From Candidatus Thorarchaeota archaeon (GTDB taxonomy: Archaea > Asgardarchaeota > Thorarchaeia > Thorarchaeales > Thorarchaeaceae): DNA of 64,000 bases. The stretch is from positions 31,854-95,853 of the forward strand of contig JAEOTX010000044.1 of NCBI GenBank assembly GCA_016839605.1, read 5' to 3'. Under the pieces are notes generated by a model. The model was not told the origin of the DNA, searched no databases, and was given only the letters and a program-made list of their open reading frames with translations. This document shows, in pieces, positions 1 through 64,000 of the stretch (positions are counted from its first letter, which is position 1; each line of letters starts with the position of its first letter). The position numbers and the translations under genes are program-made.

Positions 1-52
1 CCATGTTGGGCACGCTGCTAGCGCAAGACCGACAACATCAAATGATGCTTGA

Positions 53-931
53 ATGGAACTAATCTCCCACATAATAGGCGGTGCGAATACCTTGGCTAAC
101 TCTTCTCATGATCCTGACATTTTCAGTGAGTTTATTCCTGAGAAGAGAGCTAGATTTCAGGCTTATGACAAAGTGCACACGTCTCTTGGGACTCCTAGTC
201 AATCGCTATTTATTCTTGACAACGATAATGAGGTTGACATTTTTCAGCGCGATTTCAACGAATTTCTGACCTTCAGAGGGCATAAGAAGTCAGACTCACA
301 CGATCTGCCTTATCATGTAGTACGTATCGGCTACGACGGCGATATGCTTGATGATATGTTCCGTCTTGTTGTATCTGAAGCCTCAGACAAGTTCGAACCA
401 GCCAAACTGGATGTCAGCATGCTGTTTTCGAAGCAGGCAATCTTTCAGCATCTTTACAATATTATCACGCAAGACAAGTTTATCCTATTTCATATCACGG
501 AATTTCCTCTCGCATACTATTTTGAAACCGCGGTGGTTGTCGATGTTGAGGATCTATCTGACGTGATGGACCCCGCTGTTCATGACGAAACAATCGTACG
601 CTATCTGAACGACCTTCGAGAGCAAGGAACTGAGGAGCATCGCAAGACGTATAGCTTCTTTTACAGAATAAGCACATCGTTACTCATGGAGCTGTCTAAC
701 ATATTCCTTGTGGTCCCAACTGCTGGTATGCATCGCCATATGGTTGTCACCAGCTGGAGGACTCAGACGCTTCTTCTTGGTTTTAGTCCCCTGACGTGGT
801 CCTCTGGCAGCTTTCAAGTGTTTGACCTTAGCGGGCGTGACATCGATGCTAGGTGGGGTTTCCCTGCACCACAGAACCTTGATCCTCGAATCAAGCAATA
901 CACTAGCCTTGTTCCTCTTGGAAAGGAGTAG
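53..931 (+). CDS. hypothetical protein
   Basis: 292-aa ORF starting right after an in-frame TGA (50-52). No recognisable catalytic motifs and no stronger competing ORF. Confidence 0.5.
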   Translation: MELISHIIGGANTLANSSHDPDIFSEFIPEKRARFQAYDKVHTSLGTPSQSLFILDNDNEVDIFQRDFNEFLTFRGHKKSDSHDLPYHVVRIGYDGDMLDDMFRLVVSEASDKFEPAKLDVSMLFSKQAIFQHLYNIITQDKFILFHITEFPLAYYFETAVVVDVEDLSDVMDPAVHDETIVRYLNDLREQGTEEHRKTYSFFYRISTSLLMELSNIFLVVPTAGMHRHMVVTSWRTQTLLLGFSPLTWSSGSFQVFDLSGRDIDARWGFPAPQNLDPRIKQYTSLVPLGKE

Positions 932-1027
932 TTCGGACGACGGCATGTATAGTCTAATACATATGTGTATATACGCCCGATACATTGTATATGGTTGAGT
1001 ATATTAGGTGCAAAAACAGGCGGAGGA

Positions 1028-1969
1028 GTGACCACCTTGAAATCACAGGGAGAGAACCTGCTAGATACTGCCAAGGCCTTTGTACCAGGGCATATTACAG
1101 GAATCTTTCGAATCCATGATGAACATGATGACCCACTTCGTTGTGGCTCAACAGGAGCTGGGTTCTGTGTGGATATAGGCACAACCACTACTGTGAGATT
1201 GGTGGACAGCACAAAACTAGAGGTGTCAGTCGCGTATAACGGCAGACCGATCGAGGCCATAGTAACAACGACGGTGATTCAGAGATTGCTGCAACAACAT
1301 CATAGAGTCTGCAAAGTCGAAGCTGAGCATGAGTCAATGCTGCCTATTGGCGTTGGCTTTGGTGCCTCAGGGTCCGGAGCCTTGGGAACTGCCTTGGCTC
1401 TGTCCAGTCTCATTGATGAAGATTTTGATTCTCAGGAAGCAGCAACACATGCACATTATGCAGAGGTTGTGAATCACACAGGATTAGGAGATGTGATTGC
1501 ACAGACTGCTGGTGGGGCAGAGGTCCGTGTCAAGCCCGGTGCGCCAGGAATCGGAGAGATTGTCAGGATTCCTGTGAATGGCTCATTCAATGTTGTGTTA
1601 GCAGGAGCCCCAGGTCTCGAAACCAGGAGTGTGCTTACGAATAGTGAGCATCGGGAGCGAATTATCAATGTTGCTGATGCACTGATGGAAGAGCTTGGCA
1701 GTAATCCTACGATTGACAGTTTTGTTTCCTCTTCAAAGCAGTTCGCCCGTTCTATTGGACTTATGACCTCTCGCGTGAAATCAGCTCTTGGTGAGCTTGA
1801 AGCAGCCGGACTAGGCGACTCCAGTATGGTAATGCTTGGTGATTCAATATTCTGCTTCTGCAACGATGACGAGTCACATCACGTAGTGGATATCCTGTCA
1901 ATGTCCTGGAGCCCTGATCAAGTTCAGGTTACGGGAATCTCAGAGGAAGGCGGGAGGTTGATGCAGTGA
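1028..1969 (+). CDS. pantoate kinase (archaeal PoK, GHMP kinase superfamily)
   Basis: GHMP-like motifs PGHITGIF and LPIGVGFGASGSGALGTALAL. Overlaps the downstream phosphopantothenate synthetase gene by 4 nt. Start is uncertain: in-frame GTG at 1028 follows GGAGG (1022-1026), while the ORF-track ATG is at 965. Confidence 0.75.
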   Translation: MTTLKSQGENLLDTAKAFVPGHITGIFRIHDEHDDPLRCGSTGAGFCVDIGTTTTVRLVDSTKLEVSVAYNGRPIEAIVTTTVIQRLLQQHHRVCKVEAEHESMLPIGVGFGASGSGALGTALALSSLIDEDFDSQEAATHAHYAEVVNHTGLGDVIAQTAGGAEVRVKPGAPGIGEIVRIPVNGSFNVVLAGAPGLETRSVLTNSEHRERIINVADALMEELGSNPTIDSFVSSSKQFARSIGLMTSRVKSALGELEAAGLGDSSMVMLGDSIFCFCNDDESHHVVDILSMSWSPDQVQVTGISEEGGRLMQ

Positions 1970-2754
1970 CAAAAATAGAGGTTCCTGCGGACCATCCTCG
2001 AAAAGCCTCTCTAGACATCCGTGAGAAGATAATTGAAGGGCATGAGAAGAACATAGTAGCTACTGCTGGTCTATTAGCCCATGGACGTGGAGAGGCGTTC
2101 GATTACATGATAGGTGAAGCCACCAATGCAGAGGCAATGGATGCATGCAGAGCTGCTGTAGCGGCGATGCTACTGGCAAAGCGTCCTGTGATTAGTGTGA
2201 ATGGAAACGCATGTGCCCTGGTGCCCGATGAGCTTGTTGATTTATCCGAGCTCACAAATGCTCCGTTGGAGATTAATCTGTTCTATTATAGGCCAGAAAG
2301 GGAAGATGCCATCCTTCAGGCATTATTGATAGCAGGTGCGAAGGAAGTACTGGGTACGCACGATCGTCCTTCTGAAACAATTCCTGAGCTTAGCAGCAAT
2401 AGAAGAAAAGTCGACTCAGAGGGTATTGCTAAGGCGGATGTGGTCCTAGTTCCTCTTGAAGACGGCGATCGAACTGAGGCATTGAAGGCAATTGGAAAAT
2501 TCGTAATCACAATTGACCTTAATCCAATGTCGCGTACATCTGTTTACTCTGACATCACTATAGTTGACAATATCGTGAGGGCTGCCCCCCTCATGGTGCA
2601 GTATGCACGTGAAATGAAGGATTGGCCTTCAGAGAAGCTGAATACACTAGTAGCAAGCTTTGATAATCGGAAGAATCTGAACATAGAGGTCTCTCTGATG
2701 AGAGATCATCTAAGCCATCAGATAGATGCTACCTACAAGGGGGATGAACCTTGA
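1966..2754 (+). CDS. 4-phosphopantoate--beta-alanine ligase (archaeal phosphopantothenate synthetase)
   Basis: 262 aa with the AHGRGEAFDYMIGE region typical of the COG1701 family. Sits between PoK and ketopantoate reductase, with 4-nt overlaps on both sides. Confidence 0.8.
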   Translation: MTKIEVPADHPRKASLDIREKIIEGHEKNIVATAGLLAHGRGEAFDYMIGEATNAEAMDACRAAVAAMLLAKRPVISVNGNACALVPDELVDLSELTNAPLEINLFYYRPEREDAILQALLIAGAKEVLGTHDRPSETIPELSSNRRKVDSEGIAKADVVLVPLEDGDRTEALKAIGKFVITIDLNPMSRTSVYSDITIVDNIVRAAPLMVQYAREMKDWPSEKLNTLVASFDNRKNLNIEVSLMRDHLSHQIDATYKGDEP

Positions 2755-3740
2755 AGATTGTAATAATGGGCTCTGGAGCAATTGGGAGCCTCTATGGCGG
2801 ATTACTATGCCTCTCAGGTGAGGAAGTGACACTTCTTGTTGGGAGGAAGCCCAATGTTGACGCTATCAACAAACGTGGCTTGAGAATCAAAGGTGTCCTT
2901 GGAGAACACACCATCCCATTCAAAGCAACACAGAATTCCGAGGACATTGAAATAGCTGATTTGGTGCTCATTACCACAAAAGCCTATGATGCAGTTGAAG
3001 CGGCGCGTCGTATGAGGCATTTGGCAAAGAAAGGGACATACTTTCTAGTCCTCCAGAACGGTATCGGTACTGAGAAAAAGGTCGCAGAAGTCCTGGGGTC
3101 TCGTAGAGTCCTAAGAGCCACCACTTGCATGGGGGCTTTGATGACTGCACCTGGGGAGGTCACTGCTACAGGTGTTGGAATCACTGAGCTAGGATCTCAT
3201 TTCCCCGAGAATCAAGACATGGTTGAAGAAGTAGTCGCTATGATGAGAAATGCAGGGTTCGATGTGGTATCATCAGAGAATATCGAGGGAGTGGTCTGGA
3301 CAAAGACGATTGTCAACTGCGGAATCAATCCTATAGGTGCCCTCACCGGTATGACTAATGGAGAGATCTACAATGATAAACGTCTTCGAGATCTTGTCAT
3401 TAAGCTAGTAGAGGAGACCGCCCATGTTGCAGACGCTCTGGGCATAGAACTCACGACTAAAGATCCCGTTCGATATGCGCTTGGAACTGCCAAAGCCACA
3501 TCTGAGAACATCAACTCCATGCTTCAAGACATCCAATGCTGCAAGCAGACCGAAATCGATGCAATCACTGGTGAAGTGATACGACTTGCAAAAGAGCTTG
3601 GCATTGAAACACCTCTTAGCGAGTCTGTCTATGCACTTGTCAAGGCTCTCGAGTCAAAGGTCACCAGATTCGAGAAACATGAAGATAAGTTGCCGCCATT
3701 ATCAGTTGATGAAGTCGAAAGAGCAATCACCGGTATCTGA
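2751..3740 (+). CDS. panE: 2-dehydropantoate 2-reductase (ketopantoate reductase)
   Basis: N-terminal Rossmann motif MKIVIMGSGAIGSLYGG. Length and context fit ApbA/PanE. Confidence 0.85.
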   Translation: MKIVIMGSGAIGSLYGGLLCLSGEEVTLLVGRKPNVDAINKRGLRIKGVLGEHTIPFKATQNSEDIEIADLVLITTKAYDAVEAARRMRHLAKKGTYFLVLQNGIGTEKKVAEVLGSRRVLRATTCMGALMTAPGEVTATGVGITELGSHFPENQDMVEEVVAMMRNAGFDVVSSENIEGVVWTKTIVNCGINPIGALTGMTNGEIYNDKRLRDLVIKLVEETAHVADALGIELTTKDPVRYALGTAKATSENINSMLQDIQCCKQTEIDAITGEVIRLAKELGIETPLSESVYALVKALESKVTRFEKHEDKLPPLSVDEVERAITGI

Positions 3741-4431
3741 ACATAGACCTTGCCATTTCATATGACGATTCAGCATGTCGCTTCGCATTGCTTGTGATTG
3801 CATTCATGTGTCCCGGTAGCGCAATGACGAACTCCCATTCGGTGATTCTCTTCAATGACGCAACTAGCTGCTGAGGATTTCCTGTGGGAAAGTCAACTCG
3901 TCCGAAACTTCCTCCTGGAAACAACGTATCCCCAGTTATCAGAATCCCCTGGTCCTCCATATGCAGACATATGCTTCCGATAGAGTGTCCAGGAGTGCTA
4001 TAGACCTTGAAGCAAACGTTGCCTATACACAGGTTCTGACCCTCCTCAAGCAGGTTGTCAATCTTCATTGGCGGAAATTCTACTCCGAAGGTGGTGGAGA
4101 GTGTCAGTCTCATGTCACCAGAGTTTATCATTTCTCCCTCTGATTTGTGAAGATGTAGCGTTGGACTAGAGGCCTCGATGATAGGTAGGACGCCTCCTAT
4201 ATGATCAATGTGACTATGAGTGAGCACGATATCTGTAATTGCCTCTACGGATGAGCCGATCTTCACAAGATCTTGATTTAGCGCATCTGGGTACATTCCT
4301 GTTCCAGCATCAACCAGAATTTGCTTCTCTCCTCCGTTGATGTAGATTATATTTGAGTCAAAGGAGTTACTCACTTTGATGTAGATGTTGTCGCTGACCT
4401 GTCTGAACATCAAGTCACCCCATATATTCAA
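3727..4431 (-). CDS. MBL-fold metallo-hydrolase
   Basis: 234 aa with the metallo-beta-lactamase motif LTHSHIDHIGG and downstream His/Asp ligand positions. Confidence 0.8.
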   Translation of the reverse strand: MNIWGDLMFRQVSDNIYIKVSNSFDSNIIYINGGEKQILVDAGTGMYPDALNQDLVKIGSSVEAITDIVLTHSHIDHIGGVLPIIEASSPTLHLHKSEGEMINSGDMRLTLSTTFGVEFPPMKIDNLLEEGQNLCIGNVCFKVYSTPGHSIGSICLHMEDQGILITGDTLFPGGSFGRVDFPTGNPQQLVASLKRITEWEFVIALPGHMNAITSNAKRHAESSYEMARSMFRYR

Positions 4432-5539
4432 CTAGCCTGTCGATGTCTTCCTTGCTGTTATAGAAATGCGGCGAAACTCTGAGCCTCCCATTCCGTACTG
4501 AGCAGTGAATCCTCTTATCCTTAAGTTTCTTGTTTAGGTCTTCAACATCCTCAGGCATGCACGAAACAATCGGTGATTTGTGATTGTCTTGGAATTCGTA
4601 GTATCCAATTTTCTTCTCCCGAAGGAGTCCCCGTAAATACTCTGCATTTTCAAGGGCTGCGTCTTCTCTTGCCTTCGCCGTTAGCGAATTGAGCATCCGA
4701 AGAGATTCCAGCATGCCCACGTATGCAATCATCGCTGGGGATCCTATCTGGAACTTTTTCGCGTCTTGAAATGGCTCTCTTTCAAAGTAGCTATACTCCT
4801 CGATGCCCTTGATTCCCCACCAGCCAAGATATTTCGGTTTCAATTCATCAATGATTCTGTCGCTAGCATAGACATAGCCCGCTCCAATCGGACCAAGCAT
4901 CCATTTTGCAGCCTGTCCCGCTGCGAAGTCTACCTCCTCTTTGACGAGATCTGTGTTCGCCCATCCTGCTGCTTGTATAATATCCGCTACGAGAAATCCT
5001 CCCACGCCATGTATGATTTTGGCAAGGGCTCTCAGATCTGATCTAAATCCTGACTCGAATTGCACTTGGCTTATGGCTAATACCCTCGTATTCTCATCAA
5101 CCTGTTCTTTGAAGGCCTCCGTTGGTGCAGCTCCATCTGTGGAGTTCACAACTCTTAGTTCTACACCGTATAATCTACAAAGATGCTGCCATGGAACATA
5201 GTTGGCCGGGAACTCCAGATCGCAGAGTACAACATTTGACTCCTCCGGATATTCTATACTGTGAGCAAACGCGTTCAACCCTGAAGTAGTATTAGGCATG
5301 AATCCGTAATTGCCTCGTTTTCCGCCCAACAGCTTTGCAAGGTGTTCGCGGATCTCTTTCAAGTTTTCAAGAGTTTCTTCGAAATCTCCCTTAGCTGTGA
5401 TTCTATTTTCTAAAAACGCATTCATTGCGTTCACACAGGTCATGGGTGGAATGCCTGTTGCTGCGTTATCTAGATAGGTCATCTCAGACAGTGTCGGAAA
5501 CATCTCTTGGACAAAATCAGGATCAATTCCGTCGGGCAT
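4415..5539 (-). CDS. class V aminotransferase / cysteine desulfurase-like PLP enzyme
   Basis: 374 aa with N-terminal YLDNAATG and a fold-type I layout. Overlaps the downstream MBL gene by 17 nt. Confidence 0.75.
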   Translation of the reverse strand: MPDGIDPDFVQEMFPTLSEMTYLDNAATGIPPMTCVNAMNAFLENRITAKGDFEETLENLKEIREHLAKLLGGKRGNYGFMPNTTSGLNAFAHSIEYPEESNVVLCDLEFPANYVPWQHLCRLYGVELRVVNSTDGAAPTEAFKEQVDENTRVLAISQVQFESGFRSDLRALAKIIHGVGGFLVADIIQAAGWANTDLVKEEVDFAAGQAAKWMLGPIGAGYVYASDRIIDELKPKYLGWWGIKGIEEYSYFEREPFQDAKKFQIGSPAMIAYVGMLESLRMLNSLTAKAREDAALENAEYLRGLLREKKIGYYEFQDNHKSPIVSCMPEDVEDLNKKLKDKRIHCSVRNGRLRVSPHFYNSKEDIDRLVEYMG

Positions 5540-5644
5540 GCCTTGACATCGAGTTCCAGTCTCAGATAAAGCTCACTCTCACTGCGAATACAATCCCCCC
5601 AAGATTTAAGACCGGTTTCACCTCCGTAAATCTTCGGAGAGCGG

Positions 5645-6544
5645 TTGTACTTGCTCAGGAGGCTGGCTTCTCGAATCAGAGGCAAAAAAAAGGAAGAGCC
5701 GAAGGCAGTGGACACTCCTGATGAGCCTCCAGCAATTCGTGAGGCCATCGATGAGCCTCGCGAGGCAACGCCCCCCGAAGAGGTCGAGGTTGCTCCCGGA
5801 GAGCCTTTCACAGCACCCCGAGAAACGCCCCGAGTGGGCAAGCGTGAACCACTGCCCACAGGAACCCTGGTTGCTAGTACAGCTACAACTGAACTCAGAA
5901 TTGACGAAACATCGACCTCCAATATTGCCCGGGCCGCTCGAATCCGTCCTCAAGCAGTGTCAGAGATAGTTGCTGGAGAGGCATTGAAGCGTGATGAGGA
6001 AGGGCGCATACACATCAAAATCGTATTCTACGGCCCATCTCTGTCCGGAAAGACTACCGCACTCAGATGGCTCTTTGCCAATGTAAGGGCACTAGCTAAA
6101 GGTAAGATCGTGGAGATATCAGATGAGCTAGGCCGGACCACCTACTTTGACTTCATACCTGTTTCTGCAGGTGAAAAGGTGATTTTTGATGTGTTCACCG
6201 TAGCAGGACAGCGAAGACATGCCACACAGCGAATTAACGTACTGCGTGGTGTAGACGGCATGATATTCATGGCTGACTCAACACCCGAGCAGATGAATGA
6301 GAACTTGGCTTCAATCCAAGAGCTTCGTATCGCGCTAGGCACTGATAGAATGGCAACACTACCCATTGTGGTTTCTCTCAACAAACGAGACCTTCCTAAT
6401 GCTCTCCCAGTAGATCGTATGATACAGATGCTTGATCTAGATGGCTATCCAGTCTTTGCTACGGTTGCCACCGAAGGGAAGAACCTCCTCAGGATGTTCC
6501 AGCGAATCCTCAGAGACTCACTCGTCTACAAAGTTGGCGTTTAG
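5645..6544 (+). CDS. MglA-like small GTPase with a long Pro/Glu-rich N-terminal extension
   Basis: C-terminal ~185 aa carry KIVFYGPSLSGKTT (P-loop), TYFDFIP, FTVAGQ (G3), GVDGMIFMADS and SLNKRDLPNALP (G4), matching the MglA pattern. The start is uncertain: an in-frame GTG within AVSEIV (~5950) would remove the extension. Confidence 0.75.
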   Translation: MYLLRRLASRIRGKKKEEPKAVDTPDEPPAIREAIDEPREATPPEEVEVAPGEPFTAPRETPRVGKREPLPTGTLVASTATTELRIDETSTSNIARAARIRPQAVSEIVAGEALKRDEEGRIHIKIVFYGPSLSGKTTALRWLFANVRALAKGKIVEISDELGRTTYFDFIPVSAGEKVIFDVFTVAGQRRHATQRINVLRGVDGMIFMADSTPEQMNENLASIQELRIALGTDRMATLPIVVSLNKRDLPNALPVDRMIQMLDLDGYPVFATVATEGKNLLRMFQRILRDSLVYKVGV

Positions 6545-6643
6545 TGAAACACTCTTCGACTTTCTTCTTGTATGCTAACCTGACCGAAAAGGTAATTTGG
6601 TGTGCAGCCCGAGCGAAGCTCTAGAGGCCTAGCTTCTATCCAA

Positions 6644-6719
6644 AGCCCCGTGGTGTAGCGGTCCAGCATCAGTGGTTCTGGCCCACTGGACCTAGGTTCG
6701 AGTCCTGGCGGGGCTACCA
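6644..6719 (+). tRNA. tRNA-Gln (anticodon CTG), encoded CCA
   Basis: Hand-folded cloverleaf. Acceptor AGCCCCG/CGGGGCT with an A1-U72 pair; anticodon stem AGTGG/CCACT with loop TTCTGGC. T arm is CTAGG-TTCGAGT-CCTGG, followed by discriminator A and CCA. No intron. Confidence 0.9.
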
Positions 6720-6730
6720 TCCTTTTATCC

Positions 6731-6749
6731 GGTTTCCGTACAGGAAACT
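6731..6749 (+). terminator. hairpin after tRNA-Gln followed by a T-rich tract
   Basis: GGTTTCC-GTACA-GGAAACT stem-loop, followed by TCTTCTTCT and preceded by TCCTTTTATCC. Confidence 0.3.
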
Positions 6750-7064
6750 TCTTCTTCTGACAAAAGCGGAGTTTTGGTTTCGATTTTTGCTATATAAAAC
6801 AAAAAGAAAGGGTTTTCGATTTTTCGAATAGAGCCCGCATTTTAGCGAAAACCTATAGATTTATAGGTCAAATAAACGTCTCAGAGAGTTGGAGACGCAA
6901 GGCCCGCGTTCACGCTTTGTGAGGTTCCTGTTGCTTCAGTCTGCGTCCCTCCCGGCGGAGATCAACAGGCTGCGGGTCTTCTCCATTTTCTTCTGCTTCA
7001 TGATGCCTTCTCATGACAAGCTTCTTATCAGCCTAGAGCCAGAATCTTCGTTGAGTGAGCGAAA

Positions 7065-7844
7065 ATGGAGCGCATTGATTTCGGCTGGGATGATTTCTGG
7101 GCTGAGGTTTTCAGAGTCAAATTTCGTGGGTCCATTCCAGGAATTCAGCAATACGATGAGATGGTTGTTGATTTCTGTTTAGGCGCTCTGAATCTGGGAA
7201 AGGGCAAGAAACTCCTTGACATTGCCTGTGGCGCCGGAGATCAGAGTATACTGTTCGCAAAACGGGGCCTACATGTTTATGGATTTGATCTTTCTACAAG
7301 GCTGATTGAGGTGGCAAAAGCAAAATTAACCGAAGCCAAACTTGAGATTGACTTCTCAACGGGTGACATGAGGGAGATTGATTTTGCGAGTCAGTTTGAT
7401 GCTGCTGTTCTCCTCAGTCATAGTTTTGGGTTCTTCAATCATGATGAGAATAAACGTGTTCTGGATGGGTCATTTAATGCACTAGTTGAGGGCGGACGAT
7501 TACTCCTAGATCTGATGAATCCCTACAACCTTCCACGATTTCAGAAGACATGGACCAAGCTGGAGGGCGGCTTCCTATTGAGTGAGCCGCATGTTCTCGA
7601 TGCACCAGCCGGAGTGTTGAGAGGACGTCCTGCAACCTTCATCGATGTGGCCAATAATCGCATGATTGAGATGAATGAGGATGCACTTGCTGGTAATGAC
7701 ATCAGGATGTACACTGCTCTTGAGATTCGAGAGATGCTATCACAGGTGGGCTTCTCTAAGACAGAGCTCTATGGACAGAATAAACTCCCAAAGATGCCAT
7801 ACGCAGCAAACTCTGAGCGCATGGTTGTAGTAGCCACCAAATAG
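7065..7844 (+). CDS. class I SAM-dependent methyltransferase
   Basis: 259 aa with SAM-binding motif I LLDIACGAGDQS and the acidic loop YGFDLS. Confidence 0.8.
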   Translation: MERIDFGWDDFWAEVFRVKFRGSIPGIQQYDEMVVDFCLGALNLGKGKKLLDIACGAGDQSILFAKRGLHVYGFDLSTRLIEVAKAKLTEAKLEIDFSTGDMREIDFASQFDAAVLLSHSFGFFNHDENKRVLDGSFNALVEGGRLLLDLMNPYNLPRFQKTWTKLEGGFLLSEPHVLDAPAGVLRGRPATFIDVANNRMIEMNEDALAGNDIRMYTALEIREMLSQVGFSKTELYGQNKLPKMPYAANSERMVVVATK

Positions 7845-7969
7845 AGTCCCATGACGATAATCTTTTAAGAATCCGTAAGGCTCTCCGCGCTAGCCACCGA
7901 GGCCATCGGTGACCCCGACCTAGTTCTTTGAGAACTACACCTTAGGAGTTGGGGTCAGATAATTAGAGA

Positions 7970-10192
7970 GTGAGAAAAGTGGTCAAGGTAAAGGACCCAA
8001 CTGAAATCAAGAAACTGATCATGTCCGATGATTATGAGCACAAGCGCATCATCAGTATCAGCGCGCACATAGATCACGGCAAGACAACTACCACCGACTA
8101 CCTGTTGAGACGTGCAGGACTTATGAGCGATGCTGCAGCTGGTCAGGCTCTGATGACTGACAGTGATGATGAGGAACAGGAGCGAGGTATTACTATCTTC
8201 ACCTCAGTTGTTATGCTCAACTTCGAGGTAGATGGTGAAGAGTACCTAGTTCAGCTATCAGACACTCCTGGACACCTTTCGTTCACAGGGGAAGTATCAC
8301 GCGCATTGAGAGCTAGCGATGGTGCAGTTATTCTCGTTGATGCACTCGAAGGAGTCATGACGCAGACTGAGACCAATATCAGACTAGCAGTGGGTGGTGA
8401 AGCCTGCAAACCAGTCCTCTTCATCAATAAGGTTGACCGTCTCATCAACGAGCTAAAGCTCCCACCTAAGAAGGTCTACGAGCGGATTGACATCATTGTC
8501 GCAAAGGTCAACGCACTGATCAAGAAAGTAGCTCCAAAGGAATATGCGAAAGAATGGAGAGTGGCTTTTGAAGATGGGAGTGTTGCTATTGGCAGTGCAA
8601 AGACCGGCTGGGCTTTTACTATGAAGACCCTAAAGAAGAAGGAAATTCAGCCCATCGTTGTATTTGAGAAGTATAACGAAGGTGACGAGGTCTGGCTCAG
8701 GGAAAATCTGCCATTGGATGATGCTCTATTAGAGATGATCGTACATCATCTCCCGAACCCCAAGGATGCCCAGAAGTATAAGATTCCTCGAATCTGGAAG
8801 GGTGACCTTGATACTCCAGAAGGCAAGTCACTATTAGCTTGTGACCGCGATGGCCCGCTGCTTGGGATGATCACTAAGATATTCGTTGATCCAAAGAGCA
8901 AGAGACCTACACTGATTGGGAGAGTATTCTCAGGGACAGTGAAGTCTGGGCAGTCAATTCGTCTGGTCAACATGAAGCAGAATGTTACCGTCAAGCGACT
9001 CGGTGTCCAGGAGATTACCGACCTTCTCCCCATGGATGAGGTCCCTGCAGGCAACCTGTTCTCAGTGTTTGGTTTCATGTGTCCTTCAGGTGAGTCCTTT
9101 GTTCAAGTAGACTCAGGAATGCCTGGCTTCGAAGCTATTGAATATGTCAGTGAGCCTGTCGTAAGCAGAAGCATCAAGCCTGTCGACCCCCAGGATATAG
9201 CAAAGCTGGGAGAAGTTGTGTCAAAATGGATTATGGCGGACCCAACTGCCAGATTCACTCACGACAAAGAATCCGGAGAGTACCGGCTTGATGGAATTGA
9301 CCCTCTTCAGATTGAGATTCTGACAAAACGCATCCACGAACAGGTGAAGATCATTATCTCGGAGCCTATCATTGTCTATCGTGAGAAAATCACTGAACGC
9401 GGCTCGGAGTTCCACACAAAGTCTCCAAACGGTCACAATCGGATAAGACTATACATGGAGCCTTTGGATGAGAAGGCTGTTGAGCTCATCAAGAAACAGA
9501 GGATCAAAAAGGACCAGAATGCACGTGAGCGTGCAGCAATCCTTCGTGATGAGGCAGGATGGGATGCAAAAGAAGCACGTAAGATTCTAGATATCTACGA
9601 GTCAAGCATGCTTGTTGATGCCATGAGTGGAGTTCAGAGATTCGATAGGATCTACTCATACCTCGAAACAACTTTCCGTGAGTTCATTGATCAGGGACCG
9701 ATTGCAAAAGAGCCTATTATGGGAGTGAAAGTTATCCTGACAGATGCCACTGTGCACAACGATCCTGCACACACTGGATACAACGAGGTTGCGACAATGA
9801 CTAGTTCTGGTCTCAACATGAGCTTCCTAACAGGCGCGGCAGGTCTGTACGAGCCAATTCTGAATGCTGACATCAAGACTCCAACTGATACACAGGGTGG
9901 CATCATCAAGGTCCTCACAGGCCATCGAGGTCAGATTGTCACTATTGAAGCTGAAGAAGATACAGTTACGATCAGAGGAACATTACCAACAGCAGAAACA
10001 ATTGGCATAGCTGATGAGTTTCGCAGTGCTGCCGCTGGCAGAAGCTTCTTTGGTTATGAGTTTCGAGGATTTGAGCCAGTTCCTGGAAGTATGCAAGAAG
10101 AGAAGATCCTAGAGATTCGAGCAAGGAAAGGAATGCCAGAGGAGATGCCATCCACGAGTTCTTGGAGTCGCTGGGTGTACAAACGGACTTAA
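7970..10192 (+). CDS. elongation factor 2 family GTPase (divergent aEF-2, possibly an EF-2 paralogue)
   Basis: 740 aa with AHIDHGKTT (G1), DTPGH (G3) and NKVDR (G4) plus a five-domain length. The domain IV loop reads HNDPAHTGYNE rather than the usual H-x-D-x-x-HRGPAQ. GTG start. Confidence 0.9.
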   Translation: MRKVVKVKDPTEIKKLIMSDDYEHKRIISISAHIDHGKTTTTDYLLRRAGLMSDAAAGQALMTDSDDEEQERGITIFTSVVMLNFEVDGEEYLVQLSDTPGHLSFTGEVSRALRASDGAVILVDALEGVMTQTETNIRLAVGGEACKPVLFINKVDRLINELKLPPKKVYERIDIIVAKVNALIKKVAPKEYAKEWRVAFEDGSVAIGSAKTGWAFTMKTLKKKEIQPIVVFEKYNEGDEVWLRENLPLDDALLEMIVHHLPNPKDAQKYKIPRIWKGDLDTPEGKSLLACDRDGPLLGMITKIFVDPKSKRPTLIGRVFSGTVKSGQSIRLVNMKQNVTVKRLGVQEITDLLPMDEVPAGNLFSVFGFMCPSGESFVQVDSGMPGFEAIEYVSEPVVSRSIKPVDPQDIAKLGEVVSKWIMADPTARFTHDKESGEYRLDGIDPLQIEILTKRIHEQVKIIISEPIIVYREKITERGSEFHTKSPNGHNRIRLYMEPLDEKAVELIKKQRIKKDQNARERAAILRDEAGWDAKEARKILDIYESSMLVDAMSGVQRFDRIYSYLETTFREFIDQGPIAKEPIMGVKVILTDATVHNDPAHTGYNEVATMTSSGLNMSFLTGAAGLYEPILNADIKTPTDTQGGIIKVLTGHRGQIVTIEAEEDTVTIRGTLPTAETIGIADEFRSAAAGRSFFGYEFRGFEPVPGSMQEEKILEIRARKGMPEEMPSTSSWSRWVYKRT

Positions 10193-10302
10193 CTCAGAAT
10201 CAATTGAGTGACGATCAGCTGGTCGTCGCTCAAGAACCCCCTTTTTCGCAGTCTGACAATTTCGATGGATATTTGTCCTGCTATGTGGCATGGCTACTTA
10301 CA

Positions 10303-11634
10303 ATGAACGAGGAAATTGTTGAAGAGCTAGAAACTCTGCTTTCATTTCAGACGATAAGTGATCCGCTGGATAAGGGAGCAAATCTGGGCTGTGCCCAGTA
10401 CATTGGTAATCGGCTAGAAGAAGCTGGATTCCTCTCAGAGATTCTGGAGTTCGAAGGATATCACACAGTTTTTGGTCGCTATGGTCAAGGTGAGTTCAAA
10501 ATCCTATTTCTTGCCCACTTTGATGTAGTACCAGTAGGAGAAGGATGGGAGTCGGACCCCTTCAAGCTTCGTGTTGATGGTGACGTTGCCTATGGCCGAG
10601 GCTCTTCTGACAATAAGGGAAACATTGTTTCTCTCCTTCTTCTAGCAGACAGACTGAAGGAGAGTGCGTATCCGTGCACAGTAATGATTGCGGCAAGTGG
10701 GGATGAGGAAATCGGCGGCCGAAATGGCGCCTTCAAGCTCAAGGAACATCTCATCAAGCAGGGCTTGTTTCCTGAGTATGCAGTCATTACTGATGGAGTT
10801 GATCAGCAGATTATTCACCGGCGACGCAACGTATTGCCAACATACATCAAGGCAAAGAAATCCATGGCAAAGCTACGAGGGAGATCTGAAACGATACGCT
10901 TCGAGACCGATGTGTTCGGTTCATCCTCACGACATTCTGCATACATGCGGCCTAGTGTGGATCGCCACGCGATGCTTGCTGCATCAAAGTATCTTGATGT
11001 GAATCCATACACAGTCGTGAAGGATGTAAGAGGATCCTTCCTGAAATCAAATGTGGTACCTGGATGGATAGAGGTTGACCTCCTCCATCCGGATGACTCG
11101 CAACCAGAGTCTGACTATGATGAGGCATTGACTGGTCTCATGAGGTCACTTCTTCCTGTTTCTCAAGCGGCTTTTCCGACAGAACACTCTGACCGTGGAA
11201 AAATCATCTCCCCAAATCTGCTCTCCCTTGAGAGTGATCTCTGGACCTTGTACTGTGATATTCGTGCTATGACAAATGATGGAGAGGCTGTGGAAAAGGC
11301 GATTAATAGAGCATTGGAGGGGCGAGTTGACCTGTTCTCACTGCGTGTGAGTCCTGGTGTTGGGTATGTCGACACAGACCCTAATTCTCGTTTGATAAGA
11401 GCAGCACGTTGGGCACTTGAGAAGGAGGGAATCCCGCACCGAGTGATAGAGGGATATGGGGCCTCCGACTCTCGCTTCTTTGCTGGTGAGGGGTGTGAAC
11501 TGTTTGACTTCGGTCCTCGAGGAGGAAACACTCACGGGCCCAATGAATGGGTATCACTATCATCGATAAAGGAGAATGCACAGTTCTACCACACGCTGAT
11601 TGATGTGCTCCTGCGGAAACCCGGTGGAATGTGA
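10303..11634 (+). CDS. M20 family metallopeptidase (ArgE/DapE/CPG2-like)
   Basis: Motifs LAHFDVVP, GRGSSDNKG and SGDEEIGG. The ATG at 10303 is preferred because the ORF-track start at 10162 overlaps the EF-2 3' end. Confidence 0.8.
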   Translation: MNEEIVEELETLLSFQTISDPLDKGANLGCAQYIGNRLEEAGFLSEILEFEGYHTVFGRYGQGEFKILFLAHFDVVPVGEGWESDPFKLRVDGDVAYGRGSSDNKGNIVSLLLLADRLKESAYPCTVMIAASGDEEIGGRNGAFKLKEHLIKQGLFPEYAVITDGVDQQIIHRRRNVLPTYIKAKKSMAKLRGRSETIRFETDVFGSSSRHSAYMRPSVDRHAMLAASKYLDVNPYTVVKDVRGSFLKSNVVPGWIEVDLLHPDDSQPESDYDEALTGLMRSLLPVSQAAFPTEHSDRGKIISPNLLSLESDLWTLYCDIRAMTNDGEAVEKAINRALEGRVDLFSLRVSPGVGYVDTDPNSRLIRAARWALEKEGIPHRVIEGYGASDSRFFAGEGCELFDFGPRGGNTHGPNEWVSLSSIKENAQFYHTLIDVLLRKPGGM

Positions 11635-11667
11635 CTCCTATATTGGAGTCATTTCCTCATCTTGGTG

Positions 11668-14600
11668 TTACGATTCACTTAGAGATATCACTACAACGAG
11701 TTTTTCTTCACCAAAGGTATATTCTTCCTTGAAATCTCCTGTGGGCTTCTTTGTTTGCTTCAAGCTGACTGCCAACGTTTCTTCTGTGATGTATGCTTGA
11801 TGAAACTCAACAGCCTCAGCTACTCGCCTGCTTGAGGAATATTGAACTTCTATCCTGTCGCTAACGTTTAGATCGGCTGACTTACGTACATCTTGAACTC
11901 TTCTAACGAATTCACGTGCTAATCCTTCTAGCCTAAGCTCATGTGTTATTTCAGTGGTCAAGGCAGCCAGATACCCTCCCTCTGAAGCTGTCGAAAAGCC
12001 CTCCTTGGCTTCAACAATCACCTCGACTTCATCAGGCAGTATATCGAACTTCTCACCGTTCACCTTTACTTCTACAGATTTGCCATCCTGAAGTTGAGTT
12101 GAAGCTTCACGTGGATCTAGACTCAGTATCGCGTTTCTAAGTACAGGGAACTTGGCACCGTATTTTTGACCGAGTTGCTTAGGCAGTGGTTTGAGCTGAT
12201 AGCTTACTACTTCTGCAGCAACATCCAGTAGTCGTACATTCTTAACATTCAATTCGTCGCCAATCAACTCTGCATAGCGGTCCACAACATCTCGTTCTTT
12301 GTCTAATCCAACAGCAAATGCGATTTCAGATAGTGGTTGACGGAGCTTACGATTTGCTTTATTTCTAGCCGCATGACCCAGCGATACTAGTCGGAGCACT
12401 ATGGCCATCTCATTATTTAGCCTCTCGTCTATTGAATCACTCACAGGCCAATCACAATGATGAATGCTCTCAGGTGCTCCTGAATCGACATTTCGGGTTA
12501 GATTCTGGTGCATCACTTCCGATACAAATGGAACAAATGGTGCAAGCAATCTAGAGAGATTTACCAAGACTCGATATGATGTGTCATAGGCTGCATTCTT
12601 ATCGGCATCAACTTCGTCACTAGCACCAGCTTCAGCCCAAAAGCGGCGACGACTTCGCCGCAGATACCAATTGCTGAGGTGATCTATGAAGCGTGCTATC
12701 GAAGCAGTTGCCATATTCGGCTCATACGATTCCAAATAGTCTGTGACTTCACGATTGACTTCATTCATCCTTGAGAGTATCCAACTGTCTAACAGGCTTT
12801 GAGAGAGTTTCACATTATCTCTAGGAACCCATCCATCAATGAGAGCATATGTGACAAAGAATGAATAGACATTCCAGAGTGGAATGAGGAAATGCCGCCG
12901 TGCCTCGTCACCGAGAGAGTACCCAAAGGCAAGGTCCTTCTCAGGTCTGTGAGTACAAAAGACCCAACGCATTACATCTACCCCCATTAAGTCAGCGGCT
13001 TCGTTAAATTCAACCATATTGCCCCACGATTTGTGCATCTCTCTTCCATCCTCACCAGTCAACATGGCATAGGTGAAGACATTTCTAAATGGTGCTCTTC
13101 GTTCAAGGATTGTGCTCATTGCTAGCAGGCTATAGAACCAGTTTCTAAACTGTCCTGGAAAGCTCTCGCTGATTAGTTCTGCAGGAAACCACTTGTTCCA
13201 ATACTCTCTATCAGAGTTGTACCTCATTGTACTCAATGAAACTATCCCAGCATCTAGCCAAGGATTTCCGACATCTGGTATTCGCTTCATTCTCTGGCCG
13301 CATTCACTGCACTCAATCTCAATCTCATCAATAAACGGTCGATGAGGTGAATGACCTTCGAACACATCCCATCCAGTAAGAGCACGATTTTGCAGTTCCT
13401 CTCTGCCACCAATCACATCAAAATGCCCGCAGTTGGAACACTCCCATATGGGTAATGCAAGTCCCCAATATCGTTTCTTGGAAATCATCCAGTCATCCAT
13501 ATTTCGTAGCCAATCTAGCTCCCTCTCTTTTCCGAAGGACGGGTACCAGTTGGTTTCGTTAGTAACAACTTCCATGATTTGGTAACGTAGATTGCTTTCT
13601 TTTTGATCACCTGTGACCTCTTCATAGGGAATATCGAGTTTGGTTCCCATTGAGATGAACCACTCATCAACCAGGCGAAAGACCAATTCCTCTTGGCAAC
13701 GCCAGCATACAGGATATCTGTGAGTGTAGTCCTCTACCTTGTAAGTCAATTCTTTCTTGGTCAGATTATCAAAGATTGGTTGAGCGACCGCACTCACATT
13801 CATGCCTGACAACCAATCGAATCCGTCAATGAAGATGCCATTCTCAGTAAGCGGCGCGATCGCAACAAGATCAAGTTCTTTGGAGAGCTGGAAGTCTTCT
13901 GCTCCGCATCCAGGCGCAATATGTACAATTCCAGTACCTTCCACTTCTCCTACTTCATCCCACAGTATCACCTTGTGCTTCCCAGCTACTCCACTCTCTT
14001 TCTGAGCTGGGAGTTCGTCAAAGGGACCATGATAGACCCATCCCTCCATATCAAAGCCAACTATCTCTTCCACTACTTCGTAATCACCTTTCAGCATGTG
14101 TAGAGTTCCACGACTCAAGTAGAATGATTCTTCACCTTGACGCACTTTGACATAGGCCAGTTCTGGGCCGACTGCTGCAGCAACATTGCTGCTTAGAGTC
14201 CAGGGCGTTGTTGTCCATACAAGAAGACTCTCTCCAGGACGATCGACAAGTGGAAATCTCAACGTGATGCTTGGATGGGTTAGCTCCCGGTAGCCCTCAG
14301 TAACTATCTCATGTTGACTGATGGCTGTTCCACAACGAGCACACCACGGCATAACATCTCGACCTTTGTTTACCCACCCTCTATCATGACATGACTTCAG
14401 CATAGACCAGATAGTATAGTTATTCTCATCAGAAAATGTGAAGTATGATCCGCCGACCTCTGGTGTACCTAGTCTACCAACGAGCTGCTCAGCAGATCCT
14501 GTAACTGGGCCATCTACACCATCGATTGTCATTATTGCTAAAGGGTCATTGCCCAGAGCATCGTGCAATTTCTGAAGATTCTCTAAATTATCCCATTCCA

Positions 14601-15039
14601 TCCAGTAACCCAGGCGTATACTCTGCTTTGTCTGAACTGCAGCATATTGCAGAACACGTTGTTTACATAATATGATGAATTTCTCAAGTCCGTATTCCTC
14701 TATGTCTGGCTTGCCCTTGAAACCCATGTCTCGCTCAACGTTGACCTCGACCCAGAGGCCTTGGCAGTCAAAGCCATTCTGATAGCGCGTCTGATATCCC
14801 TGCATGGCCTTGAAACGATGATACAGATCTTTGTACGTTCGTCCCCACCCATGATGAACTCCCATAGGATTGTTGGCAGTGATGGGACCATCAAGAAAAG
14901 ACCATATCGGTCCTTTTGCCCTGAGTCTTCTCAGCTTATCAAATATCTGCTCATCCTCCCAAAACTTGAGCATATCTTTCTCCTGAGCAACGAAATCAAC
15001 TTGACTAGGTACTGGTTTGAACACTTCCATCACCCACAT
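11668..15039 (-). CDS. ileS: isoleucine--tRNA ligase
   Basis: 1123 aa with class I signatures: a HIGH-region variant (NPMGVHHGW), a KMSKS-type loop (EMHKSWGN), a CP1 editing-domain-length insertion and a zinc-binding CWRC motif. Confidence 0.95.
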   Translation of the reverse strand: MWVMEVFKPVPSQVDFVAQEKDMLKFWEDEQIFDKLRRLRAKGPIWSFLDGPITANNPMGVHHGWGRTYKDLYHRFKAMQGYQTRYQNGFDCQGLWVEVNVERDMGFKGKPDIEEYGLEKFIILCKQRVLQYAAVQTKQSIRLGYWMEWDNLENLQKLHDALGNDPLAIMTIDGVDGPVTGSAEQLVGRLGTPEVGGSYFTFSDENNYTIWSMLKSCHDRGWVNKGRDVMPWCARCGTAISQHEIVTEGYRELTHPSITLRFPLVDRPGESLLVWTTTPWTLSSNVAAAVGPELAYVKVRQGEESFYLSRGTLHMLKGDYEVVEEIVGFDMEGWVYHGPFDELPAQKESGVAGKHKVILWDEVGEVEGTGIVHIAPGCGAEDFQLSKELDLVAIAPLTENGIFIDGFDWLSGMNVSAVAQPIFDNLTKKELTYKVEDYTHRYPVCWRCQEELVFRLVDEWFISMGTKLDIPYEEVTGDQKESNLRYQIMEVVTNETNWYPSFGKERELDWLRNMDDWMISKKRYWGLALPIWECSNCGHFDVIGGREELQNRALTGWDVFEGHSPHRPFIDEIEIECSECGQRMKRIPDVGNPWLDAGIVSLSTMRYNSDREYWNKWFPAELISESFPGQFRNWFYSLLAMSTILERRAPFRNVFTYAMLTGEDGREMHKSWGNMVEFNEAADLMGVDVMRWVFCTHRPEKDLAFGYSLGDEARRHFLIPLWNVYSFFVTYALIDGWVPRDNVKLSQSLLDSWILSRMNEVNREVTDYLESYEPNMATASIARFIDHLSNWYLRRSRRRFWAEAGASDEVDADKNAAYDTSYRVLVNLSRLLAPFVPFVSEVMHQNLTRNVDSGAPESIHHCDWPVSDSIDERLNNEMAIVLRLVSLGHAARNKANRKLRQPLSEIAFAVGLDKERDVVDRYAELIGDELNVKNVRLLDVAAEVVSYQLKPLPKQLGQKYGAKFPVLRNAILSLDPREASTQLQDGKSVEVKVNGEKFDILPDEVEVIVEAKEGFSTASEGGYLAALTTEITHELRLEGLAREFVRRVQDVRKSADLNVSDRIEVQYSSSRRVAEAVEFHQAYITEETLAVSLKQTKKPTGDFKEEYTFGEEKLVVVISLSES

Positions 15040-15330
15040 TGGTATAGATAATCTCTGCAGCTCTCAAGTGCAGCACTGTTTTGAATATACTTGAAAAATC
15101 GAACAGGTTTGTAATCTGAGAATGGACTACAATGATTTTCACATGAACTAGTGAATTTGGCAATCCATCCTTTTCCACCTATTGTACTCTTTTCAGCATC
15201 TGACTCCGTTAAAAAGCTTAGGCTAATATGACTTGACCCTTCATTGAGTTCACTTGAAACGACCAAGACTTAATTGTCACCTACGAAGAAAGGGTTGCTG
15301 TAATCATGAACCTGAAGGTGAATTGAGGAA

Positions 15331-15999
15331 ATGAGTTCTCTTGAGGACAGACCATTAGACAAACTAGCAGACACCATTCTGAATGTCCTGTGGCAAGACC
15401 TTCTTGAGGTCTGGGGTATCATTCGAAAGAAGATGGACACAGAGGGAGAAGAGGCCGTTCGAAAGGCGTTCGAAGATGCTACCGGTCGATTCCTTCAGGG
15501 ACCCTTTGCGGATCATTTGGAAGTCCGTTGGGGAATGGATCTTTGCGTTCATTGCAACGACAACAACATTGAGAAGAATGGTATTGCCTACGTGAAACCA
15601 ACTGGAGATGGTCTCGAGTTCAATCAGTGCCTGAACTGCCAAGTCGGGATTCTCTATGACCTCGAGTCAGCAAAGGCGAAAATGGACAGCTACAATATCG
15701 CACTCGGAAAACCTGGGCAATTCAATGGTATGTCTTTCTACTGGAATGGGATTGTGCCAGACGCGTTGAAGAAATTCCAACCCTCGTACGAAGTCATCCA
15801 CAATGGACAATGGCTTGGTACAGTGTCCTTTGACAAATCTCTTACTCCCAAATTTCTCTCTTTTGACGTGATGACTGAGACTACCGCTCGCGATGCTGAA
15901 GAGCCATGGACTGCAGAGATTCCTGCTGACTTGAGAGCCGCCATCGATGCATTTCTCGAAGCAGCTCGTCATCAAGTCGAGGTTGCTCTTATCCTCTGA
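15331..15999 (+). CDS. hypothetical protein with a putative zinc ribbon
   Basis: 222-aa ORF with paired CxxC motifs (CVHCNDNN ... CLNCQ). No other recognised motifs. Confidence 0.55.
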   Translation: MSSLEDRPLDKLADTILNVLWQDLLEVWGIIRKKMDTEGEEAVRKAFEDATGRFLQGPFADHLEVRWGMDLCVHCNDNNIEKNGIAYVKPTGDGLEFNQCLNCQVGILYDLESAKAKMDSYNIALGKPGQFNGMSFYWNGIVPDALKKFQPSYEVIHNGQWLGTVSFDKSLTPKFLSFDVMTETTARDAEEPWTAEIPADLRAAIDAFLEAARHQVEVALIL

Positions 16000-16008
16000 A
16001 CTGAGTAC

Positions 16009-16323
16009 TTGGTGGTGCTTTTGCCAGAAAAGCTAGTTCGAGATAGGATTCCTGAGATCATCAGACAAGATGGTGGGGAACCACGAGTTCGTGTTGTATC
16101 TGGAACTGAACTTGACAAGCTCATCAGATTGAAAATAGTTGAAGAAGCCCAAGAACTGTTGACTTCAGGGGAAGATGAAGAAATCGCAGATATTCTTGAA
16201 GCATTGGAGGCTCTCCTAGTTCACCGTTCTATTGATCGAGCAGCAATAGACGACGCACGGCTGAGGAAACGTGAGGAAAGAGGCGGTTTTGAGAAGGGGT
16301 TCGTTCTGGAAACGTCAGAATGA
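16009..16323 (+). CDS. MazG/PRA-PH-like nucleoside triphosphate pyrophosphohydrolase
   Basis: 104 aa. KLVRDRIPEII followed by the acidic helix EEAQELL...EEIADILEALEALL is typical of small all-alpha NTP pyrophosphohydrolases. Confidence 0.65.
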   Translation: MVVLLPEKLVRDRIPEIIRQDGGEPRVRVVSGTELDKLIRLKIVEEAQELLTSGEDEEIADILEALEALLVHRSIDRAAIDDARLRKREERGGFEKGFVLETSE

Positions 16324-16446
16324 CATACCCCTTTTCATACTCGGAAGTTTCGGACAAAGGTTATATTGCAAGAATCTCGCAGCCAGCTCTAGAATACCAC
16401 CCTGTTTAGTGGTGGTTCCATATGGTGATTATGGAGAGGAAGAATT

Positions 16447-18105
16447 TTGGCAACTGATGATGTTAAACCTGTACCAGAGAAGCCAGTACCAGAGCAGCCG
16501 ATTACTCATGAGCAATCCGGAGGCTATGACCGATTCAAAGTAGAGAAGTACCCTCCGAGAGATCTGCCCTATACAACTCAGTCGATATGTCCCGACCATC
16601 TCTTAGACAATGACGAGGTCCATGTGATTGATGCGACCCTCTATGAGGAAGATGGCAAAGTGATGTACAAGAAGACATGCGAAACTCATGGTGAGTTCAT
16701 TGATGTTTACTGGGGTGACGCTGAGATGTTTAAGAAGGCCTCGAACTGGTGGTACAAATCCGTAGGTCTAGATAACCCCCGAACTGAGACCGTTAAGGGC
16801 TGTCCTGAGGATTGTGGACAGTGTCCAGAGCACAAGTCCCACACTGCTCTAGCACTACTTGATGTTACTAACCGCTGCAACCTACGCTGTCCGATATGCT
16901 TTGCAGTCGCAGCTGAAGGTGGCAATGTATTTGAGCCTGAACCAGAGGAGGTACTTGAGATGTTGAAGAACCTCCGCCGAAATGAACCTGTTCCAGCACC
17001 AGCGATCCAGTTTGCTGGTGGAGAGCCCACTGTGACCAAACATCTTCCGCAGTACATCAAGTGGGCCAAGGAGGTCGGCTTCAGGCATGTGCAGATTGCA
17101 AGCAACGCCATCCGAATTGGCAAGAGCAAGGAGTACCTACAGGAGCTATGTGACGCAGGACTGTCAACCATATACATGCAGTTTGATGGAGTGACCCCTG
17201 AACCCTATATTGCAGCCAGGAACACTAACCTTCTTCCTGTAAAGTTGCAAGCAATTCAAAACGCACGAGAAGTCGGAATGGAGTCACTCGTACTAGTGCC
17301 CACAGTAGTACGCGGAGTGAATGATGACCAAGTTGGCAAGATTGTGGAGTTTGCAGTGGAGAACAATGATGTTATTCGCTGTGTCAACTTCCAGCCAGTC
17401 AGCATCACAGGTCGAATTGACTACGAAGCAAGGAAGGAGATGCGAATCACAATTCCTGATGTCATCCATCTGATTGAAGAACAGACAGGTGGAAAGATTC
17501 CAGCAACTGAGTGGTTCCCGGTCCCAGCAATGATGCCTGTAGGCCGTGCGCTTGGTCTGATGAAGGATAATCCCCAATTGGAGCTCAGCACTCACTTTGC
17601 ATGTGGAATGTCTACTTTCATCTGGATCAACGATGATGGTGACTACGAGCCAATCACAAATCTGATTGAAGTCGGTAAGTTCATCGAGCTACTAGAGGAC
17701 ATCTCAAATCTCTACGCCGAGCAAAAGAGAGGTGCTGGTGCTCGTGCTAAAGCAAAACTTGCGGCTGGTGCACGTCACATCAAAAGGAAAGGAATCCTCA
17801 AAGATCTTCTTAGCGCATTCTTGAACCGCGGAGACTACGAATCTCTCGCCAAGTTCATGCGACGCGTCATTATGATTGGAATGATGCACTTCCAAGATCC
17901 CTTCAATTTTGACTTGGAACGCGTTCAGCACTGTGATGTGAACTATGCAGTTCCTGACGGAAGAATAATCCCATTCTGCACCATGAACACAATACACAGG
18001 TCAAGGGTCGAGGATAAATTCTCTATGCCTGTCAAGGATTGGCGCGCAAAGCACAAGCCAACTCAGGTCGAAGAGGACAGTATCTCAAAGCCTTTCGAGG
18101 CATAG
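16447..18105 (+). CDS. radical SAM protein, COG1964 type (Tes / GDGT-MAS-like tetraether lipid synthase candidate)
   Basis: 552 aa with the radical SAM motif CNLRCPICFA preceded by CPEDCGQCPEH, and further conserved Cys in the C-terminal part. TTG start. The Tes assignment is from remembered family features only. Confidence 0.7.
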   Translation: MATDDVKPVPEKPVPEQPITHEQSGGYDRFKVEKYPPRDLPYTTQSICPDHLLDNDEVHVIDATLYEEDGKVMYKKTCETHGEFIDVYWGDAEMFKKASNWWYKSVGLDNPRTETVKGCPEDCGQCPEHKSHTALALLDVTNRCNLRCPICFAVAAEGGNVFEPEPEEVLEMLKNLRRNEPVPAPAIQFAGGEPTVTKHLPQYIKWAKEVGFRHVQIASNAIRIGKSKEYLQELCDAGLSTIYMQFDGVTPEPYIAARNTNLLPVKLQAIQNAREVGMESLVLVPTVVRGVNDDQVGKIVEFAVENNDVIRCVNFQPVSITGRIDYEARKEMRITIPDVIHLIEEQTGGKIPATEWFPVPAMMPVGRALGLMKDNPQLELSTHFACGMSTFIWINDDGDYEPITNLIEVGKFIELLEDISNLYAEQKRGAGARAKAKLAAGARHIKRKGILKDLLSAFLNRGDYESLAKFMRRVIMIGMMHFQDPFNFDLERVQHCDVNYAVPDGRIIPFCTMNTIHRSRVEDKFSMPVKDWRAKHKPTQVEEDSISKPFEA

Positions 18106-18113
18106 TCCCCCTA

Positions 18114-18139
18114 GGATGAAGGAGCTCTGCTCCTCATCC
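18114..18139 (+). terminator. hairpin downstream of the radical SAM gene
   Basis: GGATGAAGGAGC-TCT-GCTCCTCATCC (one bulge), starting 9 nt after the stop and followed by CTCTCTTTCTC. Confidence 0.35.
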
Positions 18140-18599
18140 CTCTCTTTCTCATCATGACTTTAAGAAAGCCGCATTTTCCTGTTTTCAACCAATCTCTTAA
18201 AGTTTGATACTGCCTTCATTTGGAATATTCTCATCCAGTTTGTTATGAAAGAGAATGAATGGACAGCAAACAACGCATAGGCGCGCTTTGCTCCTGTCCC
18301 GAAATACGACGTCTGAGAGCACTTTAACAACACTTTAAGCAGATGACGTACCTGACTGCCATAACTTTAATAAGTTAGCTCTGCCCTCAACTTTGAAGGC
18401 GGTGGGATTGCGGGACATGTCCATCGCTAAAGAGAATGCAAGGCGAGCATGTGGGCTAGTTTTTCGTTACATGCCCTCAATTACGAAACTCCCCCCTCCT
18501 ACCACGATTTCCCGCGTGCTCGTCACCTTTTACTTTTCTAATCCTCCAAGAGCTGTCAGATAAAATCCTTAATTAGCGCCCGAACCTTTTCGATGTCGG

Positions 18600-19523
18600 A
18601 TGTTCAGCATGAATCAGCGGCGAGAACTCAAGTTACTTCAGGTTGATGTTTTTACAGACACGCCCTATGGCGGGAATCCTGCGGCAGTCATTCTTGCTCC
18701 CGAGAGTCTGAAAGAGAATGAGATGGCGAAGATTGCGCAGGAGATGAATGTTCGAGAGACCGTCTTCGTCTTGAAATCAAAAGTGGCTGACCACCGTTTC
18801 ATATTCATTACTTCTAGAGGTGAGATTGATTTCTCAGGACATGCAACAATCGCAGCAATTCATGCACTCATTCATGAGGGTCTCGTGGAGATATACAGGG
18901 ACGAGACTATGGTGAGCATTGAGACCAACGCTGGTTTACTGCAGGCTGACATTGTCAAAAATGACACAACACGACTCCACGAAGTACAGATCACGCATCA
19001 GAAACCACAATTTCTTGACACATACGACCCAAATGACTTCAACGAGGCTCTAGGAATCACTCTAGCTGATATAGACCGCTTAGTGCCAATGCAGACTGTA
19101 ACTACAGGAATTCCCATTCTGGTTGTACCACTCTCCACATTGAAAGCTTTTGAGAAAGTTGTATGTGATTTGAATAGATTGGTTGAACTCCAAAAGGGCT
19201 CTGATTTTAGTTCTCTCTGTGTCTTTACAAGAGCGACCCATGATGAGACTTCTGACGCTCAAGTCCGGCATTTTGCTCCCTCCCTTGGCGTGAACGAAGA
19301 TGCAGTAAGTGGTGCTGCAGCTGCATGTGTGGCTAGTTATATGATCCGATATGGAATTATAGACGATACTCTAGGAGTCGCGAGTATTGTTGTCGAACAA
19401 GGCCACGCAGTTGGACGACCGGGAAAGAGCTTCGTCGAGGTTCGAGGAGACAAAGAGAATATCGAGCTTGTGAAGGTGAGCGGAACGGGTATTGTGATTA
19501 TGAAAGGGACGCTTTACATCTAG
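18600..19523 (+). CDS. PhzF family isomerase
   Basis: 307 aa. The N-terminal LLQVDVFTDTPYGGNPAAVIL motif and two-domain length fit PhzF/YddE. Confidence 0.85.
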   Translation: MFSMNQRRELKLLQVDVFTDTPYGGNPAAVILAPESLKENEMAKIAQEMNVRETVFVLKSKVADHRFIFITSRGEIDFSGHATIAAIHALIHEGLVEIYRDETMVSIETNAGLLQADIVKNDTTRLHEVQITHQKPQFLDTYDPNDFNEALGITLADIDRLVPMQTVTTGIPILVVPLSTLKAFEKVVCDLNRLVELQKGSDFSSLCVFTRATHDETSDAQVRHFAPSLGVNEDAVSGAAAACVASYMIRYGIIDDTLGVASIVVEQGHAVGRPGKSFVEVRGDKENIELVKVSGTGIVIMKGTLYI

Positions 19524-19593
19524 TCGGTGCCGTTACTGCTCTTCTCCAAAGCCTTATCTTAGCTGTGCTTTGGTTTCTGCTTAGTGAAAATCC

Positions 19594-20982
19594 ATGCTTG
19601 ACCTCATGACCAATGCTATCGAAGGTATCTCTGATAAGAAAGTAACATTCGCGGACATTCGTCAGGAGTCCAGAGTGGGCACTATGCTTGCTGTTGTCAA
19701 TGGAGCGCTCAGACGTTTCAATCGTACAAATAGAGCTGGTACTGTTGCCAGAGTTCTAGTTGGTGAATGTTGGGGGCAGGCATCAACAACCAAAGAAGCA
19801 ACGAAGGCACGTCTGGAGATGCTTCTTTCTGAAGCAACGAAGATGGCGAAGGCAAGCGCGAAATACTCGCGAAAGGATATTGACCTCTCTAACGTCAATT
19901 CCGAACAGAAATCTGTCTGGCTTTCTGTGAAGGAAGATCCACAGGATGTTTCTACGGAAGAGAAGATCGATTTTGTTATAGCACTTGACAAAGGCATGAA
20001 GATTGATGACCGAATTGTCAATACCAACACAAGCTACCAAGACGGGAAACTGCTCATTAGGCTAGTCAATTCAGAAGGAGCAAGACTTGAATGGGATGAG
20101 CTCCGAATTCGAGCCTTTGCAAATCCAGTAGCCAGAGAGGGCGATAGGATGCATTATGACTATGATGTAGTCGCTGGGCAAACTGGATACGAGCTGATCA
20201 GAGGAGTTGACATAAATGAGTTCACCTCAAGAATCGCCCAAGGTGCTCTGGATTTATTATCAGCAGAGAAGCCGCCTTCGGGTAAGATGACCATCATAAT
20301 GGATGGCGACACATCTGGAATTATCGCTCACGAGGTCTGTGGTCATGGTAGTGAAGCTGATGAGGTTGTTAAGGAGCGCTCCTTTCTAACTGGCATGGTT
20401 GAAAAGAGAGTCGGGTCAGATCTGGTGACAATGGTAGATGATGGAACTCTACCAGGCAAGTTGGGCTCCTTCCCATATGATTCTGAAGGAACTCCTGCCA
20501 CTAAGACATTCATCATCGAAGATGGAATATTCAGAGGTTACATGCATACCCTAGAAACTGCTGCAGTCATGGGTGTAGATCCGACAGGCAATGGACGAGC
20601 TCAGGATTATAATCGTAGAATCTTCGCTCGAATGAGTAACACATTCTTTGGACCCGGCGAATGGTCTACAGAGGAGATGATCTCCGACACCAAGGATGGT
20701 CTTTACATCATAAAGCCAATGAGTGGGATGGAAGACGTAGTGGGTGGTGGAGTCCAAGTGAGTTGTCTGAAAGGCTATGTCATCAAGAATGGTGAGAAAC
20801 AACAGCTTGTTAGAAGTAATGCATTGGCCGGCAAAGTGTTAGATATCTTGGCTACAGTCGATGCAGTCAGCAAGGATATGACCTTCTCTGGGGGTACTTG
20901 TGGCAAAGGTGAAGAGGACTGGGTCTCTGTGACGAGTGGGGGGCCGCATATGCGCGCCGAACTCATCGTTGGAGGTGGGTAG
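19594..20982 (+). CDS. tldD: TldD family metalloprotease
   Basis: 462 aa with HEVCGHGSEAD (HExxxH zinc motif). Directly followed by the PmbA-like partner. Confidence 0.9.
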   Translation: MLDLMTNAIEGISDKKVTFADIRQESRVGTMLAVVNGALRRFNRTNRAGTVARVLVGECWGQASTTKEATKARLEMLLSEATKMAKASAKYSRKDIDLSNVNSEQKSVWLSVKEDPQDVSTEEKIDFVIALDKGMKIDDRIVNTNTSYQDGKLLIRLVNSEGARLEWDELRIRAFANPVAREGDRMHYDYDVVAGQTGYELIRGVDINEFTSRIAQGALDLLSAEKPPSGKMTIIMDGDTSGIIAHEVCGHGSEADEVVKERSFLTGMVEKRVGSDLVTMVDDGTLPGKLGSFPYDSEGTPATKTFIIEDGIFRGYMHTLETAAVMGVDPTGNGRAQDYNRRIFARMSNTFFGPGEWSTEEMISDTKDGLYIIKPMSGMEDVVGGGVQVSCLKGYVIKNGEKQQLVRSNALAGKVLDILATVDAVSKDMTFSGGTCGKGEEDWVSVTSGGPHMRAELIVGGG

Positions 20983-20983
20983 A

Positions 20984-22345
20984 ATGAACCTAAGTGAGAT
21001 TGCCAGTAAGTTAGTAGCCAAGTCAGAGGGTGCCGGGGCCTCACAGGCCGAAGCTTATGCAGTTCTAGCTAAGACCTCCAGTATTTACATTGATGACAAT
21101 ATACCAAAGATTGCGGATGTCAAGGAAGAAGTTGGCGTTGGACTCAAGTTCATCACAGGCAAGAAAATCGGTTTCACTAGCTCCACTCTTCTGTCAGAGT
21201 CTATTGAAGACGTAGTTGAACGTGCAATGTCAATGGCGAAGGTTTCTGCAGAGGACGCCAAGTTCGTTTCGCTGCCTGATCCTAAGAAACCTGCTGGCTC
21301 TTCCGACCGCTTTTATGACCAAACTACTGGAGAGGCTGACAGTGATGTCTTACTTGAAAGGACTATGACACTCGTTTCCTCTGCAGTTAGCGACAACGTC
21401 AGTGTGCCAAATGGAGTTCTGAGAGCGAGTTCTACGGATTTCCAAATCACAAACTCTCTCGGAGCAGAAGCAGAATCCAAGTCTACCATGGTCTTTGGTT
21501 ACTTCACAGCGAAAGCGGAAGAATCCAATTCTGTTGGTGAAGGTGTGCAGCGATGCTGGTCAAGGAATCTCAATGATGTGGATTTTGCATTTATCGGAGA
21601 GAAGCTCAAGCATCAGGCCCTGGATGTAGTTCAGGCGAAAGGATTCAAGGAGAACTGGAAAGATGCTATAGCAGTGCTCGCTCCCAGTGAGGGCAGTGAG
21701 ATGCTTGGAAGCATGGTTGGATTTGCAGTATCAGCGGAGAACGTGAACAATCGTTCCAGTCCATGGACTGACAAAGTAGGTGATTCTGTAGCACATGAGA
21801 GTGTGACAATTGCTGATAATGGCTTATCTGAGAAAGGTCTGTTGAGTGCAGTAGTAGATGATGAAGGAACACCAATGCAGACAACACCCATACTTGACAA
21901 AGGTGTATTGAAATCATATCTCTATGATAGCTATAATGCCTCGCAAGTCGATTTGGCATCCACTGGAAATGGTATTAGACGTGATTCTCGTGACGCGCAG
22001 GGCTCATTTTCAAGTCCAGTTCGATGCAGGTCTACTACACTTGAAATACCTGCCAGCACAAAGAGTATCGATGATATCATCGGCGAAGTGAAGCGTGGTG
22101 TCTACATTGAGCACTTTGCGTGGCCACAGGCCGATCCACTTGCTGGTACATTTTCCAATGAAATACGCAATGCACAGCTGATTGAGAATGGCGAGCTGAC
22201 GACTAAGATCAAATATGCACTTCTGGTCGGCAATCTCTATGAGGCCATCCAACGTGAAGTAGTATTTGGCTTCGACTTGGAAGTTCATAACAATCGCGTG
22301 ATGCCCACCATCGCAATCTCGGGTACAGAGATTGTTGGTCAATAA
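20984..22345 (+). CDS. pmbA: PmbA/TldE family protein
   Basis: About 453 aa from the ATG at 20984, which is preferred over 20936 because that start overlaps tldD. U62 family layout without the HExxxH motif; adjacent to tldD. Confidence 0.85.
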   Translation: MNLSEIASKLVAKSEGAGASQAEAYAVLAKTSSIYIDDNIPKIADVKEEVGVGLKFITGKKIGFTSSTLLSESIEDVVERAMSMAKVSAEDAKFVSLPDPKKPAGSSDRFYDQTTGEADSDVLLERTMTLVSSAVSDNVSVPNGVLRASSTDFQITNSLGAEAESKSTMVFGYFTAKAEESNSVGEGVQRCWSRNLNDVDFAFIGEKLKHQALDVVQAKGFKENWKDAIAVLAPSEGSEMLGSMVGFAVSAENVNNRSSPWTDKVGDSVAHESVTIADNGLSEKGLLSAVVDDEGTPMQTTPILDKGVLKSYLYDSYNASQVDLASTGNGIRRDSRDAQGSFSSPVRCRSTTLEIPASTKSIDDIIGEVKRGVYIEHFAWPQADPLAGTFSNEIRNAQLIENGELTTKIKYALLVGNLYEAIQREVVFGFDLEVHNNRVMPTIAISGTEIVGQ

Positions 22346-22464
22346 TGCAAACTCAACAAGACCTCAGCTTCGCCTATTCGCTAAGTGTAGTTCGACAGGT
22401 TGGAAACCCTAAAAAGGAGCCTACTTTAGAAGCGAATGTAGATTGCGTGAAGAGAGGATTTTTC

Positions 22465-23547
22465 ATGAGCAGATTCAAGGATACTTGGGATGAAGAGGTT
22501 GAGAAGATAAACTTGGCTCTTGATGAGTTCCTTTCCAAGAAGAGGGAAGCAGCCCTTCACATGGGCCCCATCCATGATCAGTACTATGCCAACATCAAGG
22601 AGTACATCATGCGGGGTGGAAAAAGACTTCGTCCATTGGCTGTAATAATGGCACATAAGGCAGTGAAACGTGATATTGAAGTTGAGTATCTTTACCGAGC
22701 CGCTTGTTCGCTTGAGATTTTGCATAACGGTTCACTTCTTCACGATGATTTGATAGACCATGACGAAACAAGAAGAGGCGGTCCTACATTCCATGCCCGC
22801 TATCGCGACTGGTACAAGGACCAAATCGATTCCCGGCCTGAGAAGGCTGCAGATTTCGGAATGACACTTGCCATCCTTGGTGGCGATTCTCTCATCAACC
22901 TTGGTTCAGAAGCCATCAATGCGTCTGAGCTGAAGCCTGAGGTGAGCATGAATCTACTTGATCTCTATCAGAAAGGTTTCAGTGATCTAGTTGAGGGTGT
23001 GCTGCTAGAGATGACAATGATAAACAATCCAGATGTCGATGAAGCTACATACATGGAAATGGTCTATCGAAAAACAGCAACTCTGTTTCAGAAGGCTCTA
23101 GAAATGGGTGCCATAGTAGCTGGAGCAGGCGAAGCTCAACTTGACGCGTTCAGAGAGTTTGGGAGTAAGGTAGGACAAGCTTTCCAAATGCAGGACGATA
23201 TTCTGGGCTCATTCGGAGATGAAGCTGTAACTGGTAAGTCAGCATCTGGCGACATTAGAGAAGCGAAGAAGACCATGCTGCTCATACAGGCACTTCGAAG
23301 GTCTAATCCAGAGCAAAAGAAGACTCTAGAAACTCTTCTTGGAAAAGATGATATGACTGAAGATGAAGTAGACAAGGTTCGAACAGTCTTTCGCGATTCT
23401 GGAGCTCTAGAAGCCACCGAAGCGATCAGAGACAAACTCCTGCAGGAGGCTCAATCTGCTTTGAAGAACACAGAGCCACCACTTGACCCAGAATACCTCG
23501 AGTTCTTGATCTCACTCTCAGAATTTCTCACAACAAGAGCGTTCTAG
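22465..23547 (+). CDS. polyprenyl (geranylgeranyl) diphosphate synthase
   Basis: First Asp-rich motif LLHDDLIDHDETRRG and second Asp-rich motif FQMQDDILG. ATG at 22465 is preferred over 22345. Confidence 0.85.
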   Translation: MSRFKDTWDEEVEKINLALDEFLSKKREAALHMGPIHDQYYANIKEYIMRGGKRLRPLAVIMAHKAVKRDIEVEYLYRAACSLEILHNGSLLHDDLIDHDETRRGGPTFHARYRDWYKDQIDSRPEKAADFGMTLAILGGDSLINLGSEAINASELKPEVSMNLLDLYQKGFSDLVEGVLLEMTMINNPDVDEATYMEMVYRKTATLFQKALEMGAIVAGAGEAQLDAFREFGSKVGQAFQMQDDILGSFGDEAVTGKSASGDIREAKKTMLLIQALRRSNPEQKKTLETLLGKDDMTEDEVDKVRTVFRDSGALEATEAIRDKLLQEAQSALKNTEPPLDPEYLEFLISLSEFLTTRAF

Positions 23548-23551
23548 GGAT

Positions 23552-24232
23552 TTATTCATGACTAATCAGACGCAAACTCAGGAGGAGTACATCTTCTCCC
23601 TTGGATGCTAGGATATGCCCCATGGGTTTCCTCATGCCTGGTATATTCTTTCTGATATATCTCAGGAATTCATCTGGCGATTCCAGCAATGCGCGTCGCA
23701 TTCCTTCTATATGTTGCATGAGAATCTCCTTTACCGCATTATCAGACATTTCGCCCCGAATCACCTTGTCTCTCAATGTACTTAGGATGTCTTCTGCAAT
23801 GATCCTGGATTCGGTCACAATCCTTCCATGAGGAGTTTTCTTCTTCCTCCTCTGTTTGTGACGGGCTCTCTTTGCCGCCTCAAGGAGTTCTCGAATCTCG
23901 TCCTCGTCCTGGAGCTCCTCCTCCATGTCTGACTCGATCACAAGTTTCCTCCAAGCTTTCTTTCTCTGAAACTCAAGAGGTGATACGAAGCCTTTTGCGT
24001 GCATCTCTTTCAAGTGCTTCTTAAACTCCTCTTCAAGCATGACTGAACTTGGACCAGACATGTGCAGATATTTCTGAAAGAGTACAGCTTCAAACTCGAT
24101 TATTGACCATCCAAAAGCCCTGACTATATTGACCTCTACAGCTCTCTCATAGTCATTGGGTTCAAGTCTTCCATACATCCCTATCCGATGCTCCCTCAAC
24201 TTATATGGTTTCAGATAGTCCGTCTGAAGCAA
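23552..24232 (-). CDS. hypothetical protein with a basic central segment
   Basis: 226-aa ORF with a central RARHKQRRKKK tract and acidic/helical composition. No recognised family. Confidence 0.55.
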   Translation of the reverse strand: MLQTDYLKPYKLREHRIGMYGRLEPNDYERAVEVNIVRAFGWSIIEFEAVLFQKYLHMSGPSSVMLEEEFKKHLKEMHAKGFVSPLEFQRKKAWRKLVIESDMEEELQDEDEIRELLEAAKRARHKQRRKKKTPHGRIVTESRIIAEDILSTLRDKVIRGEMSDNAVKEILMQHIEGMRRALLESPDEFLRYIRKNIPGMRKPMGHILASKGEDVLLLSLRLISHE

Positions 24233-24359
24233 TATGAAGGTATGCGCGAATCAAAAATCGACAGGTATGACTGCTTGGAATGTGGCTGTTCTTAAAATTG
24301 AGAGTAAAAAAAGAAAGGGGCGTAGTCTGGATGACTTCCAGACTACAGCTGTATTTGGG

Positions 24360-26324
24360 TTATCTTCTTCTCATCACTATGACAATGAGCACTATCACCA
24401 CTATTGCTCCAACACCGACTGCTAGAAGCAGCATTGGATCGATCGGCGGTGGCGGTGGTGGTTCAGTTGTCGTAGTAGTTGTAGTAGTTGTGGTCGTTGT
24501 AGTCGTGGTGGTAATGTCTGGAGTGTTTATTGCGGTATCAATGCCCCACTCAATCGTTTGGAGGACCAAGTTATATCCATCCAAATCAGTTCGGCCTGAT
24601 TGAGTGTCTTGGTACATTGGAGCATGTGAGCCGTAAGGTGGTCCACCTGATACTGCAATGACACCAGTTTCTGTAATTCCAGCATTCACCTCAACAGCCA
24701 TTGCTACGAATTGGCCAAATGTCCCATCTGTGTGAGCATATGGCGCAACCAAGTCCTGATCTCCAATTGTCCCGTTGAAGAAGTACAGCACTGGATAGAC
24801 GTCTTCAATTGAACCAGTTTCAAGGTCAACTACATCCGCTCCCTCAGTAGCTGATGTGCTGCCATAGATTAGAGTTGGACTGTGGACGAGCACATTGCTG
24901 ACATCCTGAACTAGGTCTGCCACGAACGCATCGTCACTGGTGATGTTTGCTACGGGACGGTAGTTTGATCCCGCATAGGAATCGTCGTCTGAAATCGTTG
25001 TGGGCTCTGGATAGATGTGTGAGCCAACATCACTCAGAATCGTAGTAACGTTACTTGTCTTCCATGCACCTCCACCGTAGTCCGAGTCAGCTCCTACCCA
25101 TAGGAACTTGTGACCCATTTCATACCAAGCTTCAATAGCATCATACTCAGCCTGAACAAAAGGTGTTACTCCTGATGAAGCCTCATGATTGATTGCACCA
25201 ACCAGAAGCGCATCGGCACCAGCAAGAACTGATGAGTTTATGCCTCCGAATGCGAACACGACCTCATATCCCATGAGAGTCAGATTTCGCTCCATCCATG
25301 TGTCAAAGCTGTCGAAGATGTAGTCCTCATATTGACCATGACTCATGTCAAAGACAACCTTGCCCTTGTAGTCAGTCATCCGAATACCCCACTCAATAGT
25401 TTGGAGGACCAAGTTATATCCATCCAAATCAGTTCGGCCTGATTGAGTGTCTTGGTACATTGGAGCATGTGAGCCGTAAGGTGGTCCACCTGATACTGCA
25501 AGGACTCCGGTTCCTGCACTTCCAGCATTCACCTCAACAGCCATTGCTACGAATTGGCCAAATGTCCCATCTGTGTGGGCATATGGCAAGGTCAAGTCCT
25601 GATCTCCAATAGTCCCATTGAAGAAGTACAGTACTGGGTAGACATTATCAACTGATCCAGTCTCAAGAGCGACCGCATCCTGTCCCTCAGTAGCTGATGT
25701 GCTGCCATAGATCAGAGTTGGACTGTGGACGAGCACATTGCTGACATCCTGAACTAACTCTGCCACGAACGCATCGTCACTGGTGATGTTTGCTACGGGA
25801 CGGTAGTTTGATCCCGCATAGGAATCGTCGTCTGAAATCGTTGTGGGCTCTGGATAGATGTGTGAGCCAACATCACTCAGAATCTGAGTCACATTGCTTG
25901 TCTTCCATGCACCTCCACCGTAGTCCGAGTCAGCTCCTACCCATAGGAACTTGTGACCAGTTGCATACCAATCTGAAATCGCATCATACTCAGCCTGAAC
26001 AAAAGGTGTTACTCCTGATGAAGCCTCATGATTGATTGCACCAACCAGAAGCGCATCGGCATTAGCTAATATTGATGCGTTTATACCTCCCCAGGCAAAA
26101 ACTACATCATAACCCATGAGTGTGAGGTTTCCCTCCATCCATGTGTCAAAACTATCGAATATGTAGTCCTCATACTGACCGTGGCTCATATCAAAGACTA
26201 TAGTGCGCGATGGTAGAGCAGCACTCGCCTCCATAGGGCCAAAGCCAAGGATGACGACGCCAGGAACAACAACAAGTCCAACTATCATCATCAAGAGGAT
26301 ACTACTCGAGTATTTCTTTTTCAT
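24360..26324 (-). CDS. cell-surface protein with duplicated ~281-aa domain, Thr/Pro stalk and C-terminal membrane anchor
   Basis: N-terminal signal-like segment (MKKKYSSSILLMMIVGLVVVPGVVILG), then two near-identical domains. These are followed by 16 Thr, E and 6 Pro, a hydrophobic helix (LLLAVGVGAIVVIVLIVIVM) and a terminal RRR. Confidence 0.8.
   Translation of the reverse strand: MKKKYSSSILLMMIVGLVVVPGVVILGFGPMEASAALPSRTIVFDMSHGQYEDYIFDSFDTWMEGNLTLMGYDVVFAWGGINASILANADALLVGAINHEASSGVTPFVQAEYDAISDWYATGHKFLWVGADSDYGGGAWKTSNVTQILSDVGSHIYPEPTTISDDDSYAGSNYRPVANITSDDAFVAELVQDVSNVLVHSPTLIYGSTSATEGQDAVALETGSVDNVYPVLYFFNGTIGDQDLTLPYAHTDGTFGQFVAMAVEVNAGSAGTGVLAVSGGPPYGSHAPMYQDTQSGRTDLDGYNLVLQTIEWGIRMTDYKGKVVFDMSHGQYEDYIFDSFDTWMERNLTLMGYEVVFAFGGINSSVLAGADALLVGAINHEASSGVTPFVQAEYDAIEAWYEMGHKFLWVGADSDYGGGAWKTSNVTTILSDVGSHIYPEPTTISDDDSYAGSNYRPVANITSDDAFVADLVQDVSNVLVHSPTLIYGSTSATEGADVVDLETGSIEDVYPVLYFFNGTIGDQDLVAPYAHTDGTFGQFVAMAVEVNAGITETGVIAVSGGPPYGSHAPMYQDTQSGRTDLDGYNLVLQTIEWGIDTAINTPDITTTTTTTTTTTTTTTTEPPPPPPIDPMLLLAVGVGAIVVIVLIVIVMRRR
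24465..24512 (-). repeat. poly-Thr coding microsatellite-like tract (16 Thr) followed by Pro6 (24444-24461)
   Basis: Sixteen consecutive ACN codons on the minus strand. This tract produces a spurious poly-Val ORF on the plus strand. Confidence 0.9.
24519..26204 (-). repeat. intragenic tandem duplication, 2 x 843 bp
   Basis: Copy B (24519-25361) and copy A (25362-26204) are offset by exactly 843 bp. For example, CCCCACTCAAT occurs at 24544 and 25387, and identical runs of roughly 100-125 nt are read by eye. Confidence 0.9.
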
Positions 26325-26583
26325 TATGTATTAATCCTCCTTCGTTTCCTAATCTTTTTTGCAGAACGAAGATACATGTTTACCGAGTGAGTACTATTTA
26401 GACTTTTAGGCCTGTTTCAAACGCGCATAACATCATGATTTGCCAGGTGCAAAACAACATTGGAGCTTTAGCTCACTTGTTCTTAAATTGATGAGAACAG
26501 ATTTATAGCCATGAGTGAAGACATATGAACCTGACAAGACCTGAATGACTGCTAGGTCACTTAAAAGGAGAGAGGAATAATAA

Positions 26584-28071
26584 ATGAGCGAGTTCGAAGC
26601 CGCAGGTGGTTCGAGAAATGCTATCTTGGCGGTAGTTGTAATAGTCATCATCGGGGTGGCAGGTGTCACATGGGTGTTTCTTGGTGGACTTCCACCCGTT
26701 ACAACAACAACGACGACGACAACAACAACCACCACCACTACTACTACCACTACTACTAGCCCCGTAGGGCCAAAGACGCTTGTTGTTTTAACAAGACATG
26801 ACGTCGCAATTCACAATGTATTTGAACCTGCGTTCTTGGCATCTGATTTTGCTATAGCGAACGATATTGTTGAAATTACTTGGAAGACGCCAGACTTTCA
26901 ATTCTGGGATGATGTGATAGACACAAATGGGGCTGATGTATGCTGGGGAGGCGGTCCGACATCGTTTGATCAGTTAGCGCAAGACGGTCGTCTATCTCCC
27001 TTGACCAGCACACTGATGGTAGATGCGGCTGCCAGAGTCAATGATACCATTGCAGGGGCTAATATGAAGCGACTTAACGCTCAATCGCAGCTTGTGTGGA
27101 TTGCTGCAGCCATCTCATCATTTGGATTCACTGTCAACCACGACTTCCTCACAACGCATTCACTGCCAGTTCCCAACAACTGGACAGACCTTGCACAACC
27201 AATCTATGGAAGCTTGCTGCCAACAACTCCTACTATTGCTATGGGTCATGCACCGGGCACGACTTCCAATACCCGTATCTATGAAATCATTACTCAGGGT
27301 CTCGGGTGGGATGCGGGCTGGGCTACCATGGCAAGGATGGCTGGGAGCTCAAATATCTATGGTGGTTCAGTAGACACTCAACAGGCGGCTGAAACTGGAG
27401 AAGTCGGGATTTCTATGTCAATCGATTTCTATGGTTATCAGACACAAGAGAACAATCCTGACTGTGAATACATTATACCTCAGGATCAGACAATTGTGAA
27501 CGGGGATCCAATTGCCATTGCCTCGACAAGCTCTCAGAAGCAATTGGCAGAGGGTTTCATTGACTTTGTGCTCACCCCATATGGCCAATCACTTTGGCTA
27601 GATGACAACATTCTACGGATGCCTGTCATGAGGGAGGCTTTTGATGAGCCAGGAGCTGCTGGAAAGGATAGATTGTACTCTGTGTTCAATCAGACCACCA
27701 AGACATTAGGGATTGATTTCAATGACACACTTTCCTTAGAGATCAATGCTGCTTTCGTTCAATACTGGGGATCAGTCTTCACCGATGCACAATCTGAGCT
27801 AGTAAACTGCTGGACAACGATTCTAAATGCATATGACAATGGCTGGATAGATGCCAGCGAGTTGGAAACGTATGCCGCTGAGATGGGAGCTCCAATTACC
27901 ATTCAGGATCCAGATACCTTGGTGCTTGAAGAGTTCACAATCGACTATGCTAGACGGATAAACCATGACATGATCTACGACGCATCATACAAGGCTGACG
28001 TAAAAGCTGCCTGGACAAACCAAGCCAAGTCACACTACAACACAGTTGCTGCTTCAGTACCAACATCCTGA
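26584..28071 (+). CDS. ABC transporter substrate-binding protein, tethered by an N-terminal TM helix and poly-Thr stalk
   Basis: 495 aa with N-terminal hydrophobic helix AILAVVVIVIIGVAGVTWVFLGG, then 19 Thr, then a periplasmic-binding-protein-sized domain. It is followed by permease and ATPase genes. GGAGAGAGG lies upstream of the ATG. Confidence 0.8.
   Translation: MSEFEAAGGSRNAILAVVVIVIIGVAGVTWVFLGGLPPVTTTTTTTTTTTTTTTTTTTSPVGPKTLVVLTRHDVAIHNVFEPAFLASDFAIANDIVEITWKTPDFQFWDDVIDTNGADVCWGGGPTSFDQLAQDGRLSPLTSTLMVDAAARVNDTIAGANMKRLNAQSQLVWIAAAISSFGFTVNHDFLTTHSLPVPNNWTDLAQPIYGSLLPTTPTIAMGHAPGTTSNTRIYEIITQGLGWDAGWATMARMAGSSNIYGGSVDTQQAAETGEVGISMSIDFYGYQTQENNPDCEYIIPQDQTIVNGDPIAIASTSSQKQLAEGFIDFVLTPYGQSLWLDDNILRMPVMREAFDEPGAAGKDRLYSVFNQTTKTLGIDFNDTLSLEINAAFVQYWGSVFTDAQSELVNCWTTILNAYDNGWIDASELETYAAEMGAPITIQDPDTLVLEEFTIDYARRINHDMIYDASYKADVKAAWTNQAKSHYNTVAASVPTS
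26701..26757 (+). repeat. poly-Thr coding tract (19 Thr)
   Basis: ACA/ACG/ACC/ACT codons x19. This tract produces a spurious poly-Val ORF on the minus strand. Confidence 0.9.
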
Positions 28072-28087
28072 CAGGCGGCAGTTGAAA

Positions 28088-30214
28088 ATGACGGCGAGTG
28101 AGGAGGATCCAGTAGAGGTCCAAGAACCCTCAGCCATAGATTCCGAGATGGTCCCGGACAGCATCCGGGACTCTCTCACATCTAGTATCAGAAGTGCACC
28201 AAGACGGTTTTCATCTTGGACTTCAGGGAAAGTACGCTCATCAGGTTCTTGGGTAAAGGGAGGTATAACCCGATTTATTGGATTCTTTAGAAATCCAGTT
28301 GCAAACTCACGGCAGGCAGCGTCGCAGATCCGTACTAGATCAAAATCAGGATGGCGCCAGCTGCGGAGAGAGATGGACTCGCTAACATGGGTTCAGTTAA
28401 TTGGAGTTATTGCAGTATTTGCTTTATTCCTCATCATTCCTCTTCTAAGCGTTGTTTGGACTTCATTCACTGATTCCGATACAGGAGTCTTTACTCTACA
28501 GCACTTCATTCGCCTTTTCAACGACTCGAATATTTGGCCGTGGGTCTATAATCCAGTTACAGGAAACACTGACTTCTTCGCCAATCTGACACCAGCAATT
28601 TATGATCCTGATTTGAATCTCCTAGTGATATACGGTTGGGATTTAGGAGGTGTGCTAAACTCAATCTATGTCGCAATTTTAGTGACAATATTCTCTGTCA
28701 TTCTAGGGGTCTTCTTTGCCTTCATCGTGGCTCGATATGATTTCTTTGGCAAGAAGGTAATCCGCACACTTCTCATATTTCCAATCTTAGCCACTCCCTT
28801 CGTAGGAGCAATTGGCATCAAGGAGTTCCTTGGTGCGGATGGCTTCATCAATAAGCTCTTCGAACCAATTAGAGACATACTGAACATGGTACTACTTCCT
28901 CTCGGGGCACCAATCCCTGCAATATGGCTTCGTGGTCTTGCTGCTATTATCTTCGTTCAGTCTCTCTCGTTCTTCTCACTCGTATACCTCAACGCCTATT
29001 CTTCGTTCATGAGCATTGATCCATCACTCGAAGAGCAAGCTGAGAATCTCGGAGCACAAGGACTTGGACTATTTCGTTCTGTGACATTCCCCTTGGCGAT
29101 GCCTGGGGTTCAGGCTGGAGCCATTTTGACTTTCATTCTAAGCATAGAGGACCTTGGAACACCAATTGTGTTCCAAGATCATGTATCAGCTAGAAATACA
29201 CTAGCATTTCAGGTCTTCAACAACGTAGCAACTCAGGCTGGAGGTTTGGATCCAAAAGGACCCACAATAGGTATCCTCCTCCTTGTGTTTGCCTTAGTTG
29301 GATTCATGGCAATTCGCAAATATACAGCCTTAAGGTCCTACGATTCCGGAACCAAAGGTGGACAATGGAATCCAAGGACTCGCAGGATTAGCAGGAAAGC
29401 AACTACACTCCTATACTGCCTCTTGGTTCCACTCCTATTCTTGGCTCTCATACCTCAAGTCAGTGTAATTGTCCTCTCTTTCGCAGGCACGTGGTCGACG
29501 GATAGTCTGTTACCAGATGTATGGACTTTAGATAACTACCAGGTTTTATGGGCATATCCCGATGTGACCCAATCAATATATCTCACACTGATATACGGAG
29601 CCATTGCTACTGTTGTTATTGTGCTATTGGGAGCTAGCGCTGCGTATCTGATTGCCCGGAGAGACATTCCTGGAAAGACAGCGCTTGATCTACTCGTGAC
29701 TTCCCCGATCGCGCTTCCAGGCATCGTAATCGCGACAGGCTACTTTACGCTCTTTTACAATACTCCGATATTCCCAGTTGGGGGTCCTGCGTTTCTCATA
29801 ATTATGTCATATACCGTTCGGAAATTCCCATTCACTGTCAGAGCGGCGTATGCGGGACTGATGTCAACGCCCGTTGTTCTAGAGGAAGCGTCTCAGAATC
29901 TGGGTGCTAGCAGGAACCGGACTTTCTTCAAGATTACCATGCCGCTGATTGGAGTAAGCGTCCTTGCAGGCTCCTTGCTTTCCTACGTATATTCTGTGAG
30001 TGAAGTAAGCACAAGTCTCATTCTGGGCAGTGTAGGACGAGAGCAAGCACCGATGACGTTCTGGACGGCTGAAATACTCGATATGACAGGGCAGTATGGT
30101 GGGGCTAACAATGCGGCATGCCTTGGAGTTTTAATGATGGCCCTGCAAATGGCAGTCATAACAGTCACTACAAAAATACTAGGAGCCAGATCTTCTGCTA
30201 TCACGGGCATTTGA
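28088..30214 (+). CDS. ABC transporter permease, fused double transmembrane domain (iron(III)/polyamine-type)
   Basis: About 708 aa with two successive permease modules of multiple hydrophobic helices each. ATG at 28088 is preferred over 28046, which overlaps the binding-protein gene. Confidence 0.85.
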   Translation: MTASEEDPVEVQEPSAIDSEMVPDSIRDSLTSSIRSAPRRFSSWTSGKVRSSGSWVKGGITRFIGFFRNPVANSRQAASQIRTRSKSGWRQLRREMDSLTWVQLIGVIAVFALFLIIPLLSVVWTSFTDSDTGVFTLQHFIRLFNDSNIWPWVYNPVTGNTDFFANLTPAIYDPDLNLLVIYGWDLGGVLNSIYVAILVTIFSVILGVFFAFIVARYDFFGKKVIRTLLIFPILATPFVGAIGIKEFLGADGFINKLFEPIRDILNMVLLPLGAPIPAIWLRGLAAIIFVQSLSFFSLVYLNAYSSFMSIDPSLEEQAENLGAQGLGLFRSVTFPLAMPGVQAGAILTFILSIEDLGTPIVFQDHVSARNTLAFQVFNNVATQAGGLDPKGPTIGILLLVFALVGFMAIRKYTALRSYDSGTKGGQWNPRTRRISRKATTLLYCLLVPLLFLALIPQVSVIVLSFAGTWSTDSLLPDVWTLDNYQVLWAYPDVTQSIYLTLIYGAIATVVIVLLGASAAYLIARRDIPGKTALDLLVTSPIALPGIVIATGYFTLFYNTPIFPVGGPAFLIIMSYTVRKFPFTVRAAYAGLMSTPVVLEEASQNLGASRNRTFFKITMPLIGVSVLAGSLLSYVYSVSEVSTSLILGSVGREQAPMTFWTAEILDMTGQYGGANNAACLGVLMMALQMAVITVTTKILGARSSAITGI

Positions 30215-30225
30215 GGTGATATGAA

Positions 30226-31383
30226 TTGGTTGAGATTAGACTAGAAAACTTGCGGAAAACCTTTGGTGAAGTAGTCGCTACTGACGAAGTGACAATGGTC
30301 CTAGAGGAGGGAGAACTTTCTACACTCTTGGGACCATCTGGTTGCGGGAAGACAACCCTTCTGCGCTTGATTGCTGGTTTCTACGTACCTGACAGAGGGA
30401 CGATTCACTTTGACGACAAGGAAGTCACAGGTGTGCCTCCACATAAGAGGAACACGGGAATGTGCTTCCAGAACTACGCACTGTGGCCACATATGACTGT
30501 GGCCGATAATGTATCATATGGACTGAAGCTGAAACGAGTCGATGGCATGAAGTATACCAAGGGTGCTATCGAAAAACGAGTCAACACCGCATTGGGTCTT
30601 GTGCACATGGAGGAACTTGGCAAGCGCCATATCCATCAGCTATCTGGTGGTCAACAGCAACGTGTGGCACTTGCACGAGCACTTGTGATTGAACCAGGCG
30701 TACTCCTCCTCGATGAGCCACTCTCAAATCTTGATGCAAAGCTGCGGCTTGAGATGAGAGAGGAAATAATGAGAATCCAGAGTGAGCTATCAATAACCAC
30801 AGTCTACGTGACGCACGACCAACATGAAGCACTGAGTATCTCAGATAGAGTGGCTGTTATGGATCTGGGATATGTGCAACAATTTGCATCTCCCAGAGAG
30901 ATTTACTCAGATCCTCAGACAGTCTTTGTTGCAGACTTCATAGGTCAATGTACATTCCTTGACGGTGTCATTCAATCGGTAGGTGAATACATCGATGTCA
31001 CCCTGCCGGATGGACAGGCAATCAAGGGAAGGACCACCATTGAAGGATATCCATTCGAGAAAGGCGAGGCGGTCAAGTGTGCCTTTAGGCCAGAAGACCT
31101 TCATCTTCAGCAAATGGATCCATCCGATAACAAGATCACAGGCAAGGTGACTAGAACCATCTATATCGGAAATGGTCTTGAGGTGTATTTTGAAGTTGGG
31201 GGAGTCAGTGCACAGTCGCTCCTGGATCCCGACCTTGATATGAAAGCGGGGGACAGTATTACTCTCTTCGCACCGCATCGTGAAGTGATGGTTCTACCAT
31301 TGGGCGGAGTAGAGGCTCTGAGGAAAGTTCCGGGGCATCCCATGGCTACAGGTAAGATGCCATCTATGGCTTCGAATGTCTAG
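30226..31383 (+). CDS. ABC transporter ATP-binding protein with C-terminal TOBE-like domain
   Basis: Walker A GPSGCGKTT, signature LSGGQQQRVALARAL, Walker B LLLDEPLS and an H-loop YVTHDQ. Confidence 0.9.
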   Translation: MVEIRLENLRKTFGEVVATDEVTMVLEEGELSTLLGPSGCGKTTLLRLIAGFYVPDRGTIHFDDKEVTGVPPHKRNTGMCFQNYALWPHMTVADNVSYGLKLKRVDGMKYTKGAIEKRVNTALGLVHMEELGKRHIHQLSGGQQQRVALARALVIEPGVLLLDEPLSNLDAKLRLEMREEIMRIQSELSITTVYVTHDQHEALSISDRVAVMDLGYVQQFASPREIYSDPQTVFVADFIGQCTFLDGVIQSVGEYIDVTLPDGQAIKGRTTIEGYPFEKGEAVKCAFRPEDLHLQQMDPSDNKITGKVTRTIYIGNGLEVYFEVGGVSAQSLLDPDLDMKAGDSITLFAPHREVMVLPLGGVEALRKVPGHPMATGKMPSMASNV

Positions 31384-33388
31384 TAGTGACCGCAACGCCC
31401 CTCGAGAAAGCCCTCATCTCTGAGCCATTGAGAAGAGCTCTTCCTACACCTAACAAACTGCCCTGTTCATCAGTCACTATAACCTCCTCTCCAGCCCGCA
31501 GTAAGGGGTCTGCATGTGTGACAAATTTGGCAAGCGCAGACTTTCCCTTGACCACAAACTCACTCACTTCATTCTTGATGGCGACACGATATCTAGCATC
31601 AAGGTTCATCTGAATGAGCTCAAGACCTCCTTCATATGTAGGAGTGAAGAGCCCAGTTGTGGGGACTAGCGTAAAGAGGATCTTATCATTACGCTTCACA
31701 TAACGTATTTTCCCTGTGCTCCTAGACGTGACAAACTGCAGCTTCTGGCTATCCTGCATTTTCGAGAAGTCGATATCCCATTGATATGCTAAAAGCGCAT
31801 GCAGCTTTCTCTTTTCCCAGCTGGCATTGTCATCGATGGGGATCTCTTCTATGCGTTCCAGATTTTCAATCCGCTCTAGTCCATACTGCCGCTGAATGTC
31901 TGGTCCCACTTTATCAGTGGCAGTATCGCGTGTAAGCCAGAACCCATGCTTGAAAGTGAGATTATCCAACATTTCGTGAATGCGTTGTAATGTAACAACG
32001 AGCTCGATCTCCCCAAAATGCTGTGGAAAAATGCATTGCTGAGCAGGATGTACATGTTCCAATTCCCAGGGTATTGCACCTGAAGGAGTGACGAAAATCA
32101 GCAGGAGGCGTTCATTACTCCGTTTTCGAATCTCTTCAACAGCCTTGGGAAGGGTATCTGCGAAGGGTCTATCGCCAAGATGGGGTACCAGAAGCACCGT
32201 TTCAGTGGTGTGATACGGATATCGCTCAATGACTCTTGAATGGAATGTGACCATCTCTGGTCGATGTAGCGTTTCCGGACCGGTGTACATAATCGATGCT
32301 GATTTGCCTAAGGGGTCTGATTGGACAATCTGTTCTGAGTTTCTCATCATTGTAGAGAATGCCTCAAGAAGAGTAGGATGACCTACTGATCGCGCAGCAG
32401 CGAGCTCAAACAACTTCCCGTCTCTTATCGCCTGTCGTACCCTACGCATTTCAGCAGCGCTTGCGTGGAGGTTGTGGCTCATCAAACTCAGGTCTCGATC
32501 AGGTTTGTCAAGCTTCAGGAGCTCTTTGACATCTGTTGTGCTGCAGATTGGACACTCACATGGGAGTTCTTCCAACTGGTCTAGGTGCATTGTCCCGGTG
32601 GGGAAGAGCATTCGACCTGACTCTGCAAACTTGGCATATGATGCTGAATCGAAGAGGTCACAGCCCAATAGCGCAGCTTGAGCAAAGAGCATCGGATGCC
32701 CACATCCAAACAAATGGACTGGTCTGTCTGGTGGAAGGTGTTTCTTTGAAGCGAGTACTATTCGTACAATCTCTGAGTAGCGATACTGCTCCATCAGAGG
32801 GACTACTCCGCCAATGGGATGTACGTCGAAGTCCATCAAAGCCAGTTCTTTCGCTGAGCTCTCTCTAAGGTCCTCGTAGATGCCTCCTTGGATTGTTCCC
32901 GCGAGCATCATTTCTCCTTTCTCTGGCACTGAGAGCCGTGCTCGCTCTAGCGAAACCGCGACATCCTGTTCTACCTTAGTCCTTCCAACTTTTGGATCCG
33001 AGAAAACGTCTAGAATAGTTCCTATATCTGAACCAATACTCTTCTGAAATTCGACAATTTCTAGTGGGTCGATTTCTCCTTCAGCTAGACCATGGAAATA
33101 CATCTGAAATGTTCCAGAGTCTGTCATGATCGGACCATCAAAATCGAGCAGCCCATGAACACCTGATTCAATTGCTTTTGCACGGAAACGGTCGTGCGAC
33201 CGAATGATGTATGAGTTTGTAATCACCATCTGAAAACCAAACTTGTCAATCAAATCCCGAGGAGTGATTGCAGATTTGCCTGGATGTACTACTGGCATAA
33301 GGAGCGGTGTCTTTACAGTACCATGGGCTGTGGTGAATCTTCCAAGCCTTGCCAGTCCATCCTTTGCACGTATTTCGAAGTGGCTCAT
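31364..33388 (-). CDS. tgtA: archaeosine tRNA-guanine transglycosylase (ArcTGT) with C-terminal PUA-type extension
   Basis: 674 aa with N-terminal FEIRAKDGLARLGRFTTAHGTVKTPLLMPVV, a TIM-barrel region containing DSGTFQ, a zinc motif CECPIC, and a long C-terminal extension. Confidence 0.9.
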   Translation of the reverse strand: MSHFEIRAKDGLARLGRFTTAHGTVKTPLLMPVVHPGKSAITPRDLIDKFGFQMVITNSYIIRSHDRFRAKAIESGVHGLLDFDGPIMTDSGTFQMYFHGLAEGEIDPLEIVEFQKSIGSDIGTILDVFSDPKVGRTKVEQDVAVSLERARLSVPEKGEMMLAGTIQGGIYEDLRESSAKELALMDFDVHPIGGVVPLMEQYRYSEIVRIVLASKKHLPPDRPVHLFGCGHPMLFAQAALLGCDLFDSASYAKFAESGRMLFPTGTMHLDQLEELPCECPICSTTDVKELLKLDKPDRDLSLMSHNLHASAAEMRRVRQAIRDGKLFELAAARSVGHPTLLEAFSTMMRNSEQIVQSDPLGKSASIMYTGPETLHRPEMVTFHSRVIERYPYHTTETVLLVPHLGDRPFADTLPKAVEEIRKRSNERLLLIFVTPSGAIPWELEHVHPAQQCIFPQHFGEIELVVTLQRIHEMLDNLTFKHGFWLTRDTATDKVGPDIQRQYGLERIENLERIEEIPIDDNASWEKRKLHALLAYQWDIDFSKMQDSQKLQFVTSRSTGKIRYVKRNDKILFTLVPTTGLFTPTYEGGLELIQMNLDARYRVAIKNEVSEFVVKGKSALAKFVTHADPLLRAGEEVIVTDEQGSLLGVGRALLNGSEMRAFSRGVAVTTRHSKP

Positions 33389-33444
33389 TTCCGTCCTTTT
33401 GGTGTGTCCTTGGATTTACCCAAGAATCTTTCCTTTTGACAAGA

Positions 33445-34770
33445 ATGGAACGCTTTAAGATGGTTCAGTCTAGCCAAATATCAATGACTGTCGTCAAAGC
33501 TTTACTTGTACAGAGGCGAGGTCACAAAGACCCGAATCTACTCAGTGAGTTTGAGGCTTTGGCAACCACAGCAGGCTATGAGGTATCGGGGGTCTTTGAC
33601 ATTGTAAGTGCGCCATCAGCTAAGTATGGCATCAGAAGTGGAAAAGTTGAGGAGATTGAAACTTGGATTGAAGTAAATGAACCAGACTTCGTTCTATTCT
33701 CACCGACCCTGAAATCGGGTCAAATGTTTCGACTTATTGAGCGATGGGAGATTGAAGTACGAGACAGAACTCAGGTGATTCTTGAGATATTTGATCGTCA
33801 CGCACGTACCCCACAGGCCAAATTACAGATAGAGCAAGCGCGTCTCAGCTATGAACTTCCGTTTCAGCGTCATCAGATTCGAATTCGACTTCAGCAAGAA
33901 CATGTCGGTGATAGACCAATCGCAGATCAGGTGGGCCCTGGAGAAAGCCCCTTGGAAATTCACATTAAGCACATTCGAAAGCGGATTGCATACATCCAGG
34001 AAAAGTTGGACACAATCTCCAGAAAACAGAGTTTGAAGAGAAGGGGTCGGGCAAAGAAAGGATTCGAGGAAGTAACACTTGCAGGCTATACGAATGCTGG
34101 AAAGAGCACCCTGCATAATGCAATAACTGGCTCGGAAGTTGAAGTCGCTGACCAGTTGTTTACGACACTATCAACAAAGACCTCTACAATTGCAATACCG
34201 GGTCGTCAGGCTGTCCTCACTGATTCTGTTGGATTCATCAGTGATCTGCCGCGCTCTCTCCTTCGTGCATTCAATACGACGCTGATGGAGATTGGGGAAG
34301 CTGACGTCATTGTGTTAGTGGTTGACGGTTCTGACCCGTTAGACGAGATTGAGCGCAAGTTGAACACGTGCTTGGATACCTTTGTGGATATTGAAGCAAA
34401 TGGCATCCCCGTTGTTATCGCCCTAAACAAGATGGATCTCCTTGCTGAAGAAGAATTGACTCAACGCACTGAACTAATTCAAACTACCCACTCAGAAATC
34501 GTTCCTATTTCCGCAAAGAATGAAACGAATCTTGAAGAATTAATTGTGGCAGTAGAGCAAAGTCTAACACCACTAGCGAACTACCGCCTCGTTCTTCCTT
34601 ATGATGATACGTCAATGTCATTGCTCTCCTGGCTTCATGATGTGACTTCAGTTATCAACCAAGAGTACAGCAAAGACACAATATCTGTTGATGTGACATT
34701 GGATGCCGTGCTTGCCCAGAAATTATCCAAGATGGTCACAGATGGGTCCCTTACTAAGATTGATGAGTGA
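33445..34770 (+). CDS. hflX: GTPase HflX
   Basis: HflX N-terminal domain followed by G motifs GYTNAGKSTL, DSVGF and LNKMDL. The start is uncertain (33445, 33460 or 33484); 33349 would overlap tgtA. Confidence 0.9.
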   Translation: MERFKMVQSSQISMTVVKALLVQRRGHKDPNLLSEFEALATTAGYEVSGVFDIVSAPSAKYGIRSGKVEEIETWIEVNEPDFVLFSPTLKSGQMFRLIERWEIEVRDRTQVILEIFDRHARTPQAKLQIEQARLSYELPFQRHQIRIRLQQEHVGDRPIADQVGPGESPLEIHIKHIRKRIAYIQEKLDTISRKQSLKRRGRAKKGFEEVTLAGYTNAGKSTLHNAITGSEVEVADQLFTTLSTKTSTIAIPGRQAVLTDSVGFISDLPRSLLRAFNTTLMEIGEADVIVLVVDGSDPLDEIERKLNTCLDTFVDIEANGIPVVIALNKMDLLAEEELTQRTELIQTTHSEIVPISAKNETNLEELIVAVEQSLTPLANYRLVLPYDDTSMSLLSWLHDVTSVINQEYSKDTISVDVTLDAVLAQKLSKMVTDGSLTKIDE

Positions 34771-34875
34771 GAACTCTGAAAACACACCAAAGTAGTTAAG
34801 AGGCTCACAACGGTTGCCTCTTCAACATCCACTAACAGGGAGGCCTCAAAACTGCCGGATACTCGTCTTGGACAG

Positions 34876-35772
34876 ATGTTGCAGAGCGGCCAGTTTGTAG
34901 TAACTGCTGAGATAAGCGCACCTCGAGGGTCGGACTACCTTTCGTTGCTTGAGAAGACGAGTATGCTCAAGGACTTTTGTGATGCAATCAATATACCGGA
35001 CAATCCCCGCAGAATACCAAGAATGAGCAGCATCGCCAGTGCACGTTTTGTTCTCGATGCTGGATCCGAACCGGTCTTACATATTGCAATGAGAGACCGC
35101 AATAGAGTTGCATTGATGAGTGACCTATATGGCGCACATGCTTTAGGAATCCGCAACGTTCTATTCGTTACTGGGGACCTTCCAGGTCTTGGGTCAGACA
35201 CCCAAGCCGAGATAGTTTCTGATATTGATTCAGTTCAGGCCTTGCAATTGGCTACTCGAATGATGGCTGGCAATGATCACGCTGGCGAAGAGCTAGAAGG
35301 AGTGCCCAATCTCTATCTGGGTGCGACCTTTGACCCATTTATTGAACCAATCAACGAACAGATTCGAAGAACAAGGTTGAAACATGAATCGGGTGCCCAG
35401 TTCTTCCAGACCCAAGCTGTTTACGATGTAGACCGCTTCGCAGAGTTTGTAGAATCTATTGAGGACCTGAATACGTATGTTCTGGCTGGTGTGGTCCCTC
35501 TGCAGGGACTCGAAATGGCCGAGTTTATGACTGAACATGTATCAGGCATCAACATACCTGATGCAATACTCCAGCGGCTAGAGAATTCTGCTGAGGGACT
35601 TGATGATGAGGAACAGGCAGCCCAGCAAGAAGGTCTGTTAATCGCGACGGAAACTATCAATTCACTGAGAATGATTGATGGTGTGGATGGTGTTCATATA
35701 ATGGCAGTAGGCTGGGAATCCTGCGTTCCAGAACTTGTCAAGTCTGCAGGTCTCTACCCCCGACCCAGTTGA
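34876..35772 (+). CDS. metF: methylenetetrahydrofolate reductase (MetF family)
   Basis: 298 aa with FVVTAEISAPRG, AINIPDNP, HIAMRDRN and NVLFVTGD, typical of MTHFR TIM-barrel proteins. Confidence 0.85.
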   Translation: MLQSGQFVVTAEISAPRGSDYLSLLEKTSMLKDFCDAINIPDNPRRIPRMSSIASARFVLDAGSEPVLHIAMRDRNRVALMSDLYGAHALGIRNVLFVTGDLPGLGSDTQAEIVSDIDSVQALQLATRMMAGNDHAGEELEGVPNLYLGATFDPFIEPINEQIRRTRLKHESGAQFFQTQAVYDVDRFAEFVESIEDLNTYVLAGVVPLQGLEMAEFMTEHVSGINIPDAILQRLENSAEGLDDEEQAAQQEGLLIATETINSLRMIDGVDGVHIMAVGWESCVPELVKSAGLYPRPS

Positions 35773-35784
35773 GGTAGAACAAAG

Positions 35785-36702
35785 ATGTTTGTCTTCAAGA
35801 AAGAACAGAAGTCGTTTGACATCAGAGGTATCACAATCGGAGGCTATCCCGGAGAGAACCCAACTGTCCTTATAGGGGGCCTCTTCTTCAAGGGACAATC
35901 CATTGTTGAGAATACAAAGGAGGGTCTATTTGACAAGAAAGCAGCAAAAGACTGGCTTGACACAGGGATTAGCATGGCTGAGAGAACCGGCCACCCACTC
36001 ATTGTAGAAGCATATGGCAGATCTGCTGTTGCTATGGAGCGGCATCTATCATGGCTTGTTGATAATTATGATGGGCCTTTCATGTACGAATCATCCAACG
36101 TAAGTGCTAGGAAGAGCGCCACTGAGTTCTGCAACGAGGCTGGTCTCACTGAGAGGGCCATTTACAATTCGGTCAATATATCGATGGATGAAGCTGAACG
36201 GGCATTCTTGAAAGAGAGTTCAATAAGCATGGCCGTATTGTTGGGATGGTCTCCAAAAGCAAGCTCCCTAAAGGACAGGATGGAAGTAATTGAAAACACA
36301 GTTGTCGAGGCGAAGACATTTGGAATAGAGAAATTCCTAGTCGACCCTGGTACTATGCCCGTAGGTGCAGGGTATGGTCTAGAACTAAGAACGACCATGG
36401 CAGTAAAATCAGAGTTGGGTCTGCCTACCTGTCTTGCACCTCATAATGCACCATCCGCATGGAAGTTCATCAGGGAAGAGGATTTAGACCAAGAGGAAAC
36501 AGCCAGCTCAGCAGTTATCGCGTCAATAGTTGCCGCTCAGTTGTTCGCAACCGATTGCATAATGTATGGTTCAATGAGAAGATCGCGAGAAGTCTTCACT
36601 GCAGTAGCTCTTACACAGAACGCAATTGCCGCTTCTGTTGCAGAGGCAAATCAGGTGCTCGGAGTGGAGAAACATCTTTTCGAGCCTATAGCAAGTGAGT
36701 AG
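35785..36702 (+). CDS. mtrH: MtrH-like pterin-binding methyltransferase, paralogue 1
   Basis: 305 aa. The N-terminus MFVFKKEQKSFDIRGITIGGYPGENPTVLIGGLFF matches the MtrH pattern (F-x-KEQ ... GG-x-PGE-x-PTVL). Starts 12 nt after metF. Confidence 0.85.
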   Translation: MFVFKKEQKSFDIRGITIGGYPGENPTVLIGGLFFKGQSIVENTKEGLFDKKAAKDWLDTGISMAERTGHPLIVEAYGRSAVAMERHLSWLVDNYDGPFMYESSNVSARKSATEFCNEAGLTERAIYNSVNISMDEAERAFLKESSISMAVLLGWSPKASSLKDRMEVIENTVVEAKTFGIEKFLVDPGTMPVGAGYGLELRTTMAVKSELGLPTCLAPHNAPSAWKFIREEDLDQEETASSAVIASIVAAQLFATDCIMYGSMRRSREVFTAVALTQNAIAASVAEANQVLGVEKHLFEPIASE

Positions 36703-36713
36703 GAGGTCAGGAG

Positions 36714-37397
36714 ATGTCGGGAAATGCATGGCCTCATGTGCCTGGGGACTTCGAAGTGGGAGACCCAAGTGGATCTGTTGCAATCTGTACCTTAGGTAAG
36801 AAGTTTCCAGTTCCTGGCAGCTATGCTATCATAGGCACATGCAAGACTGAGAATATTGGGATCGAACGGGTCATCATCAACATAATCTCGAATCCTTCTA
36901 TCCGCTTTCTAATTCTATCAGGACCTGAAGTACCAGGCCACCTGACAGGATCTTCAATGAAGTCGCTTTATGAGAACGGAGTTGACCCTGACACACGCAA
37001 GATCATAGATGCCCCTGGAGCTATTCCCTATATCGAAAATGTGCCACTTGAAGGAGTGGAGCGGTTTAGAAATCAGATTGAGTTTGTAGATATGATGAAT
37101 ATTTCCCGTGCAGAAGAGATTGCAGCAATGGCTGCAGAGTTGCATGCTAGAAACCCAGGCTCATTTTCTGGCGATCCTATGTTTGTAGATTTCAGAAGAG
37201 CTTCAAGTTCGACTCAGAGAATGGGAATCGGAGGTTCGATAACACTTCTCCCTGAATTTGGAGTATCACTGAGTCCCTTCTCCTTTTTAGTTGGTCCTCA
37301 GGAAACAAGCGCTGTACTCACTGCACATCCAACATCCATTGGCATAGAAGTGCAATCTAGCGAATCAGGGACGATTCTCATTGGAAAGGAGATATAG
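36714..37397 (+). CDS. mtrA: MtrA-like corrinoid-binding protein, no C-terminal transmembrane helix
   Basis: 227 aa with WPHVPGDFEVGDP, GTCKTENIGIERVIINIISNPSIRFLILSGPEVPGHLTG and GAIPYIENVPLEGVERF, closely following MtrA motifs. The C-terminal 60 aa are not hydrophobic. Confidence 0.85.
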   Translation: MSGNAWPHVPGDFEVGDPSGSVAICTLGKKFPVPGSYAIIGTCKTENIGIERVIINIISNPSIRFLILSGPEVPGHLTGSSMKSLYENGVDPDTRKIIDAPGAIPYIENVPLEGVERFRNQIEFVDMMNISRAEEIAAMAAELHARNPGSFSGDPMFVDFRRASSSTQRMGIGGSITLLPEFGVSLSPFSFLVGPQETSAVLTAHPTSIGIEVQSSESGTILIGKEI

Positions 37398-37400
37398 ACA

Positions 37401-38336
37401 TTGTTTGTGTTTCAAAAAGAGCAATACATCTACGATATTGGTGGTGTAAAGATAGGTGGCAATCCAGGTGAGACTCCCACTGTTCTAGCTGGGACAATAT
37501 TCTACGGAGGACATAAGATAATTCGGGATGCATCCAAGGGAATAGTGGATGAGTCTGCTGCTGAGGAGCTTATCAATAAACAGGAAACAATGTCCGAAAC
37601 AACTGGCAATCCCGCGATGGTTCAGATATTCTCCGAAACTGCAAATGCAATGAAGAGGTACATAGATTTCGTATGCTCACATACAGAATCTCCATTCATC
37701 ATCGATTCTACTGATCCTATGGTGCGGGTAGCAGGCTTGCATCATGCCGAAGAGATTGGACTCATTGACCGAGCAGTATACAACTCAATCAATATATCCG
37801 TAACTGAAGAAGAGCTGGATTCACTACGCGAACTCCAGCATGAGTGTGCCATTGTCCTTGCTTTCAACCCTCAAGATCCATCGACGGCAGGACGTAGAGC
37901 AGTGCTTGACGAGGGCGCAGCATCGCTAAAGCAAGGACTTCTGTCAATCGCAGAGGATGTAGGAGTGACAAAGCCACTAATTGACACAGCCACGACAGCT
38001 ATGGGCGCAGGAGCTGGCGCTGCTGTTTCATTTACTTTTGTATCCAAGACCCTTTATGGACACCCAACAGGGTCCGGAATTCATAACGCTGCATCATCAT
38101 GGACCTGGCTCAAGAAGTATAGAAAGGAGAACCGGGATGCCTACCAGATTTGTGATATCGCCTCGAATCTAGTCGTCCAGTCTTTAGGCGCTGACTTTAT
38201 CCTCTATGGGCCAATTGCTAACGCCAACAGAGTCTTTCCAGCAGTTGCAATGGCTGACATCTTCTCAGCCGAGTCTGCAAAGATGGAAATGGGTTTAGAA
38301 CCTCCTGAAAATCATCCTTTTAGGAAACTCCTCTAA
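37401..38336 (+). CDS. mtrH: MtrH-like pterin-binding methyltransferase, paralogue 2
   Basis: 311 aa. N-terminus MFVFQKEQYIYDIGGVKIGGNPGETPTVLAGTIFY. Clearly diverged from paralogue 1 beyond the N-terminus. Starts 3 nt after the mtrA-like stop. Confidence 0.85.
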   Translation: MFVFQKEQYIYDIGGVKIGGNPGETPTVLAGTIFYGGHKIIRDASKGIVDESAAEELINKQETMSETTGNPAMVQIFSETANAMKRYIDFVCSHTESPFIIDSTDPMVRVAGLHHAEEIGLIDRAVYNSINISVTEEELDSLRELQHECAIVLAFNPQDPSTAGRRAVLDEGAASLKQGLLSIAEDVGVTKPLIDTATTAMGAGAGAAVSFTFVSKTLYGHPTGSGIHNAASSWTWLKKYRKENRDAYQICDIASNLVVQSLGADFILYGPIANANRVFPAVAMADIFSAESAKMEMGLEPPENHPFRKLL

Positions 38337-38350
38337 GCGGAGGAAAAAAG

Positions 38351-39757
38351 ATGTCAAGAAAGCCGATTGTGGTTCGTCCCCGTAGCATTGGGCTTTCTTC
38401 ACTGCGCATGGGGCGGTTCTATACTGTTGCATCGGTTGAACTAGGCAACACGACCACGAAATGCATAATCGTAACAACGAATCTGGAGACCGCAGAGATT
38501 TTCGAGATTGAAAAGGAGATTCGGATGACCAGAGGTGTTCGTCCACCAGTGAAGGGCGAGGAGGTCTTTGGCCGTACCCTCACAGGTGTAGATCTGACCC
38601 GAGAATCAGTTACTGAGTTGGTGTCAGACATTCTCAGAACCGCATTGAATCGTGCACGCCTTGACATTGAGAATGACCTTCATTTCGTTGTACGTTCCAC
38701 GGGGGTGACCGCTGGATTTGCCGATCCGGAGGAGGTTGGAGCGATTGTAAAAGCACTTGCAGAAGGCTGTCTTCATGCAGGTGTAGCACCTAGAAAAATG
38801 GCTGCCGCTATATCGCCAGAGAATCTTCCTCCTAGTCTGAGGGACTTCACCTGGCTTCACAAAGTATATTTCGATGGTGCAGTTGCTAGTTCGCTTCCTC
38901 CATCAAATGCAGAGATAGTTGCTAACGAGATGGAGGGTGAGTTAGTAACAGCTGGATTGAAAGGAGCGGCAAAGAGTACAGATGTCGACTTCAGAAATCC
39001 AGTCATGACACTTGATTTTGGAACTACCCTCGCAGGAAGAATAACAGATAACGGGCATCCGTATGCAAAGACCATCGGCTCATTTGCAGGTCTGGCAGGA
39101 GCGATTCCTGATGCGTTGGTCAGGGGAACGGGAAATGTGGAAGAACAGACTGGTTGTATCCTTGATATCAAAAACTCCGAGCGCCCTCGGAAAAATCAGA
39201 TAGACGATTCTTGGGTAGATGAAATTCTTGCACATATACGAGTTGTACGAGTACCAACCGGAATTAGCAGATTTGGGACAGTTCCTGTCAACGTGAAAGC
39301 TGCAGAGGAATCTGACGTAATTCTGATGGGAGTAGATGCAGGAGAAAATGGATCTGGCCTATTAGACCTGGAACTAATCGGAAGGAAGATTGCTGAAGAA
39401 TCCAGCATTGATACACTGTTGGCTCTCATCGATGTTGTGCAATTTCATGTTGTGCAACGTCTGGTCAACTTAGCGATTTCTGAGGGACTAATTCTTGATG
39501 ACACTTCTTTCGGACTCACAGGAAGAGCAATCACGACTGGAAATAAGCCCAGATTAATCAATTCACAGCTCTCGCTAGAAGATGGCAAAAGGTGGACTGA
39601 GTCGCATCAATTGCTCTTTGTGGAAGATGGTCTAGCAATGGGTGCGGCAGTTGCCGCTCGGTGTATGAATTCAATGGGAACGATTCATAATCCAATGGGC
39701 GGCCGAAAGGGGGACAAGTGTATAATGGGTGCTCGAATGAAGCGTCAGCGGTCATAG
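38351..39757 (+). CDS. ASKHA-fold ATPase-like protein (diol-dehydratase-reactivase / corrinoid activase-like)
   Basis: 468 aa. The phosphate-1-like motif VELGNTTTKCII and a second DFGTTLAG motif resemble the actin/Hsp70-like ATPase fold seen in DdrA/PduG-type reactivases. No Fe-S Cys cluster motif. The assignment is tentative. Confidence 0.5.
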   Translation: MSRKPIVVRPRSIGLSSLRMGRFYTVASVELGNTTTKCIIVTTNLETAEIFEIEKEIRMTRGVRPPVKGEEVFGRTLTGVDLTRESVTELVSDILRTALNRARLDIENDLHFVVRSTGVTAGFADPEEVGAIVKALAEGCLHAGVAPRKMAAAISPENLPPSLRDFTWLHKVYFDGAVASSLPPSNAEIVANEMEGELVTAGLKGAAKSTDVDFRNPVMTLDFGTTLAGRITDNGHPYAKTIGSFAGLAGAIPDALVRGTGNVEEQTGCILDIKNSERPRKNQIDDSWVDEILAHIRVVRVPTGISRFGTVPVNVKAAEESDVILMGVDAGENGSGLLDLELIGRKIAEESSIDTLLALIDVVQFHVVQRLVNLAISEGLILDDTSFGLTGRAITTGNKPRLINSQLSLEDGKRWTESHQLLFVEDGLAMGAAVAARCMNSMGTIHNPMGGRKGDKCIMGARMKRQRS

Positions 39758-39833
39758 GGATTCAATGCTTCAAATCTGCTCATTGAGAGGTTTTATCTTA
39801 GTATGCCGCCTCGCCCGATTTGAGGAATCCTTT

Positions 39834-40646
39834 ATGGAAATCATCCCCATTCAGACACGAGTCATCTCTGAAGATGATGATATACTAGAAGTTCTTGTCA
39901 CTTCATTGCAGGATGTCGGTCTTGATTTGAAAGACAATGATATTCTCGGTATCGCAGAAACTCCATTGGGAACAACAGAAGGCCGCGTAATCAACCTTGC
40001 AGACGTTGAGCTCAGTGAGGAGGCGATTGAGCTTGCAGATGAGTATGACCTCATTCCTGAAGTGGCTGAACTCGTATTAAGGGAAGCAGATGAGATTCTG
40101 GGAGGGATTCCACATATTCTTCTGACCATCAAGAACAACACACTCATGGCCAATGCTGGTGTAGACAAATCCAACGTTCCTCCTGACCATGCATCTCTCT
40201 TACCTGTTGATTCAAGGAGCAGTGCAGAACGAATCAGGCTGGAAGCAAGGAACCGGTATGGAAGAGATATCGGGGTCTTGGTGATTGACAGTAGAACCCA
40301 ACCACTGCGTTTGGGGAATATCGGCATGGCGCTAGGTGTGGCTGGATTCCGACCAGTTGCGGATGACAGAGGAAGACTTGATTTATTCGGCAACGAGATG
40401 CGGATAACTAGGAGGGCAATTGCAGACAATCTTGCGTCGGCGTGTACAGCAGTGATGGGTGAGTCAGATGAATCAATACCTGGAGTATTAATTCGCTCTG
40501 CACCAGTGGAGTTTATTGACGAATCATTTGACTCCTCTGCAATGTGGATTAGTCCGCAGGAATGCATGTATATGGCCATATTCGACCAATGGCGAGTTGG
40601 CAGCTCAGCAGCGAAAAACGATGCGCGGATAGCATTCGAAGAATGA
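39834..40646 (+). CDS. CofE-like gamma-glutamyl ligase family protein
   Basis: About 270 aa from the ATG at 39834. ILGIAETPLGTTEGR, LMANAGVDKSNVP and VIDSRTQPLRLGNIGMALGVAGF resemble F420-0:glutamate ligase motifs. Confidence 0.7.
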   Translation: MEIIPIQTRVISEDDDILEVLVTSLQDVGLDLKDNDILGIAETPLGTTEGRVINLADVELSEEAIELADEYDLIPEVAELVLREADEILGGIPHILLTIKNNTLMANAGVDKSNVPPDHASLLPVDSRSSAERIRLEARNRYGRDIGVLVIDSRTQPLRLGNIGMALGVAGFRPVADDRGRLDLFGNEMRITRRAIADNLASACTAVMGESDESIPGVLIRSAPVEFIDESFDSSAMWISPQECMYMAIFDQWRVGSSAAKNDARIAFEE

Positions 40647-40851
40647 GTCCGAATCGAAGAGTCCTCTGAAAGATCGGATGTACATCCTCAGATGTAGATG
40701 AATGCTGGGTCTCCAGAATTCATTACTTCAGTTATGCTGCTGAGCCATATGTTCGTGCTATGAACATTATTTAGGCTGCCCGCAAGAATGATTTGTTGAC
40801 CGCGAGCAAGCACTACTTGCTCACACGAAAGAGAAAAAAGGGCAGCTCGGT

Positions 40852-42252
40852 TTGCGCCATGAGCTGAATATATCGACCAGACCGGAGAATGATGATTTGA
40901 CGAAGATAGTCCTCATTGATGTCAAGACAGCTGGCACATCAGGGGACATGTTTCTTTCTGCATTGGTGGACTTTCTGGGTGAAGATGACGCTCTTCTTCC
41001 TGTGGCTGCAAGCCTACTAATATTTGACCCATCATTGCGAGTCCGATTTGCAACTAAAAGTGATGATGATATTTCAGGTGTTCAATTGAAGGTTTCAAAG
41101 GACTCAGGTATGCGCTTCAAACCGAACGATTTGATTGAGATGATGGATGCCGTAGCTGAGGAGTTGGAGCTTTCACCTGCCGCAAAGCAGATTTCCCAAA
41201 GGGCATTGAATGAGATTCTGAAAGCTGAATCAAGGGCCCATGAGACCCCGATAGACAAGTTGCACCTTCATGAAACTGGTTCAGTCGATACCATTCTCGA
41301 TTTGGTTGGAACTGCATATCTCATGGAACGCGCAGGACTTCTTATTGATTCAAAGATAATTGCCACTCACGTTGCGGTGGGGAGTGGTACAATTGAGACA
41401 GAGCATGGCCTTCTCGAAGTGCCTGTTCCAGCAGTAGCTGAGATACTTGTTGCTAATGACGTTCCGTTCATAATGGGTGAGGCTAAGACTGAAGTCCTAA
41501 CACCCACTGGCGCGGCTCTTCTCGCAACTTTGGCTTCTGAATTCATCGAGTCCTCAGAAGGATTCGTTGTCAAACAGCAGGGCATCGGATTCGGCTCTCG
41601 TGACTTGGGCGAGGTGGCCAACCGCATGAGGGTCGTTGTGGGCGAGTTCGTTGATGAATCAAAGGTTAAACCAAAGAAGCCTGAAAAGAAGCCTGAGAAG
41701 AAGGAACGACCTAAAAAAGAACCTACAAAGAAGAAAGCTGCACCAAAGAAGAAAAAGGAGGATCGAGCTGAGATGATTGATTCCTGGAGCGCGGATGAAG
41801 TAATCGTCATCGAGACCAATGTTGACGATATCGATGGTGAAGTCATGGGGACAATGTTCGATACTCTCCTGTCTGAGGGCTTGGCATATGATGTGGTGAT
41901 GATTCCAGCCTATGGTAAGAAAAATCGTCCCAGTTATGTGGTCAAGGTAATTGCAGCCAAATCTGGGCTGAAGAGCATAGCGGAGATTTTGATCAAACAT
42001 CTTGGAACTCTAGGAATTCGATACGCGACTTGGGACAGACTCAAAGCTGCTAGAGAGACCATTGTATGCAAAATGGAAATTGAGGGTCTGGAGTTCATGG
42101 TCCGTGTGAAGGTCTCTCGAGGCATTGATGGGAGCATAATCAACATCAAGCCCGAAGCTGATGATGTCATGAAGGTTTCAAGGGAAACCGGAATTCCAGT
42201 ACGTGCGCTTAAACCTAGGATTGCTATGCAAGCTCACGCAATTACCGAATAG
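40852..42252 (+). CDS. larC: LarC family nickel insertion protein (DUF111) with Lys-rich insertion
   Basis: 466 aa with N-terminal IVLIDVKTAGTSGDMFLSALVDF and HLHETGSVDTILDLVG motifs. The central insertion is KVKPKKPEKKPEKKERPKKEPTKKKAAPKKKKE. TTG start. Confidence 0.8.
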   Translation: MRHELNISTRPENDDLTKIVLIDVKTAGTSGDMFLSALVDFLGEDDALLPVAASLLIFDPSLRVRFATKSDDDISGVQLKVSKDSGMRFKPNDLIEMMDAVAEELELSPAAKQISQRALNEILKAESRAHETPIDKLHLHETGSVDTILDLVGTAYLMERAGLLIDSKIIATHVAVGSGTIETEHGLLEVPVPAVAEILVANDVPFIMGEAKTEVLTPTGAALLATLASEFIESSEGFVVKQQGIGFGSRDLGEVANRMRVVVGEFVDESKVKPKKPEKKPEKKERPKKEPTKKKAAPKKKKEDRAEMIDSWSADEVIVIETNVDDIDGEVMGTMFDTLLSEGLAYDVVMIPAYGKKNRPSYVVKVIAAKSGLKSIAEILIKHLGTLGIRYATWDRLKAARETIVCKMEIEGLEFMVRVKVSRGIDGSIINIKPEADDVMKVSRETGIPVRALKPRIAMQAHAITE

Positions 42253-42259
42253 TGTTTTC

Positions 42260-44539
42260 TCAGTGTTTTGGTGCGTGAGCGAGAACATCTTTCTTCGAAG
42301 GTAAGTCCTGTTCATCAAGATACTGGTGAGGTATTAGATTCTCAAATGCTCTGAAACAGAGGTCTGCATACGCTTTCGGGTCGTATCTTGTCGCGTCATC
42401 GAACAATTCCAATGCTCTGACACGACGCAGTGGGCTCTCTGAGTCAGCACTCACAAGAACATAGCGTACTTTCTGGCCTGCATTCAATTCTCGACCGCTC
42501 TCTACAAGCTGTTGAGCAACTATCGCCGCTCTTGATGTGGCACGATATTCATGTGGCGCACGTGTTAGGCGATTGTGTAGAACCAAGTCCCTGATGTCGA
42601 CATTTCCTTGGTAGAGCCTCTCAATGAACTCCTGACACACCAAATGCGCCTCTGGTATCTTCTCTATGAACTCAGTCTTGTTGTGGGCCTGAGCGAATAC
42701 CTTGATCATTGAAATCTGACAATCGCCCACATACAGGCAGGTGTCACGCCTTCTAGTTTCAATCCCCCGTGTCTTGATACCTCCGTTGGTATAGACGCCA
42801 TAATACCGATTCAATGGTGCAATAGATGGATGAAGTCGTGATGAGGGAATCACCATCCACTTGAATATCCCCTTCAGGGACATCTTGATATTGGTCTTCT
42901 CCGTGACGCGTCTACAGAACTCTTGAAGTGTGTCATAGTCAGGGCCTTTTTTGGATCTGAGCCAAACTGAGTCAACAATGCCATGTATTAGCTCAAGACC
43001 CATGTCTTCCCCTATGTCCTGTGTCTGTAAGAGCACATCTCTTGCCAATCCAGTGACTGCTGTGTGTGCCTCCACTCTCCCAAACCTGGCATTCTTGAAG
43101 CCCAGGTATCCAAAACATGAAACCAGTATGCCCTTGAGAGTGTTCTGCATTCGTTCGTACTTCTTGGCCTCATAGCCTCGCTCTATCAGCTGTGTGAAGG
43201 CTTCACGTTTCTCTAATACTAGCTCCAGTGACCGAGCCACAATGCCTCTCTTTCGTTGACAGATGCGAATTGGCACCTCGGGGACATCGACGCAGTTCTC
43301 GGGGCTGTCTGGACAATCTTCAACCGTGCAGATGGTCTCCGGACTTATGTTCCGTGTCACCATTAGTGTCGGATACATCGATGAGAAGTCACATTCCGAG
43401 ATGTTCTCATAGATGTCTGGCTTTGGTTGCAGGATGAGGCCCCCTCTATCTATGGACGCCAAGTCGTTTATGGTCTTCAGAAACTCGGGGTTCTTCTTCA
43501 CAGGTGGTATCAGGATACCCATCTTGAAGGCATTATAGTACTGGACAGCCGCATTGATTGTGCCAATTGACATCCGAGATGCTCTCTGTGGTCTTGCATA
43601 TGCAAGCCTGCAGCCCTCCATCACCCCCTCAAGGCCTGTTGGTGAGTAATAGAAGCTCTGCATTCTGTCAATGTGGAGTCGCCCCTTAAACATGACCTGG
43701 TTACCTGATCGAAAGAAGACCTGATTGTATACCCAGAATGACTTGGCCTCCTTCTTCTTGACATTCAAGGGTGACCCATCCCGTGACATGACAAGCTTCA
43801 CGCCATTCAACTTTGCTCGTAGTGTCAAGTACCTGAACAGGGTCGCATCGCCATCTCTGGTGACTATCACATCCGGGTCAATTCCATCAATGGTCCTCTG
43901 GAACTCCTGTAGAATCTCTCTCTCACTCTCACCCTCAATTCGAATGGTGAGTCCTTTGTGATATACGTCAATATGGTGAATCTTGTCCTCTATTCTAGGA
44001 AAGATTCGTCTAGCGTCAATGAATACCTCAAAGCCAATCTCTTCCAGATCTGGCATCTCATAGTCAGAGTCCCCTCGTCTGTCGATACATCGTATCGCGG
44101 TGACAATGTTTCCCTCTGACTCGAAGACGACCTTACCGAACGGGAAGATGTCATCATGGATGAAGAATTGATGTACGGGGTCGATGTCGCCATGAAAGAC
44201 AGTGGCTCCCGGAAGCCGCTCTAGGTCTTCTGCCACCTCCCTGTGAGCATCTGGTGTGGTGGAGACCTCCAATACGCGACTCATCTCTTGGTCATAGACA
44301 CTGACACGTTTCTGAGTGAATCCTGTCTTAGTCACCTTGGGATGCGCACGAACCACCTTGAGGATGTCATCATAACTCCAGTCCAGTCCTTTCTTCTTCT
44401 CACGGCTGACAAAGACTGAGGGATGGAACCCTCTGTACACATAGCCGAGGGTCTTTCCACTGGCCTTGATCCACAACGTCAGTGCCTGATTCCTGTAGTC
44501 GACGGTGGCATCAAGGAGCCATCCGACTTGCTTCATCAT
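42260..44539 (-). CDS. polB: family B DNA polymerase, PolB2-like (degenerate exonuclease and motif C)
   Basis: 759 aa with motif A DFSSMYPT, motif B-like KGILVSCFGYLG and motif C region HGIVDS instead of YGDTDS. The ExoI/ExoII-equivalent regions read IGFEVFID and RDGDATLFRYL. Confidence 0.9.
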   Translation of the reverse strand: MMKQVGWLLDATVDYRNQALTLWIKASGKTLGYVYRGFHPSVFVSREKKKGLDWSYDDILKVVRAHPKVTKTGFTQKRVSVYDQEMSRVLEVSTTPDAHREVAEDLERLPGATVFHGDIDPVHQFFIHDDIFPFGKVVFESEGNIVTAIRCIDRRGDSDYEMPDLEEIGFEVFIDARRIFPRIEDKIHHIDVYHKGLTIRIEGESEREILQEFQRTIDGIDPDVIVTRDGDATLFRYLTLRAKLNGVKLVMSRDGSPLNVKKKEAKSFWVYNQVFFRSGNQVMFKGRLHIDRMQSFYYSPTGLEGVMEGCRLAYARPQRASRMSIGTINAAVQYYNAFKMGILIPPVKKNPEFLKTINDLASIDRGGLILQPKPDIYENISECDFSSMYPTLMVTRNISPETICTVEDCPDSPENCVDVPEVPIRICQRKRGIVARSLELVLEKREAFTQLIERGYEAKKYERMQNTLKGILVSCFGYLGFKNARFGRVEAHTAVTGLARDVLLQTQDIGEDMGLELIHGIVDSVWLRSKKGPDYDTLQEFCRRVTEKTNIKMSLKGIFKWMVIPSSRLHPSIAPLNRYYGVYTNGGIKTRGIETRRRDTCLYVGDCQISMIKVFAQAHNKTEFIEKIPEAHLVCQEFIERLYQGNVDIRDLVLHNRLTRAPHEYRATSRAAIVAQQLVESGRELNAGQKVRYVLVSADSESPLRRVRALELFDDATRYDPKAYADLCFRAFENLIPHQYLDEQDLPSKKDVLAHAPKH

Positions 44540-44805
44540 GCATCCTTCTCTAACTCGGCGACCTTCTGACGGAGCCCATCAATCTCGCTTCGCATATTGA
44601 GAAACATGGACACAAAGGCGACCTCTAGTACACGTGGTGTGACTATCATCGTTCCAGCATCGGCATACTCTCTGGCACTGTCGAATATGTAATCAAGTAA
44701 TTCTCGTTCCTGTGGTGTCAATACCCTTCGGAATCCTTTCCACTTTGATTCCTCTATGTTTATGCTTTGGCGAAAAGTTCTAGCTGTTCTACCTATGATT
44801 CTCAT
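44536..44805 (-). CDS. hypothetical small protein translationally coupled to polB
   Basis: 89-aa ORF whose stop overlaps the polB start by 4 nt (ATGA). C-terminal coiled-coil-like segment; no recognised family. Confidence 0.55.
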   Translation of the reverse strand: MRIIGRTARTFRQSINIEESKWKGFRRVLTPQERELLDYIFDSAREYADAGTMIVTPRVLEVAFVSMFLNMRSEIDGLRQKVAELEKDA

Positions 44806-44914
44806 CTCCTATCAGGCGGCACGTGGCGTAAAGTCTTGCAGGTGCAGAACAGTATGCATCCAATGATTGTGGGTCTTTTGGAGTGCCTTTGTTCACCAGA
44901 TGGGAGACGTATGT

Positions 44915-44942
44915 GGGGGACTGATTCCCGAAAGTAAACCGG
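44915..44942 (-). repeat. copy A of a shared ~25-nt upstream motif (GACTGATT-N-CCGAAAGTAAA)
   Basis: GGGGGACTGATTCCCGAAAGTAAACCGG, lying 110-137 nt upstream of the 89-aa ORF start on the minus strand. Near-identical to 45961-45988. Confidence 0.6.
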
Positions 44943-44969
44943 TGACAACTGACTGGTCGTGTAAGTAGT

Positions 44970-45884
44970 CTAGCTTCGTTTCACAGTAGCAACAATTGCA
45001 GCGGCTACTACTGCAATACCGACTGCCGACCCAGCTGCTAGTATCATTAGACCAAGTCTATCAGTGTCTCTTGGTATGCCGCTAATCACATCTGCAAACT
45101 GCGTGGTCCGTAGGTGATACTCAACGGTGAACTCCCCTGTAACTGATGCAGACATATCTTCCTTGAGTCGGAGCCCGCTATTCTTCTCAAATTGGATTTG
45201 ATGAGAGAAATCTGAAACAGCAAGAGGAATTTCATTGGCTTGAGTAATCCAAGTATCGTATCCTTGGTACTCGCCATCGCCAGATATCGTGAATTCTGGA
45301 TGAGCAGATACACCAATGCTTGCAATTGAAGAATTCGCAAGATAGACGGTAGTCACCGTTCCTACTCCTTCTAGTTGCCATGCTGGATAAATCGCCGTCC
45401 ACTCGAAGCAAGTTGGTTCATCGAAATAGGCCGCCATAGCTGCGAACGATGCTTCGTATGGAACCTGAGATAACGTAACCTCGCCAGTACCCTTCCTCAC
45501 CTGTCGGAGCATCTCAAATGATGATTCGCCGATGCCGACTAGCTGCATCTCGTCATCGTAGAACCTCAGACCGTAGCTGGTAGCATTGTACCTGTTCCCC
45601 GTAGTAATCTGATATGCCTCCTTTACAGCATATTCCAAATTGTAATCAAACTGGACTATGGTGTCAGAAATGGATTTGACTGCAATGGTCTCTTTGATGC
45701 TGACATTCATGGCAAATATCGTGCAAACTTCGAAGTGTGAATAATGCCATCCTTCAGAAATCATAACGCCATCATTGATGTGGAAGGTTAAACCCGCATT
45801 GTTATTTGGTACCAACAATACCGCTACTATAAGAAAGACAAGTGTTGCAGTACTTCTCATAGCTTCTCCCATCTGAATCTTCAT
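44970..45884 (-). CDS. hypothetical secreted protein with C-terminal membrane anchor
   Basis: Signal-like N-terminus (MRSTATLVFLIVAVLLVP) if started at 45884 or 45860. C-terminal helix LMILAAGSAVGIAVVAAAIVATV followed by KRS. The ORF-track start at 46145 is probably too far upstream. Confidence 0.55.
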   Translation of the reverse strand: MKIQMGEAMRSTATLVFLIVAVLLVPNNNAGLTFHINDGVMISEGWHYSHFEVCTIFAMNVSIKETIAVKSISDTIVQFDYNLEYAVKEAYQITTGNRYNATSYGLRFYDDEMQLVGIGESSFEMLRQVRKGTGEVTLSQVPYEASFAAMAAYFDEPTCFEWTAIYPAWQLEGVGTVTTVYLANSSIASIGVSAHPEFTISGDGEYQGYDTWITQANEIPLAVSDFSHQIQFEKNSGLRLKEDMSASVTGEFTVEYHLRTTQFADVISGIPRDTDRLGLMILAAGSAVGIAVVAAAIVATVKRS

Positions 45885-45960
45885 TGGAAAAGTCTGTTGA
45901 TATGGGATACCAGTCAGGCTTGCCGAAAGTAACGACCAGATGTTATGCCATTGCTTTGAG

Positions 45961-45988
45961 GGTGACTGATTTCCGAAAGTAAAACCAG
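45961..45988 (-). repeat. copy B of the shared upstream motif; a third core copy CCGAAAGTAA lies at 45923-45932
   Basis: GGTGACTGATTTCCGAAAGTAAAACCAG, lying 77-104 nt upstream of the candidate start at 45884. Confidence 0.6.
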
Positions 45989-46041
45989 CGTGCTGTTTAC
46001 CATGTCGTAACAGATAACAGTAGGCACCCCAACATATCATT

Positions 46042-46755
46042 TTGAACAAAATGCCTTTCCCAGCAAGGTCTATGATTCGAATTCGAAGAGCTAATGGATA
46101 CAAGATATTAGCTATCTTGCTTTCCTCGTCAGTTCTGATCACCACAACAATTGCATGCTTTCCTATCGCCTCATACGATTTACCACCCGGGCCTCTGTTT
46201 GATGAATTTCTCCTGGAAGGAAAGTTCTTGGGCTATGATCTGTGGATTGATGCGGGTGTTTGGGTAGTTATTGAGGTGTTTTCTGAATTCAATGCGAGAA
46301 TCAGAATCGAAACTTGGGTTGAGAGTGAGAGGGCTGCATATATTCTGAGCGATTCAACATCCACGCATGAGGAGTTCACACTGGGAAAATCCTCCCAGGG
46401 ACAGTCTGTGTTTATCTTGATCATTCCTAGACTAGATACCAATGTCCGGGCTGAGATAATAGATTCCTCTTCCACTGCTACTAACAAAATAGATGTTCTC
46501 CCCACTCATTCCTGGTTTCTGATTCTATCATTTTCAGCTGTTTTTGTAGACGCTCATTTGTTTTCTGGCTGGCTGAGAGACACAACTGAACAGAAGAGAG
46601 AACGAAAGGTGCGAGCAAAGAAGAAGCGTTCTGATGATGAAGTCTGTATACCTTTGGAATATGTCCTGATTTCAAGGGTAAGAAGCCTGTATGCCAAGCG
46701 GGATAAATCCGATAGATACTGCTTATGCGAGCGCCTTAAACACACGAGAGGCTAA
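46042..46755 (+). CDS. hypothetical membrane protein (uncertain)
   Basis: 237-aa ORF with two hydrophobic segments (ILAILLSSSVLITTTIACF, WFLILSFSAVFV) and a basic tail. Its 3' end overlaps the convergent gene 46723-47367 by 33 nt. No family recognised. Confidence 0.35.
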   Translation: MNKMPFPARSMIRIRRANGYKILAILLSSSVLITTTIACFPIASYDLPPGPLFDEFLLEGKFLGYDLWIDAGVWVVIEVFSEFNARIRIETWVESERAAYILSDSTSTHEEFTLGKSSQGQSVFILIIPRLDTNVRAEIIDSSSTATNKIDVLPTHSWFLILSFSAVFVDAHLFSGWLRDTTEQKRERKVRAKKKRSDDEVCIPLEYVLISRVRSLYAKRDKSDRYCLCERLKHTRG

Positions 46756-47367
46756 AAACCAGCTAATGTCCCCAAGCATCTCGTGGGGCTGGTAATAGAT
46801 CGAGTTCTTGTCGTAAAGCAGTCGAACATTGGCTGGAAACTCCTCGTCTGCCTCGTCGAATATGAGCAGGACCTTCACTTTTGGTAGGAACTCTAATTCA
46901 AATCCAGCATCTCCATAGTCCACTCTCTTTGCACCAAGGCGTTCCAAGGTCTTGAATAGCTTCTCTTTCTTCTCAACGAACACTGAAGTCAGTGCTTTGA
47001 CATCCTCCTCATCAAAGGAGTATCTACAAGCCCAGGAACCTTGAAGTGCATTGTATTTGGACCACTCACCAGCAACACCCACATCTTTTGCCTTAGTGTA
47101 GTAGTAAAGGTGAGGGATTATGCGACTAGTATGGAATTCTTTGCCAGTCATTAGATCCTCCGTTTTTCCCGTTTCAAAGTTGATTCGAAGACCTAGAACG
47201 TCAAGAAACCCTCCCTCAAGGTCCAAGACTTTCTTTAGCTTGACAATTTCCTCCCCAAAATTGTCCCAGTTCCAGAATTCTGAGCTCTTATCGAAATCAT
47301 TGATATTGAACCTTGCCGCGAGTTCGCGCGCTTCAGCCATCCAATATTCTAGAATATCATCCGCCAT
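46723..47367 (-). CDS. hypothetical protein, DUF3786-like
   Basis: 214 aa. The C-terminal pattern YGDAGFELEFLPKVKVLLIFDEADEEFPANVRLLYDKNSIYYQPHE resembles my recollection of DUF3786, a family often found near corrinoid/CODH genes. The family call has low certainty. Confidence 0.55.
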   Translation of the reverse strand: MADDILEYWMAEARELAARFNINDFDKSSEFWNWDNFGEEIVKLKKVLDLEGGFLDVLGLRINFETGKTEDLMTGKEFHTSRIIPHLYYYTKAKDVGVAGEWSKYNALQGSWACRYSFDEEDVKALTSVFVEKKEKLFKTLERLGAKRVDYGDAGFELEFLPKVKVLLIFDEADEEFPANVRLLYDKNSIYYQPHEMLGDISWFLASRVFKALA

Positions 47368-47512
47368 TGCAGGTCGTCAGACCTAAGCGGCAACCATCTT
47401 TGTATCTTTGGTTATGTCAGATTCTAGCAATTCATTCAATCGGCATAGACTCAAATATCACAAACGTAAAATAACGCCTAAGTCCCCGACAAAGGGATTA
47501 AGAGGTTTATAG

Positions 47513-48079
47513 ATGGTCACAGCACTCTTCAAAGTGATCTTGATGGGCGACGGATCTGTCGGAAAGACAAGTCTCAGGCGCCAGTACATGGGTGAAGGCT
47601 TTAGAGCCAACTACATGATCACCATAGGCGCTGACTTCGCAGTCAAGAAGATGACCCTTGAGGGAGGGCATGATGTCAGTATTCAAATTTGGGATCTTGC
47701 CGGGCAAGAGCACTTCAAGAATGTACGTTCTACGTTTTATAGGGGCGCACAGGGTGCACTAACCGTCTACTCCACTGTGGAACGCACTTCTTTTGACAAC
47801 ATCGGAAACTGGCTTGACGAATGCTGGAGCAATGCAGGCAAGAAGATTCCAATCGTTCTGATAGGCAATAAGATAGACCTCAGAGAGCAGTTCAAAGACA
47901 ATCCAGTGATGCAACAGACAATTGTGACCACAGAAGAAGGTCAGACTATGGCGAATCGAATAGCCGAACGCGGTGCACATGTCAGCTTCCTTGAGACTTC
48001 AGCCAAGACCGGCCTGAATGTCGAGGCATCTTTCCTCGAACTAGCTATTAAAATCCTAGAAGTGGGTGGTCTGACCTAA
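47513..48079 (+). CDS. Rab/Ras-like small GTPase
   Basis: 188 aa with G1 GDGSVGKTS, switch I ITIGADF, G3 WDLAGQE, G4 GNKIDL and G5 ETSAKTG. There is no C-terminal Cys (ends EVGGLT). Confidence 0.9.
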   Translation: MVTALFKVILMGDGSVGKTSLRRQYMGEGFRANYMITIGADFAVKKMTLEGGHDVSIQIWDLAGQEHFKNVRSTFYRGAQGALTVYSTVERTSFDNIGNWLDECWSNAGKKIPIVLIGNKIDLREQFKDNPVMQQTIVTTEEGQTMANRIAERGAHVSFLETSAKTGLNVEASFLELAIKILEVGGLT

Positions 48080-48106
48080 CCAATTCATACTCTAGGCGAA
48101 ACAGAC

Positions 48107-48505
48107 ATGGCATTAGGTGATTTTCTCTTTCCACATCTCGACCTGAAATTGGTGATAGCCCACTCCTTCGAGGTTGACATTGAGGCTGAGAAGGATAAGA
48201 AATCAAAGGAATATCAGGACCTCGCGGCAAGGGCGTCCTTTAGTAAGAGTGATTTCCAGAAGCTAGGCATCAAGGAAGGCGGTTCTGTCAACATCAAATC
48301 GAAGTCGGGCCAAGTCGTTGTGGGCGGATTCATTGATGAGCGGCTTGAAGATAGTGTGTCATCAATGCCTCGCGGACCTTGGGCACTATCTCTCGTAGCA
48401 GTTCCAACTGACGGTTCGCCTCCGCAATTGCATGGAATACAGGTCACAGCCACAAAATCGGACGATAAGATTACTTCTCTTGACTCTCTTTTGGAGGGCC
48501 CTTGA
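48107..48505 (+). CDS. FwdD-like molybdopterin-dinucleotide-binding (double-psi beta-barrel) domain protein
   Basis: 132 aa. ...FQKLGIKEGGSVNIKSKSGQVVV... and MPRGPWA resemble FwdD/FmdD and the C-terminal domain of Mo/W-bis-PGD enzymes. Starts 27 nt after the GTPase stop. Confidence 0.7.
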   Translation: MALGDFLFPHLDLKLVIAHSFEVDIEAEKDKKSKEYQDLAARASFSKSDFQKLGIKEGGSVNIKSKSGQVVVGGFIDERLEDSVSSMPRGPWALSLVAVPTDGSPPQLHGIQVTATKSDDKITSLDSLLEGP

Positions 48506-49853
48506 TTTTTGAAACAACTTTGTCCATTTGACCCCGCTCTACCTGCAGTGTCAATCTAGGACTTGATTTGAGCAGATTCAATGTACGCTGAGCGACCTTC
48601 ATCGCTTTATCTCGGACTCCATCCTCCGATTCCCATCCCTGTCCTTCTCGTATATTGACCCGTGCCCTCTCAGCAGCTAAGACAGTGATTTCCCTTTCAA
48701 AGAGTCCGCTTTTTGGAGGGTCATTGCCAATGACCGCTTCAAAGAACAGCCTTCTAGCCTTCTCCCACTCACGAACTTTCTCAAGCTCCTCAACATTGTA
48801 GCCATCACGTTTTGCTTCCAGAACATCATATGGGCAAGAATGCTCGCATGCTCCGCAGTAGAGGCAGTGCTCGGATATGTCGATTTTCTCTTCAGTTCCT
48901 GTCGGATGGATTGCTTTGACTGGACATATGTTGAAGCAGTTGTGACAGCCAACTGGATCACATTTGTCACGCCTTACTATGACTACTTCTCCTGAGAATG
49001 GCTTAGTGACCTTAAGAGCATCATAAGGACAGACCTGAGCGCATAGGCCACACTTCACGCAGGTCTCATCATTGTGGTGCAGCTCGCCTGATATCTTAGG
49101 ATCTTTAATGGTCCTGGGACTGGACTTGGTACATTCGACAGTTATAGCTTCATCTGGACATATCTTTGCACACAATCCACAGTAGTCGCATTCTTCGTCT
49201 ATGGCTCTGATACTTACTGCTGGTCTGAAATCAGGCGGTTCAGCTGATTCCGACCAGAAGATTTTGATTGCTTCAGGACAAAGGAGTTCGCACAACCCAC
49301 AAAGTGAACACTTGTCCTCGTCTATCTTTATTGTGCCTTCAGCTGATTCTTCACCCTCATACTTGACGAGGTCCTTCTTCCATTCGACTTTGACTTCAGC
49401 GTCGAGTGACTCAGTTGGGCAGACCTTTGCACAAAGTAAGCAGGGCGCACACTTCTCCTCATCAATTGTGTGGACTCCGTCGATGTTGACAAAGTCGTTG
49501 ATAGCTCCTTCTCCCTCATATTTGGCATCAAAGGCATTGAAAATGCAGGAAGAGTCGCAGAGTCCACAGAAGGTGCATAGCTCAGGATCGACATTCACGA
49601 GCGGAGCTCCCTCAATCCTTCCTGCTGCTGTTTCCTGAACAGGTCCAAGGGTAATTGCCTCCCAGGGGCAAGGTAGGCATAGACTGCAACCCACGCATTT
49701 GTCAATTGCATGGTCAAGAGTCTTCTTGAGCAACGAGGTTTTCCAGGCAAATTTCACCTTGCCATCTTCAATGTCCATGGACACGACAGGCTTCTCGCCA
49801 ACTGTAATATTATGTCGCTCCATGATGTTAGCCTCCGACTGCCTCTCTTGCAT
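48471..49853 (-). CDS. polyferredoxin (about eight [4Fe-4S] binding motifs)
   Basis: 460 aa with repeated CxxCxxCxxxCP motifs, e.g. CTFCGLCDSSC, CAPCLLCAKVCP, CSLCGLCELLCP, CDYCGLCAKICP, CVKCGLCAQVCP and CLYCGACEHSCP. Confidence 0.85.
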   Translation of the reverse strand: MQERQSEANIMERHNITVGEKPVVSMDIEDGKVKFAWKTSLLKKTLDHAIDKCVGCSLCLPCPWEAITLGPVQETAAGRIEGAPLVNVDPELCTFCGLCDSSCIFNAFDAKYEGEGAINDFVNIDGVHTIDEEKCAPCLLCAKVCPTESLDAEVKVEWKKDLVKYEGEESAEGTIKIDEDKCSLCGLCELLCPEAIKIFWSESAEPPDFRPAVSIRAIDEECDYCGLCAKICPDEAITVECTKSSPRTIKDPKISGELHHNDETCVKCGLCAQVCPYDALKVTKPFSGEVVIVRRDKCDPVGCHNCFNICPVKAIHPTGTEEKIDISEHCLYCGACEHSCPYDVLEAKRDGYNVEELEKVREWEKARRLFFEAVIGNDPPKSGLFEREITVLAAERARVNIREGQGWESEDGVRDKAMKVAQRTLNLLKSSPRLTLQVERGQMDKVVSKIKGPPKESQEK

Positions 49854-52278
49854 CCTGGGGCGGTTTGACAGTAGGCTTTTCTACTATTTCTCTGCCTAAT
49901 GGTCCAAGACGTGTTATTCTATTTACAAATCTCGTTACTTGCTCTGCGAAACTATCAGCTTCAGATGCGGAAGCACTACCAAAGTAAAGGCGTCCCCCAT
50001 CGATTCCTGAAGCCCTGAGCAACTCCCTTACCTTGCCCATCCTGTTCTGAGCATATCCGGCACCTGACCGATAGTGACAATCTTGAATGTGACATCCCAT
50101 GACTGCCACGCCATCAGCGCCCTCTGCAAACGCAGTCATTATAGTTACCACATTCAGACGTCCAGTACATGGAACCTGTATCGGTATCATATTCGGTGGA
50201 TAGGTAATCCTAGCAGTCCCGGCTCTATCTGCAGCCCCATAGGCACACCATCGACAAAGATATCCAACGATAGCTGGCTTCTGAGGATTATATTCCACCG
50301 CGGCCTTTGTTGCACTCAATAGCTGTTCATTCGTTAGGCATGGAAGATCAAGAGCCCCAGATGGGCACGCGGCCGCACATGATCCACATCCCCTGCAAGC
50401 AGCCATGTTAATCAATGGATGCTTTTCGTCATTGAAAGAAATCGCATCGGGAGTACAGTTCTGTTCGCACAAGCGGCAGCTGATGCATAGAGATGGATCA
50501 AGAGATGGAACACATGCCTCTGTAATCACCTTGCCACTAGTGAGCAAGGTCTTGACCTTTGATGCAGCAAGTCCGGCATGGGCTACAGTGTCAGAGATGT
50601 CCTTTGGACCCTGAGCTACTCCTGATAGAAAGACGCCCTTCGTCGGGGTTGTGCTTGGTCCAAGTTTGGGGTGTTGCTCAAGGAAGAAGCCGTTCTCATC
50701 TAATGGTACTTTGAGTAGCCTCGACAGAGCGATATTACTTGGCTCTGCATCCATTCCAACCATTAGGACAACAAGATCCACATCCATCTCGAGTTGCCGT
50801 CTTAGTGTTATGTCCTCTGCACGAATGCTTGTCTGACCAGTGACCGGATCTAGGACAACCTCACCGATCGCTCCTCGGACGAAATTCACCTTGTATTCCT
50901 TTGCCGCCCGGACTTGGAGTTCTTCATGTCCCTTTCCAAAGGTCCTTAAGTCGGAATGAAAGACGAAGGCCTCGATCTCAGGTATCTGCTGTTTGATTTG
51001 AACTACTTCTTTGACAGACGCTGTGCAACAAGCTCTACTGCAATACGGTCGTCCGAAGCGCTCTGAACGACTGCCTACACAAGGCACGAATACGACTCTT
51101 CTAGGCACTTCGCCGCTTGAAGGTCTGACAAGCTTTCCGCCACTCGGCCCTCCTGGGTTCAATAGCCTCTCGAGCTCCAATGATGTTATGACATCAGGAT
51201 TCTCCCCGTATCCAAGTTCCTCGACAATTCGTGGGTCAAATGGCATAAACCCTGTTGCAACAACAATAGCGCCTACGGTGACTGTTTCAGTAGACTCCTC
51301 TTCCTCATATCGAAGAGATTTTGGTTCGCATACCCCTGCACAGGATTGGCATCCAATACAGTTCTGAGTGTCTATGTAAGGTGCGAGAGGCACCAAGTCA
51401 ATCAATGGCCTCACCATAGCTTTTCTCTTTCCGAGCCCGTAATTGTACTCATCAGGGACCTCTACAGGACATACCTCTATACACTTGTTGCAGCCAGTGC
51501 AGGACTCTAGGTCAACAAATCTGGGTCGTTTTCTCAATGTCACATTGTAATGACCAACCGCACCTCTCACGTCAATGATGTCGGTCAAGGTCGATATCTG
51601 GATATTCTCATGCCTTGCGACCCTTGCCATCATAGGACCAAGAATACAGATTCCACAGTCAAATGTTGGGAACAGCTTGTCCCACTTTGCCATGTGACCT
51701 CCGAGGAATCCTTCCCTCTCTACTACAACCGTGCTTATGCCAGAATCAGCAAGCTCGAGCGCAGTGGTTAGTCCCGCAACACCGCCACCAATCACTAGCG
51801 CTTTCTGAGTCACAGGCACATCATGTGTGGTGATTGGATAGGATTTGTCTACTTTGGCTAATCCAGTGTCTATAATAGCTGCAGCTTTGGCAGTTGCTAC
51901 TTCTGGGTCATCATAATGTACCCAACTGCATTGCTCTCTGATGTTTGCCATATGGAGGTGTCCTGGGTTTAGTCCCGCCTCCTTCACAGCGTCAGAGAAC
52001 AGTTCCCTATGAAGGAGAGGCGAACATGCAGCAATAACAGCTTTGCCCACCTTGCTTTTCTTGATAGACTTAATCAGATCTACTACTCCTTGTTCTGAAC
52101 AAAAATGGTCGTTTACCTCAACAAGCGAGATTCCCTTGGCCTCGTATTTTGCCTTCAATGAGTCAACATCGATGGTGTCTGCGATATTTGAGCCGCATCG
52201 ACAAAGGTAGACTGCAGTCTTGTCAGTCTTTTTCTCTTTCTTCTTCTTGCTTTTCTTTTTGCGACTCACAATTTCCAC
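49828..52278 (-). CDS. hdrA: HdrA-like flavoprotein fused to a C-terminal MvhD domain
   Basis: 816 aa with the HdrA N-terminal pattern VYLCRCGSNIADTIDV ... AACSP and FAD motif VIGGGVAGLTTALELA, plus ferredoxin motifs. The C-terminal IVGYLCRWCAYGAADRAG ... PCTGR ... MGCHIQDCHY is MvhD-like. Confidence 0.9.
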   Translation of the reverse strand: MEIVSRKKKSKKKKEKKTDKTAVYLCRCGSNIADTIDVDSLKAKYEAKGISLVEVNDHFCSEQGVVDLIKSIKKSKVGKAVIAACSPLLHRELFSDAVKEAGLNPGHLHMANIREQCSWVHYDDPEVATAKAAAIIDTGLAKVDKSYPITTHDVPVTQKALVIGGGVAGLTTALELADSGISTVVVEREGFLGGHMAKWDKLFPTFDCGICILGPMMARVARHENIQISTLTDIIDVRGAVGHYNVTLRKRPRFVDLESCTGCNKCIEVCPVEVPDEYNYGLGKRKAMVRPLIDLVPLAPYIDTQNCIGCQSCAGVCEPKSLRYEEEESTETVTVGAIVVATGFMPFDPRIVEELGYGENPDVITSLELERLLNPGGPSGGKLVRPSSGEVPRRVVFVPCVGSRSERFGRPYCSRACCTASVKEVVQIKQQIPEIEAFVFHSDLRTFGKGHEELQVRAAKEYKVNFVRGAIGEVVLDPVTGQTSIRAEDITLRRQLEMDVDLVVLMVGMDAEPSNIALSRLLKVPLDENGFFLEQHPKLGPSTTPTKGVFLSGVAQGPKDISDTVAHAGLAASKVKTLLTSGKVITEACVPSLDPSLCISCRLCEQNCTPDAISFNDEKHPLINMAACRGCGSCAAACPSGALDLPCLTNEQLLSATKAAVEYNPQKPAIVGYLCRWCAYGAADRAGTARITYPPNMIPIQVPCTGRLNVVTIMTAFAEGADGVAVMGCHIQDCHYRSGAGYAQNRMGKVRELLRASGIDGGRLYFGSASASEADSFAEQVTRFVNRITRLGPLGREIVEKPTVKPPQDAREAVGG

Positions 52279-52546
52279 CTAGGTGTGACAAAGACCCTTG
52301 GGCCAGGTGTTATCTGATTGTTTGTGTTACTTCGGTCTTTCAACTTGATGAGCTTCTTTCTATCCAGTATAAGTGTGAGCATTCAGGATTCAGAGCCAAC
52401 ATTCTACGATAAGAAGACTGTGATATCTGGAGAAATGGACTTTCCAATGAGCCCTGTGCCATACCGCATCATTCTTTTTAGGAGAAAACTGGATTCCCAC
52501 AGGCAATGGCTAGTGATAACACACCCGCCAAGGGAGACCCGAAGAC

Positions 52547-53005
52547 TTGAAACTCAATCCCATGGAGCTTTACAATCTATTACCCAAGACAAACTGCCGT
52601 CTATGCGAACCAAAGACCTGCATGGCTTTTGCGACTAAGATGGCGCTTGGTGACGTTCTCCCTGATGACTGCCCCCCTCTCCTGGAAGAGGGATTTGAGA
52701 AGAACCTTGAGAAGCTAAGAGAACTTGTCGCTCCGATGCAATCAGCAGAGGAAACTGGAATAAAACTGGATGATTCCAAGTGCACTGGTTGTGGCAACTG
52801 TGTTGTTGTCTGTCCAGTAGATGTAGCCGTCGAGCCTGAAACAGGTCATGGTAAGGCTGGCAAAAGTCGTGACACAGTCTTCATTGTTGAGAACGGGATT
52901 TCAAAGATAATCAATCTGGAGAAGTGCAGGCGATTTCCCCCTGATCGGCTCAATTGCAGAGTCTGTGAACAGTATTGCTGCACAGATGCCATCGAGATTT
53001 GGTAG
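52547..53005 (+). CDS. Fe-S protein: CdhE/AcsC-type N-terminal [4Fe-4S] domain fused to a 2x[4Fe-4S] ferredoxin-like domain
   Basis: 152 aa. LLPKTNCRLCEPKTCMAFATKMA...C has the same Cys spacing as the CdhE N-terminus in this window (LLPGTNCEECGEANCMAFATKLA...C). It is followed by CTGCGNCVVVCP and a second Cys group. The start is TTG 52547 or ATG 52562. Confidence 0.75.
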   Translation: MKLNPMELYNLLPKTNCRLCEPKTCMAFATKMALGDVLPDDCPPLLEEGFEKNLEKLRELVAPMQSAEETGIKLDDSKCTGCGNCVVVCPVDVAVEPETGHGKAGKSRDTVFIVENGISKIINLEKCRRFPPDRLNCRVCEQYCCTDAIEIW

Positions 53006-53013
53006 GTGATACT

Positions 53014-54249
53014 ATGGAAGATATCGTCTGCAGTGGATGCGCGTTACTTTGTGATGATGTGGCCGCAGAGGTGAAAGGTGAGGAAATTAGCTCATTGGGC
53101 CTCTGTAGACTCGGTCATCAACACTTGATCTCCTCAATAAAGATGCACGACGCGAAATCTGTGGTCCGCGATACCGGTACAGAAAAGACGGTCTCTATAG
53201 GTGTGGCACTGAAGAAAGCATCAGAGATTCTGCTCACTGCAAAGCGTCCTCTTCTTTATGGGTGGTCTCACTCAACAGATGAAACCATCACGAAAGGAAT
53301 TGAGCTGGCAAAGTCCATAGGAGCCGCTTTCGATACTACCGCTAGTCTTGGATTGGTTCAGGCACTCATCCATAAGCTTCACTCCAAGCAGCTGGAAATC
53401 GATCTTGATTATGTCCGAAATAATGGTGAGTTCATTCTGTATTGGGGATCTAATCCAACAGAGAGCAGTCATCGACATCCCAGTAAGTTTGCAGTCTTGC
53501 CGCGTGGCGAAAACATACCTGAGGGAATCGAGAGTAGGACTATCGGAGTCGTGGATGTTCGAAATACGGAGACAATGAAGATGGCCAATCATCGACTGAT
53601 TATCCCTCCCGGGGCAGACGCAGAGTTACTTGATGCATTGTCATCTGATATTTTAGGAAAGAGTCCTATCACTGGAGATGTAGCTGGTATTTCTGCTCAG
53701 GAGCTGCTTGGGCTTGTTCGCAATGTAAAGAAATCCGACTGCACAGTGATATTCTATGGCAGCGGATTGATTAACTCAGGAAATACAGAGGCGAATCTTT
53801 CTGGGCTCCAAACACTAATCGAGTCTGTGAGGGAGGCTGGGAAGCAGGCATTCGCTTTGCCCATGGCAACAGAACCCAACATCATGGGTGTCACTAAGAA
53901 CGCAGTTGAAGCAGGAGATGGGGATACACTTCGTAGGCTTGTGGCTGGAGAGTTCGAAGCTGCACTCATAGTTGGCGACGATTCACTTGTAGAGCTGCCT
54001 GGACCTGCAGCTAAGGCATTCGCTAGCATTCCACTGATTTACGTTGGTCCACCTGGCGGCATCACCGATGCCAAAGCAAGAGTTTCTATTCACGTTGCAG
54101 ACAGTATGCTATTGGGATCTGGCAAAATGCATCGGCTCGATTTTGTTGAGGTTCCGTACAAGCAGTGGAGCGCTCATCCAAAGCAACCTGCAGCTGAATT
54201 TGACGTGATATCAAGACTACATGAACTTGTGACTAAGGGGTTGAAATAG
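53014..54249 (+). CDS. FwdB/FmdB-like molybdopterin oxidoreductase family protein without an evident Mo/W-ligand cysteine
   Basis: About 411 aa. The N-terminus IVCSGCALLCDDV...C matches FwdB. Only one further Cys is present (KKSDCTVIFYGSG). ATG at 53014 is preferred over 52975. Confidence 0.8.
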   Translation: MEDIVCSGCALLCDDVAAEVKGEEISSLGLCRLGHQHLISSIKMHDAKSVVRDTGTEKTVSIGVALKKASEILLTAKRPLLYGWSHSTDETITKGIELAKSIGAAFDTTASLGLVQALIHKLHSKQLEIDLDYVRNNGEFILYWGSNPTESSHRHPSKFAVLPRGENIPEGIESRTIGVVDVRNTETMKMANHRLIIPPGADAELLDALSSDILGKSPITGDVAGISAQELLGLVRNVKKSDCTVIFYGSGLINSGNTEANLSGLQTLIESVREAGKQAFALPMATEPNIMGVTKNAVEAGDGDTLRRLVAGEFEAALIVGDDSLVELPGPAAKAFASIPLIYVGPPGGITDAKARVSIHVADSMLLGSGKMHRLDFVEVPYKQWSAHPKQPAAEFDVISRLHELVTKGLK

Positions 54250-54252
54250 ACA

Positions 54253-55050
54253 ATGAAGATAGCTGTAGCAGGTAAGGGAGGGGTCGGAAAGACCACAGTT
54301 GCTGGTACAATCGCTCGACTCTTGGGACAAGATGGTTTGAGCATTCTTGCTGTAGATGCAGATCCAAGCTATACCCTATGGTCTGCGTTAGGCATTCCAG
54401 CTGAACAGGCTGAGAAAATTGTCCCTTTGACAGAGAATGAGGACTTATTGAAAGAGCGAATGGAGATTTCAGGTGCAGGCTCTTACAAAGAAGTCTTCAA
54501 ACTGAATCCGCGTGTTGATGACCTCAGTGGTCTGTTTGCAGTCGAGGGGCCGGATAACGTAAGCCTACTTGTCGCAGGCACCGTAGAACTTGGAGGTTCA
54601 GGATGCATGTGTCCATCTGCTACTCTCCTCAAGGCGCTTATGCGGTTCCTGGTTCTAGGTTCTGATGAAGCGTTTGTGATGGACATGGATGCTGGAGTGG
54701 AGAACCTTGGTCGAGGGACAACCACCGGAATGGACGCGCTCATCGTAGTTGCAGAACCAGGGCGTAGGTCTCTAGCAATCCTGTCCAAGATTAAGCAGCT
54801 AGCACTTGACATTAACGTTGGTCGCATACTAGCTGTAGGCAACAAGGTCGCTGATCCTGAGGATGAAGAAATGATTCGGAAAAGAGTGGAATCCGAAGGA
54901 ATACCCCTTCTCGGAATGGTCCCACTTGATGAATCGATCAAAGCCGCTGACCGAAAAGGCATGGCTCCGATAGACCTTGATGCTGACTCACCAGGGATGG
55001 TGGCAATTCGAGAGATAAAACAACGTCTTGTTGATGAGTTTCGAGAATGA
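54253..55050 (+). CDS. cooC: CooC/AcsF-type nickel-insertion ATPase (copy 1)
   Basis: 265 aa with deviant Walker A AGKGGVGKTT and CxC metal motif GSGCMCP. Starts 3 nt after the FwdB-like stop. Confidence 0.9.
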   Translation: MKIAVAGKGGVGKTTVAGTIARLLGQDGLSILAVDADPSYTLWSALGIPAEQAEKIVPLTENEDLLKERMEISGAGSYKEVFKLNPRVDDLSGLFAVEGPDNVSLLVAGTVELGGSGCMCPSATLLKALMRFLVLGSDEAFVMDMDAGVENLGRGTTTGMDALIVVAEPGRRSLAILSKIKQLALDINVGRILAVGNKVADPEDEEMIRKRVESEGIPLLGMVPLDESIKAADRKGMAPIDLDADSPGMVAIREIKQRLVDEFRE

Positions 55051-55229
55051 ACACGCTTTTCTTAAAGTTACACTGTGAACGTTCAAATCGGTGTCATATA
55101 ATTTACCGAAAGAATACGGATTCATTTGGTTAACGATTGATTCGTATACTTGTTCTCGATATCGTTGATGATTCATAACCTTATTATGCTGCTTTTTGTC
55201 ACGACCAGCATATTAGCCACAGGGTTTGT

Positions 55230-57578
55230 ATGCATATGAAAAAGAAAGCACACTTCAAAGCTGATGAAGCGAGAACCGATTTAGGTGTCTTCAAAGGTCT
55301 TGAGGTTCGAATCGGGCAGATCGTGGATGACGAATGGGATGAACCAATGGGTCCAACCCCAATGCCGAGTCCAACCGGTCTCCGATCTTGGGACCACAAG
55401 CTCTTGACGAAATATACGCCATCCTACATGCCTTATTGTCAGGTCTGTTGTCTATGTACATTTGGCAAATGTGACCTCTCCGGAGACAAGCGGGGTGCCT
55501 GTGGGATTGATATGAAGGGGCAACAGGCAAGAATTGTGCTCGCAGCAGCCAATATAGGCAATGCAGCACACTTGGCTCATGCAAGACACTTGGTTGATCA
55601 CTTGATTGATGAGTTCGGTCCTCGAACTGATCTTATTCAAGGACCTGGCACCGAGATACACGCACCTGTTTCTCGTTTGGTGACGGGAACGAGACCAAGA
55701 ACTCTTGAGGATGCCAGCATAATTCTTGACTATTGTGAGAGTCAACTAGCTCACACACTCTCAGCCACACACACGGGCCAAGAGGGGAGCTGGTTAGACT
55801 TCGAGAGTAAGGTTCTCCATGTTGGGATGATAGATCAAGTAAGCATGGAGATTGCAGACCTAGTTCAGATTTCGACACTTGGCTTTCCGAAAGCCGATCC
55901 AGAAGCGCCGCTTGTTGACTCTGGCATAGGCATGATGGATCTAAACAAGGCAATCATCCTGACTATTGGTCACAACATTGTACCAGCAGCCTCGATAACC
56001 GACTATATTACTGAGAAGAAACTTGGAGCCAAAGTTGAGGTAGGTGGCATGTGCTGCACTGCATGGGATATCACACGCCGTGATCCAAGTGCCAAGGTGA
56101 TTGGGCCAATCTCTTGGCAGCTTAGATATATTCGAAGCGGCAAGGCTGATGTTGTAGTAGTGGACGAGCAATGTGTCCGGACTGATGTGGTTTCTGAGGC
56201 TCAGAAAGTAAAGGCTCCAGTTATTTCAACGAGTGACAAAGCAGTAATGGGACTGCCGGACAGATCTGATGATGCAATTGACTCGATAGTTGATGAACTT
56301 GTATCAGGAAAGATACCTGGTGCATATATCTCCGATCACCATAAGGTTGGAGCGGTTGCAACCAAAGTAGCCCTTGCTGTCATGCCAAAAAGAAGGAAGA
56401 TGAAATTCTTCCCGACAAAGAAACAGATTCAGAAGATGGCTCAAGAATGTAAGAAATGTAGTGAATGCATTCGGTCGTGTCCAAATGACCAGCCAGTTAT
56501 GGAGGCTGTCTTAGCGGCTCAGACGGGGAATTTCGAGCCACTACGTGATGTCTATCGGAACTGTATTGGATGTGCACGGTGCGAATCTGCATGTCCCAAC
56601 GATTATGACTTACATAGTTGGATGGTTGTTGCAGCTGAAGCTGACTGCGAAGCTGAAACCTACAAGGTTCGAACAGGAAGGGGTGCAATTCAGGATACCG
56701 AAATCCGCAGCGTTGGCCAGCCCATCGTCTTCGGAGAGATTCCTGGAGTAATTGCACATGTTGGTTGTGCTAATTATCCTGGTGGAGGCGCTGATATCCA
56801 CGAAATGGCCGAAGAATTCGCCAAACGAAGGTATATCATAGTGACTTCAGGATGTGCAGCAATATCAGCTGGTCATGTAAAAGATGAAAATGGCCAATCC
56901 ATATATGAGAGACGTGGTGGCGAATTCGATGCAGGCTGCGTTCTCAATGTTGGTTCATGTGTATCCAATCCTCACATAGCTGGCGCTGCGATTAAAATCG
57001 CTGCGATTTTCGCCAAGAGAAATCTACGAGCCAACTACGCTGAAATTGCTGACTACATTCACAATCGGGTTGGTGCTGTAGGTATCTCTTGGGGCGCGAT
57101 GTCGCAGAAGGCTGCATCAATTGCAGCTGGTTTCTGGCGACTCGGAGTTCCAGTGATTGTTGGCCCTCATGGTTCCAAGTACCGAAGAATGTTGCTTGGT
57201 AAAGCTGAGGAAGAACGAGCTTGGACTGTCTATGATGCACGTACTGGAGATCGTGTAGTGACTGCGCCTGGTCCCGAACACCTATTCTATGCCGCTGAAA
57301 CTGTCGCAGAAGCTAATGTGATGACAGCAAAGCTCTGTCTTAGGCCCAATGATACAAGTAGGGGGCGCTCCATCAAACTGAGCCACTACATTGACATCCA
57401 TGAGAATTCATACGGCTTTTTCCCGGAGGATGTTTGGAACTACATCCGTCGTGAATCGGATATTCCAATCACATTGAAGGACAAGATTTTGGCTCAAATG
57501 AAGGAGAACAAATGGAAGGAAAGAACAATCCCAGATCCGACGCTTCTCAAGGAGCTAGTCATGGGAGGTGGCAAATAA
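55230..57578 (+). CDS. cdhA: acetyl-CoA decarbonylase/synthase complex subunit alpha (CODH catalytic subunit)
   Basis: 782 aa with N-terminal Cys motifs (YCQVCCLCTFGKCDL), an internal ferredoxin insert (CSECIRSCP, CARCESACP) and C-cluster region motifs. Confidence 0.95.
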   Translation: MHMKKKAHFKADEARTDLGVFKGLEVRIGQIVDDEWDEPMGPTPMPSPTGLRSWDHKLLTKYTPSYMPYCQVCCLCTFGKCDLSGDKRGACGIDMKGQQARIVLAAANIGNAAHLAHARHLVDHLIDEFGPRTDLIQGPGTEIHAPVSRLVTGTRPRTLEDASIILDYCESQLAHTLSATHTGQEGSWLDFESKVLHVGMIDQVSMEIADLVQISTLGFPKADPEAPLVDSGIGMMDLNKAIILTIGHNIVPAASITDYITEKKLGAKVEVGGMCCTAWDITRRDPSAKVIGPISWQLRYIRSGKADVVVVDEQCVRTDVVSEAQKVKAPVISTSDKAVMGLPDRSDDAIDSIVDELVSGKIPGAYISDHHKVGAVATKVALAVMPKRRKMKFFPTKKQIQKMAQECKKCSECIRSCPNDQPVMEAVLAAQTGNFEPLRDVYRNCIGCARCESACPNDYDLHSWMVVAAEADCEAETYKVRTGRGAIQDTEIRSVGQPIVFGEIPGVIAHVGCANYPGGGADIHEMAEEFAKRRYIIVTSGCAAISAGHVKDENGQSIYERRGGEFDAGCVLNVGSCVSNPHIAGAAIKIAAIFAKRNLRANYAEIADYIHNRVGAVGISWGAMSQKAASIAAGFWRLGVPVIVGPHGSKYRRMLLGKAEEERAWTVYDARTGDRVVTAPGPEHLFYAAETVAEANVMTAKLCLRPNDTSRGRSIKLSHYIDIHENSYGFFPEDVWNYIRRESDIPITLKDKILAQMKENKWKERTIPDPTLLKELVMGGGK

Positions 57579-58126
57579 TGGTGATGAGACCAGTACCCTG
57601 GCAGACAGGAGAGATTTGCGGCCCTGACAGTGCAAAATCACTCAACAAGGCCACCCAGCTAAAAAGAGTCTTCACGAAATCAAAGAAACCCCTATTGATT
57701 GTGGGATCTGATGCAGTTGGCATGCCGCATGGGAAGGGTGACATGATTGACTATGCAATAGCCCTTTCAGAGGCTGGTAAGATACCTGTTGTTGCTACTG
57801 GAGGCGCAATCAAGGCCTTTATTGAGAAGGGTTTTGAAGGCGCAAAATCAAAAGGCGCAATGGAATTGGCGAACTACCTTCAGGATGAATCGTGGCCAGG
57901 TCCCCATGGAAAGGGACCTCACGATTTGATTCTGGTTTATGGTATCCCATACTACATGCAGTGGACGCTGCTATCTGCAGTTATGAACTTTGGGACTCAT
58001 CTGGCAAAGGTTACCCTGGGGCGTTATTATCAACCACATGCAGATTGGTCATTCCCAAACATGAAGGAGAAGCAATGGCACAAAACTCTGGATGAAATTC
58101 TGGAGTTTGTAGGAGGAGGTAAGTAA
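57578..58126 (+). CDS. cdhB: acetyl-CoA decarbonylase/synthase complex subunit epsilon
   Basis: About 182 aa from an ATG overlapping the cdhA stop (TAATG). PWQTGEICGP, KKPLLIVGSD and YYQPHADWSFPN fit CdhB. Confidence 0.85.
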   Translation: MVMRPVPWQTGEICGPDSAKSLNKATQLKRVFTKSKKPLLIVGSDAVGMPHGKGDMIDYAIALSEAGKIPVVATGGAIKAFIEKGFEGAKSKGAMELANYLQDESWPGPHGKGPHDLILVYGIPYYMQWTLLSAVMNFGTHLAKVTLGRYYQPHADWSFPNMKEKQWHKTLDEILEFVGGGK

Positions 58127-58127
58127 C

Positions 58128-59531
58128 ATGTCATTTGAAGACATTCCAGTAGATGTAGGCGTAGTATACGAAGGTGAGCGAGTCCGAGGAAAGGACATGT
58201 ATGTAGAGCTCGGCGGTCCAAAAATGGAACAGAAATTCGAACTTGCTCTGGCACGAGAAATGGGCGACATCGAAGATGAGAAAGTCACTGTCATCGGACC
58301 CGACTTGAAGGACATGGAGGAAGGGAGCTATCATCCATTTGGCATCCTAATAGAGGTGGCTGGAAAGGAGATAGAACCTGACCTTGAAGGCGTCATTGAA
58401 AGGCGCATTCACGAATATGTGAACTTCGTTGAAGGAATGATGCACCTGAACCAGAGATACGACATCTGGATTCGGCTCAACAAGAGGTCTTTCGAAAAGG
58501 GATTCAATACCTTTGAGTTTCTGGGTAAGGTCCTAGTTCGGCTCTTCAAGAGTGAGATGAATATCATTGAGAAAATACAGGTTACGTTCTTCACAGACCC
58601 TGAGAAGATAGCCGAACGATATGATGAGGCCATAAACAGATACAACGAGAGAGATGCTCGTGCAAGAGGACTCAGTGATCCAGATGTAGACACATTCTAC
58701 GGATGCTCATTGTGTCAGTCTTTCGCTCCAACTCACATCTGTGTGATAACACCGCAGAGATATGCAAATTGCGGAGCAATAAGTTGGTTCGATGGTCGTG
58801 CAGCCGCAAGAGTTGACCCTAAAGGGCCCCTCTATGCAATCTCGAAAGGTGACACGATAGATGAGTTTTCTGGTGAGTACACAGGTGTGAATCAGATCAG
58901 CGCGGAGAAATCGCTTGGTAAGGTCACCTCAGTAGCTCTCTACAGTGCCTTTGACAAGCCACACACAAGCTGTGGTTGCTTTGAGGCAATCGCGTTTGTG
59001 ATTCCTGAGGTAGACGGTCTTGGAGTTGTCCACAGAGACTTCAAGGGTGAAACAGTGAACGGACTGCCCTTTTCAAGCATGGCTGACTCCACGGCTGGAG
59101 GCCGACAGGTGCCTGGTTTCCATGGGCTCTCAATAGAGTACATGCGTTCACCTCGTTTCCTACAGGTTGACGGTGGCTATGATAGAGTCGTATGGATGCC
59201 TGACTCAGTGAAACAACGAATCTATGAGTTCATGCCTGAAGATATCAGAGACAAGATCCCGACCGAGAACGATGTCATGACCATTGGCGATCTCAAGACC
59301 TTCCTCAAGGAGAAGAACCATCCAGTTGTGGAACGTTGGGTGGAGATTGAGGAGGACGAGACAGCTCTGGCAGAGGTTTCTGATACTGGCGATTATGTTT
59401 CTGTACCTGGTGAAATGACTGCCATGGTTGGTGGTATTGGTGGCGGCCTTGAAATCATCTTCAAGAATGCCAAAATATACGCTGAGAAGGTCATTATCCG
59501 CAAGACAGGGAAGGGTGGAAAGAAGAAATGA
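58128..59531 (+). CDS. cdhC: acetyl-CoA decarbonylase/synthase complex subunit beta (acetyl-CoA synthase, A-cluster)
   Basis: 467 aa with the A-cluster Cys region CSLCQSFAPTHICVITPQRYANCGAISWFDGRAA and HTSCGCFE. Confidence 0.95.
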   Translation: MSFEDIPVDVGVVYEGERVRGKDMYVELGGPKMEQKFELALAREMGDIEDEKVTVIGPDLKDMEEGSYHPFGILIEVAGKEIEPDLEGVIERRIHEYVNFVEGMMHLNQRYDIWIRLNKRSFEKGFNTFEFLGKVLVRLFKSEMNIIEKIQVTFFTDPEKIAERYDEAINRYNERDARARGLSDPDVDTFYGCSLCQSFAPTHICVITPQRYANCGAISWFDGRAAARVDPKGPLYAISKGDTIDEFSGEYTGVNQISAEKSLGKVTSVALYSAFDKPHTSCGCFEAIAFVIPEVDGLGVVHRDFKGETVNGLPFSSMADSTAGGRQVPGFHGLSIEYMRSPRFLQVDGGYDRVVWMPDSVKQRIYEFMPEDIRDKIPTENDVMTIGDLKTFLKEKNHPVVERWVEIEEDETALAEVSDTGDYVSVPGEMTAMVGGIGGGLEIIFKNAKIYAEKVIIRKTGKGGKKK

Positions 59532-60721
59532 CGTCCCATGAGGAAGGAAGAGGGCAGTCGCTAGACGACATCTTCGGTGAATTCGCCGAGTTGGAGCTGG
59601 AGGATGTCACGATACAGGTTGACGAACTCAAGCTTGCTCTCCGTCCCATGGTCCAACGGATAGCTCAGGCTGCAGCAAAGGCTGCAATTGAGAGGCCAAA
59701 GTCCCTCATACCCACGCAGCTCAAGGCTCCCCTTGGTGAGTATCCCGGTGTCATTCGGGAGATTACTATTGGGGCCACGAAGAAAGAGGGAGGCTCAAGG
59801 AGCAATACCGTGACCATTGGTGGTCATACTGCACCAGCATGGGACCTGTTTCAATCACCACCGAAGAATCCACCAATCATAGCGGCTGATGTCTTTGATA
59901 TGCCTATTCCACTGGCAAAGGCGGTGAAGACACATTACAGAGAAGTTCTTGAGGATCCCGCAGAGTGGGCGAAGCTCTGTGTGGACAAGTTCGGAGCTGA
60001 TTTGATAACAATTCATCTCATCAGTACCGATAGACAACTCGGAGACACATCACCTGCAAAAGCCGCAAAGACTGTCGAGGAGGTTTTACAAGCAGTAAAG
60101 GTTCCTGTGCTTATTGGTTCTGCAGGAGACCCTGAGAAAGACGGTCCTGTCCTAGCAAAGGCTGCAGAGGTGTGTGAGGGTGAACGGACCCTGCTATGTT
60201 CGGCTACAATCGATGTCTATGAACCCGTTGCAGTAGCTGCAAAGGAGCATGACCAGATTGTCTTGTCTTGGACCTCACTCGACATCAATGATCAGAAGGA
60301 ACTGAACCGAAGGCTTATCGAATGGGTAACGCCCGATCAGATAGTCATTGATCCTACAACAGCTGCTCTTGGATATGGTCTTGAATATGCCTTCACCATG
60401 ATGCAGAGGATGCGTCTGGCTGGGCTCTTAGGCGACAGCGAGCTACAATACCCAATCAGTTCTGGTACTACAAATGCCTGGGCTGCTAGAGAGGCATGGC
60501 TAAAGGCACCTGAACTTGGTCCGAGAGAACTTCGTGGACCAATCTGGGAGAGTGTGACTGCGTTGTCACTTCTGCTGGCAGGAAACGACCTCTTCATGAT
60601 GATGCATCCTGCAGCGATGAAGACAGTCCATGATCTTATTGAGTGGCTTCGAGAGAGGCGGCCGATACCAGTCGAGGAATACGCAGACTGGACATCAATC
60701 GAAATACCGGAGGGGATCTAA
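59528..60721 (+). CDS. cdhD: acetyl-CoA decarbonylase/synthase complex subunit delta (corrinoid Fe-S protein small subunit)
   Basis: 397 aa. Overlaps cdhC by 4 nt. TIM-barrel-like CdhD pattern and the canonical position before cdhE. Confidence 0.9.
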   Translation: MTSHEEGRGQSLDDIFGEFAELELEDVTIQVDELKLALRPMVQRIAQAAAKAAIERPKSLIPTQLKAPLGEYPGVIREITIGATKKEGGSRSNTVTIGGHTAPAWDLFQSPPKNPPIIAADVFDMPIPLAKAVKTHYREVLEDPAEWAKLCVDKFGADLITIHLISTDRQLGDTSPAKAAKTVEEVLQAVKVPVLIGSAGDPEKDGPVLAKAAEVCEGERTLLCSATIDVYEPVAVAAKEHDQIVLSWTSLDINDQKELNRRLIEWVTPDQIVIDPTTAALGYGLEYAFTMMQRMRLAGLLGDSELQYPISSGTTNAWAAREAWLKAPELGPRELRGPIWESVTALSLLLAGNDLFMMMHPAAMKTVHDLIEWLRERRPIPVEEYADWTSIEIPEGI

Positions 60722-62137
60722 ATGGTCAAACTTCCAGGTCCATTGGACATCTACCCTCTTTTGCCTGGTACAAACTGCGAGGAGTGCGGAGAGGCCAACT
60801 GCATGGCTTTTGCAACGAAGCTCGCCGAATACACGGTGAAGCTTGCTGCTTGTGCTCCTCTCTACAAAGAGGCTCAGTATGTCAAGAAGCTGACCAAGCT
60901 AGAGGATCTAATTCGTCCTCCAGTCAGAGAAGTTGTGATTGGCACAGGTGAAAAAGCTGCTTCGATAGGTGGAAAGCTAGTCCTGTATAGACATGATCTT
61001 AGATACTCGAATCCGATTGCATTCTTTGTTGATGTAGCTGACACACTTGAGGGCGATGCCCTCTCCCAGAGAGTCAAGGCTATTGAAGACTGGACGTACA
61101 TGTACATTGGTCAGAATCTACGGTTAGATGGAGTAGCACTACGAGGTGTATCACAAGATCCGCAGACTTTTGCTAAGGCTGCAAAGAAATTGTCTGAGCT
61201 CACTGACTGGCCAATTATCCTATGCTCGCTAAATTCTGAGATGCTGGCCGCTGCAGCTAACGCAATCGCTGATAAGCGACCTTTGCTCTATGCAGCGACA
61301 CTGGATACATGGTCCGATGTTGGAGATATTGCAGTCAAGCACAATCTCCCCTTGGTGGCTTATGCACCAAGCGGGTTAGACGACATTGCAACGCTTGTCA
61401 ATACTCTGAGAGCCATGGGAGTAGAGGAAATTGTACTCGATCCAGGCACAGCTTCAAGAGCTGGTCTTGGTACCACTGTTGACAGCTTTACGCAGCTCAG
61501 GAGAGCTGCTACACTAGAGGAGAACGAACTAGTTGGGTATCCACTACTTGCGACTCCAATCTCAGTATGGGCGGACCATAAGGAGGGTGCTGCACCAGAG
61601 TTAACTAAATGGGACGAGGTCCTCACTGCGGCAGCAATGATAGTCCGTTACTCTGATGCAATCGTTGTCCATAGTTTGGACATGTGGACCAATCTGCCAC
61701 TAACCTTTCTACGAAGCAATCTCTACACCGATCCAGTCAAGCCCGTAGCCGTTGAGGCCGGACTACAGGAATTCGGTAAGGTTGATGCAGACTCTCCAGT
61801 GATGTATACAACAAACTTTGCGCTTACCTACTTTACTGTAGAGAGCGACATCAAACAGGCTGGCGTCAATGCCTATCTCGTGGTGGTTGATACGGAGGGA
61901 ATGAGTGTCCAATCCGCAGTTGCAGGTAGAAGACTGACTGCAGAGAAAGTGGCGGAAAGCCTAGAGGAATACAAGGTGTCTGACAAGGTCAAACACAAGG
62001 TTCTCATCAGTCCAGGAATGGCCGCGAGAATTAGTGGTGAAACCGAAGAGGTCTCTGGTTGGACTGTCAAAGTAGGTCCCCAGGACTCCAGCGGAATACC
62101 CAAGTATCTCCAATCAGGTAAATGGAAAGAAGAGTAA
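60722..62137 (+). CDS. cdhE: acetyl-CoA decarbonylase/synthase complex subunit gamma (corrinoid Fe-S protein large subunit)
   Basis: 471 aa with the N-terminal [4Fe-4S] motif LLPGTNCEECGEANCMAFATKLA. Starts immediately after the cdhD stop. Confidence 0.9.
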   Translation: MVKLPGPLDIYPLLPGTNCEECGEANCMAFATKLAEYTVKLAACAPLYKEAQYVKKLTKLEDLIRPPVREVVIGTGEKAASIGGKLVLYRHDLRYSNPIAFFVDVADTLEGDALSQRVKAIEDWTYMYIGQNLRLDGVALRGVSQDPQTFAKAAKKLSELTDWPIILCSLNSEMLAAAANAIADKRPLLYAATLDTWSDVGDIAVKHNLPLVAYAPSGLDDIATLVNTLRAMGVEEIVLDPGTASRAGLGTTVDSFTQLRRAATLEENELVGYPLLATPISVWADHKEGAAPELTKWDEVLTAAAMIVRYSDAIVVHSLDMWTNLPLTFLRSNLYTDPVKPVAVEAGLQEFGKVDADSPVMYTTNFALTYFTVESDIKQAGVNAYLVVVDTEGMSVQSAVAGRRLTAEKVAESLEEYKVSDKVKHKVLISPGMAARISGETEEVSGWTVKVGPQDSSGIPKYLQSGKWKEE

Positions 62138-62159
62138 GAGGCCATACCTAAACGGTCTT

Positions 62160-62176
62160 AGGGGCTAAATGCCCCC
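62160..62176 (+). terminator. short GC hairpin after cdhE
   Basis: GGGGC-TAAAT-GCCCC followed by CTCTTTCCTATT. Confidence 0.3.
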
Positions 62177-62200
62177 TCTTTCCTATTGAGAGTAAGAAGA

Positions 62201-63004
62201 ATGAAAGAACGTCTAGTGATATCTGTGTCTGGCAAGGGTGGAGTCGGTAAGACCACTACTTCAGGACTCCTCTCCAGAATAATTGCAGAGCAGACCCAAA
62301 GGTCACTTCTCCTGGTTGATGCAGATCCAGTCATGAATCTTCCTCGCGCCTTGGGAGTTGATGTTCCAGCATCGGTGGGAGAGATAGCTTCCCAAATGAG
62401 GAAGAAAATTGATGATGGAACACTTCCAGCATCTGCCGCGAAACAAGATATTCTGGAAGGAGAAATCTTTGAAGCACTCATTGAGGGGGACCGTTTTGAT
62501 TTCTTAGCTATGGGGCGAACAGAAGGTGAAGGTTGCTACTGTTATGTCAACAGAATATTAACACAGATTCTTGACACACTCACGATGAATTATGAGATTA
62601 CTCTTCTTGATATGACCGCAGGTCTTGAGCACTTCAGTCGGCGCACTGACAGGAATGTAGACATCCTCATTATTGTGATTGATTCCTCAAGAGCCGCTTT
62701 TGAAGCAGCACTGCGAATAAGAGACCTCGCCAAAGAGGTTCATATTGACTTCAAGAAGCTAGTAGTGATTGGAAATCGTATTCCCGCCAATCTTGTTGAT
62801 GCGGTCTCACAAGGGCTTGAAGAGAATGACCTCTTTCTAGCCGGAATGATTCCTAATGATGATGAGGTCGCGAAGCTCAATTACATGGGGAAACCGGTTT
62901 TCGACCTGCCAGATGATTCACCTGCATTTCAGGCCGTTGAGGGAATTGCAGAGAAGCTGGGTCTTCTCAGTGAAGTGACATTGTTGAAATTGTTGGGCCA
63001 GTAA
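62201..63004 (+). CDS. cooC: CooC/AcsF-type nickel-insertion ATPase (copy 2)
   Basis: About 267 aa from the ATG at 62201, with SGKGGVGKTT and CxC motif GEGCYCY. Diverged from copy 1. Confidence 0.85.
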   Translation: MKERLVISVSGKGGVGKTTTSGLLSRIIAEQTQRSLLLVDADPVMNLPRALGVDVPASVGEIASQMRKKIDDGTLPASAAKQDILEGEIFEALIEGDRFDFLAMGRTEGEGCYCYVNRILTQILDTLTMNYEITLLDMTAGLEHFSRRTDRNVDILIIVIDSSRAAFEAALRIRDLAKEVHIDFKKLVVIGNRIPANLVDAVSQGLEENDLFLAGMIPNDDEVAKLNYMGKPVFDLPDDSPAFQAVEGIAEKLGLLSEVTLLKLLGQ

Positions 63005-63010
63005 GACGAA

Positions 63011-64000
63011 TCATTCGATATCCTGTATCTCAATTTGCAGGCGCTCAAAAAACTCGCTTGCGGCTATTTGTATTAATTCTGAATCATCCGAGATTGTGTC
63101 TATTCTGACTTTGGAGATTCCTTCTCCGACCTTTCCAACGAGAGTTATAGTGACGGTCAATCGGGCGTCAGTGAATTTTCCTTTTCCAGTGCCTGCGACA
63201 ACTCCCATCAACATTCCGTCTTTGACTGAGGACTCCGTTCTAAGGGAATGAAGGTTATACCGTTCGGACAGTTTCTTTACGATTTTGAAAAGCGTCTTTG
63301 CTTCTACCTCAACGACGTGTTCACGATTCCAAGTAGTCTTTCCTTTCTTCATTGCTTGGAACTCGTCCGCGTTCATCTCAAATGGTTCAATTTGGGAATA
63401 GATTGATCTGATGAAGCAGTTGCCTGATTTTGCGGCAATCCTCTCACCATCACCGTTCACGAAAATCACTGATGATACGATCTCACCTTCAATTGCTTCT
63501 GAGTTAACATAGAATTCGAACTCGACGGATTCGGACTTACCAGGCTTAATTGAAGATATGATCTGCGTTCTTCCATAGGGCTGCAATAGGCTATCTGGAG
63601 GAAAGGACAGAATTGCGATAGTCACTTCCGAGATGGTTTCAGAAGTCTTATTGGCAATGGTGCTTCTGAACTGCAACTTAGTGTCAGATACTTGGTAGCC
63701 ATTAGTTACAATGACATCGTCACTGGTTCGAATCGGAGTGGCCTCAAGGATTTGCTCTCCTCCCGCGAACAACGCTTCAGGCATCAAAGGTTCGTCGACA
63801 ACATCCTCGCCACGTGTCTGTAGCCAGTCTAGAGCGAAGCTAATGGCATCTCTGACTATTTCATCATCGTCAGAGGTGTGTGCTTCTAGGATTGGTATTG
63901 CTCTGTTATCAGCTAATGAAGCGAGTACTCCTGCGGTCATAGCCCGAATGATTTTACTCTCATCGTTTAGAGCGATATCTAGTGTGTCGAAAGACTTTGA
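63011..64000 (-). CDS. HEAT-repeat-containing hypothetical protein (5' end runs off the window)
   Basis: The reading frame stays open upstream of the ATG at 63940 all the way to the window edge. The N-terminal region shows HEAT/PBS-lyase-like repeats (D..VR.A...AL); the C-terminal ~250 aa are unassigned. Confidence 0.6.
   Translation of the reverse strand, partial: SKSFDTLDIALNDESKIIRAMTAGVLASLADNRAIPILEAHTSDDDEIVRDAISFALDWLQTRGEDVVDEPLMPEALFAGGEQILEATPIRTSDDVIVTNGYQVSDTKLQFRSTIANKTSETISEVTIAILSFPPDSLLQPYGRTQIISSIKPGKSESVEFEFYVNSEAIEGEIVSSVIFVNGDGERIAAKSGNCFIRSIYSQIEPFEMNADEFQAMKKGKTTWNREHVVEVEAKTLFKIVKKLSERYNLHSLRTESSVKDGMLMGVVAGTGKGKFTDARLTVTITLVGKVGEGISKVRIDTISDDSELIQIAASEFFERLQIEIQDIE

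Follow-up and report, generated by a model that had tools for sequence, protein, structure and literature searches.

Introduction

To our knowledge, the functions of the small GTPases of Asgard archaea are largely unknown. NTPases of the G3E/SIMIBI type (HypB, UreG, CooC) are known metallocentre-insertion factors, and it is an established concept of bacterial and archaeal genome evolution that operons can form when a rearrangement leads to promoter capture. Asgard GTPases have been associated with Roadblock-family proteins (Liu et al. 2020, preprint, doi 10.1101/2020.10.19.343400), and in the Lokiarchaeon MK-D1 the small GTPase genes generally lie outside operons with their regulators (Tran et al. 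2024, PMC10933270).

A sequence-only reading of a 64 kb stretch of Thorarchaeota DNA (the window, by which we mean the whole stretch analysed) had described a Rab/Ras-type GTPase gene apparently co-transcribed with an FwdD-like gene next to redox and CODH/ACS genes, and had suggested that the linkage could reflect control of a metabolic complex by the GTPase. Had an Asgard GTPase proved to share a conserved operon with metabolic genes, this would have offered one of the rare leads to function, and no report of a GTPase-FwdD linkage was found in the literature. The comparisons described here suggest that the pair is probably a lineage-specific two-gene transcription unit that arose by chromosomal rearrangement, with no dedicated GTPase-redox module.

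Results

A Rab-like GTPase gene precedes a gene for an FwdD-fold protein

The features of the locus are given in Table 1. An Rfam scan of the window yielded one tRNA only, at 6644-6716.

Table 1. Coordinates of the GTPase/FwdD-like gene pair, its neighbours and associated sequence elements, numbered from the first nucleotide of the window.
Feature	Position	Strand	Remarks
Native left-flank block, forward genes	34876..44805	+	MTHFR-like, MtrH, MtrA, MtrH, DUF2114, F420 ligase, LarC
Native left-flank block, reverse genes	within 34876..44805	-	PolB, DUF8156-like orf89
DUF3786 gene	46723..47367	-	Divergent from GTPase; Pfam PF12654, E 1.4e-25
Promoter-like element of GTPase gene	47444..47474	+	CATAGACTCAAATAT + CACAAACGTAAAATAA, 39-69 nt upstream of ATG
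Shine-Dalgarno-like GAGGT	47502..47506	+	7-11 nt before GTPase ATG; read from sequence
Rab-like small GTPase	47513..48079	+	188 aa, no prenylation Cys; Pfam and PDB profile matches, orthologues
Intercistronic spacer	48080..48106	+	27 nt
FwdD-fold protein	48107..48505	+	132 aa, double-psi beta-barrel cap domain; profiles, AF2 model
FwdF-like polyferredoxin	48471..49853	-	Convergent with FwdD-like gene, 35-nt overlap; profile matches
TTTTT	48506..48510	+	Directly 3' of FwdD-like stop codon; read from sequence
HdrA2-MvhD fusion	49828..52278	-	Profile matches
Fe-S protein	52547..53005	+	
FwdB-like protein	52975..54249	+	TIGR03129 FwdB, E 1.7e-74 (below cut-off); PDB 5T5I_B, E 6.9e-44
CooC-like ATPase	54253..55050	+	Separate gene within cluster
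CdhA, CdhB, CdhC, CdhD, CdhE (CODH/ACS)	55230..62137	+	
Second CooC-like ATPase	62186..63004	+	Separate gene; whole block 54253..63004

In a profile search the GTPase matched Pfam Ras (PF00071) with an E value of 4.9e-48 and 163.2 bits, relative to a curated cut-off of 21.6, and its translation contains G1 (GDGSVGKT(S), residues 12-20), G2 (T37), G3 (DLAGQ, 61-65), G4 (NKID, 119-122) and G5 (SAK, 163-165), all invariant across 16 aligned orthologues. With five motifs and a score above the cut-off, the protein is a member of the Ras superfamily, as had been read from its letters. The C terminus (...ILEVGGLT; tail ...LAIKILEVGGLT) ends without a Cys, the sole Cys of the protein being C104, and a C-terminal Cys was present in none of the aligned orthologues; it thus lacks the prenylation motif (CC, CxC or CAAX) of the eukaryotic Rab family sensu stricto. 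The Rab-specific motifs RabF1 to RabF5, reportedly defined by Pereira-Leal and Seabra in 2000 as IGVDF, KLQIW, RFrsiT, YYRGA and LVYDIT, have good counterparts in IGADF, SIQIW and FYRGA of the GTPase and partial ones only in HFKNVR and TVYSTV. The top PDB match was Thor-Rab 7EZB ("Thorarchaeota Rab"; E 2.2e-36), followed by Rab1, Ypt7, Rab8 and Rab11, and the orthologues found in Thorarchaeota were 66-99% identical, the best matches being from named Thorarchaeota. On the basis of this nearest solved relative, its Asgard origin and the absence of a lipid anchor, the GTPase is an Asgard Rab-like protein of the Thor-Rab type. A G3E/SIMIBI maturation NTPase (HypB, UreG, CooC, MeaB) was also considered, but the matches were to Ras, Roc, Arf, EF-Tu, Gtr1 and MMR_HSR1 only, with none to CobW, HypB, UreG or CbiA-type profiles.

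The product of the second gene, which begins at the distance and on the strand that had been reported, matched Pfam Molydop_binding (E 1e-7; 32.5 bits, above the cut-off of 26.8) and the FwdD chains in the PDB (E 1e-16 to 2e-13 in a profile search), whereas its 51.8 bits against NCBIfam FwdD NF042908 were below the 175-bit equivalog cut-off. Its AF2 model (pLDDT 91.5) superimposed on crystal and cryo-EM FwdD chains with TM scores of 0.83-0.91 and rmsd of 1.4-1.7 A (0.85-0.91 and 1.4-1.6 A for 8RJA_D and 5T5I_D), and the protein is thus predicted to have the FwdD fold, a double-psi beta-barrel cap. A relationship of the model to the Cdc48/p97 N-domain (TM about 0.5, a generic double-psi-barrel similarity) was rejected because the FwdD chains match it far better. 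Both genes have many orthologues, the best matches of each coming from named Thorarchaeota, and are therefore real genes.

Downstream, profile matches bore out the proximity of HdrA-MvhD, polyferredoxin and CODH/ACS genes. The FwdF-like and HdrA2-MvhD genes were found in all 41 loci of the survey described below, wherever a locus reaches far enough. The FwdB-like protein is presumed to partner the FwdD-like protein, fwdD being directly 5' of fwdB in canonical fwd loci (L043-L053); in the window the active-site CH dyad of the FwdB-like protein (the Cys that ligates tungsten and the His beside it) is replaced by GL, and in all aligned Thorarchaeota orthologues (26 loci and the window) this position is variable and free of Cys. 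Neither FwdA nor FwdC was identified among the scanned window ORFs, and within these ORFs the arrangement is thus not that of an FwdD partnered with a catalytically competent FwdB, FwdA and FwdC.

The adjacency is confined to one Thorarchaeota sub-clade

The sequence-only reading had raised the question of whether this GTPase is repeatedly adjacent to FwdD-like, Hdr or Cdh genes in other Asgard genomes. Our survey took in 41 orthologous loci of Thorarchaeota, with the FwdD-like gene as the anchor. It was found that the GTPase precedes the FwdD-like gene in 11 of these, in addition to the window, whereas in 29 a DUF166 gene on the opposite strand (divergent) occupies the GTPase slot; the remaining locus ends too close to the FwdD-like gene for the slot to be read. 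Two further loci found separately from the survey (L064 and L065) have nothing in the slot, and in L064 the DUF3786 and FwdD-like genes are divergent with no gene between them. Of the 41 surveyed loci, 35 have DUF3786 on the upstream side of the FwdD-like gene; of the six in which it was not detected, five are cut off upstream (L002, L010, L012, L021 and L032) and one is atypical (L041). As judged from this distribution, the divergent neighbour that the FwdD-like gene had ancestrally is DUF3786.

In a neighbour-joining tree of FwdF and HdrA, the window and the nine placeable GTPase-bearing loci formed one nested clade (L004 and L006, which have no complete HdrA match, are outside the tree), indicating that the adjacency is of single origin and restricted to one monophyletic Thorarchaeota sub-clade. 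A conserved functional neighbourhood of the GTPase with FwdD/Hdr/Cdh genes, recurring in distant lineages or independently, was therefore not found. Within the clade, the junction is kept without exception in three sub-clades, the FwdD-like proteins of which are only 58-64% identical, and on the upstream side there has been gene gain or loss, an M29-like gene being located just upstream in L001 and L026.

The native neighbourhood of the GTPase and the position of the breakpoint

Five loci outside the clade (L057, L060, L066, L067 and L068; GTPase 66-81% identical) showed what appears to be the native context of the GTPase, which is followed by a WD40 gene and a second Ras GTPase gene in all five and by a Roadblock gene in four. 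Neither WD40 nor Roadblock genes were found in the window. The F420 ligase-LarC left flank is common to the window and all five of these loci, with PolB-DUF8156 in three, and the left-flank gene order of the window also lies 5' of the GTPase orthologue in L057, L066, L067 and L068. Because the window retains the native left flank of the GTPase, the junction between the GTPase and FwdD-like genes would be the rearrangement breakpoint, and in terms of gene order the GTPase gene lies where two synteny blocks meet (a synteny breakpoint). The native-context GTPase loci and the DUF166-type FwdD loci were compared across loci rather than within a single genome, and the rearrangement was not reconstructable as a single event. 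DUF3786 lies between the GTPase gene and the native left flank. A repeat search found no mobile-element-like repeats flanking the GTPase gene. The same block also contains PolB, an evident bystander, so that a position beside CODH/ACS does not imply function.

Spacer and upstream elements

The spacer between the two genes measures 22-27 nt in 12 of 12 loci (11 and the window), and in these GTPase-bearing loci it has no T-run of at least 5 and no CAGAAAYRTAATAT box. Of the 29 DUF166-type loci, 26 have this near-invariant promoter-like box, at 49-71 nt before the start codon of the FwdD-like gene (49-51 nt in most), and 0 of the 12 GTPase-bearing loci have it. A consensus scan of positions 47000-49000 found no terminator-like site in the spacer; this sigma-70 promoter and intrinsic-terminator scan is unsuited to archaea and served only to note that nothing lies within the spacer, its sole output being a weak hairpin where the FwdD-like gene ends. 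The TTTTT after that gene is a possible archaeal oligo-T terminator, which is weak evidence because it is not conserved in related loci. A general promoter motif was also sought in 22 upstream regions of the window, with no clear common box.

Upstream of the GTPase gene, the element CATAGACTCAAATAT + CACAAACGTAAAATAA, which we infer to be its promoter, is kept in all GTPase-bearing loci, stays with the GTPase gene in L001 and L026 despite the extra upstream gene, and has related elements at the native-context orthologues in L067, L068, L060 and L057. Orthologous GTPase loci also have a GGAGGT/GGTG similar to the Shine-Dalgarno-like sequence of the window. At 47459, CACAAACGTAAAAT matches the ancestral FwdD-like box with 2 mismatches, which could be read as insertion of the GTPase gene behind the FwdD-like promoter; this reading was rejected because the same element accompanies the native-context GTPase orthologues.

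By its single strand, short spacer, lack of a T-run and of the ancestral box, and conserved junction, the pair is likely to be co-transcribed, as had been proposed. The earlier reading had named two observations that would together refute its interpretation, namely a lack of conserved adjacency in related genomes and a separate promoter or terminator between the genes: conservation exists but is narrow, and neither a promoter nor a terminator was seen.

Comparison of the proteins in the two contexts

In the alignment of GTPase orthologues, G1 to G5 and both switch regions are essentially alike in the two contexts, with the exception of conservative changes and one Glu/Ala difference adjoining the catalytic Gln, and only about 7 columns are diagnostic of context. 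FwdD-like divergence relative to HdrA was 1.71 inside the clade, 1.75 outside and 1.74 across, and the rates of the FwdD-like and FwdB-like proteins are unchanged across the clade boundary. These comparisons give no indication that a new function has arisen. Functional coupling of the GTPase to C1/redox metabolism is unsupported.

Discussion

The pair is probably a lineage-specific accidental operon, and its GTPase is of a known kind. The explanation that we consider probable begins with a conserved Rab-like switch of Thorarchaeota, of which the GTPase is the positional orthologue and whose native order would have been MtrA-MtrH-DUF2114-F420 ligase-LarC-PolB-DUF8156, the GTPase, and then WD40-Ras2-Roadblock-thioredoxin-KaiC-like. 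The right-hand side of this order would then have been replaced, in the ancestor of a single Thorarchaeota sub-clade, by the FwdD-like/FwdF-like/HdrA2-MvhD/FwdB-like/CODH-ACS cluster; the DUF166 gene, normally located between DUF3786 and the FwdD-like gene, would have been lost and the promoter box of the FwdD-like gene together with it, and the GTPase gene would have retained its own promoter. With its start now so close behind the GTPase stop codon, the FwdD-like gene most likely owes its expression to read-through from the GTPase promoter (promoter capture), and this dependence would by itself hold the two genes together. The GTPase is presumably still a GTP/GDP switch with its usual regulators, now encoded elsewhere, and the role of the FwdD-like protein is presumably, as before, to cap the FwdB-like subunit in the Hdr-polyferredoxin module.

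It is rather unlikely that the two genes are transcribed independently, the FwdD-like gene having gained a new promoter in the 3' end of the GTPase gene and the spacer having no regulatory meaning. Archaeal promoters are weakly defined and a short BRE/TATA suffices, and such an internal promoter may be present, for example in the A/T-rich ...GCTATTAAAATCC... at 48044-48056, which in the window is 51-63 nt upstream of the FwdD-like ATG and so has roughly the geometry of the ancestral box. This patch, however, is made up of codons for Ile and Lys within the conserved peptide LAIKILE, and the sub-clades differ from one another at the third codon positions (ATTAAAATC, ATCAAGATA, ATAAAGATA); there is therefore no sign of DNA-level selection beyond the coding requirement, and no conserved internal TATA box is visible among these varying synonymous sites. 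The loss of the ancestral box and the lack of a terminator-like site or T-run after the GTPase stop codon also argue for read-through.

True functional coupling, in which the GTPase was recruited to control the assembly, maturation or localisation of the FwdB/D-like-Hdr-polyferredoxin-CODH/ACS system and the operon was kept for co-expression, is improbable. Selection for co-expression could explain why the same-strand junction has persisted in 12 of 12 loci from three sub-clades when the more plastic upstream side has gained or lost an M29-like gene, but promoter dependence alone accounts for this retention. The native left flank already holds C1 genes (MtrAH, MTHFR-like, DUF2114), and the GTPase is therefore embedded among C1 genes on both sides; however, the adjacency arose only once and is missing at 29 other orthologous loci as well as at L064 and L065, and orthologues of the GTPase elsewhere adjoin WD40, Ras2 and (in 4 of 5 loci) Roadblock genes. 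The essentially unchanged switch and effector regions, the constant rates of the FwdD-like and FwdB-like proteins and the resemblance of the GTPase to Ras, Roc and Arf rather than to G3E/SIMIBI maturation NTPases likewise speak against coupling, and the control of a metabolic complex that the sequence-only reading had hinted at is not borne out. We infer that there is no functional coupling between the GTPase and the FwdD-like protein. Co-option of the GTPase as a nucleotide-dependent regulator or assembly/localisation factor of a catalytically degenerate FwdB/D-like-polyferredoxin-HdrA2 module feeding CODH/ACS is very improbable; if true, it would link a Ras-superfamily switch to the core C1/redox metabolism of an Asgard archaeon.

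An artefact of assembly or binning, in which a GTPase contig would have been joined chimerically to the CODH/ACS cluster, has nothing in its favour beyond the source being probably a metagenome-assembled genome and can be dismissed with near certainty, since 11 other independent assemblies, among them the chromosome record CP070658.1 (L006), have the identical junction, and composition is even across the region with no flanking repeats.

Under the preferred explanation, rearrangement with promoter capture, the locus shows how an apparent functional lead can come from the border of two synteny blocks combined with the loss of a downstream promoter, and it calls for care when Asgard "eukaryotic signature" genes are annotated through guilt by association. 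The native neighbourhood (GTPase-WD40-second Ras GTPase, usually then Roadblock) names candidate partners for the GTPase. Separately, the apparent loss of the FwdB active-site Cys-His beside HdrA2-MvhD and CODH/ACS bears on the Wood-Ljungdahl pathway of Thorarchaeota.

With respect to known systems, the window GTPase and Thor-Rab 7EZB share the Ras/Rab fold signature, the five G motifs, the catalytic Gln of DxxGQ and the lack of a lipid-anchor Cys. The window GTPase differs in belonging to another orthogroup (about half of the residues are identical over the aligned region, by eye), in an orthogroup-specific insertion between G4 and G5 seen in alignments (REQFKDNPVMQQTIV...), and in being, within its clade, the first cistron ahead of a redox-subunit gene. 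Outside the clade, the orthologous GTPase resembles the Asgard pairing of a small GTPase with Roadblock/LC7 (MglA/MglB-type) and the GTPase-Roadblock-DENN neighbourhoods, whereas in the window it is separated from the WD40-Ras2-Roadblock block.

The FwdD-like protein has the fold of FwdD of the W/Mo formylmethanofuran dehydrogenases (5T5I chain D, 8RJA chain D, 7BKB chain J, 2KI8), and, as in FwdD systems, an FwdB homologue and an FwdF-like polyferredoxin lie within the window cluster. Unlike FwdD, it scores under the NCBIfam cut-off and has an invariant, family-specific N terminus of its own (MALGDFLFPH), and its gene is not adjacent to that of the FwdB-like partner. As in promoter capture, the FwdD-like gene lacks its own box and lies 22-27 nt behind an unrelated gene that has kept its promoter, a likeness drawn here from sequence alone.

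Identity and Surroundings of the Two Genes

Both open reading frames (ORFs) described in the sequence-only reading were confirmed, encoding proteins of 188 and 132 amino acids (aa) and lying 27 nt apart. The first is, as judged from its motifs and matches, unambiguously a Ras-superfamily GTPase, with weaker Pfam matches to Roc and Arf, the motifs G1 GDGSVGKTS (residues 12–20), G2 T37, G3 WDLAGQE (60–66, holding the catalytic Gln), G4 GNKIDL (118–123), and G5 ETSAK (161–165), and no C-terminal Cys in its translation. The top solved relative was "Thorarchaeota Rab" 7EZB (E 2.2e-36); Rab1, Ypt7, Rab8, and Rab11 came next. The orthogroup is well defined by sequence identity, which was 66–99% within Thorarchaeota and then fell to about 55% and lower. 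For both genes, the best matches were named Thorarchaeota.

The second ORF encodes a protein with the FwdD fold. Its NCBIfam FwdD score was 51.8 bits, well under the 175-bit cut-off; the family profile matched the FwdD chains 2KI8, 5T5I_D, 8RJA_D, and 7BKB_J with E values of 1e-16 to 2e-13, and an AF2 model (pLDDT 91.5) agreed with crystal and cryo-EM FwdD chains at TM 0.83–0.91 and rmsd 1.4–1.7 Å. The N-terminus, M-A/S-L-G-D-F-L-F-P-H, was invariant in an alignment of 30 FwdD-like sequences with only 46–89% overall identity to the window protein. Solved FwdD chains align only from residue ~12–31 onward, and model confidence reached its minimum in this N-terminal segment (block mean pLDDT 60), which may serve as a docking peptide.

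Positions of the features discussed (in the window unless a locus is named)
Feature	Position	Strand	Remarks
HflX-type GTPase	33349-34770	+	GTP-bdg_N, GTP-bdg_M, MMR_HSR1 domains
391-aa ORF	44970-46145	-	beyond DUF3786
DUF3786	46723..47367	-	left of GTPase, divergent
CATAGACTCAAATAT-CACAAACGTAAAATAA element	47444-47474		upstream of GTPase; conserved in clade
Ras-superfamily GTPase	47513..48079	+	188 aa; Pfam Ras E 4.9e-48
GTPase/FwdD-like gap	48080..48106		27 nt
FwdD-fold protein	48107..48505	+	132 aa; Pfam Molydop_binding above cut-off
FwdD-like invariant N-terminus	48107-48136	+	
FwdD-like/FwdF-like 3'-end overlap	48471-48505		35 nt
FwdF-like polyferredoxin	48471..49853	-	convergent with FwdD-like gene
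HdrA2-MvhD fusion	49828..52278	-	right of FwdF-like gene
Small Fe-S protein	52547..53005	+	
FwdB-like protein	52975..54249	+	
CooC-type ATPase		+	between FwdB-like gene and CdhA
CdhA-B-C-D-E	55230..62137	+	
Second CooC-type ATPase		+	right of CdhA-B-C-D-E
CAGAAAYRTAATAT box, example	L014 5952-5965		DUF166-type locus
M29-like ORF	L001 4142-5299	+	between DUF3786 and GTPase
M29-like ORF	L026 2446-3552	+	between DUF3786 and GTPase
Native GTPase neighborhood	L057 6001-8886		
Native GTPase neighborhood	L060 2385-7039		
Native GTPase neighborhood	L066 5001-7911		
Native GTPase neighborhood	L067 5001-9167		
Native GTPase neighborhood	L068 5001-8829		

Past the 391-aa ORF, the left flank contains, going outward, DUF8156-like orf89, PolB, LarC, F420 ligase, DUF2114, MtrH, MtrA, MtrH, and an MTHFR-like gene; PolB in this block is an obvious bystander. 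An unrelated GTPase, of the HflX type, immediately precedes the MTHFR-like/Mtr genes. The remaining window genes are ordinary housekeeping genes, with one tRNA; composition is even along the window, and a repeat search found none flanking the gene pair. A similar 3' overlap between the FwdD-like and FwdF-like genes, or near-abutting ends, was seen in most related loci, and so transcription of the GTPase and FwdD-like genes may run antisense into the FwdF-HdrA operon.

Distribution of the Adjacency

The small size of the FwdD-like family (110 proteins at 90% clustering) made it the anchor of the survey, in which one genome per species was scanned. Of the 56 loci recovered, 41 (L001–L041) are orthologous Thorarchaeota-type loci with 45–89% identity. 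Where the locus was long enough, these share a core of DUF3786(−), the FwdD-like gene(+) convergent with FwdF-like(−), HdrA2-MvhD(−), Fe-S(+), FwdB-like(+), CooC(+), and Cdh. The adjacency in related genomes, raised as a question by the sequence-only reading, was found in the window and in only 11 of the 41 loci (L001–L006, L008–L010, L012, and L026), with a spacer of 22–27 nt in 12 of 12 cases; in 29 loci, a DUF166 gene (~263 aa, minus strand; Pfam E 6e-49) filled the GTPase slot instead, and L032 ends too near the FwdD-like gene to be classed. Locus L064 (near-duplicate L065; reached via protein P0214) has divergent DUF3786 and FwdD-like genes 158 nt apart with no gene between them.

When FwdF-like and HdrA proteins were concatenated for a neighbor-joining tree, the window grouped with the nine placeable GTPase-bearing loci in a single nested clade (L004 and L006, with no complete HdrA match, were left out). 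Together with the distribution, this topology indicates that the adjacency arose once.

Linkage to the FwdD-like/Hdr/CODH-ACS cluster is stable for DUF3786 and, in most Thorarchaeota, also for DUF166. The DUF166 protein (L007–L041) is highly conserved, at 75–96% identity, yet no DUF166 gene was found in the window or any GTPase-bearing locus; it had a weak match, below cut-off, to the NCBIfam DfsP (seleno)protein family.

Native Context of the GTPase and the Synteny Breakpoint

Five orthologue loci outside the clade (L066 and L067, 78–81% identity; L057, L060, and L068, 66–71%) were taken as the native context of the GTPase. In all five, F420 ligase and LarC lie 5' of the GTPase, and a WD40 protein, then a second, oppositely oriented Ras-family GTPase, lie 3' of it, with one additional gene before WD40 in L060, L067, and L068. 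PolB(−) and DUF8156(−) are located between LarC and the GTPase in L066, L067, and L057, and MtrA, MtrH, and DUF2114 were also seen further upstream in L068. Four loci (L057, L060, L066, and L067) then run into Roadblock/LC7, a thioredoxin or glutaredoxin-like protein, and KaiC-like ATPases; the exception is L068, in which Roadblock was not called.

The left flank of the window matches these loci from the Mtr genes through orf89, and the window has no WD40 or Roadblock gene, which indicates that its GTPase is a positional orthologue with exchanged right-hand neighbors. The orf89 proteins of L066 and L067 are only 48–52% identical to the window copy, compared to 64–96% inside the clade, confirming these loci as outgroups. 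Judged by gene order, the GTPase marks a synteny breakpoint at which the right side has been swapped for the FwdD-like to CODH/ACS cluster. The rearrangement could not be reduced to a single event, as DUF3786 lies on the GTPase's "wrong" side.

The DUF8156–DUF3786 gap varies from 0.9 to 4 kb in the clade. The 391-aa ORF within it is unique to the window: it matched nothing in Pfam, and related loci, even the 89–94%-identical L001, have no homologue; its C-terminal segment is hydrophobic. The ORF between DUF3786 and the GTPase, our guess for which is an M29-type aminopeptidase (about 370–385 aa), was found only in L001 and L026, whose copies are 73% identical and come from different sub-clades. 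It was either ancestral to the clade with repeated loss or inserted twice at the same site.

Promoters and Transcription of the Gene Pair

A near-invariant CAGAAAYRTAATAT box, putatively a BRE/TATA-like promoter box, was found 49–71 nt (mostly 49–51 nt) 5' of the FwdD-like ATG in 26 of 29 DUF166-type loci, spanning L007–L040, and is followed by a GGAGG/GGTG-type ribosome-binding site. The DUF166 side of this divergent intergenic region has a conserved block of its own, TAAAAAAGGGTG-N-GATTGCGGC. Conservation of both elements far exceeds that of the flanking proteins, suggesting that a regulated promoter here works in both directions. In none of the 12 GTPase-bearing loci did the 200 nt 5' of the FwdD-like gene contain the CAGAAAYRTAATAT box. 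The intergenic DNA of the pair is the short spacer alone, in which there is no T-run of 5 or more and, in a consensus scan of the window, no terminator-like site. With neither promoter box nor terminator in the spacer, the proposed co-transcription of the two genes is likely.

The CATAGACTCAAATAT-CACAAACGTAAAATAA element remains with the GTPase where the M29-like ORF sits upstream, and it is recognizable in the native-context orthologues L067, L068, L060, and L057. Most simply, the FwdD-like gene would have lost its own promoter along with DUF166 and would have been expressed from the GTPase promoter since. The pair is thus, with moderate probability, a lineage-specific operon made by rearrangement and promoter capture. 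That the FwdD-like gene instead gained a new internal promoter appears rather unlikely: the A/T-rich codons near the GTPase 3' end spell LAIKILE, and synonymous positions among them vary between sub-clades, leaving no evident conserved TATA box inside the gene.

Tests for Functional Coupling

In an alignment of GTPases from 11 FwdD-context (within the clade) and 5 native-context loci, the G motifs were identical and switch I and II near-identical, the differences being conservative changes and one Glu/Ala beside the catalytic Gln. An orthogroup-specific G4–G5 insertion was common to both contexts, and only about 7 columns, none of them in the switch regions, separated the two. The ratio of FwdD-like to HdrA divergence was 1.71 within the clade, 1.75 outside, and 1.74 across its boundary, where no rate shift was found in the FwdB-like, FwdF-like, DUF3786, or Fe-S proteins. 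G3E/SIMIBI NTPases insert metal centres; the GTPase has no similarity to them, and the cluster encodes its CooC-type ATPases in genes of their own.

Functional coupling of the GTPase to C1/redox metabolism, at which the sequence-only reading had hinted, is unsupported: the switch regions and normalized divergence are unchanged, and the adjacency had a single origin. With no context-specific switch change, rate shift, or G3E/SIMIBI likeness, true functional recruitment is very improbable. Dependence of the FwdD-like gene on the GTPase promoter would hold the junction whether or not the proteins interact.

Comparison with Known Systems

In the Bathyarchaeia canonical fwd loci from the same scan (L043–L053), fwdD is immediately 5' of fwdB, and we therefore take the FwdB-like protein (E 6.9e-44 to 5T5I_B) as the partner of the FwdD-like protein. 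It retains the N-terminal CxxCxxxCDD Fe-S cluster motif. At the active-site "CH" position, SVCHGPS in 5T5I_B is replaced by SLGLVQA, and this position is variable and Cys-free in all aligned Thorarchaeota orthologues (26 loci from L003–L041 and the window). Bathyarchaeia fwdB still has (V/I)CHGPS at this site, and LCHG persists in Thermoproteota L042, whose cluster order is the same. Lacking this Cys-His, the FwdB/D-like pair of Thorarchaeota is unlikely to be a conventional CO2-reducing centre; catalytic degeneration or repurposing of the module beside HdrA2-MvhD and CODH/ACS is possible. This side observation may outweigh the GTPase linkage in interest.

No published link between a small GTPase and FwdD, Hdr, or CODH/ACS was found in a literature search. 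The native arrangement of GTPase, WD40, and second Ras GTPase (followed by Roadblock in four of the five loci) is a candidate GTPase-regulator module that merits its own study. The GTPase itself is a further member of the already known Asgard Rab-like kind, which is well documented and includes a solved Thor-Rab structure (PMC10933270). In MK-D1, small GTPase genes are generally found outside the operons of Roadblock, longin, or TRAPPC3 genes (PMC10933270), and a conserved Roadblock-Rab-like-DENN neighborhood is known (doi 10.1101/2020.10.19.343400).

Follow-up and report, generated by a model that had tools for sequence, protein, structure and literature searches.

Directly upstream of cooC and cdhABCDE in a 64,000-nt stretch of a Candidatus Thorarchaeota contig (the window), two genes encode a small FwdG2-type Fe-S protein and a FwdB paralog; the pair is the Thorarchaeota form of a conserved archaeal Hdr-linked FwdG2-FwdB-FwdD module. 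As judged by alignment, the FwdB paralog has lost its catalytic triad in Thor- and Hodarchaeota, and its pattern of invariant positions shows that the rest of the protein is under purifying selection. We tentatively propose that this non-catalytic Fwd remnant would serve an HdrA2-polyferredoxin complex as a scaffold or Fe-S relay and would probably exchange electrons with CODH/ACS. The features on which this proposal draws are collected in Table 1.

Table 1. Features of the module and of the adjoining cooC-cdh operon (window coordinates)
Feature	Coordinates	Strand	Remarks
DUF3786 protein	46723..47367	-	Pfam PF12654, 1.4e-25; conserved on the upstream side of the module
FwdD-like protein (molybdopterin-dinucleotide-binding 'cap' domain)	48107..48505	+	Convergent with the polyferredoxin gene
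Polyferredoxin (FwdF/MvhB-like)	48471..49853	-	33 Cys; six classical CxxCxxCxxxC motifs
HdrA2-type flavoprotein fused to MvhD domain	49828..52278	-	Divergent from the FwdG2/FwdB pair
hdrA2/small Fe-S gene intergenic region	52279..52546	.	268 nt, divergent
FwdG2-type Fe-S protein	52547..53005	+	152 aa; Pfam, NCBIfam, PDB phmmer, Foldseek
FwdB paralog	53014..54249	+	Without catalytic triad; N-terminal [4Fe-4S] motif C6/C9/C13/C31 retained
CooC1, CooC-type maturation ATPase	54253..55050	+	P-loop; C118-M-C120 motif; PF01656 CbiA, 4.8e-17
cdhA (CODH alpha subunit)	55230..57578	+	TIGR00314, 1072 bits (cut-off 781)
cdhB (epsilon subunit)	57578..58126	+	TIGR00315, 123 bits (cut-off 101)
cdhC (acetyl-CoA synthase beta subunit)	58128..59531	+	TIGR00316, 641 bits (cut-off 356)
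cdhD (corrinoid protein small subunit)	59528..60721	+	TIGR00381, 441 bits (cut-off 253)
cdhE (corrinoid Fe-S protein large subunit)	60722..62137	+	NF003195, 547 bits (cut-off 306)
CooC2, second CooC-type ATPase	62186..63004	+	C117-Y-C119 motif; NCBIfam MinD/ParA-family matches

The FwdB-like and small Fe-S ORFs that an earlier note on this DNA had described both exist, but the 3'-end overlap it reported between them is an artefact of the longest ORF, which opens at TTG 52975. The true start is ATG 53014: homologues align from this codon, GGTGAT precedes it, and it lies 8 nt past the stop of the small Fe-S gene, a gap of 8-10 nt in 30 related loci. The resulting protein of 411 aa has Cys at positions 6, 9, 13, 31, and 243 only, in keeping with the four-Cys N-terminus and single further Cys noted before. 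Using phmmer against the PDB, we matched it to FwdB of M. wolfeii (5t5i_B) at 9.8e-44. In this alignment, TASVC118H119 of the M. wolfeii protein faces TASLG113L114 and PMR288GH faces PMA285TE, so that the triad Cys118/His119/Arg288 is replaced by Gly113/Leu114/Ala285, and no Cys, Sec, or Asp occupies the Mo/W-ligand position. The segment DTTASLGLVQA, which the earlier note had picked out as the ligand region, is the one that the alignment identifies, and the claim that a metal ligand is missing thus stands and extends to His119 and Arg288. The Gly113 codon is GGA, the gene holds no in-frame TGA, and the ligand column reads Gly in 48 of 50 close homologues (Ala in one and Ser in one); a sequencing error or a selenocysteine is thereby ruled out.

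Across the same 50 Thorarchaeota homologues, the column after the ligand varies among P, L, M, and A and the Arg288 column among F, A, Y, W, and S, while 60 other columns are invariant and the four N-terminal Cys (aligned with FwdB C9/C12/C16/C35) are kept in 49-50 sequences. An uninterrupted ORF in 34 species, together with the 60 invariant columns, rules out a pseudogene. Cys243 is unlikely to act as a substitute metal ligand, as F, G, or Y stands there in P0121-P0123, three more distant representatives of the Cys-less clade. The protein scores 251.1 bits (1.4e-74) against the FwdB/FmdB model TIGR03129, under the curated cut-off of 327.8. Of 61 conserved FwdB positions, defined from 16 Cys-His-Arg FwdB sequences, it keeps 35, compared to 39-53 in Cys-bearing relatives, at least four of which are Hdr-linked. 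The fold itself is retained. The AlphaFold2 (AF2) model (pLDDT 82.6, pTM 0.83) was matched by Foldseek to FwdB 5t5m_B with a TM score of 0.84, ahead of NuoG at 0.71 as second-best and FhcB at 0.59, and together with the alignment this places MopB domains I-III and the N-terminal 4-Cys [4Fe-4S] site in the protein. We infer that the pterin cofactor is probably absent. Counting against this, the FwdD-like cap and the retained nucleotide-binding-type motifs (WGxNP, VVDxR, FYGxG, N289, G292, and R374/D376) are compatible with a bound pterin.

The small Fe-S protein is predicted to carry three [4Fe-4S] clusters: one in an N-terminal CoFeSP/RnfB-type domain (C17, C20, C25, and C42) and two in a FwdG-like ferredoxin part (C79/82/85/89 and C127/137/140/144), the second of these with the variant motif C-x9-C-x2-C-x3-C. 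All 12 cluster Cys are invariant across 41 homologues. Pfam PF04060 matches residues 12-44 (6.1e-11) beside Fer4 matches elsewhere, which bears out the earlier description of a CdhE-type domain joined to a ferredoxin module; the spacing C17-x2-C20-x4-C25-x16-C42 is indeed that of the CdhE N-terminus. In the PDB, the C-terminal half matches FwdG chains (5t5i_G at 1.8e-08; 9sfi_U at 4.9e-09) and the N-terminal half the CoFeSP N-terminus (9fzy_F at 8.2e-07). Foldseek searches with the AF2 model (pLDDT 89.3) agree, aligning the protein to FwdG 5t5i_G (TMt 0.86, rmsd 1.5 Å) and its N-terminal domain to 9fzy_F/4c1n_G at 37-38% identity. Full-length profiles of either candidate family fall short: only residues 1-64 match the CdhE/AcsC model NF003195, at positions 1-60 of its 450 (60.9 bits; cut-off 306), and the RnfB model TIGR01944 gives 46.1 bits (cut-off 68.7).

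The earlier note had taken this protein for a chimera derived from CdhE and, from the shared domain, linked it to the corrinoid Fe-S protein. Neither idea held. The same PF04060-FwdG fusion adjoins FwdB homologues with no cdh nearby in Methanosalsum zhilinae, Helarchaeota, Baldrarchaeia, and a Thermoprotei MAG, and it also occurs in the fwdG-fwdB-fwdD-fwdA operon of a Thorarchaeota-labelled MAG, whose FwdB retains the Cys; the alternative mentioned in the note, a standard Fwd subunit, is in that respect partly correct. The N-terminal domain shares 29-33 identities over 52-54 residues with FwdG2 proteins elsewhere and 22 over 44 with CdhE of the same genome, and a recent copying of the CdhE N-terminus is therefore ruled out. 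This "FwdG2" is a standard, old architecture in Asgard archaea, Bathyarchaeota, Thermoproteota, and Methanosarcinales. Relative to CdhE/AcsC, with which it has the PF04060 [4Fe-4S] domain and its C-x2-C-x4-C-x16-C spacing in common, the small protein is without the corrinoid-binding and TIM-barrel domains. The layout of PF04060 plus ferredoxin is comparable to that of RnfB. RnfB has an N-terminal membrane anchor, for which the small protein would leave no room, because PF04060 starts at residue 12.

On the other side of the divergent intergenic region, which presumably holds promoters for both hdrA2 and the small Fe-S gene, lie partners of the pair that the earlier note had not used. The HdrA2 fusion matches the NCBIfam HdrA2 model over its full length with 886 bits (cut-off 1100) and PF02662 FlpD/MvhD at residues 670-792 (5.2e-43). 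The polyferredoxin gives many Fer4 Pfam matches and scores 211 bits against NCBIfam FwdF, under the cut-off of 375. The FwdD-like protein matches PF01568 at 9.6e-08, scores 51.8 bits against NCBIfam FwdD (cut-off 175), and in the PDB finds the FwdD chains 2ki8_A, 8rja_D, and 5t5i_D. Among the window ORFs scanned, we found no HdrBC or other high-potential acceptor module. The search for fwdA, fwdC, or a canonical fwdB, made among the same ORFs (part of all window ORFs), was likewise negative; a Thorarchaeota-labelled MAG has a separate, Cys-bearing fwdG-B-D-A operon.

Downstream, cooC1 begins 3 nt past the FwdB-like stop and is followed by cdhA-E, as had been reported, with all five cdh products over their NCBIfam cut-offs. 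Measured in 29 Thorarchaeota loci, the FwdB-like-to-cooC gap lies between -4 and 34 nt, and the tight operon with cooC-cdh is conserved across Thorarchaeota. Past cdhE, a second cooC is conserved in those Thorarchaeota loci long enough to include it. The gap between cooC1 and cdhA is 179 nt, and cdh may therefore have its own promoter. The cdhB start, which overlaps the cdhA stop, is approximate, and the cdhE product carries its own PF04060-type N-terminus.

The arrangement is conserved in 34 Thorarchaeota species genomes and is thus not due to chance. Median identities across Thorarchaeota are 86% for the small Fe-S protein and cdhA, 74% for HdrA2, 57% for the FwdD-like protein (27 loci), and 55% for the FwdB-like protein, which makes the last two the least conserved genes of the cluster. 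On every Thorarchaeota contig that reaches that far, HdrA2 and polyferredoxin adjoin the pair, as they do in loci L035, L036, L041, L042 (Baldrarchaeia, with FwdA and HdrBC), L043 (Methanosalsum zhilinae), L046 (Hodarchaeota), and L049, all seven of which also have the FwdD-like gene; on the short contigs L044/45 HdrA2 only is seen beside the pair. The polyferredoxin gene always adjoins HdrA2 in related loci. All Thorarchaeota loci, along with L035, L036, L041-L046, and L049, have hdrA2 and the small Fe-S gene in divergent orientation, and in L038-40 the genes form one cluster on the same strand together with HdrC and HdrB. The full set of FwdG2, FwdB paralog, HdrA/MvhD, polyferredoxin, and FwdD-like genes is present in the window, L041, L042, L043, L046, and L049. 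In every Thorarchaeota locus that extends beyond the Cys-less FwdB-like gene, as well as in L035 and L046, this gene is followed by cooC; cdh comes after them in Thorarchaeota and L046 and is adjacent in another arrangement in L049, where FwdB keeps Cys-His. In a neighbor-joining tree, the Cys-less Thor/Hodarchaeota clade lies next to Hdr-linked forms with Cys-His and is separate from the FwdB of the Thorarchaeota fwdGBDA operon. Some Bathyarchaeota homologues, and those of Helarchaeota, are also without a conserved Cys at the ligand column. The DUF3786 gene occupies the corresponding position in 21 loci of Thorarchaeota, with a median identity of 65%, and its membership of the module is uncertain.

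Known systems share parts of this gene set. The window FwdB-like and FwdG2-like proteins have their folds in common with M. wolfeii Fwd (5T5I), the FwdD-like protein matches its FwdD by phmmer, and in both the N-terminal 4-Cys cluster site of FwdB is present and the formate-dehydrogenase-like unit is split into B and D proteins. Unlike that enzyme, the window cluster shows no FwdA or FwdC among the ORFs scanned, its triad is replaced, its FwdB scores under the family cut-off, and its FwdG-like protein has the extra N-terminal [4Fe-4S] domain. The module also has the HdrA, polyferredoxin, FwdG, FwdB, and FwdD gene content of the methanogen Hdr-Fmd/Fwd supercomplexes, in which polyferredoxins wire the bifurcating HdrA to FwdG/FwdB (PDB 7BKB; PMC13518236); the Thorarchaeota module, by contrast, has lost the terminal catalytic site and lies beside CODH/ACS. 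Equivalent genes of Methanosarcinales have been named hdrA-pfd and fwdG2B2D2 (PMC2838876). In M. zhilinae, as in the window, polyferredoxin and HdrA/MvhD lie on one strand and PF04060-FwdG and the FwdB paralog on the other; there, however, the FwdD-like gene follows fwdB rather than adjoining the polyferredoxin gene, FwdB2 retains the ligand Cys (Cys-Gln, with Arg replaced by Val), and fwdB2 is not beside cooC or cdh. In Methanosarcina itself, fwdG2B2D2 may likewise adjoin hdrA-pfd. The fwdB2 reporter of M. acetivorans was expressed constitutively, and the gene is uncharacterised.

Non-catalytic relatives of such enzymes have precedents. FhcB (6S6Y) is a FwdB homologue without Cys118, His119, and Arg288 that has a scaffold role (PMC6926001). 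It is also without the N-terminal Fe-S domain and a FwdD partner, both of which the Thorarchaeota protein keeps; on these grounds and because of the lower TM score, we rejected membership of the FhcB group. Two further MopB-fold proteins, the non-catalytic 'Molybdop' protein of type II HdrA clusters (PMC12054007), whose gene lies in an Hdr cluster, and NuoG/Nqo3 of complex I, have lost the cofactor ligand and remain part of an electron-transfer complex. Both differ from the window protein in their FdhA-type rather than FwdB ancestry, in their FdhB or Nuo partners, and in having no CODH/ACS link.

A redox or scaffold role, which the earlier note had preferred to a formylmethanofuran dehydrogenase, is the likelier of the two because of the lost triad, the sub-cut-off score, and the tight cooC-cdh operon, but the note's more specific idea of a corrinoid Fe-S accessory for reductive activation found no support. 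An electron relay or scaffold is made probable by the loss of the catalytic residues, the retained Fe-S wiring, and the position between the Hdr flavoprotein and the cdh operon. In relatives that keep the Cys, the module resembles a CO2 reductase or formylmethanofuran dehydrogenase coupled to Hdr, in which electrons of low potential would run from the bifurcating FAD of HdrA through polyferredoxin, FwdG, and the FwdB cluster to a tungsto- or molybdopterin. In the Thor/Hodarchaeota lineage, the FwdB paralog has lost Cys118/His119/Arg288 and kept its [4Fe-4S] site and FwdD-like partner, and the module operon has been joined to cooC-cdhABCDE-cooC. The resulting FwdB' would no longer reduce CO2. 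With FwdG2', it may form a structural and electron-relay remnant of four predicted [4Fe-4S] clusters that holds the HdrA2-polyferredoxin complex together, the low-potential electrons probably passing to, or coming from, CODH/ACS, whose own CO2 reduction has a similarly low potential. Accepting this scheme, we infer both a physical association of FwdG2'/FwdB' with HdrA2 and polyferredoxin and an electron flow from the module to CODH/ACS. A bolder version, unlikely in our estimate, has flavin-based bifurcation at HdrA2 wired to CODH/ACS via polyferredoxin, the three-cluster FwdG2', and the cluster of the dead FwdB'/FwdD' in a ferredoxin-independent supercomplex of Thor- and Hodarchaeota. Counting against the relay proposal are a possible clustering at pathway level, the cdh adjacency of a Cys-His FwdB in L049, the cap and motifs compatible with a bound pterin, the 179-nt gap before cdhA, and the lack of HdrBC or another high-potential acceptor module among the scanned window ORFs.

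The pair could instead be a mere structural leftover of the HdrA2-polyferredoxin complex, its place beside cooC-cdh reflecting Wood-Ljungdahl co-regulation with no direct electron link. Since Fwd and Cdh both belong to that pathway, the adjacency may be pathway-level clustering; the HdrA2/polyferredoxin linkage is deeply conserved and the cdh linkage lineage-specific, and the L049 arrangement and the cooC1-cdhA gap point the same way. We nevertheless consider this reading unlikely: a short distance to cooC is maintained throughout the phylum, adjacency of module and cdh recurs in two different arrangements, and the conservation of the 12 small-protein and four FwdB' cluster Cys favours a working electron path over bulk.

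Less probable still is that FwdB'/FwdD' binds a bis-pyranopterin without a protein ligand, or with a non-standard one, and catalyses some other redox reaction into which HdrA2 and polyferredoxin feed. All Thorarchaeota loci reaching that far have kept the FwdD-like cap, many conserved FwdB domain II/III motifs are invariant across the family, and the most conserved block, residues 143-194, has low AF2 confidence, as expected if it were ordered by a ligand or a partner; the MopB enzyme arsenite oxidase (AioA), moreover, has no protein ligand (PMC10100899). However, all three catalytic residues are gone, their columns are variable and often bulky (F/Y/W) at the Arg288 position, FwdB-like and FwdD-like are the least conserved proteins of the cluster, and PF00384 finds no match, unlike in several Cys-bearing relatives. 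Retention of the Fe-S cluster and domain IV is, in addition, something that cofactor-less MopB proteins can show, for example NuoG of complex I, the second-best structural match. Finally, although the pair shares the operon with cooC-cdhABCDE and its N-terminal domain is a true homologue of that of the CoFeSP large subunit (PF04060, phmmer, Foldseek), it is very improbable that it is a CdhDE accessory docking like the CdhE N-terminus to supply electrons for Co(II) to Co(I) reduction, as the fusion occurs in fwd/hdr clusters without cdh and in the Thorarchaeota fwdG-B-D-A operon, the domain is nearer to those FwdG2 proteins than to CdhE of its own genome, neither protein has a profile match to the [2Fe-2S] or ASKHA-type ATPase domain of RACo-type activators, and this idea would not account for the conserved association with HdrA2, polyferredoxin, and a FwdD-like gene.

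The source of low-potential electrons for Asgard CODH/ACS is an open point in hydrogen- and syntrophy-based lifestyle models, and the conserved gene link from HdrA2-polyferredoxin to cooC-cdh via a dead Fwd module offers a concrete, testable candidate. If real, the supercomplex would have exapted an Hdr-Fwd machine of the methanogen type, shifting it from CO2-to-formyl to CO2-to-CO reduction. The module also puts fwdG2B2D2 and hdrA-pfd of Methanosarcinales, which are uncharacterised, into context. Our literature searches on FwdB-like proteins, fwdG2B2D2, DUF3786, and Thorarchaeota fwdB, the scope of which did not include Liu et al. 2018, returned no description of the arrangement. In metabolic reconstructions of Asgard archaea, this FwdB paralog should not count as evidence for methyl-branch CO2 reduction. 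The JGI label for the FwdB-like gene is 'formylmethanofuran dehydrogenase subunit B'.

The two genes that the earlier note placed upstream of cooC, encoding a small Fe-S protein and a FwdB-like protein, are both genuine ORFs, and the top database matches of both products were Thorarchaeota MAG proteins with 50–100% identity. The longest ORF for the FwdB-like protein begins at a TTG (52975) and runs into the small Fe-S gene. All homologues, however, align from the ATG at 53014, which lies 8 nt past the stop codon of the small gene and is preceded by GGTGAT, and the gap between the two genes is 8–10 nt in 30 related loci. The reported 3′ overlap is therefore an artefact of ORF calling. The 3-nt gap from the FwdB-like stop codon to cooC was confirmed, and cdhA, B, C, D, and E each scored above their NCBIfam cut-offs.

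A single gene order is shared by 34 Thorarchaeota species genomes, wherever the contig reaches far enough: DUF3786, FwdD-like, polyferredoxin ← HdrA2/MvhD, small Fe-S → FwdB-like → cooC → cdhABCDE → cooC. Across 29 loci, the spacing between the FwdB-like gene and cooC ranges from −4 to 34 nt; in the window, 179 nt separate cooC from cdhA. One Thorarchaeota genome has been reported to lack cdh (PMC6737245). The FwdD-like gene was absent from the earlier account; its product and the FwdB-like protein, which once made up the catalytic unit, show the lowest conservation in the cluster, to a similar extent. DUF3786 holds its place upstream of the module in 21 of the Thorarchaeota loci, and a literature search on this domain returned nothing useful. 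Between DUF3786 and the FwdD-like gene there is a Ras-family small GTPase (Pfam, 4.9e-48), which was detected at that spot in just seven Thorarchaeota loci. The two CooC paralogs flanking cdhABCDE carry CMC and CYC motifs; in loci L035 and L036, which have no adjacent cdh genes, CooC-type ATPases still occur with the Hdr-Fwd module.

Features of the window, with median identities to the window proteins across Thorarchaeota loci
Feature	Position	Strand	Median identity	Remarks
Arf-family domain protein	5645-6544	+		
Radical SAM protein	16447-18105	+		HMPTM zinc-ribbon domain
Methyltransferase-related cluster	34876-40646	+		MetF-like reductase, MtrH-like, MtrA, MtrH, methanogenesis marker 14, CofE
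DUF3786 protein	46723-47367	-		
Ras-family small GTPase	47513-48079	+		
FwdD-like	48107-48505	+	57%	Matches PF01568 and FwdD chains 2ki8, 8rja_D, 5t5i_D
Polyferredoxin	48471-49853	-	69%	
HdrA2/MvhD	49828-52278	-	74%	
Small Fe-S protein	52547-53005	+	86%	152 aa, TTG start
FwdB-like	53014-54249	+	55%	411 aa
FwdB-like residues 154-192	53473-53589	+		
cooC1	54253-55050		77%	
cdhA			86%	
cooC2	62186-63004			

The FwdB family model matched the FwdB-like protein with 251 bits, under its cut-off of 327.8, and a Pfam search of the protein gave no match; its closest solved relative is Methanothermobacter wolfeii FwdB (5t5i_B, 9.8e-44). Comparison of Fhc and Fwd has defined a working FwdB active site by Cys118, His119, and Arg288 (PMC6926001). 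In the alignment to 5t5i_B and in two MAFFT alignments, Cys118-His119 stand opposite Gly113-Leu114 and Arg288 opposite Ala285, so that the proposed absence of a Mo/W-ligand cysteine holds and extends to the other two residues of the triad. Of 50 close homologues, 48 have Gly as the ligand-column residue; the following column is variable (P/L/M/A), and F, A, Y, W, or S occupies that of Arg288. A further 60 columns are invariant. The only cysteines are C6, C9, C13, C31, and C243. The first four, the N-terminal pattern already described, form the cluster motif and align to FwdB C9/C12/C16/C35. Of the 61 positions conserved across 16 Cys-His-Arg FwdB sequences, the protein keeps 35, among them WGxNP, VVDxR, FYGxG, N289, G292, and an R/D pair close to the C-terminus; Cys-bearing relatives, four or more of which are Hdr-linked, keep 39–53. 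An AF2 model (pLDDT 82.6, pTM 0.83) matched FwdB (TM 0.84), NuoG (0.71), and FhcB (0.59). Its lowest-confidence part, residues 154–192, has pLDDT < 50 yet falls within the stretch of highest conservation among the Thorarchaeota homologues (HRHPSRFAVLPRG...VVDVR.TETMKMANHR), which suggests a partner- or ligand-dependent region.

The small Fe-S protein carries a PF04060 domain at residues 12–44 that does share the C-x2-C-x4-C-x16-C spacing of CdhE. Its C-terminal half is FwdG-like by phmmer (9sfi_U, 4.9e-09; 5t5i_G, 1.8e-08) and by Foldseek (5t5i_G, TMt 0.86, rmsd 1.5 Å). Twelve cysteines, which would suffice for three [4Fe-4S] clusters, are shared by all 41 homologues compared. The architecture spans Thor-, Hod-, Hermod-, and Helarchaeota, Bathyarchaeota, Thermoproteota, and cultured Methanosarcinales (Methanosalsum zhilinae, Methanolobus, Methanohalobium), and is thus not special to this locus. 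The N-terminal domain shares 29–33 identities over 52–54 residues with FwdG2-type proteins of other groups but only 22/44 with CdhE of the same genome. Given this wide family and closer kinship, the sequences indicate an old fusion; derivation as a chimera with, or a recent copy of, the CdhE N-terminus is rejected.

In more distant relatives, it is HdrA2 with the polyferredoxin, and not cdh, whose association with the pair is deeply conserved. In M. zhilinae (L043), polyferredoxin ← HdrA/MvhD is followed by PF04060-ferredoxin → FwdB → FwdD, with Cys-Gln at the ligand site and Arg replaced by Val; this arrangement corresponds to the Methanosarcina genes named hdrA1-pfd and fwdG2B2D2, of which fwdB2 is constitutively expressed (PMC2838876). 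A Baldrarchaeia locus (L042) adds FwdA, HdrC, and HdrB to such a module (FwdB Cys-Gln). FwdB is Cys-His in a Thermoprotei MAG (L038–40), where small Fe-S, FwdB, HdrA, polyferredoxin, HdrC, and HdrB form a same-strand cluster, and in the divergent modules of L041 and L036. It is Cys-less on short Bathyarchaeota contigs (L044/45) with an HdrA2 fragment upstream of the pair, in Hodarchaeota (L046), where the module is followed by cooC, two inserted genes, and cdhABCD, and in L035, where it is followed by cooC only. In a Thermoproteota locus (L049, 1–11727; FwdB Cys-His), cdhDCBA directly adjoins the FwdD side of the module, followed by polyferredoxin-HdrA2 and FwdG2-FwdB, an independent and differently arranged adjacency of an Hdr-Fwd module and CODH/ACS.

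In a rough NJ tree, the Thor/Hodarchaeota Cys-less clade lies beside the Hdr-linked Cys-His forms and well apart from P0459, a FwdB (434 aa, Cys-Gln) of a Thorarchaeota-labelled MAG encoded in an operon with PF04060-FwdG, FwdD, and FwdA. At least some Thorarchaeota MAGs therefore encode a more plausible Fwd enzyme outside this cluster, and the paralog in the window would be a specialised one. The main Asgard FwdB clade (P0458, P0459, P0482; Loki/Thor/Hod) reads Cys-Gln rather than Cys-His and has Gly at the Arg288 position. A Helarchaeota-type clade (P0399, P0136, P0406; L047, L048), named FwdB by PGAP and passing PF00384, has no conserved cysteine in the ligand column; P0406 carries a bacterial-MAG label. 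The active sites of Asgard Fwd enzymes may be very unlike that of methanogens.

The gene content of the module corresponds to the methanogen machine in which a bifurcating HdrA is physically wired to FwdG/FwdB by polyferredoxins (PDB 7BKB; PMC13518236). At the Thor/Hodarchaeota terminal site, the ligand and both catalytic residues are gone and the former active-site columns drift; strong constraint persists on the Fe-S ligands of the two proteins and on a large, surface-like block. Most simply, the FwdB-like unit would be a non-catalytic relay or scaffold, and we class it as a non-catalytic MopB remnant inside an Hdr-associated Fwd module. Such a role has been argued for FhcB (PMC6926001) and for the "Molybdop" protein encoded in type II HdrA clusters (PMC12054007); the Thor/Hodarchaeota case differs in retaining both its Fe-S domain and a cap protein. 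Cys-less FwdB-family members have been noted in general terms (PMC10100899); our literature search, limited in reach, found no account of the module, the Thor/Hodarchaeota triad loss, or the cooC-cdh fusion.

As for the accessory role proposed earlier, a redox or scaffolding function is more likely than that of a formylmethanofuran dehydrogenase, given the lost triad, the FwdB score under the family cut-off, and the tight linkage to cooC-cdh. The relay may serve CODH/ACS, as suggested by the phylum-wide fusion to the cooC-cdh operon, the recurring adjacency in L046 and L049, and the similarly low potentials of the CO2 reductions by Fwd and CODH/ACS. Pathway-level clustering of Wood-Ljungdahl genes would be a sufficient alternative explanation of this adjacency, and L049 adjoins cdh without loss of the cysteine. 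The protein may instead be an enzyme that carries a cofactor but supplies no protein ligand to it, as in arsenite oxidase (PMC10100899), since it retains many motifs of nucleotide-binding type and the FwdD-like cap is still present; the pair may also be a structural remnant of the Hdr complex and nothing more. Reductive activation of the corrinoid Fe-S protein, the target favoured in the earlier note, is weakened by the wide occurrence of PF04060-FwdG fusions away from cdh genes, and because neither protein of the pair has an ATPase domain.

Elsewhere in the window, the radical SAM protein with an HMPTM domain is consistent with methanopterin biosynthesis in this organism. The Arf-family domain protein joins the Ras-family GTPase, both families being typical Asgard eukaryote-like signature proteins. 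The MtrAH remnant of Thorarchaeia is known (PMC9635834); marker 14, beside a corrinoid methyltransferase, may be a candidate activase.
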